From Trypanosoma brucei (lineage: Eukaryota): a stretch of DNA of 64,000 nt. Below, one piece after another: positions 1 through 64,000 of the stretch (the stretch's first letter is position 1; each line of letters begins with the position of its first letter). The notes beneath the pieces are model-generated. The model was not told the DNA's origin and did no database searches. It was given only the letters and a program-made list of their open reading frames with translations. Where the stretch lies: NCBI GenBank assembly GCA_000002445.1, contig CP000070.1:192001-256000 (forward strand). The letters are read 5' to 3'. The translations under genes and the position numbers were made by a program.

Positions 1-11151: not shown

Positions 11152-14100
11152 TTACCCAGCAATGCTGGGAACGTCGGAAAACAACTGCTGGGGTAAATCA
11201 ACAGGAAGAAGAACCGGTGACAACACGTCGTCAGGGGATGCTAGACACGAAATAAAGCGCGACACCGAGTACTCACCTTCAGCAACAACAGTTGCTGCGG
11301 CATCCAACTCTGGCATGTAGTGAGTTGTCACTTCTTTGCGGCACAGCATGGCTCCTAATTCGTTAGCTCGCATCTCCAGCTCCAATAGAGTTTCCTCTGC
11401 GCGTGAGCGCAGCTCCTCCTGGCCGCCATGGTACTCCAGCAGCAATAAAACAGGGCGAAGGAATGGACGGTACTTCGGTGGAATAGGAAACAAACCAAGT
11501 TCTTGTACTAGCACGCAGAAGGCATAAGCCAAACGCAGTGTACGGAGATACAGGTGACCCCACAGTAGCTTCCGCTGCTGTATGAACCTGTAATGCGGTA
11601 AATGATGAAGGTTGTAGTAAATGATGGTCGACTCATTGCGTAGCAGTGTGACTAGTAATTTGCTGTAGTCGCTTTCTAGTTTCAGTAACTCCAGCGCTCC
11701 AGACAAGTGAGCGGAGGCTCGTTTGCTGTCGTCGAGAGTAAAACCTGAGGAACAAGACACTGTGGTTTTGCAAACATCCTCCTCAGCCATCCTCGCGAGT
11801 CTTGAGTATTGACATCGGTATTCGGTGGCTAACCGAGCTAACGCCGGTAAGATGGAATTATTGGTTTCCTCCAATGCTGTCGCAGCAACGCAAAACAAAT
11901 GTTTGGCATCAACCACGTAATGATCACGATGGGCTGGAGCTGCGTAGACGTCGACCTGAGTTGTGTACTCATATGCACATGTAAGTGGCAAAACAAAGTC
12001 CGACAGCGAAAATTCGAGATTGGAATCCTCTACCGACCCCGGATATGAGGTTACTGGTGGTAGCGCAAGCGAATGCACAGCCACTCTCTTCGTCCTCGGC
12101 ATTGACAGGAGCGTTGGAGTTGCGTCGACAGTTGCGTCGCCACTGAGCGTTTGAGCCGTGACGTAGGAAACGGATTCTCTTCTTCTCTCATGCTCAATCA
12201 TGGCGTTGCTCATCGCTAGCATCACAAAAACTTTAGCCAATATTTTGCGCTTTAGATGGTCATACTCTTCATTTGCTAACTGTTTCAGTGTCGTTGAACG
12301 CCACGCACTTTGCCTGATAACTATTTGAAGTTCAACAGAGTAATTCGTCAAGTGTTCTGAGGCACAGAGAGCTCTGCCTGAGACGTCCGCACCCGCCAAA
12401 TACTTACACAAATTTAGCGGTGGTACGATGCCCTCCTTGGAAACAGCAGCTCTTTTACCCGAAGTATCGTAACCGTGCCCCTTATGATTTGTGAAAACAG
12501 AGGATGGAATAGTCGCTATGCTTCCTTTCTTCCTGACACTTACAACAGAAGCAGCATCAGTCATAACAACCCTTGGTGGGAGGCCGGTGTCAGCTACACA
12601 AAGCCGCAAAGGAAGTAAGAAGAGAGAAGCTCCCTCCAAGTCGTGCGGCCGCTGATTCCCTTCCATGAATGCTTTGAGCAACGACTGAGGGTCATTACTC
12701 TCCGACAGCGCCTGCAGATGTCTTGGTGCCCTAAATACACCATACGAACACTTCGCGAGCGAGAAAGGTGACATATTTTTAGCGCCTTGTGAACTCTTTG
12801 AACTTATATGTTCCTGCAGTTTTTGCGTGATTAACTTCACTGCTGGTAGATCGTCGTCGAAAATAATACACTCCAACCAGTTGCTATCCATATAGAAAGT
12901 AATTGGAAGTGCGAAAATAGTGTTCCTTCCCGCCCTTTCGTACAGTAACCCGGCGTCTAACCTGTGGCTCCTGGCCCCTTTACGGGAAGCTGACACGGCG
13001 TTCATTAGGGAACCATCTTTTACAGCCACTAGTAGCTTCTGAAGTTCTTGCAGGGGAATGTTCTCCTCATCAGCTCCCGAATTCCTCAACTGGTATCCAA
13101 CATTTGATCTGTGCATAGGTCTTCCCAATAAACCGGGTACATGATACGGTCCTGCAAGAAACCCTTGGGCGCGACGCGGACACACACCAGTGTGGGTCCC
13201 CTCTCCCACTGTTACAAAAGTGTTTCGGGTAGGCGCCCGAGGAGAATTTACTATTTTTGACGGAGTCGAACCATCCTGACTCCCTTGCGAAGCACTGTAA
13301 GCAGATTCCCCCGCACATGCAGTTCCCTTGTCCCAAGAAGTGAGAAGGGACCTCCAGTCACTTTGGATCGCAAAACCATACCGGGCATCATTTGCCCCAT
13401 ACATGCGCTCATCCTCAAGTCTCTGTATTTGTCTCGTGTATTCCCGCTCCTGCATTCTCTCATGCTTCTGCACCTGCTCGAAAAGCTGCACGGTGTGCTC
13501 ATCCCTTCTGACTTCTTTCATAACTTTGTCGTGTAGCTTAGTTGGATCAAGTTCAAGTCGTTCTCTACATGACACATCCGATATAGTACGGCACCATTGT
13601 TCTAACAATAGGCGCTGTAGATATGTAAGTTCACGAAAACGTTTCCGCCCCCTGAGCAAATAAACCTTATCCACCTTTTCACAATTTCCAACGTCGTCAC
13701 TTCGGTTCCGTGGGGAAGAAGGTCGTCTTTTCCGCGTCAGCGTACTTGTGGCTGTTTTCTTGCTATTCTGATGAGAAGCGCCACTACAATGACAAATGGT
13801 AGATAGCCTGTCTCCGTCAAGAGGGCCAAATAAGGGCCTGCTGTTTGGACGACAACAACACTGCGTAAGCTGGTGCAGATTAAGTGTGGGTAGGTACCAC
13901 GGTGGTCCCTTGATATTCTTGTCGTAGCTATACGGGTTCTCCTCCACGCGCGAATTAATGGTATCCAGCATGGCATCAAGTGTACCACCCATATCGAACT
14001 TTCGTGTGCTATTCACCGAATTATGGAGTCCTACTAAACTTCCCGTTTGTTGCATCATTTGAAGCCGAAGCTCCTGCGTGCGGTGAGAAAACTGGGTATT

Positions 14101-14334
14101 CGCCATCTCATTGATAGTCATGGTAAGAAAGGGTAAACCGCTCTCTGTGCTAGCGTTTCCAGTCTTCCTTTCTGTCTTGTTATCAACGTTACGTGTCTCT
14201 TGGCGCCGAGGACGGCCCAACCCCTTTGCTGAAGAAACATAGTGGGAGTTCTGCTTGGGCCATTCCACTGGCATGAAGCTGACGGAATTCGCACCTCTCC
14301 ACACAGACACGAAAACGCTGCTGCCCTCGGTCAC
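11152..14334 (-). CDS. hypothetical protein, 1060 aa
   Basis: Long uninterrupted minus-strand ORF in a co-directional gene array. No recognisable motifs. Confidence 0.5.
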   Translation of the reverse strand: MTEGSSVFVSVWRGANSVSFMPVEWPKQNSHYVSSAKGLGRPRRQETRNVDNKTERKTGNASTESGLPFLTMTINEMANTQFSHRTQELRLQMMQQTGSLVGLHNSVNSTRKFDMGGTLDAMLDTINSRVEENPYSYDKNIKGPPWYLPTLNLHQLTQCCCRPNSRPLFGPLDGDRLSTICHCSGASHQNSKKTATSTLTRKRRPSSPRNRSDDVGNCEKVDKVYLLRGRKRFRELTYLQRLLLEQWCRTISDVSCRERLELDPTKLHDKVMKEVRRDEHTVQLFEQVQKHERMQEREYTRQIQRLEDERMYGANDARYGFAIQSDWRSLLTSWDKGTACAGESAYSASQGSQDGSTPSKIVNSPRAPTRNTFVTVGEGTHTGVCPRRAQGFLAGPYHVPGLLGRPMHRSNVGYQLRNSGADEENIPLQELQKLLVAVKDGSLMNAVSASRKGARSHRLDAGLLYERAGRNTIFALPITFYMDSNWLECIIFDDDLPAVKLITQKLQEHISSKSSQGAKNMSPFSLAKCSYGVFRAPRHLQALSESNDPQSLLKAFMEGNQRPHDLEGASLFLLPLRLCVADTGLPPRVVMTDAASVVSVRKKGSIATIPSSVFTNHKGHGYDTSGKRAAVSKEGIVPPLNLCKYLAGADVSGRALCASEHLTNYSVELQIVIRQSAWRSTTLKQLANEEYDHLKRKILAKVFVMLAMSNAMIEHERRRESVSYVTAQTLSGDATVDATPTLLSMPRTKRVAVHSLALPPVTSYPGSVEDSNLEFSLSDFVLPLTCAYEYTTQVDVYAAPAHRDHYVVDAKHLFCVAATALEETNNSILPALARLATEYRCQYSRLARMAEEDVCKTTVSCSSGFTLDDSKRASAHLSGALELLKLESDYSKLLVTLLRNESTIIYYNLHHLPHYRFIQQRKLLWGHLYLRTLRLAYAFCVLVQELGLFPIPPKYRPFLRPVLLLLEYHGGQEELRSRAEETLLELEMRANELGAMLCRKEVTTHYMPELDAAATVVAEGEYSVSRFISCLASPDDVLSPVLLPVDLPQQLFSDVPSIAG

Positions 14335-14901
14335 GCAAATTCACAACACAGTGTCACACAAAGGTGCTTCAATTTTGTGATTGTATTTGGAACAAAAGAA
14401 AAAAGTTTCTTTTTTATTGCGTCCTGTGCTATGGGAACGTAAGAATTGATTCCAACTTCCCTTAGACGCCGGCGGGTGCTCTGTGTCGGGGGTTACGAAA
14501 AAAGTGGTCCAGACGACAAAAACGGCAAAACGTGGAAACAGGTTAAATGAATATCCCTAGACTGTTCGCTCAATGCATGAAAACGTGTACACAATCCTTC
14601 ACTTATTATTTCCGTCCACCTCTCAAATATGGTGTCTCTTACTTCCTTGATAAAGCAACACAAAAATTGGTGGCAACCGTGGCAAGTACATGGGGATACA
14701 GGAAGAAGGATGGAAAGAAGAAAAACTGCAGTAACCTTGCATCGGGGCACCACACGGTTCCAGCTTCGAAGTAACAACCGAAGACGAAATGAACACGTTC
14801 CCCACCGAGGTTTGCCTAAGCCAACCACGCATGCTTAGTGAAGTAAACCAACACACTCTGTGGTGGAGAAAACGTTCAACAATTGAGCAATGAGAAGCGA
14901 C

Positions 14902-14940
14902 AAAAAAAAAAGTATAGTCGCCCCCCCCCCACACACACAC
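14902..14940. repeat. compound homopolymer/microsatellite A10-(gtatagtcg)-C10-(AC)5
   Basis: caaaaaaaaaagtatagtcgccccccccccacacacacac, lying between two minus-strand genes. Confidence 0.9.
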
Positions 14941-14981
14941 ATGCCCTCCGCTCCACAACCCTCGGTTACACGTGCCACACG

Positions 14982-16112
14982 TCATTCCAAGGCACGGCAG
15001 GCTGTATAGCGCGCAAACTGAATAAGCTCATCCTCACTATGTGTGCTACCCAAAACGAATGGCAAAGGTTCAATGTTCACCGTGTCATTATGCGAGTTGA
15101 CGTCTTGTTGCTGTTCGTGCTGGGATCGGTGCAATTCGGCAGCCGTTCGCACGTGGGACCAGCCCTCCGAAATAATTAAAATCTTTCTGTGGATCCCCAA
15201 AGGCGTATCGCTCCTACACGCCCCATCTGCCTCCGTATCCATTCTACACAGGCATTGCAATAATGCGTTAAATGTATACACACCGGCATCGGGGTACCAC
15301 AAACTATCATCGTGCTGAATACTGGGGTTTTTATCGACACCTCCTACCGATTCCTCAGTTGAGCACCCGCCAACCTCTTCGAGGTCCCGCCATCGAACTC
15401 CAATGGCGGCACTCACAACGCCCAGCACCTCGTTGTGACGCTCACAAAGCATGGTTCTTACGATGTCTCGTATACGCCTCATGTGGTATCCAACGGCCAC
15501 GTTATGACGAGTATGCGAATACAATACGAGCGCAACCAACCGCCGGGGAACAGTTGTGGCACTCTGCTCAGATGGACGATGGTGTATCAGGCACTTATGA
15601 AGGAGGGACAGTGCCTCACGTGCCCCCTGCAGGCAAAACTGAACATCTCTTTGTATTGTATCGAATGGCACTTCAGTTGTACCGTTATATTTTTCTTGAT
15701 CACACTGGCTCGTGAAACGACTACTCAGCCGCCTGTGGAAGCGGACATCATCTCTAACACCAACTATCTCATTTCCACTAGGCGGCAGACCTGAAGCAGT
15801 ATCCCCGCTATTAGAAACCCACTGTGGGGATTTAACGCCTTTTGACTCAAGAGACGCATCCTCTAACTTATGGGCTAAGTGTCGTAACAAGAAGCCCTCA
15901 ATATCCGCCGGTTTTAAGTTAAGGCTTTCGGTAACGGAGGGTCGTCCACTGGCAGGCGTTGTTTGGCTCTCTCCAGGGAAATGCGTTGTGGCCGCGCAGC
16001 GTCGCTGAATGCATTTGGGCACACTGCTTTTCTTGGCACAAAGCATCGTCAACCGTGGAAACGGAAGGAGCATCCGAAACACCAAACTCTCCACAACCGG
16101 GTACACACACAA
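14982..16112 (-). CDS. hypothetical protein (376 aa; the true start may be an internal Met)
   Basis: Complete ORF co-oriented with its neighbours. No recognisable domain. Confidence 0.4.
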   Translation of the reverse strand: MCVYPVVESLVFRMLLPFPRLTMLCAKKSSVPKCIQRRCAATTHFPGESQTTPASGRPSVTESLNLKPADIEGFLLRHLAHKLEDASLESKGVKSPQWVSNSGDTASGLPPSGNEIVGVRDDVRFHRRLSSRFTSQCDQEKYNGTTEVPFDTIQRDVQFCLQGAREALSLLHKCLIHHRPSEQSATTVPRRLVALVLYSHTRHNVAVGYHMRRIRDIVRTMLCERHNEVLGVVSAAIGVRWRDLEEVGGCSTEESVGGVDKNPSIQHDDSLWYPDAGVYTFNALLQCLCRMDTEADGACRSDTPLGIHRKILIISEGWSHVRTAAELHRSQHEQQQDVNSHNDTVNIEPLPFVLGSTHSEDELIQFARYTACRALE

Positions 16113-16399
16113 CTTTCTTTTCGAGGAAAAAAAAATATCCCTCGCTAAGTTTTAGTGATTTGGTTCGGTTGAAATAACACAGGAATCAAAAAATTAAAAG
16201 GGGAAAAAGTCGATGAAAAGCAGAGATGTATTTTTTCCCCCGACAATTACAAACTGGAAAGAAACCCATGAAACTTTAGCCCCCACAGCACTACTACTTC
16301 CGACAACTCCGTGCCACAGCTTCCATTCTCCCCAACAAAGCAGCATTCTTCCTCAAAGAATAAGGACTTACGCACCTGCGTATCTTCCGTTTTCACAAC

Positions 16400-17233
16400 T
16401 TACGACTCTTCATTTCCTGCAACAGCCTCAGCAGGGGCGTTGTCTGCCTCAGGTACCTGCGCGGAGTCATTACCAATGTCACCAACTACCTCACATACAA
16501 CCTCAGCCGCTTCCGTTTCACAAGCAACCTCACCGGTTGGGTCTCCTTCATTCTCATTAGGAGAACCTGCACGGCGCTGTGCGTCACGCGAGGCGATGTA
16601 CCGCTCAAACGCCTCATCCACATCACGTCCCGGGAAACCGCTGCTACGCCCACCCAAACCCCGCCCACGGCCACCCCCGCGCCTCATGTGAGGGCCTCCT
16701 CGCCCATTGCGGAACGGAAAGGAATGTCCCCTACCGAAACCTCTTCCTCCCCGTACAGAGTCGGTGCTTTCTTGCGTACCATCATGATATCGATCGTGCT
16801 TCCACTTGCCGTCGACACTATCATTACCACCGGCATGACTCTGCTCACCACCATCGGCATTATGCAGTAGAACGACTCCATGATCGCGTGAAAGCGAAAC
16901 CTTAAGAATGCTTCCATCAATATTTTGATCATTCATGTGCTGAACGGCCGCACTGGCATCTGCTGGGTTACGGTACGTACATAACACGGTGCCGATGAAG
17001 CGCCCAGACCTGTCAGTAAACATTTTATATGCCTCCACGGGGCCAAACGCCTCAAATTCAGATCGGAGGGCATTGACGCCATCACGTTCGATGCGAGAAA
17101 AGGGAATTTGTGTTATGTACACGCGACAAGTGTTGTCGATGATAAGACTTATTGGAGCAGATTTATGGCCACGCCCACGCCTCGCGGAGAACTCTTCACC
17201 ATCTGTAAGTGGCGTAAATGTAAGTTTGTTCAT
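16400..17233 (-). CDS. RNA-binding protein with one RRM, an RGG/RG-rich box and an acidic C-terminal tail
   Basis: RRM core RVYITQIPFSRIERDGVNALRSEFEAFGPVEAYKMFTDRSGRFIGTVLCTYRNPADASAAVQHMNDQNIDGSILKV. The RGG run is RGGRGFGRGH...RRGGGRGRGLGGR. Plus-strand ORFs overlapping it (16311-16905) are antisense artefacts. Confidence 0.6.
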   Translation of the reverse strand: MNKLTFTPLTDGEEFSARRGRGHKSAPISLIIDNTCRVYITQIPFSRIERDGVNALRSEFEAFGPVEAYKMFTDRSGRFIGTVLCTYRNPADASAAVQHMNDQNIDGSILKVSLSRDHGVVLLHNADGGEQSHAGGNDSVDGKWKHDRYHDGTQESTDSVRGGRGFGRGHSFPFRNGRGGPHMRRGGGRGRGLGGRSSGFPGRDVDEAFERYIASRDAQRRAGSPNENEGDPTGEVACETEAAEVVCEVVGDIGNDSAQVPEADNAPAEAVAGNEES

Positions 17234-17705
17234 TGTTACTGACAGTGGCTAACGCAACAACCAAAAAAAAAAGTGCAACTACTGAGCAGTTATTTACCTA
17301 TCCTTTATCTGAGATGGGTGCCTCGCTCAACTTCCTTTCTGCTTTTTATTGAAAACCAAAAACTTCTCCCCTCCCCTGCTTTATCAGGTAAACGAGTGGG
17401 AGAATTTTTAAAAGAAAAAACAAAACAGATAAAACCGAAACGGTGCCAAAAGCAAATGAAATGGAAAAACGACGCTGAACCGCACTTTCGCGGAGTCCAA
17501 ATGGTTCTGTCAGCCCATTCGGTGTTTGTGAAAGCGATATTTTGATGGAAAAGACAGAAGACGTTAATGCGGGAATAGCAATCACCACGGGAAGGAAACA
17601 GAACGATGAACACGCTACGGCGGGTGCGGAAAAAAGGTAACAATACAACCAGTAAGAAAAAAAATTGAAGCATGTGTGTGGTGCAAACTGCCTTCCTAGC
17701 CACCT

Positions 17706-18242
17706 TCAGTGATGAGGGGTTATGGTGTGGCCGTCCACATACATATTCCTTGTCGCCTTAGGAAGTGAAATCTTCAATCCGTCGTGTTTCTGTTGCCGCA
17801 AAGTTAGTTGACAACCCAATCGCGACGTCGACTGAGGGAAAAAAGCCATGTCAAGCATATCATTCTCTTCATCGGTAGCTTCATCAAACAACTCCATAGC
17901 CTCGTCATTCTCTAGGTACACGTGACACGTGGAGCAGGCGCAAGAGCCACCGCACGCTCCCTCAATCGGGAGTCCATGTTCCATCGCAACATCCAACAGT
18001 GTCTGTCCTTCATATGCTGTCAGTGTCCGCATAGTACCGCAGGGCAATTGCACATGAAGCGTTAGCGGCTTGCTACGTTCCCCACTGTCGTTGCTATGGG
18101 TTCGAACGGCATGCCACAAAACAGGGAATGTGTGAGGTCGTTGACTACTGAAAATACCACCGCTACTCACACAAGTCACCGACCTGAGAAAAGGAGTGAC
18201 AAGAGCTCGCCGTGGAGCAAGCAAGTAGCGTAAAGCAGCCAT
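17706..18242 (-). CDS. adrenodoxin-type [2Fe-2S] ferredoxin, mitochondrial precursor
   Basis: Cluster-binding motifs CGGSCACSTCHV and SRLGCQ with the adrenodoxin-family spacing. The ORF is open up to 18383, but the Met at 18242 starts MAALRYLLAPRRALVTPFLRS, a typical mitochondrial presequence, so I call that the start. Confidence 0.8.
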   Translation of the reverse strand: MAALRYLLAPRRALVTPFLRSVTCVSSGGIFSSQRPHTFPVLWHAVRTHSNDSGERSKPLTLHVQLPCGTMRTLTAYEGQTLLDVAMEHGLPIEGACGGSCACSTCHVYLENDEAMELFDEATDEENDMLDMAFFPQSTSRLGCQLTLRQQKHDGLKISLPKATRNMYVDGHTITPHH

Positions 18243-18772
18243 TGCCCGCGTCACCTTGGTTACTTCTACTGATCCGTACTTAGAGGAAGCGGAGACGTTT
18301 TCCTCGTCCTTCTTCTTAAGTGCCCCGGTGTGTATCGGCACCGGGGTTATGGAGCGAAACGTTATAGAGCGGGGGGAAAGCACAATATAAAGGACAAACG
18401 TAACAAATAAAAAAAAATCGCATTAAAACAAACCAAACGCTTTATAGGGTTCACATCTTAGTTCTGTCTTTACCGTTACTCCGAGCCTGCCGCCACGGCT
18501 GCAAGAAAAGAGGACACCGTGTAATGAGTCTTATCAGGACGCAAGTACACATCACGGCGCCGCAACTCAACCCCGCGGAATCGGCCCACCTCCCTTTCGT
18601 GCCCTTCCCGATACAAGTAGCTTACCTCCTTTTCTCAGCTACACCACAGGCCCCACTTACTTTGATAAACGGCAGTTTCTCCCACAAGGTCCAACATCCC
18701 TCCAACATGCACTCATTCACAACTCTCGTTCTAATTTGTTTTCCTCATATTCTCCCCCTTGTCTTCCCCTGA

Positions 18773-20560
18773 TCAACTGCTTCCACTGCTAGCAGTCTCT
18801 AGCTCCCCTTCGCAATTCATCAGGACACGAATTGTTCGAGTGAACCCGAACTCCAGCACAGCAAAAATACCTACAGCCACCACCGCCGCCAAGAGGACCA
18901 ACAACTCCATGCTTTTTCGCTTAACCACAGATACATGTGCCACGTCCTCATACGGTCCGAAAAGCACAATACCAGGGGGTTTGAGGCGGTAAGTCGAGAG
19001 AGAAACACTCGACGAAAGGGCGCGGCGGCCCAAAGGTGATGACGGCATCACCAATCGATTTTGCATATGCCGTTCAAGGCTTTTAGCGAACTTCAACTGA
19101 TCGGCACCACCATTAGCAACGGGACTGCGGTGCGACACGGCGGCATGACGCAGCATTCCTAGCATATAAGCATCATTACCAACCCACAGCCGATTGTTGG
19201 TCGTGGTGGCACCATGCTCAGGAAGACGTAATAATGCCTTAGCAAAAGCATAAACAAAATCAACACGACGGCCCAGTTGCTTGGCGACATCAGTATAATT
19301 CTTGGTTGTGTTGGGAAATGTTGAGAGCGGGTAACGTGCAGCTCTAAACAGCTGATCTGACCGATATCTTCTCGTAGAAGAAATTGTAACAGCATGAACC
19401 TGCCGATGTGCTAGCACCTCGTGCTCAAAGTGGAGATCGTAGTGGTGATAGTTCGTCTTTGCGACAAGAATAGTGAGGTGAATGCCCTGCTTGATCGCCG
19501 TGGCCTCAGCTAATTCTTTTACTTGTGAGTAATATGGATCGTTGTGGAAGGAATCATGTACGTGCATGTATAGTCTGGAAGAGTCATCTGCGCTCTGCTT
19601 GCCATCAGTTGACTCACCATCCACGTCTTCCCCGAAAGTATTATCGCTACGGTCGCTTGTGAGGAGCTCGTCCAAACAGAGTACGAGTGCGTACCGGTCC
19701 AGATCCTCCTCTTGTTGGTTGGATAGCCACCACCTTGTTCCTGCGTAGTTGAACCTGGCCGTATTTCCCAACAGGAAGGAAACGCTGTAGGGATTTAGTG
19801 GAGCCGCATTAACATTTACACCAGCGTTCTTGTCGGCATTCACCGCAGCCTCCGCATTGAATCTCCACCACAGATCCACTGCAGCAACGGCCGCTGAAGC
19901 CCCGCCAGCTGTGAGAGAAGCAGGTGCAACGCCCAGAGTGTCGAAGGAAGCGGTAATGAGAAGACGTGGTGTGTCCGCAGAAGCTTCTTTCGGTTTTACT
20001 TTCAACGACGCATAAATATTAATACCCGTAAACGAGGCGTTCGCTGCTGGGGTTACCTCCCGAACACTGTTTCCGATCGACACTGCAGCATACTCGCTGA
20101 CTTCTAGAGTGGCGAACATCTTCTTCAGTTTCTCAGCAGCCACCCCGTCTTGAGGAAGGAAATAAACAGGGATGGACACAGTTGCGCGAGAGAGCTGGTG
20201 CTGCAGCAGTAGCTCATTGTGTGTGTCGAAGGGCGAGGTGGCAGCGACAACCCCATTAACAGGGAGGGACACAAGTTGCTTCCAGTCGGCTTGTGTTAAA
20301 TGTACCTCGGTGGGAATAAATACAGTGTGACCTGCATGTGCGGAGACATCAGCCGGATTAAACTGCGAAATTGCGCCGCGGAGCAGCCACTGCTTCGAGC
20401 CAAAAGACGATTGACCCAACCCTCCTGAGGCATCCGTTTGTGACTTTGCATTACTACGTTCGAAGCTGATCGCGTGCGCTACATCAGCTGTTAGCACAGG
20501 TATTGACGCCGCTACTTGAATTCTCACTAGCACTGCCAGTAGTGCCAACGACAAAAACAT
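18773..20560 (-). CDS. type I membrane protein with N-terminal signal peptide and C-terminal TM helix; nicalin/nicastrin-like (M28 peptidase-fold ectodomain), tentative
   Basis: N-terminal hydrophobic signal MFLSLALLAVLVRIQVAAS and a C-terminal TM segment LLVLLAAVVAVGIFAVL. A central segment LITASFDTLGVAPASLTAGGASAAVAAVDLWW resembles the nicalin aminopeptidase-like fold. Product assignment is weak. Confidence 0.4.
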   Translation of the reverse strand: MFLSLALLAVLVRIQVAASIPVLTADVAHAISFERSNAKSQTDASGGLGQSSFGSKQWLLRGAISQFNPADVSAHAGHTVFIPTEVHLTQADWKQLVSLPVNGVVAATSPFDTHNELLLQHQLSRATVSIPVYFLPQDGVAAEKLKKMFATLEVSEYAAVSIGNSVREVTPAANASFTGINIYASLKVKPKEASADTPRLLITASFDTLGVAPASLTAGGASAAVAAVDLWWRFNAEAAVNADKNAGVNVNAAPLNPYSVSFLLGNTARFNYAGTRWWLSNQQEEDLDRYALVLCLDELLTSDRSDNTFGEDVDGESTDGKQSADDSSRLYMHVHDSFHNDPYYSQVKELAEATAIKQGIHLTILVAKTNYHHYDLHFEHEVLAHRQVHAVTISSTRRYRSDQLFRAARYPLSTFPNTTKNYTDVAKQLGRRVDFVYAFAKALLRLPEHGATTTNNRLWVGNDAYMLGMLRHAAVSHRSPVANGGADQLKFAKSLERHMQNRLVMPSSPLGRRALSSSVSLSTYRLKPPGIVLFGPYEDVAHVSVVKRKSMELLVLLAAVVAVGIFAVLEFGFTRTIRVLMNCEGELETASSGSS

Positions 20561-21069
20561 CTGCGTTGGTAATGTTCGTTGAACGGACGTTATGTGTGTT
20601 ACCGTCCACTGAATACCTTTGTTCTGGTGCCTTTCTTCTTTTCAAAAAAAAAGTTACTTTCGTTGTCGCCGTTAAATTCCCCAATCAGTGTTAATGTCTT
20701 TGCGGTACACGGTTTCTTCCTGGTACTCTCCCTTTTGATGTTTCAAAATAACAGCGATTGCGCAAATGAGGGTGAGTTCGAAACAAAAAAGAAGGTAACT
20801 GAAGGAAACGATGTGATGGATTTCAGGCATTTGAACTAAACTTGAGCACTTTACCTGAAAGAGGAGGGAACAAAGGAAGGACGTCTAAAACACGCAGTCT
20901 GTGCCCCCGTTAAACCACGTATTAGATGACTACACCTTTACGAACAAAGTAACCACACAATCATACCTACCACCACCAACTGAAGAGGTACTGTGGTACA
21001 CACGAACTATGCGAAGTGGGATAGCAGACGCTATCACCAAGCAAGCGCTGGTGAAACAAAAAGGCACCG

Positions 21070-23250
21070 TTAAACTTGGCCACTTCCGCCACTGCTTCCG
21101 GCACGGTCATCCCCACCCTCCACCTCCTCTGGGATGTCAGGGAACTTCGGGTTTTGTGGATCGATCTTAACCATGTAGTCCATGGATTTGCTTTTCTGCT
21201 TTGACAACTTTCCCTCTGTGAGGACCGGCTCCAACATGTACGGGTCAGGTGGACAAGAATTTGCAAAAGACACCTCCATGCAATCGCACAGAGCCATAAT
21301 CTCATCTTCCGGCACAGGTAGTTCACCATTCCTTGCTGGATTAAGCTCTGTTGCTTCATGAAAGTACCGTGAAACGTGAAACCCGGCCAGAACGGTGTCA
21401 ACGCCGTAGGTGGCAAAGTTGATAGCTTTCTGATTAAGCATAGGGCACATTGCCAGAGTCGGGCTCATCCGGTCAATGGCCGCATTCTTCTCCAGAGCCA
21501 TCTTACCACATTTATGCTCAAACATACGCTTTCGTAGCCGCAGCATATCGTTGGTAAGTTGTTCGTACTGTTTGCACCACTCTTTAAGATCGGCGGATGA
21601 AGCCTCTTTAAATCGCATGAGTGCACGACGAAAGCGCGGTATCATATAGTATGTCGCCCAGTTACTGAAAAAAAAGAGATTTGTGAACTGTCTTTGAGCC
21701 GCCAGGTAAACACTAGCCACAAAGAGGTGCTCCAGTGGTGGAAGTGTTGATGGTCCTTTTTCTATTGACTCCTTCACTTCCATCTCTTTTAGCACACACC
21801 GTTCGCAAACGGTGAAGAAGTTCATACGAAGAGACTTGAGGTCTGCTTCCATCGGGAAATTATGGTAGCGCTGCGGTAACTCCATCAAGTCTGTGGCCTC
21901 GAGTGGACTGTGGCCCAATGTGTTTAATCCAAGTGCTGTTGTGAGGGAGCGCAGCGTGTGATTACCATCATATGGTAGCGGCTTGTTGAGAGCTTGCGAA
22001 AAGGTTAAGTTAAAGGGGTACTGCAAAAACCGTAGGTGGTGATTATCACCACCCGCACGTCTTGCAAGCTCCATCAGACGGTAAATATTTATTACCTGAG
22101 GCGGGGGCTGGCGGTTGCGAATGTAATCAGGGACCATCGCATCTGGTGGAAGCGTTGGATAGTCACGATGAATGTGAGGCGCAAGATAAGGTGAAGAAAT
22201 CCCATAGTACTGCAAAACGCCGAGCTTTACCTGGTTCTCCAGATAGGCGAAAAGTTGGAGAATGTCATCATCGATATGGGCATCCGGCCTACCGTCAAAC
22301 AATGTGTGGAAGCCGTCCAGTAACAGAACGTCGATACATTCTATTTTTGTGTTGTAGGCAACATTGGTAAAGAAAGCTTCCAACCAATCCGGGGAAAGTC
22401 CAGCTGCAGAAGTCTTGGACACGCGGCGGAGATTCAAGCGAGCTAGTTGTTCATCGCTCAGCTCACTTATACGGAACCCAGACTTCAGCTGCATAGAGGG
22501 AAGTGAAGATGCCTTGTAGCGCTCAAAGATAGGGACGATACGATTTCGAACCACAGCAGTATTGGAGGACTCCACTTGTGTAATTTCCTCCTGAAATGGC
22601 TGCTGCTTAATAACACCACAACGACAAACAACAACAAAACCTTCACGATCGAGCTCGAATGCTTGCAGGGCTTCATAGAAGGCACGAGCGATACTCTGAT
22701 GAACGTCAGACATGCTTCCGTCAAGTTCAAAAACGTTGCACCCTTTGATTATCTGCAACTGCAACGACTCCACAGCCTCGTTAATATCATTCGGCATCTT
22801 GCAAGTGGCGCAGCCCAGCCTAGAAAGATGCCATCCCACTGGTGATGGACAAATGTGACGCCAATTCTCAAATACAGTAGACCTATCGCACGTGTATTTG
22901 GTACCGCGAGCTGTAGCCCTCCCAAGTATGGGTACCGCTTTGGACTCCCGCGCATCCGCCTGCCCCTGAGGTCCTAACATGCCACGAATGGCGCTCTGTG
23001 CCCGATTCCCGTATAACCCGTTAATTCCTGTCGTTTCGCCCGTCCGGCCGCCGGGTTCAATACTGCCACCCTGATCGACACGAGGGCGTCGCCCTGGTTG
23101 TTGGCCGTCTACGCCGCTGTGAGACACCCGACGCACGTGAATACCATAACAAGTAAAGACCAAAGTGGCAGTCCGTCGCCAACCAAGTGCATGACGCGAG
23201 CAGCTTCTCATCACAGCCGAATACGTGTGAACTGCTACAAAGCTGCTCAA
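21070..23250 (-). CDS. hypothetical protein with aldo-keto reductase-like (NADP-dependent oxidoreductase fold) domain, 726 aa
   Basis: Segments DVLLLDGFH and LENQVKLGVLQYYGISS resemble the AKR motifs (hhhhHWP.. and LEEL..EGKIRAIGVSNF). The remainder is unassigned. Confidence 0.45.
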   Translation of the reverse strand: MSSFVAVHTYSAVMRSCSRHALGWRRTATLVFTCYGIHVRRVSHSGVDGQQPGRRPRVDQGGSIEPGGRTGETTGINGLYGNRAQSAIRGMLGPQGQADARESKAVPILGRATARGTKYTCDRSTVFENWRHICPSPVGWHLSRLGCATCKMPNDINEAVESLQLQIIKGCNVFELDGSMSDVHQSIARAFYEALQAFELDREGFVVVCRCGVIKQQPFQEEITQVESSNTAVVRNRIVPIFERYKASSLPSMQLKSGFRISELSDEQLARLNLRRVSKTSAAGLSPDWLEAFFTNVAYNTKIECIDVLLLDGFHTLFDGRPDAHIDDDILQLFAYLENQVKLGVLQYYGISSPYLAPHIHRDYPTLPPDAMVPDYIRNRQPPPQVINIYRLMELARRAGGDNHHLRFLQYPFNLTFSQALNKPLPYDGNHTLRSLTTALGLNTLGHSPLEATDLMELPQRYHNFPMEADLKSLRMNFFTVCERCVLKEMEVKESIEKGPSTLPPLEHLFVASVYLAAQRQFTNLFFFSNWATYYMIPRFRRALMRFKEASSADLKEWCKQYEQLTNDMLRLRKRMFEHKCGKMALEKNAAIDRMSPTLAMCPMLNQKAINFATYGVDTVLAGFHVSRYFHEATELNPARNGELPVPEDEIMALCDCMEVSFANSCPPDPYMLEPVLTEGKLSKQKSKSMDYMVKIDPQNPKFPDIPEEVEGGDDRAGSSGGSGQV

Positions 23251-23897
23251 AGGAGCGGGTACACACTAGAGAAACCGGGTGGACGGCAGTTCGCACTATT
23301 CGCTACGATGTTGAGAACAAAGCGGAATAAGATTATTGGCACTACCCAAGGATGCACCAGACGTCAGCCGTTTATTTGAGTGAACCAGTGTGCTAGTAAA
23401 CCTACACGGGACCTCAAGAGTTATGAGCGGGATGCTATCTCTTGGTGCCTTTCCACTAATACGTCAACTCCGCCCCCCTCTATTATTTCCCCCTAGCGAG
23501 ACACAAGTGAATATGAAGAAAAATAAACAAAGTTGTCAGTGACAAAGTCAAAGCGATCAACCCACTTGAAATTCACCCAGAGGGTAAAACACAACTCCAC
23601 TGGCGTTTTAGTTTGTACAAATAAACAGACGACAGTGCTTTCATATCAAATTGTGGAAAGCGGTGCAGCGCAGTCATGATACATATTTTCTCACCCTTGT
23701 ATTGCAAAGGGTTTCTCTATTTATTTCATTTACCACAGGGAGGGACGAAAGAGACCACCGCGTTCCAATCGCCCCTCACACCGCTATTGTAAACATGAAC
23801 CCCTTGCTTGGTACGGCAGTCAACAGTACCATAGTGGAGAAAAAGAAGAAGGCAAAAAATATCTATCTAGAGTGCATCACAGCTTTGTATTCTTCTT

Positions 23898-23916
23898 TCC
23901 CCCTCCCCCCCCCCCC
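23898..23916. repeat. C-rich homopolymer run (C5TC12)
   Basis: ccccctcccccccccccc in the intergenic region upstream of the AKR-like gene. Confidence 0.9.
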
Positions 23917-24261
23917 ATTAATGATCATTGGCAAGAGCTACTTATTTTCTGAAGCAGACTTTGTTGATGTTGCAATTCACATGTGACCAAGGCACAAAAA
24001 AAAAAAGTGCGCCAGGTATTCCCAATGTGCAAAAGAGTTCCACAAAAAATCTATTTGTGCAACTGAGAGGGCACACAACGACTCGTCTTTACGCACCAAC
24101 GTTTATAACACGCCAGCTCGCCGCACTGCGTAGCACGTTTGCATTTCCCCACCAAACCCATTATATGTACATGTATTTTTCTTTTACTGTCCTACCCCAA
24201 GTTTTGTTCATCAAAGTAAACATAAAGCGGCACAACCCATCCCCACCTCAATACCAACGGC

Positions 24262-24293
<32 letters not shown>

Positions 24294-24296
24294 ATA
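24262..24296. repeat. (AT)10 followed by (TGTA)3 compound microsatellite
   Basis: atatatatatatatatatatgtatgtatgtata immediately downstream of the dynein stop. Confidence 0.9.
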
Positions 24297-24316
24297 AAGG
24301 TATACCGACTTCAACG

Positions 24317-27300
24317 TTAATCATCTAGCATGCAGAGTAGCGCGACGCCCCGTCGTATCCAATGTTCTGGTGGAGACGAACCCGGACTGAGGTCGAGGGA
24401 AATAACGTAGTTCGTAGACAAACCAGTCGTTGATAGGGCACCGGCACGGGCGGACGTCTTGTACACCGGACACTCATATACCGGCTTCGATTTGTCTTGA
24501 TCCTTTAACCGTTGTGGTTCGAGGTTGATCAACGGCATGGATGTGTACAGCTCCCGAGGGTTGCTCTCGCAGAGCGACATCCCCTCAAAAGTGAAGCGGG
24601 CCCCTTCGAGAAAGAGGCCGTGGATAAGCACACCCGCCTTGGGTGTGTTGACAATGTCCTCCACTACTTCATAACGTGTCACATTTGTGCGGAAACGAAT
24701 ATCATCAATAGGTATCATGTTTTCACGACTGTGAGCCTGCAACACACCGGTAAGGAAACCCTGGGGGAAGAAGAAACCAGAAATCCAGAAACTCATAGGC
24801 ATACCATTGTCGTTCCAGTCACGAAAGAACTCGACGCGCAGCAGTGTGTCCTGAAACCATGATGCCAATGGCTTTCGTGATAGATAGCTGTTCTCATGCC
24901 ATATTTGAGGAACCTGACCAAGAAGGCATGCGTCGAACATGCTCTCAAGCCGCGCCGACATGACAACTTCCCCCTTAATACCTCGCTTAAGCTCCAAAAG
25001 GGTTGCTTCCAGCTTCCTGATAATCGAATTGAACACATCAATCTCCTGGCTTACCACGGTGCCGAGTGAAATCATAACACCGCCCTCTGTTAGTTGGTAC
25101 GTGTCGGGGTGGGCTTTAGTCTTGTCGATCGCCTCCGGTAAGCGAGTCTGGAACTCACTAACCATCTCAAGTACTTTATCCTCTGGGCTTCGTCCCGCCG
25201 TCCCCTTCGTGCGTGGTTGGACGGAGAGCATAACTGCCAGTTGGTTTCTTGCCGTTGTACGGTTGCATGCTATGTCAGCATTAGAGTGCATTCCAAAGAG
25301 TTCTGGACTCTCGAAGGCAGGAAGATCAGCTAAATACTCCTTTACTGCGTCGAGAGACTCGACATCCTCCGGAATGCAGTAAACACCGTCAGAGGTGATG
25401 TTAAACTGCCCGGGTTGAAGCACGTTTTCGTTAAAAAACGCGTCGAGGATATTAACTAGTGCGCGGGAATCCAAGAAATCAGTTACGCGCCCACCGTAGT
25501 TTATGGTGCCAACCATATAACGAAGGGCGCTCCACGGCACACTCTCACTCACACCAGTTGGCACGTAAACCTGAAGTGTATGCAAACTTGCCGAGAAATC
25601 CGATTGATTCCACTCATAAGGGATATTCCACCCTAGTGGCCCAAACTTACGCCTTTCCTGGATAACTGCGTGGAAATATGCAAGTGAACAAAGCAGACGA
25701 CGCCACGTTGTTGGGTTTTCAGGTCGGCCGTCCCACAACGCAGGGGTCACCTCATTACAGAAGCTATCGCGTATATTCGCTTTGAGGCCCTTCGGTGGCT
25801 CCTTTACTACCTTTACACCAGACTGCAGCAGGAGCACCGGGAAGCTCCGTGTTGGCATTGTCGTGAGCCAAAGTCGGAAGTCACTGTGAAGTGTAGTTGA
25901 AATGTGCAGTTTTTCGACACAGCGCTCCAGTGTAGACATCCATGATTCATACACGTGACAGTTCTGCAGGTAAACCCACCAACCATCTTTGCTCCCTCTC
26001 CGAATCATCTCCTCGGCCTTTGGTCCTTGATCTTGACCCAACGACAGGACAAGTTTCTTTTCGGCGAAACCTTTGCGCTCCGCAAACTCTGTGAAAAGAA
26101 CAGTAGGGTCAATACCTGCCGTAAGGACGAAAATTATAGGCGCCGTCGGCGAACTGTCGGCAAAACATGCCTCCAGGTCGAAAGCAGGGCTTTCGGTGAA
26201 TACTTTCCCCAGATAATGAGAGCAGACAATCGACAGGCCGTGGCTTGTCAGGTCCTCGCGACATGCCTTCAGCACGAGAACCTTCTGGAACAGGGTGAGC
26301 CCTTGTGTGGTGGAAGGAAACCACTCGTAAGCTGTGTCACTTTCGAACCACGTGGACCAATCATCTTCATTATCGTATATAGTATCCTTAATATCACCAA
26401 ATGTCTCTGGTAAGGCCATGGAAAGCGCCGTGAGCTCATTCCACGCCGCTTCAGTCATCCACACAGGCCAACTATCGTTATCTATATCAACAAGGGATCG
26501 ACCCTCGCTACCTTTAAGCAAAAACTCCCACTCAGCATCACTAATAATCCCCTCCTGTCGATAGATCTCAGAGAATATTAACGCGACAAACAGGGGTTTG
26601 TCCCTCTCGAACAATCCACGGCACACAGTACGGTAGGAGTCAAGTGTCACCGCCGGAAGAAGAATGGCAACACGCTCGTCCACGTCGCTTACCTTTTCGG
26701 TACGATGCATCGACTTCACAAAAAGCTGCTTGAAGAAATCAAGGGAAATTTGGTACATATGGTCAACTCTCGCAAGATGTGAAAGAACCGTATATATGAC
26801 GGCACCTCGCGTCGCCACTGGCCTATATCGGTTGCAAGCCACCTCAATGTCTTTTTGCGTCTGCTCTGCCAGATTGAGTGCCTCTGTGACCGCTTCACTC
26901 GTATCCTTTGCCTCACTAAGGGTACGGACAAGTGGTTCGTTGTCAAGAATATTTCCAGTGGAAGACGTCAGGAGGTGGAGAATACGATCTTCAATCGCCT
27001 TCAGTTGAGTCTTGCCGTCGGAAATGTCCTTCTGAGTGTTGCTGGCTTTGGCTTCCAGTTCCGCACATTCGTACCTTACCACATCGGTTAGCAACTGGTT
27101 TTCAAGACCTCCTTGGGTCACAGTAAAGTTAATAACGGTCACTTTAATCTGCAATTCGGGTAAATAGTGTGGGTTGGGTAGTTTGCTTGTCATGTACATT
27201 CTAAAACCCGGATCATAATCAATCTCCACATCACCTAGCTTCAGCAACAACCTACCCTGAGAGCGGTACGTCTGTCTCAACAGAACAGGATCGAGTGCAG

Positions 27301-30300
27301 CGTCCACAGTTTCCTCCACATTTTCTATCAACACGGGCAGGCCGACTCGGATGGCATTTTCCAAGGTCCGCATATACGATGGGTCACTGAGCCTAATCGT
27401 ACGAAGGTTGTTCTCCCGCTCCATGGCCCGTATCCAAGCACATGCCTGTCCCTGTGGGTCAATACAGAGGCACCATCGCTTAGACTTGGTAACGATGACG
27501 CCATTCTCAGTGCTGACTGGGTCTTGTGGAAGACCTGCGGCACTCCACGAACTCACCTTGGCAGGGCTTACTAAGGTGGTCAAATCGAACACGCTGTTGC
27601 CGATGGGTACACCAAATTCCTTGCAGTTTTCCCACCACGCAGTGAGCATGCGCTTACGGTAGGGTCCTGTGAAAGGGCCAAGGTATGCGATACATCCTGC
27701 AGCCAATGCAACTTTTCCGGGTAACCCCAATTTCTCATCTTGCAAAAAGGTAATGGAGCTGTGCCACCGATCTTGCTCTCGCGAGAGGCCGCTCATCAAC
27801 TGCTCTGATCGGTTGAGACGTGCTTTCGTCAGCGCAATGTCCGCCTCAAGCTTATTTTTCTTTTCAATATTCTCTTGCATGTCTCGCTTTAATCCGTTGA
27901 TTTTGTCCTCGATACTTTTTAACCGATCCTGTGCTTCGCGAAGTGTTGCTGTAGCCACGCTTAATTTAGCCTCAGCCTCCGCTAAGCGTTCCCGCTTCGG
28001 CGCCACAACCTTCACGACTTCATAATAATTGTTGATCGCTAGCACCCACATAGAGAGTGACTTGCAGGCTTTCGAACTCTTCGCCACCTCTTGGGGCTGA
28101 AATTCAGGATTGTTTACGTACTTTTGGATAGATCGTATTGTGCGCTCAGTTAATTCATCTTTTTTGTAGTTCTGTAAATCCTTGATAAAGTCCATCCGAC
28201 CCATAACGAGCTTGGCACGATCCCAACTGAGGTCACGCTCGCCTAAAAGTATCAACACAGCTTCGAGAACGAGAACAACACGCGCTGCAGGCTTTTGGAA
28301 ACTCTTTACTTCACGAATGTCGTCAGGTCGAAGCTCCGCAAGCGCGTTCTCCGCAGCGCGCAGGATGGGTAGCGCCTTGTCAAGCTCAGCCTGACACTCA
28401 GCACGAATACCATCGGCTTCACGGCGAATCGCCATAGCTGCCTCCTCTTCTTTTGAGCACTCCGTTCGCACCACCTGCGCACTTTCTTGCTCTAATTTCA
28501 CTTTTGTCATGATCTCTTCAGTGTCCTGTGCAGCTTGGAGTAACTTTGGCTGCATTTGTACGAGCTGCTCCTTCATCTCATCAACGGTACACTGGGTGCT
28601 TTGCAGTTTATCAAGACCGGCCTGGTAGCGCTTCATCTGCGCTATTGTCTGTTCCTCCTGCTCCGAGAGGAGTTGATGATAGCAATTCAGGAGCTCAAGA
28701 TACGAACTGGGAGTGGTGTAGTTGCGACGGTGCAGCTCCTCAAAAAACTCCTCTGACCGGTTCTGCACGTCGATGTGAATGGACACGCAAAGTTTAATGA
28801 GACCGTTCTTCATTTCCTCATCCAGCGGCAGCTCACTAAAAATGTGCTGAGCTACAGAATGCAGAGCATCTGCGGGCCACTGGTCGAACCAGTCAATTGT
28901 GCAGCAGTTGACTAGTGACGGAAACATACGCAGACGGCGTCGGAAGGGCTCACCAACGGGGGAGAGCGCCAGCACAACATGTACATTATTACGGCAAAGT
29001 GTAACGAAGTGAGAAAATATAGCGTTGCGAGCCTCTTTCTTGCCAGCAGCGGATGCAAGGGGCCGCACAGCTTCGACTATTTGATCGATATCCTCGTTCT
29101 GCATAAGTCCCGGTACCTCGCCGGTATTGAGGAGGTTGTTGACATCTTCTAGCATTTCCTCCTGTACAATTTGGTTGTCAGTGAGGAAGAAGACTGAAGG
29201 ATTATCCTTACAGCCGCTTTCCATGAGTATCCCTTTCAACCGTTCCCTAAACTCTGCCATGTTGAAACTCCTTGTAATAGTGACCTCGTGCACCGCCAGA
29301 TTGCACATGAACGCCGCCAGCTTACAGAGAGACTGACGTCCCGTCCCACCCATACCCACAAGAAGCGCGTGGCCACGGGGTTGGCGAAAAATACGGCAGA
29401 TACGTGAGATATGGTGTATAGCGTCCTTGAAGAAGACTAGTTCGCACGTGCCGTTGGACTCAATATTATAGCCGTTTTGGTATTCGCGCAGTACTTCAAT
29501 AAGGCCCTCTCCTGTTTGGATTTCGGCATACTGCGAACGGTCTCGTCGCATGTAGTCACCGAAAATGACATTCTCAAGTCGCGGGTCCCAGTTCATCTTT
29601 AGTACTCTCTGTGATACGCCGCTTAGAGTTTTCCACCACCAACGTCTGTCCCCATCGTCAATCATACGGTCATGAAAAACACGACTCACTTCGTGCACGA
29701 AAACATTAAGCAGTATCTCACGAGTTGGAGCACTTGTCGGCGACACCTGCATAATGCCCTGTACAACTTTGCTAAAATCGCGTAAGTTAAACGTATAGTG
29801 GGACCGCTTCGGCGTGGGGAGCTTCTCCGTACTAATAAGGTAATAGCACTCTTTAATCGCCTCGACGAGAACGCTCGAAAGCGCGTTCACATCTGGTTGC
29901 TCCCAAGCCGAAAGGAAACCGTGCAGAATACACCCGAATATACGGCGGATGGAGTGGTCACTAAAACTCGGTTGACAGAGAAGATGGAATCGTGATGTTA
30001 GCCTTTTTGTCATTTCATTCCTGCCGCCACCTGGTACACCACATGCAGTAAGAAAGACAACATCGTGCACCTCTTTGAACGTAGCAGGGGACTTCCGCTT
30101 GTCATAAAAACCCCCCTGTGTGATGAGTTGCCGCAAGAGCTCCAGTGGCGGTGATGCACCGTACCTCTCCAGTGCCGGCATATTCAAATCGTCCACGATG
30201 AAAACAGCGCGTTTCCCGGGTTTGGGACCAATTGCATTACTGCGTAGTTTATATAACTTGCCGTCCAACCTGTCTTCAATATCACGAGCTCTACTCTGCG

Positions 30301-33300
30301 CGCTGAGTACAGTGTCGAAATATTCCCACGGACCCTCTGGATCGTCTCCACGCAACGTACCGGTTACAAAGTCCATAACAGCCAGCGACTTTCCCGTTCC
30401 AGTCACACCGTTCAGTAAAACGTGCCGTGAGTTTGCAACAAGAACTCCAAAGAGAGTTATGACGCTGACTGTCTCCGCGGTGGGTACAATGAGATCGAAG
30501 TACGGCAACTCCGGGCTGAAACAGAAAGTGGGCACCAGATGACGCCACGTGACAAACCTCATCGATGCTTTGTGCACAACGTAGTCGTAAACGCTGTTAC
30601 CATCATCAGCCGCGATCTTTCCTGGAAGCAACTCCTCAAAGTGCTTCTTGACAAAAGCACTGAAGCGTTCACGAGAGTCATCCCGAAGGTTACCCCCCAC
30701 TGACCAAACAAACGACATTAAAAAGTACATGTCAAGCAAGGTTTCATCATCCGCAGATACTTGCTCATACGCGATCTCAGGGGCCTTAAATTCCTCTGGC
30801 TCACTCGGCACCAGCTTGACGCCCGAGTATGTCGTCTCAGGTAAGAGATACACGTCATCGTTTTGCGGTTTCGCTTCCTTCGTACGAAGCAGTGGTGGCA
30901 GTAGGTCCTCTTCATCAATAGTTTTCATGAACGCAGCAAGCAGTTCGATGCACGATACTGCTAACTGGGCATCAACAGACCCAATCCACTCCCGACACTC
31001 TTTACGAATGAAGTCAAGGGACATGGGGAGGAAGCGCTCCAGCAGCTCACTTACGCGGTCCGCTCGAAATCTAGGAAACATGGAAGCTTTTTTGGTCACA
31101 AGACTCTTTGCTAGGGGAATCCACCCACGTCCACCGTCCACATAAAACGGTTCCGTGAACACCATACCGCAGCGGGACACAGTTGCGGGTGACGCAACTG
31201 CCAGATCCTGAACTTCAAACATAAAAGTTGCCGTGCTTGGAAGTTTGATGCGCTCACCGTTAAAAAGACACAGCAACTTGTTGTCATCCAACACTGTGTT
31301 CATATTTTCAATCCAAATAGCATCGACAGGTCCGTCGAAAACAATCCACTGACGATCAGGAAGTTCCTGCGCAACTCTTGTAATGGTCCTTGCAATGTTA
31401 CTAATAATACCGTCCGTCCATTCGCGTGTGATTTCATTCACCTGGCCGTAAAGCTCACCCATTGTAACAGACTTTGGATTTAAAAGGTGAATGTGAATGG
31501 TGTTAAAAAGCGGAATGTTGCCCTCTGGATCGTGCCCGTCTGCTTTAATTTGTGTCAGAGCCCCTTGAACAACGTGCATGATAGTCGACTTCCCGCTAAA
31601 AGTTTGACCAACAAGCATTACACCATGACGTACAACGAGTGTGTCGTAAAGTTGCAATGTTTTTGTTATCAACCCTTCGACCACCTGCAACCCTTTTTTC
31701 TCCATATCTTCCCGCACGTAGCGAACTAAGAGGTCACTCTGGGTCTCCTCGATCTTTACAGTGGGAAAGAGATCCTTAATAAGAGCCATGAAAAGTATGG
31801 TGTCGTCACGGAGAAACTTGGGAACATTGGCGTCCCGCATTGCTCTAATCAAAAGCATATCTTCATCATCGTTCGGATGTTGCCGCTTAAGACCTCCAGC
31901 AAGAACGAGAATAGACTTTACCGCACGCATACCAAAGTCGTAGTGATCCTGCTTTGACAACTGCTCGGAGCTTAACTTGTACAACTGCACCATCTTGCGC
32001 GCCAGTGTCCGCGCATCCTTAAATCCTTCAGAGTAAAACATGATTTCAGCAATAAGAGCGTAATCGGGGATCATCATGCAGATGGGACGAAACAGGGCTT
32101 TCAGGTTATCTGGAAGCTCGGTACGACCTGCATAACCAGGGTTCATGGTGATAAAAACACCGAAATTCCTGCTCAGTTTGATCATATGCCCGTCAAAGCT
32201 CATGCTTTCTAGGCGTTGCGCAAGAGCACTAGTAATATCTAACATCTGCTGCGCCACCACAGAGAGCACCTCTAGTTCAATACGGTTGAACTCGTCAAAG
32301 CACGCCCATGCACCCGCCTGCGCTAACCCAGCAAACATACGAGACATAGTCTTGTAGTTGATACCATCAGAACAGTTAAAAACAACAACTTGTCGGGCCA
32401 ACGCTTTCCCCAAGTCCTTCACCGACTCGGTTTTGCCTGTACCCGCAGGTCCCTGGGGAGCGGCTCCAAGATTCATTGCCAGAGCGCTGGTACATGTCAG
32501 AAATGCACGATCGGTCAGCGGGGTAATTACAAGACGCGGTTGATTCCCAAGATACTCATAACCATACCACAGATGAGCATCGCAGTGGTGGATTCCAACG
32601 CTCATGCCAGATTTCACAGAGTCAGTAGCCTCCCAATAATAACGCAGTTGCTGAGCCCAGGCAAAATCACTGAGAGAAGTCACACTGCTCTCATGAAGAG
32701 TATACACGATGTCACGATTGTGCACGTTAAGCACAATTAGTGTACAAACAAGCGTCCGTTGCAACTTAGTTAGGGACCCCTTCACCAAATTGACTGTCTG
32801 AAAAATTTGTTGCTGGTAATGTTCGTGATACTCCAGTAATGAGCCTGCCCTTATAGCCTCTTCGACTTCTTGGGTCCACACAACCATATCAACCGCCTGA
32901 ATACACTGCGCAGGGTGGTTAAAAAACCAGGTTTCACGTGCCTCTGGGGTATACGCCTCAACTGTCTTACGCATATGCATAAGCAACGAGGCTCTCATCA
33001 TACTCTCGATCTGGCACAACCACTTCTCTACATTGCCAATAGGATACACAACTTTCTCAAATTCAACTTCTTCTCCATCTCCAGACATCATCCCCGAAAT
33101 TTCGCTGTATGTATCCCCCGAAAAAATAAGGGATGCTATCGAATCAAAGCATTTGGTGAGATGCGGTTGCACTGCCTTGGGATTACGCACGTCGGAAAGA
33201 ATTGACAACAGTTCGTCGTTTGAGAGGAAGTAGAACCGAGGAAACGCAGCACGCTTCGTCTCGAGACACTCTTCCAGTTTCTTCTGAATGTAATCAATAT

Positions 33301-36300
33301 TCAAATTAGCTTGCTGCAGTTGCTCCAGCACACCGTTCTCGGTGCATATCTGGTAAACGTTCTTGTCGTTATGTGCCTTCATTGTCAGCAGACACAACAA
33401 GGTATCCACCGAGCTGAACTGCATACTTTCTTCAGGAAGCTGGGCTTTGATATCGTCTGAAGAAAAAATAAATTCAAGATACATCCAGTTCTTTTGAAGG
33501 TTAGTCCACTCTTCCATAACATTACCTACGTGTCGAAGGTTGCGAATCCATTCCTCCACACGGTCGCGAACCGGTGCAGCAAATCGTGAAGCCATTATCG
33601 TCTGAAGTTCAACTTGATTATCATCCAGTTGCTGGATTACATCTTCTAGAGCATCCAATATGAAAACACCGTCACGGTTTCTGTAAGGTTTGGTGGTGAA
33701 CGAAATCCCGTTCCATGTCTGTTTAATTTTGTCCAGGTCATTGGATATCTTCCACTCACCGGTTGCTAGCCCGACTTGCTCAGATAGTACCTCCTTGTAT
33801 TCAAGAATATTTAGGTCTTGCAAGTTCCGCAAACTCAAACCTTCGTGATAGCGATTATCCGAACCAGTGGCCTCCCTCAAAACAATATTCCAGTGGCTAT
33901 CAGTCATGTGTTTGTTACCACAATCGTGAATAACGGGCATAATCGCTCTGAGTTCTTGAAGTTCAGTTAAAAGATGCTGCCCCACTTCATCTTCATATTC
34001 CTTTTCCTGGACCTGTCTGTTCAGAGCACCGGTGCGCCTTATGAGTTGGTTGACTTCATCCTCCATGGCAGCTGTGTCCAGTTCTCTAACAGGACTATTA
34101 AACCACATTTCTCTTTGTTTCATAAACGTGTCTAAGAGTGTCCAAGCTTCACGGCGGACAAAAACCAAGCTCCTCATTTCTTTGAGAGTAGACCAGTCGA
34201 TTGGAGGCCGATCAAACAGTTTCGCATATTTGGTCAGCTGCGTTTCACTTGCCTGAATCTCGCTGAGCTTCGTATTAAGTTCCGCTAAGTACTGAATTAT
34301 CGGTTCTACGTTCTCCGTTAAAACAACAAACTCGCTGTTGGTAAGAATTTGCTTGATCGTAACGCACTCGTCTTCGACGTTGCACACGCTGTCTTCCAGC
34401 GTTTGAGTATGAAACGGCAAATTTTCTTCGATAAAGGCTTCGGCATGGAGTCGCGCTTCATCGAAGAGAATCTGAAGGGACATTGCCGTACTGACACTAC
34501 CTAGAGTTCTCTCTCTAAGTTGCTTGTCTTCGTCATCCAAAAACTCCACTTGTTGTCGGTCCATCAAATCGCACAAAGCGTCCGCCTGAGCAACAGCAGC
34601 TTCGGTTTCAGTAGTCTCGCTCACGACCTCCTTGTAATGCGCCACATACTCTGCAAACTGGCTCAGTTGACCCGGGCGTTCATTTAGCACCTGGATCTTC
34701 TGCTTGAAATACGAGTGCAGTGAAGAAATGGCCGTCCTCGTAATTTCCCGAAGTGTTGAATCAATTCCATCACGGACAATCCGCATACGAGGCTCAATTT
34801 CTGTCTTGAGCTTTGCTGCGTTAATCCATAACATATTCCCTACAAATGACGCCATCAGAACGCGTAACGTATCTTGTGCATCCTGGATTTTGTCGTACAA
34901 CTTGAACAGGGTAGAGCACGTTAACGGTCTTTCGCCCGTCTCCTCTTCCCATTGCGCCAATATATCGCTCCATTCCCTCTCCAAGAAATGAATGTGAGGG
35001 AGTGTAACGGCATACGCCTGCATCTTGGTGTTAGCCTGGGCGTAATCGTCGCCAACCAACTGAAGAATACTAGACTGAAGATAGAGCGTGCGTGCGTCAG
35101 ACTCGAGTTCACCTCCTAGCACCCAAAGAGCAGGTGCCTTGGTGAAGTGACCCTTCAGCCGCTTCTGGGAACACAACCGTGTAACCGAACCAGTAACCTC
35201 GATGCATTCGGTGATAAGCTCCGTGCAAAGAGTACGTATAGCCCTCTCAGGTGGATTAAATAACATCTGATCCTCCGTTGGCTGTAACAAAACCTGAAAA
35301 CCAACTGAACGCAGTTCTTGACTGCTCTGGATATGCAATGTGTTATACAGTGTTTTGATCGCCGAAAGGATTACACGAAACACAGTTTCCGATGTAACAC
35401 AGTCCACCATACGAATTAATTGGTCAATTTGTGAGTACTCTACTATACTGCGTTTCAGCTCACGCATTCTTTGTAACTGTTCTCCCCTGGCATCGTGCAT
35501 CGACTTCATCTTACGTTGTGAGCGAAAACTCCCCGACCCTGTAACAATGGCGTTAGCGAGTAGGTACTGCTCTAACGCCTCTTTTGTGTTTATGTCGGGA
35601 ACGTCTGCCTTGCTCTTCATAACTTCAATCAGTTTCATGACACCAGTCTCAATCTTCTCCATACACGCAACGAATGCAGCCGAAGTTTTTTGGCGCTGCT
35701 TCGCCTGCTGCGTCCGAAAGTCCTCGATAGTATAATCGTGCTTTCCCTGCGCCTCGTACAGCACCAATGGATGTGTTGTAAGGTCGTAGGAAGCGTTAAG
35801 AACTTCCAGAATAGGGGTACTGAAAGTGGATTTAGATATGAGTAAGTTCCTTGAAAGCAGCCGCCTCTTGTTGAGAAAGTCCTTAGCACGTACATTTTTG
35901 TACCACCGGAAAAAGGCTTTGTAGACGAGGTATGTCTTGAAGAAGTGTACTTTTCGAAGGACATCAAAAAGCGATGACTCCCGCATCCACTCAGCTAAAC
36001 TAACAACCTCCGAAGGGTGTCCTGGTCGGACATGGACAACCCCTGTTGCACTCATTATGTAGTGCTCCTTCTGCTCCAATCCACGCTTCATAGGGCTAAC
36101 ACATAAATCATAAGGTCTGAATTCGAGTACATGAGGAGCACGACATAAGTATACATATTTCAAATGGCTGCTCGATCCATTGGCTGCAAAAAAAGTTATA
36201 CAATCTTCAGCTGTTTTAAGTTTGCGGATGACGGCTGCATCGTCCGGAGCTACCGGGGGGACTGAGCTCTTGTTAGGTGGCCGCATTGCCCTTTGTATCA

Positions 36301-36655
36301 TACGAAGAATCTCACTGTCCTGCTCGTCTAGATGGGTACGCCAAAAGGGCCGGACCCCCGACACAGATTCAGGTTCCATGTGGTCACCATTTGCACCAGG
36401 ACCATTCAACCCTCTCTCACGGCTAAGGCTACTAGCATCACAAACTTTGTTAGCAACAGGAACACCTCCGTGACGCAAGTTATAACGGAAGTTTTCCGGC
36501 TTTTGAAACTCGTATAGCTGCACAGGATCCAACGTTCGATTAATTTCCTTCTCCACTTGTGCAGCAAGATAGGTTTGTGAGACAGTTTTCCCTCTCTCAG
36601 TCGACTGGTATAAGGTCTCAAGAAATTCAGAACTGCTATCCCTCTTCGACTGCAT
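24317..36655 (-). CDS. dynein heavy chain (4112 aa); the size and short tail suggest an axonemal inner-arm, single-headed type
   Basis: Four AAA P-loops in dynein order: GPAGTGKTESVKDLGKALA (AAA1), GQTFSGKST (AAA2), GVTGTGKS (AAA3), GMGGTGRQS (AAA4). A coiled-coil stalk region and a C-terminal domain are present, and the 12.3-kb ORF is continuous. Confidence 0.95.
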   Translation of the reverse strand: MQSKRDSSSEFLETLYQSTERGKTVSQTYLAAQVEKEINRTLDPVQLYEFQKPENFRYNLRHGGVPVANKVCDASSLSRERGLNGPGANGDHMEPESVSGVRPFWRTHLDEQDSEILRMIQRAMRPPNKSSVPPVAPDDAAVIRKLKTAEDCITFFAANGSSSHLKYVYLCRAPHVLEFRPYDLCVSPMKRGLEQKEHYIMSATGVVHVRPGHPSEVVSLAEWMRESSLFDVLRKVHFFKTYLVYKAFFRWYKNVRAKDFLNKRRLLSRNLLISKSTFSTPILEVLNASYDLTTHPLVLYEAQGKHDYTIEDFRTQQAKQRQKTSAAFVACMEKIETGVMKLIEVMKSKADVPDINTKEALEQYLLANAIVTGSGSFRSQRKMKSMHDARGEQLQRMRELKRSIVEYSQIDQLIRMVDCVTSETVFRVILSAIKTLYNTLHIQSSQELRSVGFQVLLQPTEDQMLFNPPERAIRTLCTELITECIEVTGSVTRLCSQKRLKGHFTKAPALWVLGGELESDARTLYLQSSILQLVGDDYAQANTKMQAYAVTLPHIHFLEREWSDILAQWEEETGERPLTCSTLFKLYDKIQDAQDTLRVLMASFVGNMLWINAAKLKTEIEPRMRIVRDGIDSTLREITRTAISSLHSYFKQKIQVLNERPGQLSQFAEYVAHYKEVVSETTETEAAVAQADALCDLMDRQQVEFLDDEDKQLRERTLGSVSTAMSLQILFDEARLHAEAFIEENLPFHTQTLEDSVCNVEDECVTIKQILTNSEFVVLTENVEPIIQYLAELNTKLSEIQASETQLTKYAKLFDRPPIDWSTLKEMRSLVFVRREAWTLLDTFMKQREMWFNSPVRELDTAAMEDEVNQLIRRTGALNRQVQEKEYEDEVGQHLLTELQELRAIMPVIHDCGNKHMTDSHWNIVLREATGSDNRYHEGLSLRNLQDLNILEYKEVLSEQVGLATGEWKISNDLDKIKQTWNGISFTTKPYRNRDGVFILDALEDVIQQLDDNQVELQTIMASRFAAPVRDRVEEWIRNLRHVGNVMEEWTNLQKNWMYLEFIFSSDDIKAQLPEESMQFSSVDTLLCLLTMKAHNDKNVYQICTENGVLEQLQQANLNIDYIQKKLEECLETKRAAFPRFYFLSNDELLSILSDVRNPKAVQPHLTKCFDSIASLIFSGDTYSEISGMMSGDGEEVEFEKVVYPIGNVEKWLCQIESMMRASLLMHMRKTVEAYTPEARETWFFNHPAQCIQAVDMVVWTQEVEEAIRAGSLLEYHEHYQQQIFQTVNLVKGSLTKLQRTLVCTLIVLNVHNRDIVYTLHESSVTSLSDFAWAQQLRYYWEATDSVKSGMSVGIHHCDAHLWYGYEYLGNQPRLVITPLTDRAFLTCTSALAMNLGAAPQGPAGTGKTESVKDLGKALARQVVVFNCSDGINYKTMSRMFAGLAQAGAWACFDEFNRIELEVLSVVAQQMLDITSALAQRLESMSFDGHMIKLSRNFGVFITMNPGYAGRTELPDNLKALFRPICMMIPDYALIAEIMFYSEGFKDARTLARKMVQLYKLSSEQLSKQDHYDFGMRAVKSILVLAGGLKRQHPNDDEDMLLIRAMRDANVPKFLRDDTILFMALIKDLFPTVKIEETQSDLLVRYVREDMEKKGLQVVEGLITKTLQLYDTLVVRHGVMLVGQTFSGKSTIMHVVQGALTQIKADGHDPEGNIPLFNTIHIHLLNPKSVTMGELYGQVNEITREWTDGIISNIARTITRVAQELPDRQWIVFDGPVDAIWIENMNTVLDDNKLLCLFNGERIKLPSTATFMFEVQDLAVASPATVSRCGMVFTEPFYVDGGRGWIPLAKSLVTKKASMFPRFRADRVSELLERFLPMSLDFIRKECREWIGSVDAQLAVSCIELLAAFMKTIDEEDLLPPLLRTKEAKPQNDDVYLLPETTYSGVKLVPSEPEEFKAPEIAYEQVSADDETLLDMYFLMSFVWSVGGNLRDDSRERFSAFVKKHFEELLPGKIAADDGNSVYDYVVHKASMRFVTWRHLVPTFCFSPELPYFDLIVPTAETVSVITLFGVLVANSRHVLLNGVTGTGKSLAVMDFVTGTLRGDDPEGPWEYFDTVLSAQSRARDIEDRLDGKLYKLRSNAIGPKPGKRAVFIVDDLNMPALERYGASPPLELLRQLITQGGFYDKRKSPATFKEVHDVVFLTACGVPGGGRNEMTKRLTSRFHLLCQPSFSDHSIRRIFGCILHGFLSAWEQPDVNALSSVLVEAIKECYYLISTEKLPTPKRSHYTFNLRDFSKVVQGIMQVSPTSAPTREILLNVFVHEVSRVFHDRMIDDGDRRWWWKTLSGVSQRVLKMNWDPRLENVIFGDYMRRDRSQYAEIQTGEGLIEVLREYQNGYNIESNGTCELVFFKDAIHHISRICRIFRQPRGHALLVGMGGTGRQSLCKLAAFMCNLAVHEVTITRSFNMAEFRERLKGILMESGCKDNPSVFFLTDNQIVQEEMLEDVNNLLNTGEVPGLMQNEDIDQIVEAVRPLASAAGKKEARNAIFSHFVTLCRNNVHVVLALSPVGEPFRRRLRMFPSLVNCCTIDWFDQWPADALHSVAQHIFSELPLDEEMKNGLIKLCVSIHIDVQNRSEEFFEELHRRNYTTPSSYLELLNCYHQLLSEQEEQTIAQMKRYQAGLDKLQSTQCTVDEMKEQLVQMQPKLLQAAQDTEEIMTKVKLEQESAQVVRTECSKEEEAAMAIRREADGIRAECQAELDKALPILRAAENALAELRPDDIREVKSFQKPAARVVLVLEAVLILLGERDLSWDRAKLVMGRMDFIKDLQNYKKDELTERTIRSIQKYVNNPEFQPQEVAKSSKACKSLSMWVLAINNYYEVVKVVAPKRERLAEAEAKLSVATATLREAQDRLKSIEDKINGLKRDMQENIEKKNKLEADIALTKARLNRSEQLMSGLSREQDRWHSSITFLQDEKLGLPGKVALAAGCIAYLGPFTGPYRKRMLTAWWENCKEFGVPIGNSVFDLTTLVSPAKVSSWSAAGLPQDPVSTENGVIVTKSKRWCLCIDPQGQACAWIRAMERENNLRTIRLSDPSYMRTLENAIRVGLPVLIENVEETVDAALDPVLLRQTYRSQGRLLLKLGDVEIDYDPGFRMYMTSKLPNPHYLPELQIKVTVINFTVTQGGLENQLLTDVVRYECAELEAKASNTQKDISDGKTQLKAIEDRILHLLTSSTGNILDNEPLVRTLSEAKDTSEAVTEALNLAEQTQKDIEVACNRYRPVATRGAVIYTVLSHLARVDHMYQISLDFFKQLFVKSMHRTEKVSDVDERVAILLPAVTLDSYRTVCRGLFERDKPLFVALIFSEIYRQEGIISDAEWEFLLKGSEGRSLVDIDNDSWPVWMTEAAWNELTALSMALPETFGDIKDTIYDNEDDWSTWFESDTAYEWFPSTTQGLTLFQKVLVLKACREDLTSHGLSIVCSHYLGKVFTESPAFDLEACFADSSPTAPIIFVLTAGIDPTVLFTEFAERKGFAEKKLVLSLGQDQGPKAEEMIRRGSKDGWWVYLQNCHVYESWMSTLERCVEKLHISTTLHSDFRLWLTTMPTRSFPVLLLQSGVKVVKEPPKGLKANIRDSFCNEVTPALWDGRPENPTTWRRLLCSLAYFHAVIQERRKFGPLGWNIPYEWNQSDFSASLHTLQVYVPTGVSESVPWSALRYMVGTINYGGRVTDFLDSRALVNILDAFFNENVLQPGQFNITSDGVYCIPEDVESLDAVKEYLADLPAFESPELFGMHSNADIACNRTTARNQLAVMLSVQPRTKGTAGRSPEDKVLEMVSEFQTRLPEAIDKTKAHPDTYQLTEGGVMISLGTVVSQEIDVFNSIIRKLEATLLELKRGIKGEVVMSARLESMFDACLLGQVPQIWHENSYLSRKPLASWFQDTLLRVEFFRDWNDNGMPMSFWISGFFFPQGFLTGVLQAHSRENMIPIDDIRFRTNVTRYEVVEDIVNTPKAGVLIHGLFLEGARFTFEGMSLCESNPRELYTSMPLINLEPQRLKDQDKSKPVYECPVYKTSARAGALSTTGLSTNYVISLDLSPGSSPPEHWIRRGVALLCMLDD

Positions 36656-38946
36656 TGTTTTTTTTTGTGCTTCTTCCCTTGACTAGGAGTTTTCAGTTTT
36701 GTAAAATTTATATCCGATCAAAATGGTGGAGAAAGTTATACACGAATACGCACATACGACGCAAATAATGCAAAAGATACGATGAATGCGCTAACCGCGG
36801 AAGCAAGATCGGCTCCTCGATCCCATTCGGTGGCACAGAGTCACAGACAAGTTTTCATATGCGTCACGTCTGCGCGCAAATGCATGGGGACGGAGACAGC
36901 GTGTAGTAGAGGCAAATGTGGCACGATACCCAGATGAGTAGATAACCACAATGACTCACAGCAAAATAATAATAACTCAAGTGTCCCGATGGCAAAAACT
37001 ATACAAACACAGTTGCAATGACGGCAGAATCACCAAAAGAGAAAAATCACCGCAAATAGATTGATGTGATGCTATAAATCAAATATCCCCTTTGACAAAG
37101 CGATCCAGAGACCGCGCAGTCCGTACACAACCAGCCGTTTTCCCAACATATTCGTCTAAAAATAGGCAAGTGTGCCCAATGCATCAACACGGTAATACTG
37201 TACCAAAGGTTTGCCGTGCTGACTCCATCCTAGTATCACAAACAGTCCAGAAATGCAGTCCTACGATACTTAAATCCTGGCCTACATTGAAGAAACCTAT
37301 AAGTTCATGGCATCGATGCCAACCTTCAAGTATGTCACGTCAACGTAAAATGTGAGCCCAACCAGAGCTGGAGAGTCGGCTTCATCCACTCAAACCCACC
37401 AAACTTCCCAGAAAAGGTCAAAAAAATATACACTAAATAAGCGAGTAACGAACACAATAGATCGCATGGGACCCGCAGAGCTAAAGCAACGGCCCCCAAC
37501 AAAAAAGAAAAAGACAAATACCCCAAACACGCTGCACGGACCAACACCAAACCACTTTCGCTCATTGAAAACTGGGGGAAGCCTGCGACAACTTAGTTTC
37601 CAGCGCAACTGGGAGAAGTAGAACAATGACACTTACGAAAAGCACGTTCTGGTAGGCTCCACCTAGACCAAAAGGGACGCCGATACGTCACTGCTCTGGT
37701 CGGGTGGAGCAGTCCATCGACAATGTGAGGGAAGGGGAGAGGAAATAGGCAACCGTACTTCTCTAGATCCCCTATTCGACAAACTCGGCACTTTAAATCT
37801 CAACGACTGCCTCAGGTGCAATTATCCATTTACAAATGACATTCCACCCACCTGCCATTATCCAACAGTACCTCAGTTGAAGCAAAAAGAACACAACAAG
37901 CAGGTGATCAAGGCACCCAGGAGACACAGTAGACATGCGGAACCCGCAGCACAACGAGAAAACCACAGCGACAATCCCAGGGACCACAACAACTGGAATC
38001 AAGGATCCTCCACCAACCAGCGGAACATCAGCAAGGGACACTACACACTACTAACCTCCGCAAACCACACTCCTCTCACGAATACACATAGCACAGCGGC
38101 ATCGCCTGACCACGCCAGGCGCCTTCCCATGGTGTTGCAACGCAGCGTCATCTTCCACAGTGAGAAATGTCGCAGCAGGACCCTCCGGGAAAGCCGGAGT
38201 GACGTGGTCGAGGCGGTCACACCTAAAGCGGAGCGGACCGTCATACTCGAAATGTGAAACAGTATCACCGACACCGAGGCCCCTAGCCTGGCACTCAGTA
38301 GAGAAAGTGCCCATGACCCCCACCCCTCTTTTTCAGCGCGGAAGCCAAGAACAGCTGACGTCCCAGCGTCAGAAGAATAAGACGGAGGAATACGCCGCCG
38401 GTAAAGGAGGCAGCTCCTCTTGGAGAACTAGCTATTGAATAGAACGGCACAACCGGGTTTTTTGAGGAAGCGAAAACCGTGGAGTGGAACGGGTCCGTCC
38501 GTTCCAGAATGCCACACCCGTAGCAAGAAACGGGACCCTTGCCTCCCGTTGCTGAAAGGACTGATTTGGCTGAGCGAAGAGGCCCGAACAATTGGTAGTC
38601 GCGAGAAGGGGTACGTTGTGAAAGGAACCATTCGGATTCAAGGAACTACTAACAAACTACAACGCAAGGTCCTCCCTAGATTAGTGCGTGTTAGTGGATA
38701 TGGGGTTGCAACCCCGACAAAAATGGGGGCGTCAAAGCGGTGGTACCTAGTGAATTGATTCGGTACTTTTTTGAACTTTTTGAATTTTCTTCGTGGCCCT
38801 GTGTGAGCCCGCTCGTTTCGCTGAAGCTCTCGACTCCAACCGCAAAGAGTGTTCCACGTTGCTGTTAGGGGGGTTCGTGGTCGATAACCCCTTTGTTGTT
38901 AGTATCGCGTGCCTCCATTCACCTTTTGCTTTCTGTGTTAGAGCCC

Positions 38947-39675
38947 TCACAGTCGGTAGATGGAGCAGAGAACTCCCTGCAACAGGCTCATTCCAAGAAC
39001 GTCTGCCAGCCATTTCAGCAGCCGTTGCAGCCCTATCTCTAATGCTAAGCATTCCGCTCTGTAACTGCATGAGAGTTCCCCTGCTCCGGTCTTGGGTGCG
39101 CAAATCAGCGTGTTGTTTCTATAGAGCAGGGCAGCTGCTCCGGACTTCTCGCCGAGGGACACGGATGTATCAGCCCACAATTCGTAGTGCTCTCGTCGCT
39201 GTGGCTCCTTCACCCTCCGTGCAAAATGCCGTGCAATCCACTTTTCGGAAGCCTCCCTTTTGACGTCGTCAGGGTCATCAGCGCACACAGGCTTTATCTG
39301 CGTGTGAAATAGCGGTCGGCAGCTGTGGCGGAGTGTCGATGTCTCTAGTGGGTGCTCGCGTGGCTCAATGTGGAGGTGGGGGTAGGACCGCATGATGCGG
39401 GAATGTAGGGCTCTGACTGGGTGTTTGCTGTGGTATACTTCCTCAGCACTGCGGCGCAAACATCCGCCTCGTGACTCACACATCAGCATGAATTTCATGC
39501 TGCGCACAAGAGTGGCCGTCTTGAGTGGCAGGAGGTTTGCTTCCAGCAGAGAGTCCTCTTTGCGCGTCCCATGCGGTATGCCGGCTATGATGCGACTACC
39601 CTTGTGTTGTGCTGCTGCAAGGAGGTCGCGACTTCGTTCCGAAGCGTCCCAGTACCATACCTCAATGCCATACAT
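38947..39675 (-). pseudogene. retroelement-derived RNase H-like ORF fragment (degenerate ingi/L1Tc-type non-LTR retrotransposon relic)
   Basis: The 242-aa minus ORF ends ...ELWADTSVSLGEKSGAAALLYRNNTLICAPKTGAGELSCSYRAECLALEIGLQRLLKWL. This matches the RNase H pattern (TDGS ... GGAGAVL ... NNRAELxALxxAL). It sits isolated in a non-coding strand-switch region with surrounding frames broken. Confidence 0.5.
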
Positions 39676-41903
39676 GGTGTGTGCCTGTAAGAGGTAAAAG
39701 AACCGCAGAAGCTGGTGTGCTTAGCCCTGCGTGAAAGCAGATATTGCTCCTATTTGAAGTAGCTCAGGTCAATTTTTTCGTACTGTCTGTGCAGCGCGCC
39801 CTACCATTTCAGCTGTGGAATAGTATCATAAAGAGAAACTTTTCAAGTTCTTTCAAGTCCCGCCCACACTCCATCGGCGTTTGGCGTGAGCTGTATTCAT
39901 TTCACAGAATCAAAGGATGTGCTTTTCATCTGCGTTACGTAAACTTCCATTAGGTACTCTCAAGACAATGGTGCCACCATGTCCACTTACCTCCGCAGTG
40001 TGTGTTTGATTGTTTCCTTCTTCGTTTGAGGAAGCAGCAGCGTTAGGTTATGTGCCGCTGCTCGACGCTCAACTGCTTCGTTTCCTGTACTGAGCTCAGC
40101 ATGCCCCATTGCGCCGAAGGCTTTTCACCACTGACAAATACCACAACCATACACGATGTTGGTAAGGCGCGGCTAAGGAATCCTGTTTAGTTTGGAAACC
40201 ATTTTGCTGTGCATAAACTTTGTCCAGTCCCTAACTGTTGTGGTGCGAGCTGGGCTTCAGTTATTCTTTCCCTCAATCTTCATGGAGAGCTCGTGAATGC
40301 CACTAGTTCATTTGTATTTTAATATTTCTTCTTCTTACCATCTTTCTGGATATGTAGAGGAACTCCACACTTCCATGCTGTTGGTGCAATTCCTTTCTGT
40401 GCATTCATATTGAACTGTTAAAGCACCAGTATTGGCACTGTGTGATCGAAGTAACGCAGTCACTCTCCGTGCAAGCGATTGTGGGCCGTCACTGAGGTAT
40501 GAAGTGTTTATTTTAGCGATTTTTCGGGTCCATCACTCATTGTTGGTTGGAATTCGGCGGCCTCCGTTTGTCTCAGCGGCTTTGTGTCTGAGCTGCCATA
40601 TATATCTTCTTATGTGATGCACGTGCTGCAACAAAATGTCGGGCCTTCCGAAAATCTCTGATAGCAGCTTCACCTACTGTGAGTGCCGTAATCATTGGGT
40701 GCTTGGCGATCGCAGCGAATAAGCATTCCTGATGCGCCAGTTGCAGCGGTTCTGTACTTCGTCTTGTGTGGGCGGCACGAAACACTTACGGGTCGCGTAC
40801 GGTCCAGCTACTCTCCCACAATGATGTCCAGTTTCTTCCTATTCGACCAATGGCGACACCCCACGATCTTCCTATGAAGGCCAGTAAGCTAAGGCGTCAA
40901 GTGCTGTGGTGTGACTCTGCTCCCTTAGGGAACACCTTCGTCGGTTCCAAAACTTTCGGCGCAGATCAGGTGTTTTTCAAATTCGTCTCTTCATCATATT
41001 CTAACCACCCCACAGAGTCACCAGGCAGGACTGTGAAGTGTTCTCCATTTGGCTTTGATCCATGAGCCTGTGATAGTGCTTTGACGCTAAAGGTTCAGGA
41101 TATCCGTTTTGTTTCGGCAACCATGTTGAAGAACATATGGTGGTGGCGACCACCTGCCTACTACGATGATTTCGCATGTAACGGTCAATTCCTTGACAGT
41201 GGCATATAAGTGTTGCCCTTCCGTGCTGTCGCGTGTGCACGGTGTATTCGGTAGTATTACAGAACGGAAAATTGTTATTTATGCACCACTTTATAAGGGA
41301 CCAATGCCTGGTGTTCGGTGGGGGTTGCGTGATCTCACGCCAAGGCGCATGCATTAGAATTCGTGTCGACATGTTGCGGGCGCCGACCTGCTTTTTGCTC
41401 AAAGGTTGGATATGGTGAGCATACGACGTCGTAGCAGCGGCAATTGGCATCTTTCTAGTTGGTTGCATTCCGGAGTGCACATGCCCGGTGCATTCAATGA
41501 TGGTACCGGCCGCCTCTGCCATCAGATCTTCCCCAGCGAGTGTGTGTAAGTCGCCGCCGTCACGGTTGTAAGCTATGCTATGACGTTGGCGACCGGAAAT
41601 GCTAAAGTGCCCCGGGTTTCTTTTGTCGTCTTTGCTGTCCTCGGCTGACAGAAGACCATCTTTTCGTAATAGAGGTTTTTGCGGAGTATTGATTTCTTTC
41701 CTTTTGGAACTCTGCGCAGTTCCTCCGCTTTTCGCGTGAGGGTAGGCCTGAGTCGTCCTTCGAATCACAGGACGGCGGCACCTCACTCCGGAAAATATTC
41801 GTGACGGCGCGGTACCGCGTTCGCAGTGACTGGGAAGGAAGAAAAGCGGTGCTCTGGCGCGGCACGGCTGGTCCCTCTGCGTTGCCCTGGCATCTGTGGA
41901 CAT
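38947..41903 (-). mobile_element. possible extent of a degenerate non-LTR retrotransposon relic (DIRE-like), including an upstream 300-aa basic ORF (41001-41903)
   Basis: The RNase H-like fragment at the 3' side and a co-oriented 300-aa ORF upstream in an otherwise ORF-poor region. No intact RT motifs were identified by eye, so the extent is a guess. Confidence 0.3.
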
Positions 41904-43739
41904 TTGAAGACGGTGTTCTGTCGGTCCAGAGCCCTATCGGCTGGCGTCTGCCCCTGAAAATGCGAGGTAAGAGAGTGAGCGGCGCCGCGTTGGATGGGTA
42001 GGAGGGTCGCACCATGGAATTGATGTGTGTGATGGCCTTCCTGCCTTAGCCGATTCCAGTGGAGGTTCTCGGAGGTGATGAGTTTTTACTTTCGAACTGA
42101 CTACATGCCGCAGCATGGGCGTTCATCGACCGCTGGACTCTAGCAGCCGTGGGGCGTGCTGATTTCGGGAGGAGCAACAAGTGCCGAAGCCTCCCCGAAA
42201 CATCCTCAGTTCGGGTCGGACACGGCAGCTGCTCCCCGTTCCGGTTGAGGCGTTGCTGCGCTTTCGAATCGTCGGCGGTTAAGGGATTCTAGTCCCACGT
42301 GAAAGAGACCACTTGTCAATACGATCGCCGCCGGTTTCGGCTAACCATTCTGATTGTGCTTTGCAGTGCGTCACTTGCCACGCTACTGCTTCAGAGCGTG
42401 GCTGCTCCGGAAGGGTTTTTGGCGAGCCCCCTGGCGGTTGTTTTCACGCTGGCGTTAATCGGACATGATCCCCCGTTTGTTGTCTGATAACGGAGGTAGC
42501 GAAAGAGCATGTGGCGTCGTCACATGGGAATAAGGGGAGCGGCGCCAGGCATTTTGCTGTGCAAACCCCTCTTTGTTATACAGTTTGCTGTCTCCTTTCC
42601 CATTGGGGTGCTGATGAAGTGCCGAAGAATGATCTTGTGAGGTAGGGGCGACTTTACTAGTCGGGGGAGGCGTCTGCTCTATTACTCTGGAGGTGTAACG
42701 CGTAAGTTAGGTGGATGTTGGAGCGTATGCTGGTAGTATTTCAATGTGGTGCAAAATTTTTTGTTTTCCTCCAGCGAAGTTATAAGTGCTCCATGAGCGT
42801 GCGGGTTCTGGGGATGTAGGAATCTGTGTGAACGGATCGTGTTTGGATGGGAGTCGCACATTTTCTCTTCGAGAGAGTGTTGGGAGGTTTGCTCCTTTTA
42901 ATTCCCTTTGTCTGAACAGCAGGAGTTTTCTGATTCTTTGTGGCTGGCCTCTTTTGCTCATCAAGTGTTATTATTATTTTTTAAATTTCATCGCCTACGG
43001 TACGTGGACGGGGAGCTGTGCTGATATCACCGCGCTTCCGTGTTTCGCTTCGTACTTGTTTATTGTTTTGCCGTCTTATCACTCTACGAACCGTACCTCG
43101 TGGATGGTGAGCAGTCTTGTTAGCTGCTTCGTTGCCCGAGGTAAAAGGTACGCGCTGCTTTTGGGTCGAGGAAGTCCCTGCGTTAGGGTGATTCACTCAC
43201 GCTGTGTTGGTCGTGAAGATGCGCTTCCGCTGCATTTCTTGGGGCACACGTGTCTGGAAAAGAAATTCCCCCGACTCACTTGATCGTTTGGGCTCCGCTG
43301 TGGTATGTCGCAACACATAACCACGATTTATCCTTCATAAAATATCTTCGTGTCAAGGAATTGAACTCGAAAACACTAAAGGAGGTGCGGAAAATGCTAA
43401 TATACAGTGCTGTTCCGCTTCGTTTGCTCACGTGCTCGCGTGAAGCGGGCCCATATTGCATGCGTGCCAAAACATGGGTTAAGTTGTCGTGTGTTTCGTC
43501 CTTTCCTCTTATCTTGTGCCCTGTCCCACGCTGTGCGACCTTACATTGTGACTGTTGGTTGGATAAATTGGGTATCGTGATTAAAGGAGTGTACCACTCC
43601 TTTCGTAGGTTTACATATGGGCTACTCTTCGCTTTGATGCTGCCCTTTTTCGCTCTTACTGGGCGGTGATTCCCGTGCACTTAGCACCGAAACAATCGTA
43701 TTTCAACATTTGAGAACTAACTCATAAATATAGCTTTTT

Positions 43740-43920
43740 TGTCCAAGATCGGTCCTTTATTTTTTAATGTTATACAAACTGTTGATTTATTTAAAATATG
43801 AACGGTCATCCCAGTTATCAGAGCTTTTATGCTTGTGCTCGTTGTTAAATTCAGCTCCACCTTTGTTCCAGTCGCTGAAAGGGTATTTCACTCTTCTTAT
43901 TTTCCTCTTTTGGTTAGTAG
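43740..43920 (+). promoter_or_regulatory. polypyrimidine-rich tract upstream of the CCCH gene start (probable trans-splice acceptor / 5' UTR region)
   Basis: T/C-rich plus-strand sequence ending in AG dinucleotides just before the ATG at 43926. Confidence 0.4.
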
Positions 43921-43925
43921 TAGCG

Positions 43926-45158
43926 ATGTCTCGTCGGCGTCCTAATGTGATGTTAACTATCCCTAAGAATACGCTACAAGTCTTTGATATGGGGTTAGAT
44001 TTCCGTTCTTACCTATCCCGCGTGGATGTCAATGGACTACCAGTTTTAGGCAATGTCGTATCCTATGAGGCATCAAAACTGACTGAAGTATTTACTCCGA
44101 CTGTAGGGTTGTTAGTGACGATACTGCACATGCTTGCTCATTGCACCTCAAGTTGCTCCGCCGTAGCTTGGCTGAAAGCCTATGATGCCATCCAAAAGAT
44201 GTATATCGAAAATTCAGAGGAAGAAAACACGGAAGCCGTTCGATACGCTGTGGAGGCTAGAGCGGCTATCAAGGATTATTTGACTGGTGACGCTGTACCC
44301 GGTACAAACCTCCTTTGTGAGAAATTGTTGACTCTTCTCGACCAGCAAAGTGGCATCCATGGTTCTCAAGCTCCATCTCAACGGAAGGTCCCGCGGGAAC
44401 CGAAGGGGGCTTTTTGCAACCTACATCTATCGGACCAAAAGTGCTACCAGGATTTTGCTTGTAATCAGCTTCATTTACAAGAAGTGAAGACGGTGCGTCA
44501 CAGGAAGATTTTTTACATGCGACTTATTGAAGTGCTAAAAGCGGAAAAGCGATCTCGCCAGCAAATCCGCCACCGAATAAAGGACTCAGTTTTCTTTGCC
44601 CGATATGGCAATAAGGTTACCGTTCAATGCCAGGGTAAATGGATTCCATTTTTCAAAACAGTTTATACGGACGGAAGGCTAGAGCAGGCGCTTCGAACTC
44701 AGCATTTCGCTTGTGGTGACAGCGCTTGCGCCGACGAAAATTGTCTGGGAATACATCCACAAGACCGGCGCGTTACCACGTCCAGTAAACTGATGGATCT
44801 TAATAACCCCGATGTAGTACTTCAACAGATAGAGGAAGAAGCGGAGCGACACCTGTCGATGGAGGGGGCATTCAACGATCACGAAGCAGAACATATCTCC
44901 GCAGCCGCAAGTTCATCTTCGATGCCTTCGCCTACATCGGAAATGTGGAGAAATACTGTAAGGGAATATGTGCGGCAAACGGGAATCCCACAGGTGGAGG
45001 CCGATGAGTCGTTACTCAGGACACTGCAAGATGCAAATGTCCTGGCCACACCAACGGCCTCAACAGAGAGCTTAACGCCACTCTTAGACGAACTCGATAT
45101 GCGCACGTTCAGCTCGAGCTCTCCGGTCAGAGAGCATCCCAATGCTGAAATAGGGTGA
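43926..45158 (+). CDS. CCCH-type zinc-finger (ZC3H family) RNA-binding protein, 410 aa
   Basis: Canonical C-x8-C-x5-C-x3-H finger CNLHLSDQKCYQDFACNQLH plus a second variant C-x4-C-x4-C-x3-H (CGDSACADENCLGIH). The ORF is open from 43767, but the Met at 43926 (MSRRRPNV) follows a pyrimidine-rich tract at 43740-43920, so I call it the start. Confidence 0.6.
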   Translation: MSRRRPNVMLTIPKNTLQVFDMGLDFRSYLSRVDVNGLPVLGNVVSYEASKLTEVFTPTVGLLVTILHMLAHCTSSCSAVAWLKAYDAIQKMYIENSEEENTEAVRYAVEARAAIKDYLTGDAVPGTNLLCEKLLTLLDQQSGIHGSQAPSQRKVPREPKGAFCNLHLSDQKCYQDFACNQLHLQEVKTVRHRKIFYMRLIEVLKAEKRSRQQIRHRIKDSVFFARYGNKVTVQCQGKWIPFFKTVYTDGRLEQALRTQHFACGDSACADENCLGIHPQDRRVTTSSKLMDLNNPDVVLQQIEEEAERHLSMEGAFNDHEAEHISAAASSSSMPSPTSEMWRNTVREYVRQTGIPQVEADESLLRTLQDANVLATPTASTESLTPLLDELDMRTFSSSSPVREHPNAEIG

Positions 45159-45305
45159 GATGCGTTTTACATAACAGTAATTGTGGGAGCTTACTAAAAC
45201 CTAGAGAACCGAAAATCCGTTTGAATAGCGTGGGATAGATACTGGGGAAGGGCGCAGGTGCACACAACTGCATGGGGCTGCGCATACCTGCAAGCGCAGG
45301 TATCG

Positions 45306-45345
45306 TTATATACGTATATATATAAATATTTATATATGTATATGG
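45306..45345. repeat. imperfect TA-rich microsatellite
   Basis: ttatatacgtatatatataaatatttatatatgtatat. Confidence 0.7.
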
Positions 45346-45818
45346 GTGACTATACCACTTTACCAAAAAAAAAAAACAACACAACACAGAACAAAAATAG
45401 TGAAGGAAAAACATGCTTTCATAAGATGATAAGTTTTATCTTAGTTGGAATGAAGGTGGTAAGGTTGTCTTCAAATGATTTTTTTTTTTTGAAGAGAAGG
45501 AATTAACTTTATGGAAAAAAGTCCAAGGAAGTGGTTGAGGGAAAGAGAGTACCCTGATGCATTTATCGGTTATCGACACCCGTATGGTATGGGACGGAAT
45601 CGCAGAAGTATTCCAGAGGAATCAGAGTCATCATTTTTTTTCTTTCGAAATATGATGTTTCAATGATGTCAGGAGCAGGTGAATTTCCCCACGTCACATT
45701 GTGCAGAGCATGAATTGAAAGAGAACTACTGCTCGCATATATCGGATTCTCTGCTGACTGTGCTTCTTCCTTGCTACTATTGTGTAAAATGTGACTAAGG
45801 TTAGTTTAGAAATATAAT

Positions 45819-47264
45819 ATGACCGATATGTTGTTTGCTGTTTTATTGACTATATCGTTGTTGGTGCATGTGTCGTTGGCACTGGACCCTACTTATGGAG
45901 CCCAAGACGCGTATCTTGACCATTTTAAGGGGATTAGTTCCAGTGGAGCGTTCCAGTGTCTTACCGGCAGCAAAGTCATAAAGGGTGATCAGATTAATGA
46001 TGATTTTTGTGATTGCCCCGACGGAAGTGATGAGCCAGGGACATCAGCTTGCACAAATCACTTTACCAAAGTTAAGTTTCCTGACGGGTGGAAATTCAGA
46101 TGTCGCAATATTGGTTTTAAGTCAAAGGAAATACCACACAATAGAGTCAACGATGGTTTATGTGACTGTTGTGACGGCTCTGATGAATATGGCGGTATTG
46201 TGCAGTGTGCTAACATTTGTGCGGAGGTGCAGGAGAAAGAGGCGGAGGAACTTATGCTGGAAAGGGAGAAAATGAAGCTTTCTTTAGAGGAAAAGAAGAA
46301 GATGGTTGAGCAGGCCACAGTCAAACGGGAACAAGATAAAGTTGCTTTAAAAGAAGAGAAAGCAGAGCTGGAAGCGGCGGAAATTTCCCGTGAGCGGATG
46401 TCAAGAGACCTTCCGCCGTTGGAAGACCACGAAAAGAAGGAGAAACAACGCTTATCCGAGGAGTTCAAAATTCTTCAAAAACACATCCAGGAAAATGAGG
46501 CGAATGAGGAGGGCACAAAGTTGAAATATAGGGCAGGCTGCACCAAATGGTACACAACAGTGGACTGTGGTACCAAATCAAGCGTAACAGATGAAAAGGG
46601 ATGTGACGAGCTAATTCCAGGTAACGTGTCTGGTTACTGTGAATGTGCTGAAGCAAAAACAGATGCTACAGTGAAATACCAAAAAAATTGTGACCACAAA
46701 CCTCTTCGCTGTTCATTTGTTTGCAAAACGGCGGGAGAGGAAGGGACCTTGTCAAGCAGTGAGGAGCAATACTTCGATACAACCAATGACCCCTCTTATG
46801 AGTTGCCAGGGGCCAAGAATTTACGGGCAAAAATAAAGGACCTTGACGAAAAAATGGACAATCTTCGGTCCTCTATTGCTGCTAAGGAGGCACGGTTGAA
46901 GAGAAACTTGAATACGGAAGACATAATACGGACACTCGAGGATGAATGCTTCACTCTCGACGTTAAAGTATACACTTACAAATTTTGTCCTTTTAAAGAT
47001 GCTCACCAGTACTCCAAAGGAACTGAAATTGGGAATAGCATAGGGAAATGGGTACGTTTCGGTGAGAGTACCTACTCTTTGTGGTCAACCACCGATGACC
47101 ACACACACATGTTGTACGAAGGGGGTGATTGGTGTTGGAATCATGATCAGCGAACCACGGATGTTCGTCTGGTGTGCGGCCCGGAGAACAAGTTGTTGAA
47201 GGCTGAGGAACCGATATCATGCAAATACGCAATGGTGTTCCAAACACCCGCTATATGCGAGTAA
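45819..47264 (+). CDS. glucosidase II beta subunit (PRKCSH-like): signal peptide, two LDLa-like Cys-rich Ca-binding modules, coiled coil, C-terminal MRH domain
   Basis: DDFCDCPDGSDE and DGLCDCCDGSDE motifs; a long E/K-rich coiled coil; C-terminal MRH signature YKFCPFKDAHQ...GDWCWN...RTTDVRLVCG...CKYAMVFQTPAICE. Confidence 0.85.
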   Translation: MTDMLFAVLLTISLLVHVSLALDPTYGAQDAYLDHFKGISSSGAFQCLTGSKVIKGDQINDDFCDCPDGSDEPGTSACTNHFTKVKFPDGWKFRCRNIGFKSKEIPHNRVNDGLCDCCDGSDEYGGIVQCANICAEVQEKEAEELMLEREKMKLSLEEKKKMVEQATVKREQDKVALKEEKAELEAAEISRERMSRDLPPLEDHEKKEKQRLSEEFKILQKHIQENEANEEGTKLKYRAGCTKWYTTVDCGTKSSVTDEKGCDELIPGNVSGYCECAEAKTDATVKYQKNCDHKPLRCSFVCKTAGEEGTLSSSEEQYFDTTNDPSYELPGAKNLRAKIKDLDEKMDNLRSSIAAKEARLKRNLNTEDIIRTLEDECFTLDVKVYTYKFCPFKDAHQYSKGTEIGNSIGKWVRFGESTYSLWSTTDDHTHMLYEGGDWCWNHDQRTTDVRLVCGPENKLLKAEEPISCKYAMVFQTPAICE

Positions 47265-47329
47265 ACCGCCTAATAGTCGGTTAATAATTATCACTTTCTC
47301 GTAAGATGCTACCCAACTCCAACTACTCT

Positions 47330-47400
47330 TGACAACATTCCCTCTGGACCCCTGTACTTTGTAACATCTTCCTCCTCCGAGTTTTTCTTTCCCCCCCTCA
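47330..47400 (+). promoter_or_regulatory. polypyrimidine tract upstream of the PKD-like channel gene
   Basis: cattccctctggacccctgtactttgtaacatcttcctcctccgagtttttctttccccccctc. Confidence 0.4.
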
Positions 47401-47477
47401 CGTTGTAAATTGGATAGTGTGGAGTAAGGTAGTGTCAGGAGTAGTAAGTGGTATACTTTTCATAGTTTTGTCCACAT

Positions 47478-48962
47478 ATGAATCCGAAGCTGTTCTCGAC
47501 GTACGTAATCGACTGTGTCATACTGTTTCTTTTAGTTCTGTTTGCATTTGGATACCAAACGGTTCGAAATCAAGAGCGTGTTGATGCTCAATTTGAGTTA
47601 GCTGCTTCTCTCTTTGGCGCTAAGGACAAGTCTGCTGGAGCTGAGAAGAGCATAAGTTCCGTGAAAGATTTTTTTACAGTTTTCAAAGGTATAATTGATG
47701 CTTATTATCACATACCGGCTGCAGCAACTGGGACATTCATGCACTATACGTATGGGGTGGGCAATTTCACACCGTTGGTCCCTGTTGTTGAAATAACGTT
47801 TCACGACAGACCGCAGAACTCCCTCGCAAAGGTGCCGCTTGTCTTTTCCTTTGATGTTCAAGCAAGCGATGTACTAGGACCGTTCATAAGTCCTCAAAGT
47901 TATTATTACCAGAATGGCTTTTGTGGAGACGGAGTTACTAGCAGGTTGCGTTATATCCTATGCCAAACCTCATCCACACTGGATGTGTTTGACAACGTCG
48001 ACAAGGTTAAACTCTCATTTCAGCTATATTCCATGAGAAGGTCAGATGACGGTAGGGTGCGCCCTGCGGAATGGGACATAGAGGTGATGTTTGGTATGGG
48101 TGGGTACGGCCCTGTTATTACCATGACCACTTCGTTCAGCAGTATCGAGGAGCGTTTCCCGCAGCGTTTTCCCGTCATGATAAGTTGTGCGGTGGCACCT
48201 CTAGTACTGTTGAGCTTTTTGTTTCGCATGGATAGGATCTCGCAGCTTGTAACATACGTGAAAGTGGTGTTAACTACTTGCAGAAGGAGTCAGTGGTACG
48301 GAAGGTTGCGCCCCGATAATTCTGGTTTGAGAGGTCAGAGTTTTCTTCTGCTTGGTGTTTTTTCTGATATAGTTGCGTTGACGTTCAGTATAACGTCACT
48401 TGTGATTCAGTTTACCCCAAAAGTGAGCGGAACGACGGAGCATGCGTTAACAGTCCTACTCGGGTTCGCGGCTTTCATGCGCTCAACACAGTTGATCTCT
48501 GTGCTGAAGCTCTCACCAAGTCTTTGCGTAGTGGTCGATGGTTTTGTTACTGCTAGTGACCAACTTTTCATGTATGTCGTGGCGGTCTTCCCCATTCTGC
48601 TTGGTTATTCAGTGTGCGGTTTCATTGTTTACGGAAGTTACCAGTCTTACTTCAAAACCGTTCCGTATTCAATTGTTACTCTCATCTGTGCGGCGTTCGG
48701 GGATAACCTGATTGATACATTTGTGGACATGGATAGGGGAGCCTACGTTGTTCAAGTGCTCTTCACCCGTATCTTTTTTGGTTCATTTTTGGCGTTTTTT
48801 ATATGTAATGTGCTCAATGTGGCATACAGTATCATTCAGGATTCGTACAATCAAGCTATCCGGATGCACGGTGCGACATCCAGTGGCACCACTGGTGCAA
48901 ATGGCAGTGGTACTCGTTTAACCGAAGAATTGAGGGAAATATTGGGGAAGTTGAGGGGGTAG
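47478..48962 (+). CDS. polycystin/mucolipin-like (PKD/TRPML-type) cation channel, multi-pass membrane protein
   Basis: An N-terminal TM helix, a large luminal loop, then clustered TM helices with a pore-like region (FMRSTQLISVLKLSPSLCVV...ICAAFGDNLIDTFVDMD) resembling the PKD channel domain. Confidence 0.55.
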   Translation: MNPKLFSTYVIDCVILFLLVLFAFGYQTVRNQERVDAQFELAASLFGAKDKSAGAEKSISSVKDFFTVFKGIIDAYYHIPAAATGTFMHYTYGVGNFTPLVPVVEITFHDRPQNSLAKVPLVFSFDVQASDVLGPFISPQSYYYQNGFCGDGVTSRLRYILCQTSSTLDVFDNVDKVKLSFQLYSMRRSDDGRVRPAEWDIEVMFGMGGYGPVITMTTSFSSIEERFPQRFPVMISCAVAPLVLLSFLFRMDRISQLVTYVKVVLTTCRRSQWYGRLRPDNSGLRGQSFLLLGVFSDIVALTFSITSLVIQFTPKVSGTTEHALTVLLGFAAFMRSTQLISVLKLSPSLCVVVDGFVTASDQLFMYVVAVFPILLGYSVCGFIVYGSYQSYFKTVPYSIVTLICAAFGDNLIDTFVDMDRGAYVVQVLFTRIFFGSFLAFFICNVLNVAYSIIQDSYNQAIRMHGATSSGTTGANGSGTRLTEELREILGKLRG

Positions 48963-49129
48963 TTTCCTGCCCTTCTTATTCATTGTTGTTGTTGGTGACA
49001 GCAACATCAGGTTTCTTAGGTGATGCGGCTGTGTCTGGTGAGCTCGCAGTCGGTTGCGTTTGCTTCGTTGTTGTTGCCTTGTTGAGTGAGGGGATGCTAC
49101 AAAGCGTCTTATGCGAATTTAAGTGGATG

Positions 49130-49210
49130 ACTATTGCTCATATTTTTATCCTTTCCCTTTTTTGCTCCCTTCCTCTGTTAATTTGTTTTGTTGTGTAATC
49201 TTTTGATACC
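49130..49210 (+). promoter_or_regulatory. polypyrimidine tract upstream of the kinase gene
   Basis: atttttatcctttcccttttttgctcccttcctctgttaatttgttttgttgtg. Confidence 0.35.
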
Positions 49211-49676
49211 GTTGTACTATGGTGTTTTGTTTCTAAATTTCTACTCCAATAACGCACTTTTTGCGAAGCTCAGCGAACCCTAGTCGAAACATAAAATCAT
49301 TTTTATTCACCCCATCGAGTTGGCAAGTGCGTTTGCTGCGGTGAGTCGCCATACTTCAACTGCTAAGTTAACACCGAGAGGGAAGAGAGCTAGAGGAGCA
49401 GCATCAGCGCAATTTCACGGATTTAGTGTTGTTAGACACAACCCCTTTTTTGTGTTGCACCCGGCCGTTGCGTGAACGACGCGACGAAAACTCATACAAC
49501 ACAAAACCCTTACCGCAAACAGCAGGCAAATCGGCTGGGGAATAGAAAAAAGGTGTTGTAGCACCTTGTATATATATAATTTGTAGCACGAAAAGTATAA
49601 CGGATCCCTTCAAATAGTGGTGTACCCAAGTACTCCCTTTTCAGGTAGACAATAGTGCATATTTGGTTGTGCATCA

Positions 49677-52268
49677 TTGTTTGCTTGTGCGGTAGAGGGG
49701 CGTGCGCTAAAGGACGGCATGACCAGAAATGCTGATGCACACTTTTCTGTTGGGACGGCTGCGAATCGGCAATTGAACGTGCCTGCGCCAAGTCATTTAG
49801 TGACGTGGAGTGCTGACAGCCTTGCACAGAACCAGCCGTCGATCCCCTCACTGGGGAACCTGAACCTTCGCAACCCCGGCATCTGGTCCAAGCGTGAGGA
49901 ATTGACCCCGAGGCGCCAGTCTCCGGTTGTTGCTGCTCGCATGGCCAGGATAGTGAGTAGCAGTAATATATCACCACGCTACACCACCTTTACGCAACGC
50001 TGGTCTCCCGTGTCGCCTCTGGATCTTTCACTCACACAGAGCTCACACCGTGCACAGACAGCGGGCGAGCGGGGGTTCGCATTTATTGCGCGTTATGGAG
50101 GTATTGCGAGGTCTCCGGCGCGCCAGGCGGCCTCTCGTTCGGGTCAGTCACCCGAACTGGAAACAAGTGTTGCAAGCCGCCAAACTTCTCAACACTCCTC
50201 GCTTCCAGTGGAGATGACACCGCGTGACCGATCTTTGAAGCGTCAAATTATAACTGAGCGGAAACTTCGCATCGTTCGACAGGAAAGTAGCACGCCTGGG
50301 GCAAGCAGTTCTAATTTGGCATGTTTGAGTGAGGCTAATGGGTCCAGAACGAGGCTTTTGTCTCAGGAACAGCTTAAAAAGCAGGGGAGCTCGATTCATC
50401 ATGGAGGGGAAACCGGTTTAACCGATAAATCTCCTGTTGCCGCACCGCTCACGGTGGAGCAACTCCTGAGGAAACCTCCTCAGAAGGCCAGTACGTCCGT
50501 GGGACGGCGCGTGCAGACTCCAGAGATTAGCATCTCATTGCGTGGATCGTTTTCTGCAGGAAACGACTCGTTGAGTAGCGCACATGTGGCAGAACTGAGC
50601 ACCACTACCGCTCGCGAGTTGCCTTCCGGTGGCGTTCCATGTGTGGCTCCTCATCGGATGTCAGACAAATCGATGTCTGCCTCCATTTCCTCCTGTGTCC
50701 ATCCGGTAATTGTGCAGCGCCGGCGTTGCAGCGACTGTACTACTAAACCTGCTCCGTCCGCAACAACATCACCTGGGACCATGACAGCGACGACCGCAGG
50801 CGCCACTCCCACTACCAGTAGCAACCGTAGCCAAAGCAGTGTGGAGACGGTGACGGACATTCCCAGTGTTGGTCAAGTGGCTGCACCCTACAATGGGCAG
50901 AAGTCTTCTTTTGTCTCCAGTCGGCTAGTTATGCAGCAGTTTGTACAGCGTTGGAGCAACCATTACGAAGAGAACAAAAAGGCCTATTTCGAGGGAGGAT
51001 ACATGTCAGTCGTACCGGGGAAGAAGCTGAACTCTCGGTATGTAATCGTGCAGAAGCTTGGCTGGGGTGAGTTCAGCACTGTGTGGCTTGCGTACGACAC
51101 TCTGCATACAACCCTTGGGAAACCACATCAGGCATTCGTTGCGGTGAAGATTGCCAAGTGCGACAGTGTTGTGTCCGAGAGCACCCAGTACGAGATCAAG
51201 CTGCTCCGCTATATTGGATCGAATACGCCATCACATGCTCCACTCACAGGTCTGTTGGATTCATTTGAAGTGGCTGGTCAGTATGGTTCGCACACGTGCA
51301 TGGTTATGCCCCTACATGGTTCAAATCTTTTGAGTATTATTGACCAGATGAAGGCCAAGAAGGGTATCCGGAGCCCCTCCGAGATATCCCTGATTAAGGA
51401 GATCGTTGTTTCAATCCTTATTGGCCTTGATGAACTCGATAAGCTAGATGTCATTCACACGGACATCAAACCCGAAAATATCCTTTGCTCATCGTCCGAC
51501 CCCAAGGTGCTTGATACAATTGAGAATTTCTGCCTCCGGAACAAGGATCGCTCGAGCATGGTGCCGGCTGACCGCGTGCGGAAGGCTATGTGGCAGGGGG
51601 ACCCAAATCACTTGGTTTGTATTGCTGATTTCGGTCTATCTGTTGCGCTTAAGCCGTCCAAGGGCCAGGCTGTGACCGGAAAGGGACAAAAGGATGTTGC
51701 TGCGAAGGCCGCTATTGAGAGTAAAAAGGAATTCCCCGTTGAAAAGGCTGGTACTGTGTCAAACGTACGCGGTACGATGATTCAAACGCGTGAGTACCGC
51801 GCCCCTGAGATCCTTATGGGGATGGATTTCAACACCCGCACCGATATTTGGAGTGTTGGTTGCATGGTGTATGAGCTAATTACGGGAGAGTTCCTCATGG
51901 ACCCGAAGCGTCGTACAAGGAATGAACGCATGATGGACGTGGAGCACCTTGCCATGATGATGCAAATACTTGGTCCTGTTCCTGAGAAGATAATCAAGCT
52001 TCGAGAGGGATGTGGTAACGGCAAACCCCCTCCTCGCTACATCCATCGCTACTTCGATGAAAACAATCGTTTCATATACAGCGATAAGTACAGACTTTAC
52101 CCGCGTCGTCACATTGACAGGGAGTTGCAGGCATATCTTCCTCCTGCAGAAGCGAAATCGGCAGCGGCCTTTATTGTGGGCTGCCTCGCTTCCTATGAAC
52201 CAACTTCTCGCCCGTCAGCTGGAGAGATGCTTAACCACACGTGGCTGTATGATGCCACCAACAACTGA
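49677..52268 (+). CDS. serine/arginine-rich protein-specific kinase (SRPK)-like CMGC protein kinase with a long S/T/P-rich N-terminal extension
   Basis: Kinase subdomains LGWGEFSTVWLAYD (SRPK-type glycine loop), VAVKIAK, HTDIKPENIL, DFG, REYRAPE and DIWSVGCMVYEL, with spacer inserts typical of SRPKs. The first ~430 aa are low-complexity. Confidence 0.85.
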   Translation: MFACAVEGRALKDGMTRNADAHFSVGTAANRQLNVPAPSHLVTWSADSLAQNQPSIPSLGNLNLRNPGIWSKREELTPRRQSPVVAARMARIVSSSNISPRYTTFTQRWSPVSPLDLSLTQSSHRAQTAGERGFAFIARYGGIARSPARQAASRSGQSPELETSVASRQTSQHSSLPVEMTPRDRSLKRQIITERKLRIVRQESSTPGASSSNLACLSEANGSRTRLLSQEQLKKQGSSIHHGGETGLTDKSPVAAPLTVEQLLRKPPQKASTSVGRRVQTPEISISLRGSFSAGNDSLSSAHVAELSTTTARELPSGGVPCVAPHRMSDKSMSASISSCVHPVIVQRRRCSDCTTKPAPSATTSPGTMTATTAGATPTTSSNRSQSSVETVTDIPSVGQVAAPYNGQKSSFVSSRLVMQQFVQRWSNHYEENKKAYFEGGYMSVVPGKKLNSRYVIVQKLGWGEFSTVWLAYDTLHTTLGKPHQAFVAVKIAKCDSVVSESTQYEIKLLRYIGSNTPSHAPLTGLLDSFEVAGQYGSHTCMVMPLHGSNLLSIIDQMKAKKGIRSPSEISLIKEIVVSILIGLDELDKLDVIHTDIKPENILCSSSDPKVLDTIENFCLRNKDRSSMVPADRVRKAMWQGDPNHLVCIADFGLSVALKPSKGQAVTGKGQKDVAAKAAIESKKEFPVEKAGTVSNVRGTMIQTREYRAPEILMGMDFNTRTDIWSVGCMVYELITGEFLMDPKRRTRNERMMDVEHLAMMMQILGPVPEKIIKLREGCGNGKPPPRYIHRYFDENNRFIYSDKYRLYPRRHIDRELQAYLPPAEAKSAAAFIVGCLASYEPTSRPSAGEMLNHTWLYDATNN

Positions 52269-54016
52269 GGTGAAAGTACTGGTTCCCTGAGAGCGATAGC
52301 AATACAATCACCCTTCTTCACAATTCCGCTGTGATCTATATTATTTGTTTGATGTATTGGTCATTTCGGCGGTCTTGAGGCTAGTATGGAAAAGGAAGCA
52401 CGGAGATACAGGTGTCTTGGTCGTTGCAACTGGTTTAGTGCACAGAGGAGGATGGAAAGATATAATTAAAGGGTGACCGCTGGCGGTTGCGAGTTGGTCG
52501 AGAAGAGTTACGACCTGATGAAAGTGACGATTTGGGAACGGTAGGAGTGAAGAGGAGGGCCGCCCACAAGGCCGTTATTTCCACTATGTAATAATTTTAA
52601 AATGGTGGGGAAAATAAGGCAAGAAGGAAAAAAAAAATAAGAATAAGAAAGGCACGTACAGTTGAAGATTTTGATTTGTTGCCCTAACTCGTTCCCGCTT
52701 GTTAGTGTAAACCTTCCCCTTCGCGCTAGACTAAAGGGTTAAAACCCTGAGGTGAAGGACTGAAGGCTCTCCTTGTATATGTATTGGTATACTAATTTGA
52801 GTTGTCAGCACATATACTTATATACTTGAATATATGCGCATGCACGTGTGCGTGTATGTGTGTGGGTTTACACGACTGCTAGGTGGGCGCGATGGAGATA
52901 TACTTATGTTATCATGTGTGCTGTGGATGTTCGTGTTTTCAAATACACGTTGATTTGTTTGTGTTTGTGCTTGCGTTTTTTTTATGCCCTTAAATTTCAT
53001 CTCTTCCGTTTTAATATGTGCGTTTGATATGAGTTAGTTGCTGTTCACGCAGGGGAGTACAGGGCTACAAAAGGCTCACTGATGAAGGTAGAGTGACCTT
53101 CCCTGTTCTTTTCGGGAAAACGTGTGAGAGAAATGCAAAGGAAGAAGAGAAAATGATAATGATTGTAATAACAAATTGGTGAGATAGAATAAAAAATTTA
53201 AGTGAAAATGAAGGAGTGTGGTGGATACAGTACGTTTGTGTTTGTGTGTAGTGGAGTTGTTTTGGAGTCGGTGTGCTGAAAGGAATGAGAGGTGGAAGCA
53301 ATAAAAGTGAGAGAAAAGTATGTTATACGGAGCGGAGAAGAGAGAGAAAGAAGGGGGGAGGGACGGGGGAATTCACTGAGGGGGCGCGTGTGATGCTGCA
53401 TCATTTCCAAAAAAGGGTTAAATGGTTCCGTGTATCAGCTTGGTTTCCCCTGAGGAGAAGCTGTGTTGTACTCCACAAAGTGGGTAGAACTATCACTATG
53501 CATTTTCAGATGGCTTTTAACACACACACGCATAGTTCTTTGAATGGGTTCGGCTGTTCATAACACGGTTGTGCAAATACTTGTTTATCCTTGCGCATGC
53601 ATACTCTGTTTCTATGGGTCCTCTTTTGTGCTTCAGTTTGCCTAACAATGCAGTTTACCCTTCTGCGTATTTGGGTGTGCGTGCGTCTTCTCTGGTGCCG
53701 TTACCCTCATTGTTTTCTGTATCGGTTGCACTTCATTTTTTGCATCCGTTCTCCCCTTGTTTTCCTTTCGCTTTTATGCCTTTTTTGTTTTGGGGGACCC
53801 CAGGTGTGCATGACGATGCGTTGTTCTTTTTTTCCCCCCCGTTAGTCATTCATTTCTCCCCGTTTTCGTTGATTTTTTCCCTATCTACAATGCACGTGTA
53901 CATATGTCTGCAGTGTGCGGTATCATGTATGACATGTTAACCAATGACGAGGTAAAGATTTGACGTCTGGGAACCAACACGCATCCCCTCTCACGCTCCC
54001 GTATTCGTCCCCCCTT

Positions 54017-54080
54017 TACTTTCTGTGTTCTTTTTCTTTTCTTTTTTCTTTTCTTTTTTTCTTTTCTGTTTTTTTTTTTA
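54017..54080 (+). repeat. long T/C tract with (TTTTC)/(TTCTT)-like pentamer periodicity
   Basis: ttctttttcttttcttttttcttttctttttttcttttctgttttttttttta. Confidence 0.85.
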
Positions 54081-55208
54081 CTAATAGTTTATCTAACTTC
54101 ACTTTCTGCCACGACCACTCCCCGTCTCTTCCCGCTTGTCACTGCAGGGGAGAGTCGAGGGGGTGTTGCGACGCTCGTTTGGGACGAAGCGATTATTCAC
54201 GTAATGTGCCTCTCCTCCCTTTTGTCACAACTGATCCCGTCGGCAAGAGTGGCTTTTTTTTAAAAAAAATTCCCCTTCTTTTTTTTTCCCATTCATTACT
54301 TCTTTTCCCTCATATTCTGTGTTTTTCTTCCCCCTTTCTTCGGTAACACAGTTTATATTGTTTTGTAAGGCACCAGGCGTAACGTACGTGCCGTTTAATA
54401 TGAGAAGATATATAGTAACAATAATAATGATGGTTTTCTGTTTCTTCTTTTTTTCATTTGTGAGCCGGAAAAAAAAACCTACTATCCCACCTGCAATTTT
54501 TTCCCCTTTATATTTATTAATATTGTTAGTATTCTTCTGACTACCATTATTATTATTATTATTACTATCACTATCACTATTGATTTTATTGTTATTGTTA
54601 TTCTTGTCATTTGGATCATTTTGTCCCCTCCACCGCATATGCTTTTTTTTTTTATTGGATGTGTTGAGTGGAGGGCTGCGAAACTAATGATATGGCCTCT
54701 CATTTGACAAGTGATTTCATTCGTAGTGGAAAGAAGCGAACGAATAGACGCAACAAATTGAAAACGGGTAGGCGAAGGAAAGGATGTATTTTTTTTTTTA
54801 AAAAAAAAAATGGAGTTTTCTCGCCTTGTGAGAGTATATAGGATCAGAAAGAGAGAAAGAGAGGGCAAAAAAAAAAAAGAAAGAAAAGGTGGAAGAAGAA
54901 GGAGGCGTTACATCACGGAAAGGAAGTTAACATTGTTTTGCGCCATCCGTTTCAAAGCTTTACGTACCCGCATGTACATAATCGTAAATAGTCCGCGGAT
55001 AGCGGATGCGCGGACTTGCAGTTAGTAAGGGTTTGGGAGAAGAAGATGTTTAATGGGGTGTAAAGTTTTTGATGTATGTGTGTGTGGTTATTAATATGAG
55101 TATATGGTGAGAAGAATATGGAAAGGAAAAAGGGGTGTAACGGAGTTTGGGTTCGGTGGCTGTAATTGGCTTTGGGCGCCGTTACTCCTCATAGTTTGAA
55201 AGCATCCA

Positions 55209-55246
55209 TTTTCTTTTCTTTTCTTTTTTTTCTTTTTTTTTTTTTT
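55209..55246 (+). repeat. T/C tract ending in T14
   Basis: ttttcttttcttttcttttttttctttttttttttttt. Confidence 0.85.
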
Positions 55247-58200
55247 AAACAGTCTCTTCGGATTCTTGTTTGCCATGTATATGAGTTTTTATTCACTCCC
55301 CACCCACTACCTTTTTCCCTCCGCAACGTCCCCTGCAAACCTGTTTTTTTTCCCCTTAATCCTTCTATCTTACCTGTTGTTCCTTTTTTTTTTTGGTTCT
55401 GTTGGTTAACTTCCGGGTTATCCACCAGCATCACTTGCTCTCATCCTGTAATTATAGTTTTTCAGGGACAGCACCTCGCAATGTATCGAAAGAACAAAAA
55501 TGGCATGAACGATGGGTTTGTACTTTCAGTGTGGGGAAAGGGTGTGGGTGGGAGGAGTGTAGAAGGATTTATGAACTTGGGTCTTCTTTATAAATAAATA
55601 ATATATATATATATACAAATTTGAGCGGTGCCAGCAGTGATTTTTTTTTTTCTTTGGTGGTGAGGAGGGAGGATTTCGTACGCAGCGTCGCGTGTTGCCT
55701 CCTCCGTTTTGTTTCACCTTTTGAACTTGTTGTGCTGTTAGGTGACAGTGAGAGGAAACTTTTTATGTATGTAAAAGGAGGCTGTGCAAACCTGAAGATA
55801 TGTATGGTGAGTTAGGGATACATCAGAAGGAAAGTGAAAAATCAAGTAAAGAGGTAAATGAGTGCATGTGCGGGTCGATGGAAGGGAGGTGAAAAAAAAA
55901 AAAGGAGAGATAAACATACGTATGAGTGTACCACTGCTTCAAGAGGTGTGATTTCTCAACACAGAGGAAATTTACTTTCCTCCACCTCTTTTTTATTTTA
56001 TTTTGTTGTTCCCCAAAGAATTAGTGCAGGGTATCGCCCAGTTTTTGTTGCCTGTTTCACTGCTGCTTCCTCTCTTTTTTTTTTTTCTTTACTTCATTCG
56101 TTGTGTCGGTCTTAGCCTGCTTTCGTTCGTGCCTCGGTTAGAATCACTGGCTATAACTGTGTCTCCATTGTGAATGTTTTTTGTCTTCCCCCGCTTTATC
56201 CCTTTGTTTGAATCAAAGCTGCTTTCTTCTTCCCCTCATCATCCTTTCACCATCTTTTTTTTTCCCCCTTCTTCTTCTTCCGTTGAATGATTGCACGACC
56301 CCCTTTTACCTTTTTCGTGTATAGATAATTTCCACAACAACTTTACATAACCCCGCGCATAGCATCGGTTATAGCCTATTACAGGCTTTTTCAAGTGATG
56401 TAAGTTCTGCGAGAGGTGTGTGGGTTAAACAAGGTGTAAAATGTGGTTTCTTTAAACACCCAAATTGAGGTGCTGGAGTCCCCCACATCACCACTTTACC
56501 CACCGCTACTGTTTTTTTTTTTGCCTTTTGTTTTGTTTTGTTCAGGGATAAGGCATCATATGCAACGATTGAGAAGCAGTCAAGCTTGCTTATGGTCGGG
56601 GAGGACATTTTGTGTTACCTCTTGCATTTTTTCCCCCTCCCCCTCCCGTGACGTTACATGGTTGAAGGTGAGAGAAGCTGAAAACAACGGACGTGTTGTA
56701 AAGTGAAGTGAAGCGAAGTGGAGTGGAGTGCTGCGTGTATGACTGTGGGATAGTGAGCTGAAGTTGGGGTTGCACTTCAGTACTGCAGCGTGTTTCTCGG
56801 TTTCTCTTTCTATTTCTGTGTGTGTGTGATTGCATTTGTGTTTATACGTGTATGTGTGTAAACGAAAAAAGGTTACCTGGTAGGAGTTAAGGTGTGCGGT
56901 GAGGGGCTTCTCAACATTTTCGGTTTGACTGCTTCCCTTCAGTGGAGCGTAATATCGCCCTTCTATTATCCGCATCTTCCTCTTCAGTATTCTTGAAAGC
57001 CGTGTTGAGCGACATGTGCTGATGGGACACACGGATTTCAAAAAAAAAAAGAAGGGAATGGAGCGTGTATGTATGCATGAAAGTGTGAATGACGGAGGAT
57101 GCGTATCTTACCTGACTTTACTTGATAGCGGTAAGGGAGAGCAGTGGGAGAGCGAAATGAAGGAAAAATGTGGTTAAGTGCACGGAGCAAAAAAAAAAAA
57201 AAAAGAAGGGATATAAAGTCCGTCATTGTAGTGGTGAAGGTGGAAAGAGGTAATTACGGAAAGAAAAAGGAAAGGTGAGCAATGCTGTCGGAAGGGTGTC
57301 ACAAGCTGAAAGAAGGAAATCTATGACGTAATGCGGCTGTTGTGTTTTCAAATACAGAGTTGTGGTAGGTATTCATAGATCCCTTCCCTCCCTCTTTACA
57401 TATATAAATATATATTTTACGACGTGGTGTTCACTGCCTCCAGTTCCTCATTTTTTTTTCTTGTGTTGCTCGCTTTGCTTTTTTCCCCCTGTGGTTACAC
57501 GGTGTTGTTTTTCCATTCGTCCTGATTCCAACCTCTTCCCTCTCACGGTGCTTCGGCGTCGTTTTGATTTGATGCTTGTGGTTCATTGGTTTCCTTGCAG
57601 TTTTTTGCCATCTGGTTAGTTGGTTGGCTCCTTCCTCCTTGTTGATGAACTGTCCACTTGTTTCGCAGTGCGAGTTGGTGAAACGGCGTGTGCTGTTCTG
57701 AAAAGTGTGTGGTCCCGTCGCTGCACTGCCATCTCACTTATCAGTTTGTTGCGCAGACTATCGTCGGCTAATGCTCTTTTTTTTTTTTCCACCATTCCCT
57801 GTCGTTGCTTACCTTTTGTAATCTTTCAAAGTCGTGTGATTCATCCCTACCTTAATTCTGTTATTTACATAACGAATTTTGTGTTCATTTTCAGCGTTGG
57901 TACCATCATTCTCATTCCTTCAACTTCTCATGGTCCAACAGGTGTGCAGAATGTGTGTATCGGGAAGCGGATTTAGCGGTGTGAGAGAGAGAGGGCGTGT
58001 GACCACATTAAAGGGGTGACGGCATTGATGCAAAGCAAACGAGAAGAAAGAGGATGAAAGGCAAAAAAAAGAAAAAAGAAATAATAGTTGAAAAGGTGAG
58101 GTGGGTACATATCACTCGTCCCACTTACAGTCGCTAAAAAGGGGGAAAAGAAGCAGAAGAAATTGAATTCAATTTAGCATCCCGAGTTCTTGGGTGCGTT

Positions 58201-58549
58201 GTTGATGTGGTTGGAGGGGGGAAAGTGGAGGACAGAGCTTCGGTTATATTGTATACGTTTGTATATATACATATATTTATGCATATGCACACCTGTGCTT
58301 GTGGGAGATTGTACGTCAAATAAGACTTACATGGACGGAAGGAAAAAAAAAAGAAGAAAAGAAGTTAGCAAGAAAAGGGGAACAGGTGATTGAGATTGTC
58401 CGCCTTTTATATTTTCTTCAGGACCTCTACTCCGCAGGAGTGATCTTTCCCCATACCATTATTCTTCACGTCGCACCACACTTATTGAAAATTTGGGTTA
58501 CTGGCAATAGCTTTTCGTGATCACAGTAGATTATTTTGTCTTATGCGAT

Positions 58550-58640
58550 TAAGAGAACAACCGCATCTGTACTTTACGCTTTACTCCTTCTACCTCACTT
58601 GATTTATGTCTGAATTTTTTGTTCCCCCAGTAGCAACACC
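58550..58640 (+). promoter_or_regulatory. polypyrimidine tract upstream of NMD3
   Basis: ctttacgctttactccttctacctcacttgatttatgtctgaattttttgttccccc. Confidence 0.4.
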
Positions 58641-58708
58641 GATATAAGGGGGGCCTCTGCATTGAGAGCTAAATCGTAAGGACTAAGGGTTACTGTGCGG
58701 CTGATCGC

Positions 58709-58740
58709 GCACACGCGCACATACACACACACACACACTG

Positions 58741-58774
<34 letters not shown>

Positions 58775-58775
58775 T
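58709..58775. repeat. compound (CA)n-(TA)n microsatellite abutting the NMD3 start codon
   Basis: gcacacgcgcacatacacacacacacacactgacacacacacatatatatatatatatatatat. Confidence 0.9.
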
Positions 58776-58778
58776 ACA

Positions 58779-60407
58779 ATGGATCTCGATGACGAGTTCA
58801 TTACAAACCGCAGTGAGGCCACCATTCCAAAGGTCCTCTGCTGCGTGTGTGGGCTCCTCATTGACAGTAACCCGAGCAACATGTGTAGCAGCTGCCTACG
58901 CTCTCACGTTGATATCACAGAGTCTGTGCAAAAAGAATATATAATTGTGTATTGTCCCGAGTGCAGCCGCTATTTGCAACCCCCACAATACTGGACTCGA
59001 GCGGATCTAGAAAGCCGTGAGCTCCTTACCATCTGCCTCAAGCGTGTGAAAGGTCTCAGTCGAAACGTTTTCAAACTTGTTGACGCCAAATTTATATGGA
59101 CGGAACCACATTCCAAGCGCCTGAAAGTAAAATTGGTGCTTCAGAAGGAGGTGATGAGCAATATCGTGATTCAGCAAGCGTGCGTTATTGAGTATGTTGT
59201 CGTGTGGCAACAGTGTCCAACCTGTCAGAAGGTGGCTACCGGGCAGCCTCAGTGGGACGCTTGCGTTCAGCTGCGGCAGAAAGTTGCGCATAAGAAGACG
59301 TTTCTTTATCTTGAACAACTCATTCTGAAGCACAAGTTACAGGAAAATTTCATTCGAGTCGAGGCACAGCCCGATGGATTGGACTTCTTTTTTGCACACA
59401 AAAGTCACGCCTTGAACTTTTTGGAGTTTGTCAGTCGCAATAGTCCTGTCACGCGCCGCGATGCCGTACAGCTAGTCTCACACGATAGCAAGAACAATAC
59501 CGCGGTTCAGCATCATACCTTTTCTCTCGAAATTGCTCCCTTGTGCCGTGAGGATCTTGTACTGCTACCTTACCAAAGTTACTACCTGAAGCTTGGCGGA
59601 CTTGGACCTCTCGTGCTTGTCCACAAGGTTTACAGCAGTGTTGTCCTTGTCGATCCTCGGACGCTGCGGGCCAATGAGTTCACAGGGACGTATTATTGGA
59701 AGAAGCCCTTTCTTCCTCTCATGAACTCTCGCGAAATGACGGAATTTTACGTGCTACAGTGTACACCAACTGGTGTAACGAATGGTCGCTATCACTTAGG
59801 TGTTATTACCGTCTGTCTTTCCAGTGAAGTCGGCTACGGACGCGAATGGATCGTCACATCCCACTTGGGTGGGCTTCTGCAGCCGGGTGACCTTGCAATG
59901 GGTTACTTACTGGAAGGCAGAACCTTCAACCATGAGGAATGGGAAAACAACAAGTATAAGCAAGACCAGTTGCAAGAGGTGGTGCTTGTGAGGAAGCACT
60001 TTCCGGCGCAACGCGCTCGTCGCCACAGGCGGAACTGGAAGTTAAAGCGGTTGGATGTTATGGATCCTTCTTGTGCTGAACGCAACGCAAGGCGGCAGGA
60101 AGAACAGGAGGAGGAGCGGCTTGAGTTTGAGGACGAACTGGAGCGAGATGTGGAACTTCGCCGTGATGTACCCATCTATAAGATGCTTGATAGTGAATTA
60201 GCTGAGCGGGTGGTAAAGAAAAATGAAGGAAAAGGAAATGCCAACCCTGAGAATGAGTGTGATGACGACGCGGACGAGGCGCCGCAGATAGCATTGGAGG
60301 AGATGTTGGACGAACTTAGGCTTAGTGACGATGATGAGACCGCTGCTGCCGACGATGAAGAGGCATCCGTCGAAAACGCCAGAAAAAAGAAACGGCCTGA
60401 GGTGTAA
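58779..60407 (+). CDS. NMD3: NMD3 (60S ribosomal subunit nuclear export adaptor)
   Basis: N-terminal 4-Cys clusters CCVCG...MCSSCLR...CPECSRYLQPPQYW, with the rest collinear with NMD3, and an acidic C-terminal tail. The ORF-finder start at 58695 would read through a (CA)n(TA)n microsatellite (THTHTDTHTYIYIYI), so the Met at 58779 (MDLDDEF) is used. Confidence 0.9.
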   Translation: MDLDDEFITNRSEATIPKVLCCVCGLLIDSNPSNMCSSCLRSHVDITESVQKEYIIVYCPECSRYLQPPQYWTRADLESRELLTICLKRVKGLSRNVFKLVDAKFIWTEPHSKRLKVKLVLQKEVMSNIVIQQACVIEYVVVWQQCPTCQKVATGQPQWDACVQLRQKVAHKKTFLYLEQLILKHKLQENFIRVEAQPDGLDFFFAHKSHALNFLEFVSRNSPVTRRDAVQLVSHDSKNNTAVQHHTFSLEIAPLCREDLVLLPYQSYYLKLGGLGPLVLVHKVYSSVVLVDPRTLRANEFTGTYYWKKPFLPLMNSREMTEFYVLQCTPTGVTNGRYHLGVITVCLSSEVGYGREWIVTSHLGGLLQPGDLAMGYLLEGRTFNHEEWENNKYKQDQLQEVVLVRKHFPAQRARRHRRNWKLKRLDVMDPSCAERNARRQEEQEEERLEFEDELERDVELRRDVPIYKMLDSELAERVVKKNEGKGNANPENECDDDADEAPQIALEEMLDELRLSDDDETAAADDEEASVENARKKKRPEV

Positions 60408-60689
60408 AGGCGAGATCTAATTAAAAGACGGAAACTGCACCACCGCAGCAGGGAAATCCAATTACATGGCTACCGGGGAGGGGAAAAGGTTTGCCACGTG
60501 TGTAATGTAGGGGTTCCCTTCTCTGTGTGTTTGTGTGTGTGATGTTTGCGCATAAAAATCTTTTGTTATTAATACGGTACGTTAATCGAGGACACTATAT
60601 ATAAATTTATTTTCTAACCTCAGTGTTACCTTGCTTCAGGTGCTTCATGGGGTCAGGATTCCAACGAGTTCAAGACTTTATATCCCTTA

Positions 60690-60735
60690 ACCCCGCTTAG
60701 CTGTTTTATCCTTTCATTTTTCGTTTCTGCCGTAG
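60690..60735 (+). promoter_or_regulatory. polypyrimidine tract upstream of the 972-aa hypothetical gene
   Basis: ccgcttagctgttttatcctttcatttttcgtttctgccg. Confidence 0.35.
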
Positions 60736-60763
60736 TAGACAAAATCAATACTTACAGAGGTGT

Positions 60764-63682
60764 TTGCTGCCCGAAGGTTTGTCAAATTGTGTCCATTGCA
60801 TAGCCATGAAAGTCGCAGGTTCAATTCTCGCATTACTGCGCAACAGACTACCAACTGCACCTCTACATCCAGTGACTGCAGCGGAGCTTCTGTGTGAGCT
60901 TCATCCATCTGAAGATCGAGTTGTGTCCGCCCATCTTGTGGGATGTGTGGAAGGGAATGGTGTTTTGCTATCGCTTCCCGTCCTACTCGGCCTCATTCGA
61001 CGCGGTTACTCCGACTCCTTAAAATCGTTTGGTAGTTCTGCACTTAGTCAATGGGGACCAATGGAAGAAACAATTTTTACTGCACTGTGGGTGCAGCTGC
61101 GAAGCCAGCGGGAAAGTTTAGTTGAAGTTGGAAGTGGTCCGGATGCCACAGACGGGATCGGTGAGAGTGAAGCCCAAGTGTCAGCACCGGAGAGACTCCA
61201 CGCAGATTCCTGTCTCCTTATTGAGAGGATGATGCTTTTGATGATTAGCCTGGGAAAATTTGTGCTTCACTCAACACTCACGCTGAAGGGTGTTCGCCTT
61301 CAGCTCTTAGCTGAAGCACTGTCACCACTATGCGATGCTGTCGAATCAGCATGGTGTCGCATGGCAGAAGCCAGGAATGCTGGTGAAATCCCTTCTGAAA
61401 GATTGCTGGACATCAGTAAGTTGGTGGCAAGGTGTGTTCATATATACGGAAAGTATTTTGCGGCGTATCATCACATATTTTGTGCAATTTTATTTACTGG
61501 TGTTGAAGCATCCCGAAAACTACTCGAGGCGCAGCTACCCTTGACCGATCGCGAAACACTCGCACGCGTACGTTCAGCTCGTGATGTGCTACTGGAGGTC
61601 AAGCCGCTGTTGACGGGACTGTTGGTTCGTGCTTCCTCTCGAGAAACTCAGAGGTACGTTACGGAAGTTGAGGAGTGGTTGGAAATGATTGTCAGTCTCG
61701 TTGAAACGCCTGTCCTGAAGGCCGTTGGCCTGCAACTGAGAAGTCATATCTGTAGTTTGGGCTCCTCTGGCAATGTAGATAACAGTGAAATTCTCGGCGC
61801 GGAGTTGAGAAATTGTTACATTGTGATGATGCACACAGCAGCGGTTTTGCTCGCAATGCGCTTTCACCGCAACCGATTTTTTGAGGAATGCAACTTCTGT
61901 GTGCGTGCGAATAATTTGATTGCTCAGGGCCTGAAAACGATATGGTGGATGCTAGACACCATTACCATGTCCATGGGGTCGCCAAATAAGGCTGTAGAGC
62001 TGCAGGATCTCCACTCCGAAGACAGCGTAACGTGGTGTGAGTGGGGAAACTGTTGCGAGGTAGCGGAAGTTGTTCGTAGGTTTTTCCCCCTTTATAGCGA
62101 TGACGCTCGTGTGTCTAAGATGGCCTTGACAAACCCTTATTTCTGCGTGTCTCACCACCCTCCGGTAAGTGAAATAACTAGCGTTCTTCTGCGCATACTT
62201 CGTGCGGCGTGTCATCGTCTCGCTAGGTCTGTTGCTGGTGATGGTGATTTGCAGTGCTCTACTGTTCCTTTCGTCGTTTTTCTTCAGATTGTACGGGCTG
62301 CACTCAGTTGGGGAGATGCATGTCATGAAGATGGGGGACTCTCCCCGAGTTTTGTATGGTCGACCATCCGTGCAACTTTACCCCGTCAGCTTCATGCATC
62401 CTCACCGCCACTTTGGACTGTGTTGGTGTTACTGGAAGATCTTGGCGCCTCCGCATATTTCTGTGCATATCATTGCCGGGTGAAGTTGAGCATTGAAGAC
62501 AGGACTGTAATTGATGCAATGAAGGAAATGTGTGACAACTGCTTGGCGTATCTGAACAAGCGTTACTTATGCGATGATGACCTAGCTGATGCTGATGTTA
62601 TTTGTCGTGTTCTCCATACCCTCGCCGCACTGAAAACGAGGGAAAGAGACCAGTCCACGCTCTTTGGAGGAGACCTTTTTTCTAGACATTCCACCCTAAT
62701 GAATCATTTAAGGAAGCAGCTTGTGCCACTGGACCAAGGTGTGCTGCGTCGCTCGGGTGGTTCATCCACGAGCTCAAGCCGTACGGGAATAAACAATCTG
62801 GCAGGTGATCCTCAAGGTGGGGACTTTCATGGAGGTGCTTACTGGTTCATCTGTAGTGCGTGCGAAACGAATATTCTTTGGCAGAAAGGTACCGCGTCAA
62901 TTAGCTCCCCGAGCAGTTGCCACTGCTGGATGCGACGCAATGACCCAGTTGAGGCTGTGGTAGCGTGCATAGAGCTGTTTCTTCCATTACTTGGACAGGA
63001 AGATAGGGTTGGAGACCACGAGCATTTTATGGAGGATGCTTATCCTACTTTACGGTCTGTGTACAATGCTGCCATCCTTAGTTATTGCACCACGACTCCT
63101 TTGTGCGGTAGCTTGGGATCCGATGAACTTTTTTCTTCAGATTGTGCCCTCCCATCAAAATATGGGACCGGTAGTGAACGCCAACCCCTGGCGCCTACAG
63201 CATTCCTCGTGGAGTGTCACCAGTATCTTCTGTTGCTTTACCCAACTGCAATGCAGCCGCAGCATGCGTATCGGATATTGAGGGTTATGCTAACTACCTC
63301 ACCACTTCTTTTTGCCCACACACCGCAATTGGCGCGCTTCCTTTTCCGTTGCCTTATTCCAGTGGAAAGGGGCAGAAGTACAAGCGCCCACGACTTCATT
63401 GAGAGTTGCGATCCCCAAGAGTTGTGGCAGGTTCTTTTGTGTGCCTGTGCCACTCAGGTTGCGTGCGCTGGGTGTAAAACCTCGTCAAATAATGTTCGTC
63501 GCGATGAGGGAGGCAAAGTGCCGATCATACCCTCAAGCATTTGGAGTGAAGATGCTGAAATTGTTTTTGGTGTTTTGTACGACGTTGGCAACAGTGATGT
63601 GGGAGATAACGACACGTTTCTTACCATACGAGGGCATGTGGTTCGTAGGGCGATGGAGATTCTACATGCACAGGGTCTTTAA
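60764..63682 (+). CDS. hypothetical protein, about 960-970 aa (alternative start Met at 60806)
   Basis: Long continuous plus-strand ORF preceded by a pyrimidine tract at 60690-60735. No recognisable domains. Confidence 0.5.
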   Translation: MLPEGLSNCVHCIAMKVAGSILALLRNRLPTAPLHPVTAAELLCELHPSEDRVVSAHLVGCVEGNGVLLSLPVLLGLIRRGYSDSLKSFGSSALSQWGPMEETIFTALWVQLRSQRESLVEVGSGPDATDGIGESEAQVSAPERLHADSCLLIERMMLLMISLGKFVLHSTLTLKGVRLQLLAEALSPLCDAVESAWCRMAEARNAGEIPSERLLDISKLVARCVHIYGKYFAAYHHIFCAILFTGVEASRKLLEAQLPLTDRETLARVRSARDVLLEVKPLLTGLLVRASSRETQRYVTEVEEWLEMIVSLVETPVLKAVGLQLRSHICSLGSSGNVDNSEILGAELRNCYIVMMHTAAVLLAMRFHRNRFFEECNFCVRANNLIAQGLKTIWWMLDTITMSMGSPNKAVELQDLHSEDSVTWCEWGNCCEVAEVVRRFFPLYSDDARVSKMALTNPYFCVSHHPPVSEITSVLLRILRAACHRLARSVAGDGDLQCSTVPFVVFLQIVRAALSWGDACHEDGGLSPSFVWSTIRATLPRQLHASSPPLWTVLVLLEDLGASAYFCAYHCRVKLSIEDRTVIDAMKEMCDNCLAYLNKRYLCDDDLADADVICRVLHTLAALKTRERDQSTLFGGDLFSRHSTLMNHLRKQLVPLDQGVLRRSGGSSTSSSRTGINNLAGDPQGGDFHGGAYWFICSACETNILWQKGTASISSPSSCHCWMRRNDPVEAVVACIELFLPLLGQEDRVGDHEHFMEDAYPTLRSVYNAAILSYCTTTPLCGSLGSDELFSSDCALPSKYGTGSERQPLAPTAFLVECHQYLLLLYPTAMQPQHAYRILRVMLTTSPLLFAHTPQLARFLFRCLIPVERGRSTSAHDFIESCDPQELWQVLLCACATQVACAGCKTSSNNVRRDEGGKVPIIPSSIWSEDAEIVFGVLYDVGNSDVGDNDTFLTIRGHVVRRAMEILHAQGL

Positions 63683-64000
63683 TCTGTTGTGGTTTAGTGA
63701 CGCCTGTTGTTATTGTTCTATTTTTTTAAAATCACAAATTATCTTTATTTCAGTTGACTGTGTGTCTCTCTCTCTCCCTTTTTTTTGGGGGGGCTCTTCA
63801 CATATTTTGCGCCTTTCGGTTTCACTTTATTTATTTATTTTTTGTCTCAATATTTGGTTACCACGTCTTTTTTTCTTCCTTTTTACAAGGATGGACGATT
63901 TGTTCTTTTTCTCTTTGGTTCTTACTGACTTTGACGTAATCAGTCTTCTTCTTTTGAAGCTTTTTATTTCACCTTATTGCTGTCTAGTTTTATGTTAGTT

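What the first reader, a model, noticed from the sequence alone, without database searches (positions are those of the whole stretch)
36656..43925. 7.2-kb divergent strand-switch region with mirrored strand-composition skew
Gene orientation flips from all-minus to all-plus across this ORF-free interval, which is the hallmark of a bidirectional pol II transcription start region in kinetoplastids. On the plus strand the left flank (about 36.95-38.1 kb) is strikingly A+C-rich, which is G+T-rich in the sense of the leftward array. The right flank (about 42.7-43.3 kb) is G+T-rich in the sense of the rightward array. Sense-strand GT-richness on both sides matches the GT-rich promoter elements reported at T. 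brucei transcription start regions (Wedel et al. 2017). At about 7 kb the region is also unusually long.
Basis: partly seen in the sequence, partly recalled or inferred. Interest (0 to 1): 0.6.

Follow-up and report, generated by a model that had tools for sequence, protein, structure and literature searches.

The report
Known trypanosome strand-switch region holding retroelement
This is the already catalogued divergent transcription-start region between the dynein gene Tb927.7.920 and ZC3H17 (Tb927.7.930) on Trypanosoma brucei chromosome 7; it is long because a decayed ingi-type retroelement sits in its middle, and its mirrored G+T skew is real but is the same kind of skew seen in ordinary spacers between genes.

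Summary
The window is T. brucei TREU927 chromosome 7, 192,001-256,000. Three published transcript coordinates match at a fixed offset of 192,000.

**Confirmed**
- The strand switch at 36,656-43,925 is real.
- The mirrored skew is real. The left flank is the most A+C-rich 1.15-kb stretch in the 64 kb, and the right flank is among the most G+T-rich.
- Kolev et al. 2010 already list Tb927.7.920 and Tb927.7.930 as first genes of two divergent Pol II units.

**Corrected**
- The interval is not ORF-free. About 38.3-42.0 kb is a degenerate ingi-type retroelement (DIRE) on the minus strand; homology is firm for 38,971-41,357. It carries a 242-aa RT-linker/RNase H remnant and a 300-aa ORF.
- Its antisense composition explains the mild G+T excess of the middle.
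- 7.3 kb lies inside the published 0.9-14 kb range. The syntenic regions in T. cruzi, T. rangeli and T. melophagium are 0.5-1.0 kb and keep a HIT-family gene that is missing here.
- G+T richness does not mark a promoter. Ordinary internal spacers have the same density of GT-rich 10-mers and more of the published Wedel 10-mers.

Verdict: a known kind of region, low novelty.

The parts
24317..36655 (-). Dynein heavy chain gene (4,112 aa), Tb927.7.920; first gene of the leftward polycistronic unit
   Evidence: ORF. The orthologous gene in syntenic loci carries dynein Pfam domains. Kolev Table S6 names Tb927.7.920 'dynein heavy chain putative', and Table S14 lists it as first ORF of a divergent minus unit.
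36656..38300 (-). Left flank: non-coding and G+T-rich on the minus (sense) strand. It is the most skewed stretch of the window and the candidate dispersed promoter and 5' leader of the leftward unit
   Evidence: Sense keto skew is +0.21 over 36,656-38,400 and +0.275 over 36,950-38,100. It is the extreme of all 1,151-bp windows. No ORF longer than 126 aa. No homology to the HIT gene, the DIRE, or any syntenic locus. Only one site with Wedel 10-mers, at 37,983.
38301..38970 (.). Unassigned GC-rich (51-56%) segment in which the skew changes sign; possibly the degraded 3' part of the retroelement
   Evidence: Cumulative minima fall here: keto skew at 38,676, G-C at 38,364, T-A at 38,736. No protein, RNA or nucleotide match.
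38971..41357 (-). Degenerate ingi/L1Tc-related retroelement (DIRE), the part with detectable homology. Endonuclease end, RT and RNase H pieces are collinear but lie in three reading frames. Extrapolated full extent is about 38.3-42.0 kb
   Evidence: tblastn hits at 38,971-39,819, 39,900-40,055 and 40,238-40,495. Profile HMM positions 876-1118 at 39,013-39,711 (E 4e-34), 559-588 at 40,325-40,414 (E 0.05), 214-255 at 41,214-41,345 (E 0.46). blastn to DIRE copies on another chromosome gives 92-95% at 39,001-39,693 and 68% at 41,186-41,357. Domain map of the reference proteins. Composition equals that of other DIRE copies.
38947..39675 (-). 242-aa ORF: remnant of the post-RT linker plus the N-terminal third of RNase H
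   Evidence: 84% identical to 'reverse transcriptase [T. b. equiperdum]' and 49% to 'Tbingi protein [T. grayi]'. Aligns to P0064 residues 753-985, where RVT_1 ends at 720 and RNase_H starts at 933. No Pfam hit of its own.
41001..41903 (-). 300-aa ORF inside the 5' part of the element; annotated 'hypothetical protein' in T. equiperdum assemblies
   Evidence: The weak profile hit at 41,214-41,345 is in its frame. No Pfam hit.
41500..42250 (.). GC-rich peak (57-60%) at the extrapolated 5' end of the element, directly left of the right flank. It resembles the GC-rich core that abuts the GT tract in the short syntenic regions
   Evidence: Composition. The GC-rich core lies next to the GT tract in T. 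cruzi, T. rangeli and T. melophagium. The L1Tc Pr77 signature was not found.
42251..43925 (+). Right flank: non-coding and G+T-rich on the plus (sense) strand. It is the candidate dispersed promoter and 5' leader of the rightward unit, ending in a polypyrimidine tract and an AG splice acceptor at 43,916-43,917
   Evidence: Sense skew is +0.18 overall and +0.25 over 42,700-43,300. The window's plus-side maximum is at 42,570. The published transcript 5' end 235,918 equals window 43,918. A G+T-rich tract upstream of ZC3H17 is also present in T. cruzi, T. rangeli, T. melophagium and T. vivax.
43926..45158 (+). ZC3H17 (410 aa), Tb927.7.930; first gene of the rightward unit. The 463-aa ORF starting at 43,767 is an over-extension
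   Evidence: 100% identical to 'zinc finger CCCH domain containing protein 17'; orthologues are 402-414 aa. Kolev Table S1 lists this ORF as having a misannotated start, because the splice site lies inside it.

Best explanation
The interval is the divergent strand-switch region between Tb927.7.920 (dynein heavy chain) and Tb927.7.930 (ZC3H17) on T. brucei TREU927 chromosome 7, at 228,656-235,925. It is a known Pol II start region for two polycistronic units.

It has three parts:
- a 1.65-kb flank that is G+T-rich in the sense of the leftward unit;
- a central degenerate ingi-type retroelement (DIRE) of about 3.7 kb, in minus orientation;
- a 1.7-kb flank that is G+T-rich in the sense of the rightward unit.

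The most likely working is as follows. Transcription starts dispersedly and outward in each flank, from two unidirectional start regions about 4 kb apart. The retroelement lies upstream of both and is normally silent.

The sense-strand G+T excess of the flanks is the general signature of transcribed non-coding DNA in trypanosomatids: transcription-linked mutation bias plus U-rich and polypyrimidine processing signals. It may contribute to directional initiation, as Wedel et al. showed, but it does not by itself mark a promoter.

The region grew from an ancestral 0.5-1 kb by retroelement insertion, and a HIT-family gene that is the first leftward gene in stercorarian trypanosomes was lost.

Shown: the identity of the locus, the strand switch, the skew values, the retroelement, the synteny, and the published listing as divergent units. 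Inferred: the positions of initiation inside the region, the silence of the element, and the order of evolutionary events.
For: **Locus identity**
- ORF 43,767-45,158 equals Tb927.7.930 at 235,767-237,158.
- The published splice site 235,918 equals 43,918, right after the AG at 43,916-43,917.
- Poly(A) sites of Tb927.7.930 and Tb927.7.940 fit the same offset.

**Start region**
- Both genes are listed as first ORFs of 'Divergent' Pol II units, defined from 5'-triphosphate RNA-seq.

**Retroelement**
- Evidence. The pieces are collinear in the order endonuclease, RT, RNase H, but lie in frames 2, 1, 2 and 0.
- Middle-region composition read on the minus strand: KT -0.092, T-A -0.15, GC 0.52. Independent DIRE copies: KT -0.058, T-A -0.12, GC 0.52.

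**Flank skew**
- Extremes.

**Silence of the middle**
- Kolev Table S7 lists no novel processed transcript on chromosome 7 between 57,350 and 264,480.
- Staneva et al. 2022 report that dTSRs show one or two SPARC peaks, and that promoter-proximal ingi-derived RT/RNase H genes are silent in wild type and derepressed without SET27.
- Their list includes a Chr7_core 'RNAseH (derived from ingi...)' gene next to a 'hypothetical protein' with no TREU927 orthologue. This fits the two ORFs here, but the identity is not verified.

**Retroelements at strand-switch regions are typical**
- These regions have the highest transposable-element (TE) density in T. brucei, with 54 elements.

**Synteny**
- The dynein/ZC3H17 divergence is conserved. 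The strand-switch region is 0.53, 0.55, 1.0 and 1.9 kb in T. cruzi, T. rangeli, T. melophagium and Leishmania.
- The interior has no nucleotide similarity outside the T. brucei group.
- The HIT gene is absent from the window. No salivarian or Leishmania protein appears among the named hits of its 130 homologues.
Against: - No ChIP-seq or TSS read data could be mapped here, so where initiation occurs inside the 7.3 kb is inferred.
- The Kolev table gives units, not coordinates.
- The element is in the same orientation as the leftward unit, as expected if it were co-transcribed with it.
- The GC-rich core next to the right flank resembles the compact ancestral arrangement, which fits a single core at about 42 kb equally well.
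- The link between the SET27-dependent chromosome 7 genes and these two ORFs rests on description, adjacency and approximate gene order only.
- The element's ends are extrapolated. Firm homology covers 38,971-41,357.
Confidence: 0.75

Rival explanations
1. There is one compact bidirectional promoter at the GC-rich core near 41.8-42.3 kb. Leftward transcription starts there and runs through the retroelement in its sense orientation, so the left flank is merely a long transcribed spacer and leader ahead of the dynein gene.
For: - In T. cruzi, T. rangeli and T. melophagium the whole strand-switch region is a GC-rich core (55-59%) directly followed by the GT tract upstream of ZC3H17. The leftward gene starts at the core.
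- The same core-plus-tract order is seen here at 41.5-43.3 kb.
- The element and its two ORFs are on the leftward strand.
- Sense-oriented retroposons predominate inside directional gene clusters in Leishmania.
- The left flank has the GT-10-mer density of an ordinary transcribed spacer.
Against: - No processed transcript from the element was reported in procyclic cells.
- ingi-derived genes near promoters are reported silent in wild type.
- The left flank is more skewed, and over a longer stretch, than any internal spacer of the window.
Confidence: 0.22
2. The mirrored skew is only a passive mutational footprint of transcription or replication direction. It has no role in initiation; promoter function lies in chromatin or in undetected motifs.
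For: - Skew tracks transcription direction throughout the window, in spacers and weakly in coding DNA.
- The literature treats it as a consequence of constitutive transcription.
- Wedel 10-mers and GT-rich 10-mers are no denser in the flanks than in internal spacers.
- The Leishmania syntenic region shows no skew, yet it is also a divergent switch.
- Staneva et al. found no shared motif under promoter peaks.
Against: - Synthetic GT-rich sequences drove directional transcription and H2A.Z deposition in T. brucei.
- A GT-rich tract upstream of ZC3H17 is kept in four other Trypanosoma species although the sequence itself is not conserved.
Confidence: 0.3
3. This is a centromere-type strand-switch region, with retroelement-rich DNA serving kinetochore assembly.
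For: T. brucei centromeres lie between directional gene clusters and contain DIRE or ingi elements (PMC1868937).
Against: - Those regions also carry a 2-8 kb or larger array of AT-rich tandem repeats, at a single site per chromosome.
- No tandem array was found in 30-64 kb or 1-30 kb of the window.
- The region has no direct or inverted repeats beyond one 19-nt chance pair.
- Its GC content is 44-60%.
Confidence: 0.02

Closest known systems
Divergent Pol II transcription start regions (dTSRs) of T. brucei (Siegel 2009; Kolev 2010; Wedel 2017; Staneva 2022)
   Same: Head-to-head polycistronic units; G+T excess on each coding strand; no tRNA or other RNA genes. This very gene pair is listed as divergent units in Kolev Table S14.
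   Different: Nothing essential. The hallmark Wedel 10-mers (G10, (GT)n) are nearly absent from the flanks. A retroelement separates the two halves.
DIREs, degenerate ingi/L1Tc-related elements (Bringaud and co-workers)
   Same: The order endonuclease, RT, RNase H is collinear with ingi-clade proteins. The element is broken by frameshifts and stops and sits in a strand-switch region, the richest compartment for such elements in T. brucei.
   Different: The 5' 77-79-nt signature was not found with the L1Tc version. The 3' half (rest of RNase H, zinc finger, A-tail) is not detectable. Only the 0.7 kb around the 242-aa ORF is 92-95% identical to copies on another chromosome, while the rest is at most 68% identical.
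Syntenic dynein/ZC3H17 strand-switch regions in T. cruzi, T. rangeli, T. melophagium and Leishmania
   Same: Same flanking genes, same divergent orientation, and a GT-rich tract upstream of ZC3H17 in the Trypanosoma species.
   Different: They are 0.5-1.9 kb instead of 7.3 kb, with no retroelement and no mirrored A+C-rich left part. The stercorarian species have an extra 381-aa HIT/DcpS_C-like gene as first leftward gene.
Centromeric strand-switch domains of T. brucei (Obado 2007)
   Same: A region between directional gene clusters that contains a DIRE.
   Different: No AT-rich tandem repeat array.

Membership tests
Divergent Pol II strand-switch / transcription start region of T. brucei | Two gene arrays pointing away from each other across a non-coding gap | tested here: met
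   ORF layout. First genes identified as dynein heavy chain and ZC3H17.
Divergent Pol II strand-switch / transcription start region of T. brucei | Enrichment of primary (5'-triphosphate) transcripts at the start of both units | tested here: met
   Tested by look-up, not by mapping reads. Kolev 2010 Table S14 lists Tb927.7.920 and Tb927.7.930 as first ORFs of 'Divergent' units, and the text says the enrichment was seen at every divergent unit.
Divergent Pol II strand-switch / transcription start region of T. brucei | H2A.Z/H2B.V, H4K10ac, H3K4me3 and SPARC enrichment over 5-10 kb | not testable with these tools
   No read data are available here.
GT-rich promoter elements of Wedel et al. 2017 | G and T excess on the coding strand relative to the non-coding strand | tested here: met
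GT-rich promoter elements of Wedel et al. 2017 | Enrichment of the published coding-strand 10-mers (long G or T runs, (GT)n) compared with DNA that is not a start region | tested here: not met
   2 hits in the left flank (one site) and 5 in the right, with no G10 or (GT)n. Internal spacers carry more. The density of 10-mers with at least 9 G/T equals that of internal spacers.
GT-rich promoter elements of Wedel et al. 2017 | Orientation-dependent promoter activity and H2A.Z deposition in a reporter context | not testable with these tools
   This needs an experiment.
DIRE (degenerate ingi/L1Tc-related element) | Similarity to the ingi-clade polyprotein with domains in the order endonuclease, RT, RNase H | tested here: met
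   There is also nucleotide similarity to other DIRE copies.
DIRE (degenerate ingi/L1Tc-related element) | Coding capacity destroyed by frameshifts, stops and deletions | tested here: met
   The homologous pieces lie in frames 2, 1, 2 and 0 of the minus strand (coordinates). The longest ORFs are 242 and 300 aa.
DIRE (degenerate ingi/L1Tc-related element) | 77-79-nt signature at the 5' end of full-length elements | tested here: inconclusive
   The L1Tc Pr77 sequence (from PMC1874656) gives no match above background anywhere in the window. The T. brucei version of the signature was not available, and the element may be 5'-truncated.
Centromeric strand-switch domain of T. brucei | Array of AT-rich tandem repeats (2-8 kb or more) next to the retroelements | tested here: not met

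The most novel reading that the evidence does not exclude
The locus may be a natural experiment in promoter architecture. In the salivarian lineage, a retroelement insertion and the loss of the first leftward gene could have split a compact ancestral bidirectional start region (0.5-1 kb) into two unidirectional ones about 4 kb apart.

On this reading, the 1.65-kb left flank is a G+T-rich tract that arose de novo where a gene used to be. It is now the most skewed stretch in 64 kb. This would show that directional GT-rich start regions can be rebuilt quickly.

A smaller oddity is the 0.7-kb RNase H patch, kept 92-95% identical to copies on another chromosome. It would point to ongoing gene conversion among retroelements parked at start regions.
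Probability: 0.25. Interest if true: 0.4.

Novelty: already known. Interest (0 to 1): 0.15.

Why it matters
- The result removes a false lead. A mirrored G+T skew at a strand switch in a trypanosome is expected, and this particular region is already in the literature as a divergent Pol II start region.
- It gives a caution for sequence-only scans. In this window, G+T richness and even the published promoter 10-mers are as common or commoner in ordinary internal spacers, so they cannot be used alone to call promoters.
- Long 'empty' strand-switch regions should first be checked for decayed retroelements.
- The comparison with other species gives a clean example of how such a region expands: 0.5-1 kb to 7.3 kb through one retroelement and one gene loss.

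Tried and rejected
- **tRNA and tmRNA scan of the whole window:** none found.
- **Rfam:** nothing at gathering thresholds over the window. At E up to 1 over 36.5-44 kb there was only a chance-level snoRNA-like hit (E 0.89).
- **Tandem repeats and direct/inverted repeats in the region:** none of note, so there is no centromere-type array and no mirrored sequence, only mirrored composition.
- **Pfam on the five largest ORFs inside the region:** no family. The identity of the 242-aa ORF came from homology searches instead.
- **L1Tc Pr77 signature** (blastn-short, nhmmer, Smith-Waterman): no match above background.
- **Remnant of the HIT/DcpS_C-like gene:** tblastn with three orthologues and a 42-sequence profile against the six-frame translation gave nothing on the minus strand of the region.
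- **Left flank as the 3' part of the retroelement:** rejected. It has no similarity to the 3' parts of other copies, and its skew on the element's sense strand has the opposite sign.
- **Purifying selection on the 242-aa ORF:** dN/dS is 0.4-0.5 on 24 substitutions, too few to distinguish from neutrality.
- **TSR coordinates:** Wedel's supplements hold no chromosome 7 coordinates. Siegel 2009 is not held.
- **Gene number:** my recollection that ZC3H17 is Tb927.7.2140 was wrong; the coordinates show it is Tb927.7.930.
- **Link to SET27-dependent genes:** I could not tie Tb427v9_001101600/001101700 to the two ORFs beyond description, adjacency and rough gene order.

Full report
**1. What the window is**

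The first plus-strand gene after the gap is ZC3H17, and the last minus-strand gene before it is a 4,112-aa dynein heavy chain.

Published coordinates fix the source:
- Kolev et al. 2010 (PMC2936537) Table S1 gives Tb927.7.930 as ORF 235,767-237,158 with its transcript 5' end at 235,918.
- The window has an ORF of the same length at 43,767-45,158, and an AG at 43,916-43,917 directly before 43,918.
- The poly(A) sites of Tb927.7.930 (237,598; 3'UTR 440) and Tb927.7.940 (239,289; 3'UTR 25) fit the same offset of 192,000.

The window is therefore T. brucei TREU927 chromosome 7 (v4 coordinates), 192,001-256,000, and the finding is 228,656-235,925. A T. b. equiperdum chromosome carries the same region at 98.75% identity.

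**2. Check of the observation**

The orientation switch is real, and so is the skew.
- The plus-strand keto skew is -0.20 to -0.28 in every 500-bp window from 36,751 to 38,250.
- It changes sign at about 38.4-38.7 kb.
- It stays at +0.05 to +0.16 up to 42.2 kb, then reaches +0.20 to +0.26 at 42,251-43,000.

The left flank is the single most skewed 1,151-bp stretch in the 64 kb. The right flank is in the top 1.5% of 601-bp stretches.

Two parts of the description fail.
- **Not ORF-free.** There are minus-strand ORFs of 242 and 300 aa.
- **Not symmetric.** The switch point is 2 kb from one gene and 5.2 kb from the other.

**3. What fills the middle**

The 242-aa ORF is 84% identical to a protein named 'reverse transcriptase' in T. 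b. equiperdum and 49% identical to 'Tbingi protein' of T. grayi.

I collected long ingi-clade proteins with a library-wide search and compared them with the window. They match the minus strand at 38,971-39,819, 39,900-40,055 and 40,238-40,495. A profile built from 14 of these proteins hits three collinear places:

| Profile positions | Window coordinates | E-value |
|---|---|---|
| 876-1118 | 39,013-39,711 | 4e-34 |
| 559-588 | 40,325-40,414 | 0.05 |
| 214-255 | 41,214-41,345 | 0.46 |

The reference proteins have endonuclease, RVT_1 and RNase_H domains in that order. This places the window pieces as follows:
- the 242-aa ORF is the post-RT linker plus the first third of RNase H;
- the 40.3-40.5 kb piece is the start of the RT domain;
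- the weak 41.2-41.3 kb match falls at the end of the endonuclease domain.

The pieces lie in different reading frames.

Nucleotide comparison with three DIRE copies on another chromosome (L011) gives 92-95% identity for 39,001-39,693 and 68% for 41,186-41,357. The spacing is consistent with the protein-level hits. Extrapolating from both references puts the 5' end at about 41.8-42.0 kb. The profile puts the 3' end near 38.3 kb.

The element is therefore a DIRE. It spans at least 2.4 kb (38,971-41,357) and probably about 3.7 kb, about half the region.

Its composition read on the minus strand is KT -0.092, T-A -0.15, GC 0.52. The independent copies have KT -0.058, T-A -0.12, GC 0.52. The mild plus-strand G+T excess of the middle is thus a property of an antisense retroelement, not of a promoter.

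No tRNA, Rfam family, tandem array or inverted repeat is present.

**4. Are the flanks special?**

The flanks are special in extent, but not in kind.
- Whole internal spacers have sense-strand skews of +0.02 to +0.20, against +0.21 and +0.18 for the flanks.
- Wedel et al. defined their GT-rich elements from 10-mers at least sixfold enriched on the coding strand of start regions, mostly long G or T runs.
  - Of these 157 10-mers, the left flank has two overlapping hits at one site. The right flank has five. Neither has a G10 run or (GT)n.
  - Ordinary internal spacers have G10 runs at 9,100, 14,921 and 23,905, (GT)n at 8,400 and 60,524, and 45 hits in 52.3-58.7 kb.
- The density of 10-mers with at least 9 G/T on the sense strand is 61 and 45 per kb in the flanks, and 55-87 per kb in most internal spacers.
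- What sets the flanks apart is fewer A+C-rich 10-mers and greater length.

The literature treats strand skew that follows transcription as a general feature of these genomes.

**5. Synteny**

The dynein/ZC3H17 divergence is conserved:

| Species | Gap |
|---|---|
| T. cruzi | 0.53 kb |
| T. rangeli | 0.55 kb |
| T. melophagium | 1.0 kb |
| Leishmania | 1.9 kb |

The three stercorarian species carry a 381-aa HIT/DcpS_C-like gene as first leftward gene. That gene leaves no trace in the window. Among the named hits of its 130 homologues there is no T. brucei, T. congolense, T. vivax or Leishmania protein. So it was probably lost.

Only the flanking coding sequences align between species.

In the stercorarian species the gap is a GC-rich core followed by a strongly G+T-rich tract (+0.3 to +0.46) upstream of ZC3H17, with no mirrored left part. 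T. vivax also has a G+T-rich tract of more than 2.6 kb. Leishmania has no skew.

**6. What is already known about this locus and this kind of region**

- Kolev et al. list Tb927.7.920 and Tb927.7.930 as first ORFs of two 'Divergent' Pol II units. They state that 5'-triphosphate tags were enriched at every divergent unit, in both directions.
- They report no novel processed transcript anywhere between 57 and 264 kb of chromosome 7.
- Strand-switch regions are published as 0.9-14 kb long and as the compartment richest in transposable elements in T. brucei.
- Start regions are 5-10 kb broad. Divergent ones have one or two SPARC peaks.
- Promoter-proximal ingi-derived genes are silent unless SET27 is removed.
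- The SET27 list contains a chromosome 7 core 'RNAseH (derived from ingi...)' gene next to a 'hypothetical protein' without a TREU927 orthologue. This fits the two ORFs here, but I could not verify it.

**7. Conclusion**

The promoter-element argument is weak, because the same composition and motifs occur in ordinary spacers.

Where initiation occurs inside the region is the only open point. There are two candidate arrangements:
- **Two outward-facing start regions around a silent element.** I favour this on the absence of processed transcripts and on the SET27 data.
- **A single core near 42 kb.** This is favoured by the ancestral arrangement and by the element's orientation.

Existing public data sets would settle it.

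Noticed in passing
window 1315-7900: About 6.6 kb inside the minus-strand array has coding-like GC (about 50%) and near-zero skew. It has no ORF above 135 aa on either strand, no repeats, no Pfam hit and no ingi-profile hit. It may be a decayed pseudogene or an unrecognised element.
   Followed up: partly
window 52269-58694: A 6.4-kb ORF-poor, low-GC (33-46%) stretch inside the plus-strand array has sustained sense G+T skew (+0.145), poly-T/CT tracts and 45 of the Wedel 10-mers. By these criteria it looks more promoter-like than the strand-switch flanks. Kolev Table S7 lists no novel transcript there.
   Followed up: partly
window 39001-39693 versus L011 10430-11071, 14439-15079, 17488-18129: Only the 0.7 kb around the 242-aa ORF is 92-95% identical to three DIRE copies on another chromosome; the rest of the element is at most 68% identical. 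This suggests a gene-conversion patch or a younger fragment. dN/dS is 0.4-0.5 on 24 substitutions, which is not significant.
   Followed up: partly
L011 8725-19836 (T. b. equiperdum CM010677.1, 844-866 kb): An inverted pair of 4.5-kb DIRE copies 99% identical to each other, with a third partial copy between them, lies at the end of a plus-strand gene array.
   Followed up: no
L004 8322-9467, L005 7843-8994, L006 8302-9447 versus window 36656-38400: A widely conserved 381-aa HIT/DcpS_C-like gene is the first leftward gene in T. cruzi, T. melophagium and T. rangeli. It is missing from the T. brucei window and the Leishmania locus. No salivarian trypanosome protein appears among the named hits of its 130 homologues.
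   Followed up: partly
window 43767-43925: The 463-aa ORF of Tb927.7.930 over-extends the gene by 53 codons. The mapped splice acceptor (AG at 43,916-43,917) leaves an 8-nt 5'UTR before the ATG at 43,926. This agrees with the 402-414-aa orthologues and with Kolev Table S1.
   Followed up: yes
window 38947-39675 and 41001-41903 (possible link): Staneva et al. 2022 Supplementary file 3 lists two adjacent Chr7_core genes induced in set27-null cells. Tb427v9_001101600 is an 'RNAseH derived from ingi' gene (log2FC 4.5) and Tb427v9_001101700 is a 'hypothetical protein' (log2FC 7.1). Neither has a TREU927 orthologue. They may be these two ORFs, but the identity is not verified.
   Followed up: partly
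window 9100, 14921, 23905 (minus strand): Runs of 10 or more G on the sense strand occur in three ordinary spacers of the leftward array. This is the most enriched Wedel 10-mer, yet none occurs in the strand-switch region itself.
   Followed up: no

What the first reader, a model, noticed from the sequence alone, without database searches (positions are those of the whole stretch)
52269..58778. About 6.5-kb ORF-free interval with alternating purine-rich and pyrimidine-rich blocks between the kinase and NMD3
Intergenic distances elsewhere in the window are about 0.3-1.5 kb, but this one is about 6.5 kb with no credible ORF on either strand. The plus strand alternates between G/A-rich blocks (about 53.04-53.42, 54.69-55.15, 55.50-55.95, 56.65-57.35 and 57.95-58.40 kb) and T/C-rich blocks (about 53.56-54.66, 55.19-55.45, 55.96-56.34, 57.36-57.90 and 58.54-58.64 kb). 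In kinetoplastids each polypyrimidine block is a potential trans-splice acceptor and polyadenylation guide. The region could therefore encode a very long regulated 3' UTR of the kinase, multiple alternative 5' UTRs of NMD3, or several independently processed non-coding RNAs.
Basis: seen in the sequence. Interest (0 to 1): 0.5.

Follow-up and report, generated by a model that had tools for sequence, protein, structure and literature searches.

The report
Long low-complexity 3' UTR after SRPK1
The 6.5-kb gene-free stretch is real, but it is best read as the long, purine-tract and pyrimidine-tract-rich untranslated region downstream of a Trypanosoma brucei SR-protein kinase gene, which is a recently described and fairly common kind of regulatory 3' UTR rather than a new element.

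Summary
The window is T. brucei TREU927 chromosome 7, from about 192,001 to 256,000. The interval lies between Tb927.7.960 (CMGC/SRPK1 kinase) and Tb927.7.970 (NMD3).

- The interval is 6,510 nt with no credible ORF, no Rfam hit and no assembly gap.
- Purine/pyrimidine blockiness is far above shuffles (z = 52) and above every other part of the window.
- It holds 23 of 52 pyrimidine tracts, 17 of 43 purine tracts and 16 of 27 long homopolymer runs of the window.

- Published mRNA lengths are 5,598 nt for the kinase and 1,978 nt for NMD3. They assign about 2.6-2.85 kb of the interval to the kinase 3' UTR and only about 150 nt to the NMD3 5' UTR.
- The distal 3.3 kb has the same tract densities. 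It is either an extended 3' UTR isoform or a source of trans-spliced by-product RNAs. I could not resolve this without read-level data.

Other findings:
- The gap is the longest in its neighbourhood in seven other trypanosomatids (3.3-5.0 kb).
- It is R/Y-blocky in all the Trypanosoma species, yet not alignable outside close relatives.

Overall the finding is ordinary and of modest interest.

The parts
49719..52268 (+). CDS of Tb927.7.960, a CMGC/SRPK-family protein kinase (849 aa plus stop)
   Evidence: Pfam Pkinase domain, split. The best PDB matches are all SR-protein kinases (Sky1p, SRPK1/2) at E about 1e-46, against about 1e-23 for CLK. It is 99.5% identical to the DAL972 orthologue. Gene identity comes from the literature and from the coordinate offset.
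52269..55120 (+). Proximal part of the interval, the inferred 3' UTR of the SRPK1 mRNA. The end is somewhere between about 54866 and about 55120.
   Evidence: The published mRNA length is 5,598 nt, and 5,598 - 2,550 leaves 3,048 nt of UTRs. Candidate splice acceptors at 49267-49268 (450-nt 5' UTR) or about 49521-49526 (about 195 nt) place the 3' end at 54866 or about 55121. This step is inferred.
54867..54878 (+). Genome-encoded A12 run at the 3' end predicted from the published mRNA length. It is either a true poly(A) site or an oligo(dT) internal-priming artefact.
   Evidence: Homopolymer list. Six further A runs of 10 or more nt lie at 52628, 54800, 55892, 57040, 57189 and 58343.
53984..54079 (+). 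Strongest polypyrimidine tract of the window (96 nt, score 60), inside the inferred 3' UTR. It is presumably unused or masked.
   Evidence: The best PPT upstream of any of 16 genes in the window scores at most 26.
55209..55246 (+). Uninterrupted U-rich polypyrimidine tract (38 nt, 89% T) with AG at 55251. It is the most likely internal processing signal and would set the end of the 5.6-kb kinase mRNA.
   Evidence: The spacing rule (poly(A) site 80-140 nt upstream of the PPT, AG 10-40 nt downstream) comes.
55251..58550 (+). Distal 3.3 kb. It is either the extension of the kinase 3' UTR in longer isoforms or the template of trans-spliced, polyadenylated non-coding RNA(s).
   Evidence: Its purine-tract and pyrimidine-tract densities (6.7 and 7.0 per kb) are the same as in the proximal part (6.7 and 7.8), and higher than in other intergenic regions (3.2 and 4.1). 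It carries strong PPTs at 56222-56281 (score 44), 56066-56095 and 57774-57817. No transcript is called here in Kolev 2010 or Kruse 2023.
53049..53438 (+). Purine-rich block 1 (67% R). The other R blocks are 52379-52698, 54689-55138, 55469-55978 (two blocks with a gap between them), 56649-56768, 56989-57358 and 57929-58428.
   Evidence: Individual polypurine tracts are listed.
53569..54668 (+). Pyrimidine-rich block 1 (four sub-blocks, 29-33% R). The other Y blocks are 52909-53048, 55139-55478, 55969-56358, 56439-56548, 57359-57938 and 58389-58628.
54788..54811 (.). Perfect 24-nt palindrome A T11 A11 T. A second palindrome, T8A8, lies at 54254-54269, and (AT)n palindromic runs lie at 55601-55615 and 58751-58774.
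   Evidence: Palindromic tracts are one of the three defining components of 'P5-UTRs'.
58579..58630 (+). Weak polypyrimidine tract followed by the first AG (58629-58630). This is the inferred NMD3 trans-splice acceptor and gives a 148-nt 5' UTR.
   Evidence: Sequence. PPT score 10. Consistent with the 1,978-nt NMD3 mRNA.
58779..60407 (+). CDS of Tb927.7.970, NMD3 (542 aa)
   Evidence: Pfam NMD3, NMD3_OB and NMD_SH3. The alignment to T. b. gambiense NMD3 shows 100% identity by BLASTP and 99.8% by tblastn. Literature.

Best explanation
The interval is non-coding transcribed spacer inside one RNA polymerase II polycistronic unit. Almost all of it is 3' UTR-type sequence of the upstream SRPK1 kinase gene (Tb927.7.960). 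Only the last 150 nt or so is the NMD3 5' UTR.

It belongs to the known class of long T. brucei 3' UTRs densely packed with A/G-rich poly-purine tracts, U/C-rich poly-pyrimidine tracts and palindromes. This class is typical of kinase and RNA-binding-protein genes.

Likely mechanism, taken from that class and not shown for this gene:
- Purine tracts promote translation or stability.
- Pyrimidine tracts counteract them by base-pairing or by protein binding.
- Because pyrimidine tracts are also the trans-splicing/polyadenylation signal, the many internal tracts must be masked (DRBD18 or PTB-type proteins), or they give shorter mRNA isoforms plus trans-spliced downstream fragments.

A 5.6-kb isoform ending just upstream of the strong U-tract at 55209-55246 is the one supported by published data. 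Whether a roughly 9-kb isoform spanning the whole interval also exists is not known.
For: Shown here:
- No ORF, no conserved CDS and no Rfam or snoRNA signal.
- A single + strand transcription unit, Tb927.7.930 to .1930, with no internal start.
- Kinase mRNA 5,598 nt and NMD3 mRNA 1,978 nt.
- 29 pyrimidine tracts at or above the median strength of genuine upstream tracts, four of them stronger than any genuine one.
- Purine-tract and pyrimidine-tract densities about twice those of other intergenic DNA and equal in the proximal and distal halves.
- Palindromes T11A11, T8A8 and (AT)n.
- The kinase is an SRPK.
- The kinase-NMD3 gap is the longest in its neighbourhood in T. vivax (about 3.6 kb), T. 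melophagium (3.5), T. theileri (5.0, with a 720-N gap), T. cruzi (3.95), T. rangeli (3.35) and L. donovani (3.26), with no extra gene.
- R/Y alternation recurs in every Trypanosoma species (3-7 switches).
- Divergence between subspecies equals that of other intergenic DNA (1.09% against 0.93-1.01%; CDS 0.43-0.73%).

From the literature:
- Long (>2 kb) 3' UTRs dense in both tract types are over-represented for 'protein kinase activity'.
- P5-UTRs are described in the 2026 preprint.
- DRBD18 masks internal PPTs in long 3' UTRs.
- ZC3H28 binds long 3' UTRs with polypurine and poly(AU) tracts, and kinase mRNAs are enriched among its targets.
Against: - No read-level RNA data could be consulted, so the 3' end of the kinase mRNA is inferred from one published length value.
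- Under one plausible splice-site assumption that end falls exactly at a genome-encoded A12 run. This raises the possibility of an internal-priming artefact in the underlying annotation.
- The distal 3.3 kb is not assigned to any transcript by the data I could read.
- Tract densities were measured with my own simple definitions, not with the FIMO motifs used to define the published class.
- There is no evidence that this particular mRNA is temperature-dependent, AGO1-dependent, DRBD18-dependent or ZC3H28-dependent.
Confidence: 0.7

Rival explanations
1. Split use. Only the proximal 2.6-2.85 kb is the kinase 3' UTR. The distal 3.3 kb (about 55251-58550) is released as one or several independent spliced-leader-capped, polyadenylated long non-coding RNAs of the kind catalogued by Guegan et al. 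2022. This is not exclusive of the main explanation, because both sets of products can coexist.
For: - Polyadenylation in trypanosomes is dictated by trans-splicing at the next used PPT. A kinase mRNA ending near 55 kb therefore implies an SL-capped RNA starting near AG 55251.
- Strong PPT + AG units followed by purine-rich, A-rich stretches recur at about 55.2, 56.0-56.3 and 57.4-57.8 kb.
- 1,428 mostly intergenic lncRNAs with ordinary processing motifs exist in T. brucei.
- DRBD18 depletion yields exactly such downstream 3' UTR-derived RNAs.
Against: - Kolev 2010 called 1,000+ novel transcripts in procyclic forms, but none on chr7 between 57,350 and 264,480.
- Kruse & Goringer 2023 report no novel lncRNA between 34 kb and 479 kb.
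- The distal half is compositionally indistinguishable from the proximal UTR.
- The 5.6-kb end may be an A12 internal-priming artefact.
Confidence: 0.3
2. The interval provides long alternative 5' UTRs for NMD3 through use of distant upstream splice acceptors.
For: Many PPT + AG combinations exist upstream. NMD3's own proximal PPT is weak, with a score of 10.
Against: The NMD3 mRNA length of 1,978 nt leaves only 349 nt for both UTRs. The 148-nt 5' UTR solution also places the 3' end 96 nt upstream of the next PPT, as the spacing rule predicts. Long 5' UTRs full of upstream ATGs would be poorly translated.
Confidence: 0.05
3. The interval is the relic of lost genes or of a mobile element, with the surviving pyrimidine blocks being the former intergenic signals.
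For: Five or so PPT-to-purine-block units could look like collapsed gene units. DAL972 annotators called three small ORFs here.
Against: - No gene sits between the two orthologues in any of seven other trypanosomatids.
- No tblastx similarity.
- No long direct or inverted repeats, only low-complexity tracts.
- The DAL972 ORFs are broken in TREU927.
Confidence: 0.03
4. The blocks act at the DNA level, for example as triplex-forming or H-DNA R.Y tracts, a nucleosome-free boundary, a replication origin or an internal transcription start.
For: There are long homopurine.homopyrimidine tracts up to 96 nt, T11A11 and T8A8 junctions, one G4 motif at 55533-55552, and GT-rich stretches.
Against: Kolev 2010, Table S14, places the whole region inside one transcription unit with no internal start. 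The same composition is documented as a property of mature 3' UTRs acting in reporter mRNAs.
Confidence: 0.05

Closest known systems
Long poly-purine/poly-pyrimidine-rich regulatory 3' UTRs of T. brucei, described by Trenaman et al. 2024 (Nat Commun, PMC11405848) and named 'P5-UTRs' in bioRxiv 10.64898/2026.01.20.700697
   Same: - Over 2 kb long.
- High density of both A/G-rich purine tracts and U/C-rich pyrimidine tracts, plus palindromes.
- The host gene is a protein kinase, an over-represented class.
- Complementary A-run and U-run pairs of 25-32 nt are present.
   Different: - Membership of the whole 6.5 kb in a mature mRNA is not shown.
- Temperature or AGO1 dependence and bloodstream-form up-translation were not tested for this gene.
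- The tracts here are organised in 100-1,100-nt same-sign blocks (9 switches). I did not find this arrangement described explicitly in those papers.
RBP10 3' UTR (7.3-8.5 kb) and other DRBD18-dependent long 3' UTRs (Bishola Tshitenge et al. 2022, PMC9380746)
   Same: A multi-kb 3' UTR of a regulatory gene that contains many internal polypyrimidine tracts able to act as cryptic trans-splicing/polyadenylation signals. It has the potential to yield shortened mRNAs plus trans-spliced downstream fragments.
   Different: No experimental evidence here for DRBD18 binding or for isoform switching. Tb927.7.960 is not mentioned in that paper's main text.
Intergenic lncRNAs of T. brucei, such as grumpy (Guegan et al. 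2022, PMC9200285)
   Same: ORF-free, lower GC than coding sequence, and flanked by ordinary PPT/AG and A-rich polyadenylation contexts.
   Different: No mapped SL or poly(A) ends. No embedded snoRNA. Not among the Kolev or Kruse novel transcripts.

Membership tests
Long pPuT/pPyT/palindrome-rich 3' UTR (P5-UTR class) | The sequence is part of a mature mRNA 3' UTR | tested here: inconclusive
   The published mRNA length of 5,598 nt implies about 2.6-2.85 kb of 3' UTR. The distal 3.3 kb is unassigned, and an A12 run lies at the predicted end.
Long pPuT/pPyT/palindrome-rich 3' UTR (P5-UTR class) | Length over 2 kb | tested here: met
   At least 2.6 kb by mRNA length, and up to 6.3 kb if the whole interval is used.
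Long pPuT/pPyT/palindrome-rich 3' UTR (P5-UTR class) | [quoted passage not shown] | tested here: met
   6.45 R-runs and 7.07 Y-runs of 9 nt or more per kb, against 3.18 and 4.14 in other intergenic DNA and 1.65 and 1.49 in CDS. This is my own metric, not the published FIMO threshold of more than 20 motifs per kb.
Long pPuT/pPyT/palindrome-rich 3' UTR (P5-UTR class) | Palindromic tracts | tested here: met
   A T11 A11 T at 54788-54811, T8A8 at 54254-54269, AAATTGAATTCAATTT at 58160-58175, and (AT)n runs.
Long pPuT/pPyT/palindrome-rich 3' UTR (P5-UTR class) | Temperature-responsive, AGO1-dependent abundance, or bloodstream-form up-translation | not testable with these tools
The only expression facts found are 2.44-fold higher mRNA in stumpy than in slender forms and a half-life of 28 min in bloodstream forms.
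Independent SL-capped polyadenylated lncRNA | Mapped spliced-leader acceptor and poly(A) site bounding an ORF-free transcript | not testable with these tools
   No read data. Guegan 2022 tables are not held.
Independent SL-capped polyadenylated lncRNA | Listed in published novel-transcript catalogues | tested here: not met
   No Tb7.NT transcript between chr7 57,350 and 264,480 (Kolev Table S7). No novel lncRNA between 34 kb and 479 kb (Kruse & Goringer). The interval is chr7 244,269-250,778 by the offset inferred.
snoRNA or other curated structured RNA | Match to an Rfam covariance model, or C/D box architecture | tested here: not met
   The best Rfam hits are miRNA models at 17-28 bits against gathering scores of 41-90. 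No RUGAUGA...CUGA pair was found, and the one relaxed pair has no terminal stem.
Protein-coding gene | Conserved open reading frame | tested here: not met
Pol II transcription-unit boundary | Mapped internal transcription start or termination | tested here: not met
   Kolev 2010, Table S14: one unit from Tb927.7.930 to Tb927.7.1930. Chromatin marks were not examined.

The most novel reading that the evidence does not exclude
Selection may maintain the architecture of this interval rather than its sequence: multi-kb length and alternating purine and pyrimidine blocks downstream of the SR-protein kinase gene. That would explain why it persists across Trypanosoma species whose intervals are no longer alignable.

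One specific version is an autoregulatory loop:
- SR-domain splicing factors, which are the substrates of SRPK1, bind the purine-rich blocks that follow each polypyrimidine tract.
- They thereby switch internal trans-splicing/polyadenylation sites on or off.
- This sets the length and output of the SRPK1 mRNA itself.

Tethered trypanosome SR proteins do shift processing to sites upstream of where they bind. Purine-rich binding by these proteins and any effect on this gene are untested.
Probability: 0.08. Interest if true: 0.6.

Novelty: new member of a known kind. Interest (0 to 1): 0.25.

Why it matters
The locus is a clean, syntenic example of a long UTR rich in purine and pyrimidine tracts. 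Its length and blockiness are kept across the genus while its sequence is not. It could therefore serve to test whether such UTRs work through composition and architecture ('zipper' pairing, masking of cryptic processing sites) rather than through discrete motifs.

SRPK1 is needed for fitness in mice and for resistance to complement, so its post-transcriptional control has some biological relevance.

The analysis also flags two practical annotation issues:
- Genome-encoded A runs can create false poly(A) sites.
- Three spurious ORFs are annotated here in DAL972.

Beyond that, the finding is an ordinary instance of a described phenomenon.

Tried and rejected
- **Exact-protein look-ups.** Look-ups of the window's NMD3 and kinase found nothing, so TREU927 is not in that collection. 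I used the DAL972 and other-species orthologues instead.
- **Transcript ends from Logan assemblies.** I queried a spurious 153-aa ORF in the interval. The single contig returned (ERR7929161, window 56496-58368) ends at homopolymer runs, carries no spliced leader and no non-templated poly(A) tail, and is uninformative.
- **Supplement searches.**
  - Siegel 2010, the DRBD18 paper, the ZC3H28 paper and Guegan 2022 hold no text supplements.
  - Nilsson 2010 does not list the two genes.
  - The Kolev splice-site and poly(A)-site tables were truncated before chr7.
- **Sequence conservation.** blastn of the interval against the orthologous intervals gave nothing colinear outside T. brucei. Only T. 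melophagium and T. theileri align with each other.
- **Specific R-block/Y-block pairing.**
  - The RNA duplex calculation timed out.
  - An ungapped complementarity score exceeded within-block shuffles (14 of 56 pairs with z > 3), but only through A-run/T-run matches. That is generic low-complexity complementarity, not evidence of evolved helices.
- **Regulatory motifs.** The RBP10 motif UA(U)6 occurs once per strand and AUUUA is not strand-biased.
- **An apparent second long gap.** The stretch at 1258-9317 proved to be a large gene running off the window edge.

Full report
**Identity of the locus**

- The ORF at 58779-60407 carries the NMD3, NMD3_OB and NMD_SH3 domains. Its alignment to T. 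brucei gambiense DAL972 NMD3 shows 100% identity by BLASTP and 99.8% by tblastn.
- The ORF at 49719-52268 is a split-domain protein kinase. Its best solved relatives are all SR-protein kinases, at E about 1e-46 against about 1e-23 for CLKs.
- The literature identifies them as Tb927.7.970 (NMD3) and Tb927.7.960 (CMGC/SRPK1).
- Poly(A) sites published for Tb927.7.930 (237,598) and Tb927.7.940 (239,289) fit the window if window coordinate x equals chr7 x + 192,000. The interval is therefore chr7 244,269-250,778 of strain TREU927.
- Kolev et al. place Tb927.7.930 to .1930 in one + strand Pol II unit that starts at the divergent strand-switch at window 41904-43766. No internal start is listed.

**Check of the observation**

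- The gap is 6,510 nt.
- The longest ATG ORF is 137 aa and low-complexity. The longest stop-to-stop frame is 175 aa.
- Other gaps are 213-2,291 nt. An apparent 8-kb gap at the left of the window is in fact a minus-strand frame of more than 2,175 aa that runs off the window edge.
- The variance of purine content is 12-fold above dinucleotide shuffles (z = 52).
- In a scan of the whole window, the 12 most blocky 2-kb positions all lie in or overlap the interval.
- The interval is 10% of the window. It holds 23 of 52 pyrimidine tracts, 17 of 43 purine tracts and 16 of 27 homopolymer runs of 10 nt or more.
- Repeat finders report only these low-complexity tracts and no dispersed or transposon-like repeats.
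- There are no Ns.
- The interval is colinear with DAL972 at 97.8% and with an independent Logan contig at 98.4%. A misjoin is therefore excluded.

**What it is not**

- Rfam gives only sub-threshold miRNA-model noise.
- There is no C/D-box candidate.
- tblastx against five orthologous intervals finds no conserved small CDS.
- The three small hypothetical ORFs annotated in DAL972 are interrupted by a stop or by frameshifts in this strain.
- No internal transcription boundary is reported.

**Assignment to transcripts**

- Antwi et al. 2016, Table S1 (column 'Filtered mRNA length'), gives 5,598 nt for Tb927.7.960 and 1,978 nt for Tb927.7.970.
- For NMD3 this leaves 349 nt of UTR.
  - The weak PPT at 58579-58596 followed by the first AG at 58629-58630 gives a 148-nt 5' UTR.
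  - The remaining 201-nt 3' UTR ends 96 nt upstream of the next gene's PPT. This matches the published spacing rule.
  - NMD3 therefore uses only the last 150 nt or so of the interval.
- For the kinase, 3,048 nt of UTR remain.
  - With the acceptor after its strongest upstream PPT (AG 49267-49268, 450-nt 5' UTR), the 3' end falls at 54866, immediately before a genome-encoded A12 run (54867-54878).
  - With a more proximal acceptor (about 49521-49526), the end falls at about 55121, about 90 nt upstream of the 38-nt U-rich tract at 55209-55246.
  - Either way, about 2.6-2.85 kb is kinase 3' UTR.
  - The first solution warns that the annotated end may reflect oligo(dT) priming on the A12 run.
  - These assignments are inferences from one published number plus sequence rules.

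**The distal 3.3 kb (55251-58550)**

- It has the same purine-tract and pyrimidine-tract densities as the proximal part: 6.7 and 7.0 per kb against 6.7 and 7.8. Other intergenic DNA has 3.2 and 4.1, and CDS has 1.65 and 1.49.
- It contains PPTs stronger than any genuine upstream PPT in the window. Interval scores reach 60, 44, 38 and 30, against a genuine maximum of 26. In all, 29 interval tracts reach the genuine median of 13.
- Because polyadenylation is coupled to downstream trans-splicing, there are two possibilities:
  - the internal tracts are masked and a roughly 9-kb mRNA exists; or
  - processing at about 55.2 kb releases at least one SL-capped non-coding RNA.
- Kolev 2010 and Kruse & Goringer 2023 list no separate transcript here. 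This mildly favours the first possibility. The Guegan lncRNA table could not be read.

**Comparative evidence**

| Species | Kinase-NMD3 gap | Note |
|---|---|---|
| T. b. gambiense | 6.47 kb | |
| T. vivax | about 3.56 kb | |
| T. melophagium | 3.54 kb | |
| T. theileri | 5.03 kb | includes 720 N |
| T. cruzi | 3.95 kb | long-read assembly |
| T. rangeli | 3.35 kb | |
| L. donovani | 3.26 kb | |

- This gap is always the longest in the locus, and no gene intervenes.
- R/Y alternation recurs in all the Trypanosoma species (3-7 switches, sd 0.107-0.213). It is absent from L. donovani, where the interval is uniformly pyrimidine-rich.
- Sequence is not alignable except between the sister species T. 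melophagium and T. theileri. Even T. cruzi and T. rangeli do not align.
- Between the two T. brucei subspecies the interval diverges like other intergenic DNA. Substitutions are 1.09%, against 0.93-1.01% for other intergenic regions and 0.43-0.73% for CDS. There are also 25 indel events.
- Length and composition therefore persist while sequence does not.

**Comparison with what is known**

- Trenaman et al. [quoted passage not shown]
  - Long UTRs tend to be rich in both purine and pyrimidine tracts.
  - The cohort with UTRs over 2 kb and a high density of both is over-represented for protein kinases and RNA-binding proteins.
  - They proposed masking of purine tracts by pairing with U-rich tracts.
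- A 2026 preprint names such UTRs 'P5-UTRs' (poly-purine, poly-pyrimidine, palindromic). It reports about 1,000 transcripts whose temperature response depends on AGO1.
- The interval meets the sequence criteria I could test: length, both tract types, palindromes such as A T11 A11 T, and a kinase host gene.
- The DRBD18 work explains how internal PPTs in such UTRs are normally kept silent and what appears when they are not.
- ZC3H28 preferentially binds long 3' UTRs containing polypurine and poly(AU) tracts, with kinase mRNAs enriched.
- The complementary A-run and U-run pairs found here are what the 'zipper' model requires. They are also what any low-complexity sequence of this kind would show.

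**Verdict**

The second, NMD3 5' UTRs, is essentially excluded as the main use. The third, separate ncRNAs, stays open for the distal half.
- The feature is an unremarked member of a known class, so interest is modest.
- The most novel reading left open is architecture-level selection, possibly an SR-protein/SRPK1 feedback on processing-site choice. I rate its probability at about 0.08.

Noticed in passing
window 1259-7783 (-), continuing past the window start: An open frame of more than 2,175 aa on the minus strand runs off the left edge of the window, so the ORF listing does not show it. It makes 1258-9317 look like a second 8-kb gene-free gap, which it is not.
   Followed up: partly
window 41904-43766: Divergent strand-switch region between the minus-strand unit (Tb927.7.920 to .310) and the plus-strand unit (Tb927.7.930 to .1930), according to Kolev 2010, Table S14. 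The studied interval begins only about 8.5 kb downstream of it.
   Followed up: partly
window 58706-58774, with a partner at 56811-56858: The inferred NMD3 5' UTR ends in a (CA)n run followed by (AT)12, which stops 4 nt before the ATG. A (TG)n-rich stretch 1.85 kb upstream is 73% complementary to it over 48 nt. This could pair with the 5' UTR in an unprocessed precursor, or it could simply be microsatellite coincidence.
   Followed up: no
L001 4877-5218, 6515-6835 and 7055-7423 (T. b. gambiense DAL972 chr7): Three annotated hypothetical proteins (113, 106 and 122 aa) lie in the orthologous interval. They have no Pfam hit and are broken by a stop or by frameshifts in TREU927, so they are very probably spurious gene calls.
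   Followed up: yes
window 54788-54811 and 54254-54269: Two T(n)A(n) junction palindromes (T11A11 and T8A8) lie 530 nt apart inside the inferred kinase 3' UTR.
   Followed up: no
L005 7503-10000 (T. cruzi GCA_003719155.1) and L007 4967-10000 (T. theileri): These assemblies carry runs of 1,716 and 720 N inside the orthologous interval, and the T. cruzi kinase gene is split into two calls. The low-complexity tracts evidently break short-read assemblies, so gap lengths from such assemblies are unreliable. The long-read T. cruzi assembly (L009) gives 3.95 kb.
   Followed up: yes
L006, about 6480-6530 (T. vivax, about 300 nt downstream of the kinase stop codon): A genome-encoded A run of roughly 50 nt sits in a purine-rich block at a position similar to the first purine-rich block of T. 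brucei, T. cruzi, T. melophagium and T. theileri. In each of these a purine-rich block falls about 50-720 nt after the stop codon.
   Followed up: partly
L001 14905-16643 (DAL972, between the genes downstream of NMD3): Among the T. brucei intergenic regions compared (five from the window, two from L001), only this one shows intermediate purine/pyrimidine blockiness (sd 0.099 over 1.7 kb). It may be a second, shorter UTR of the same class.
   Followed up: no
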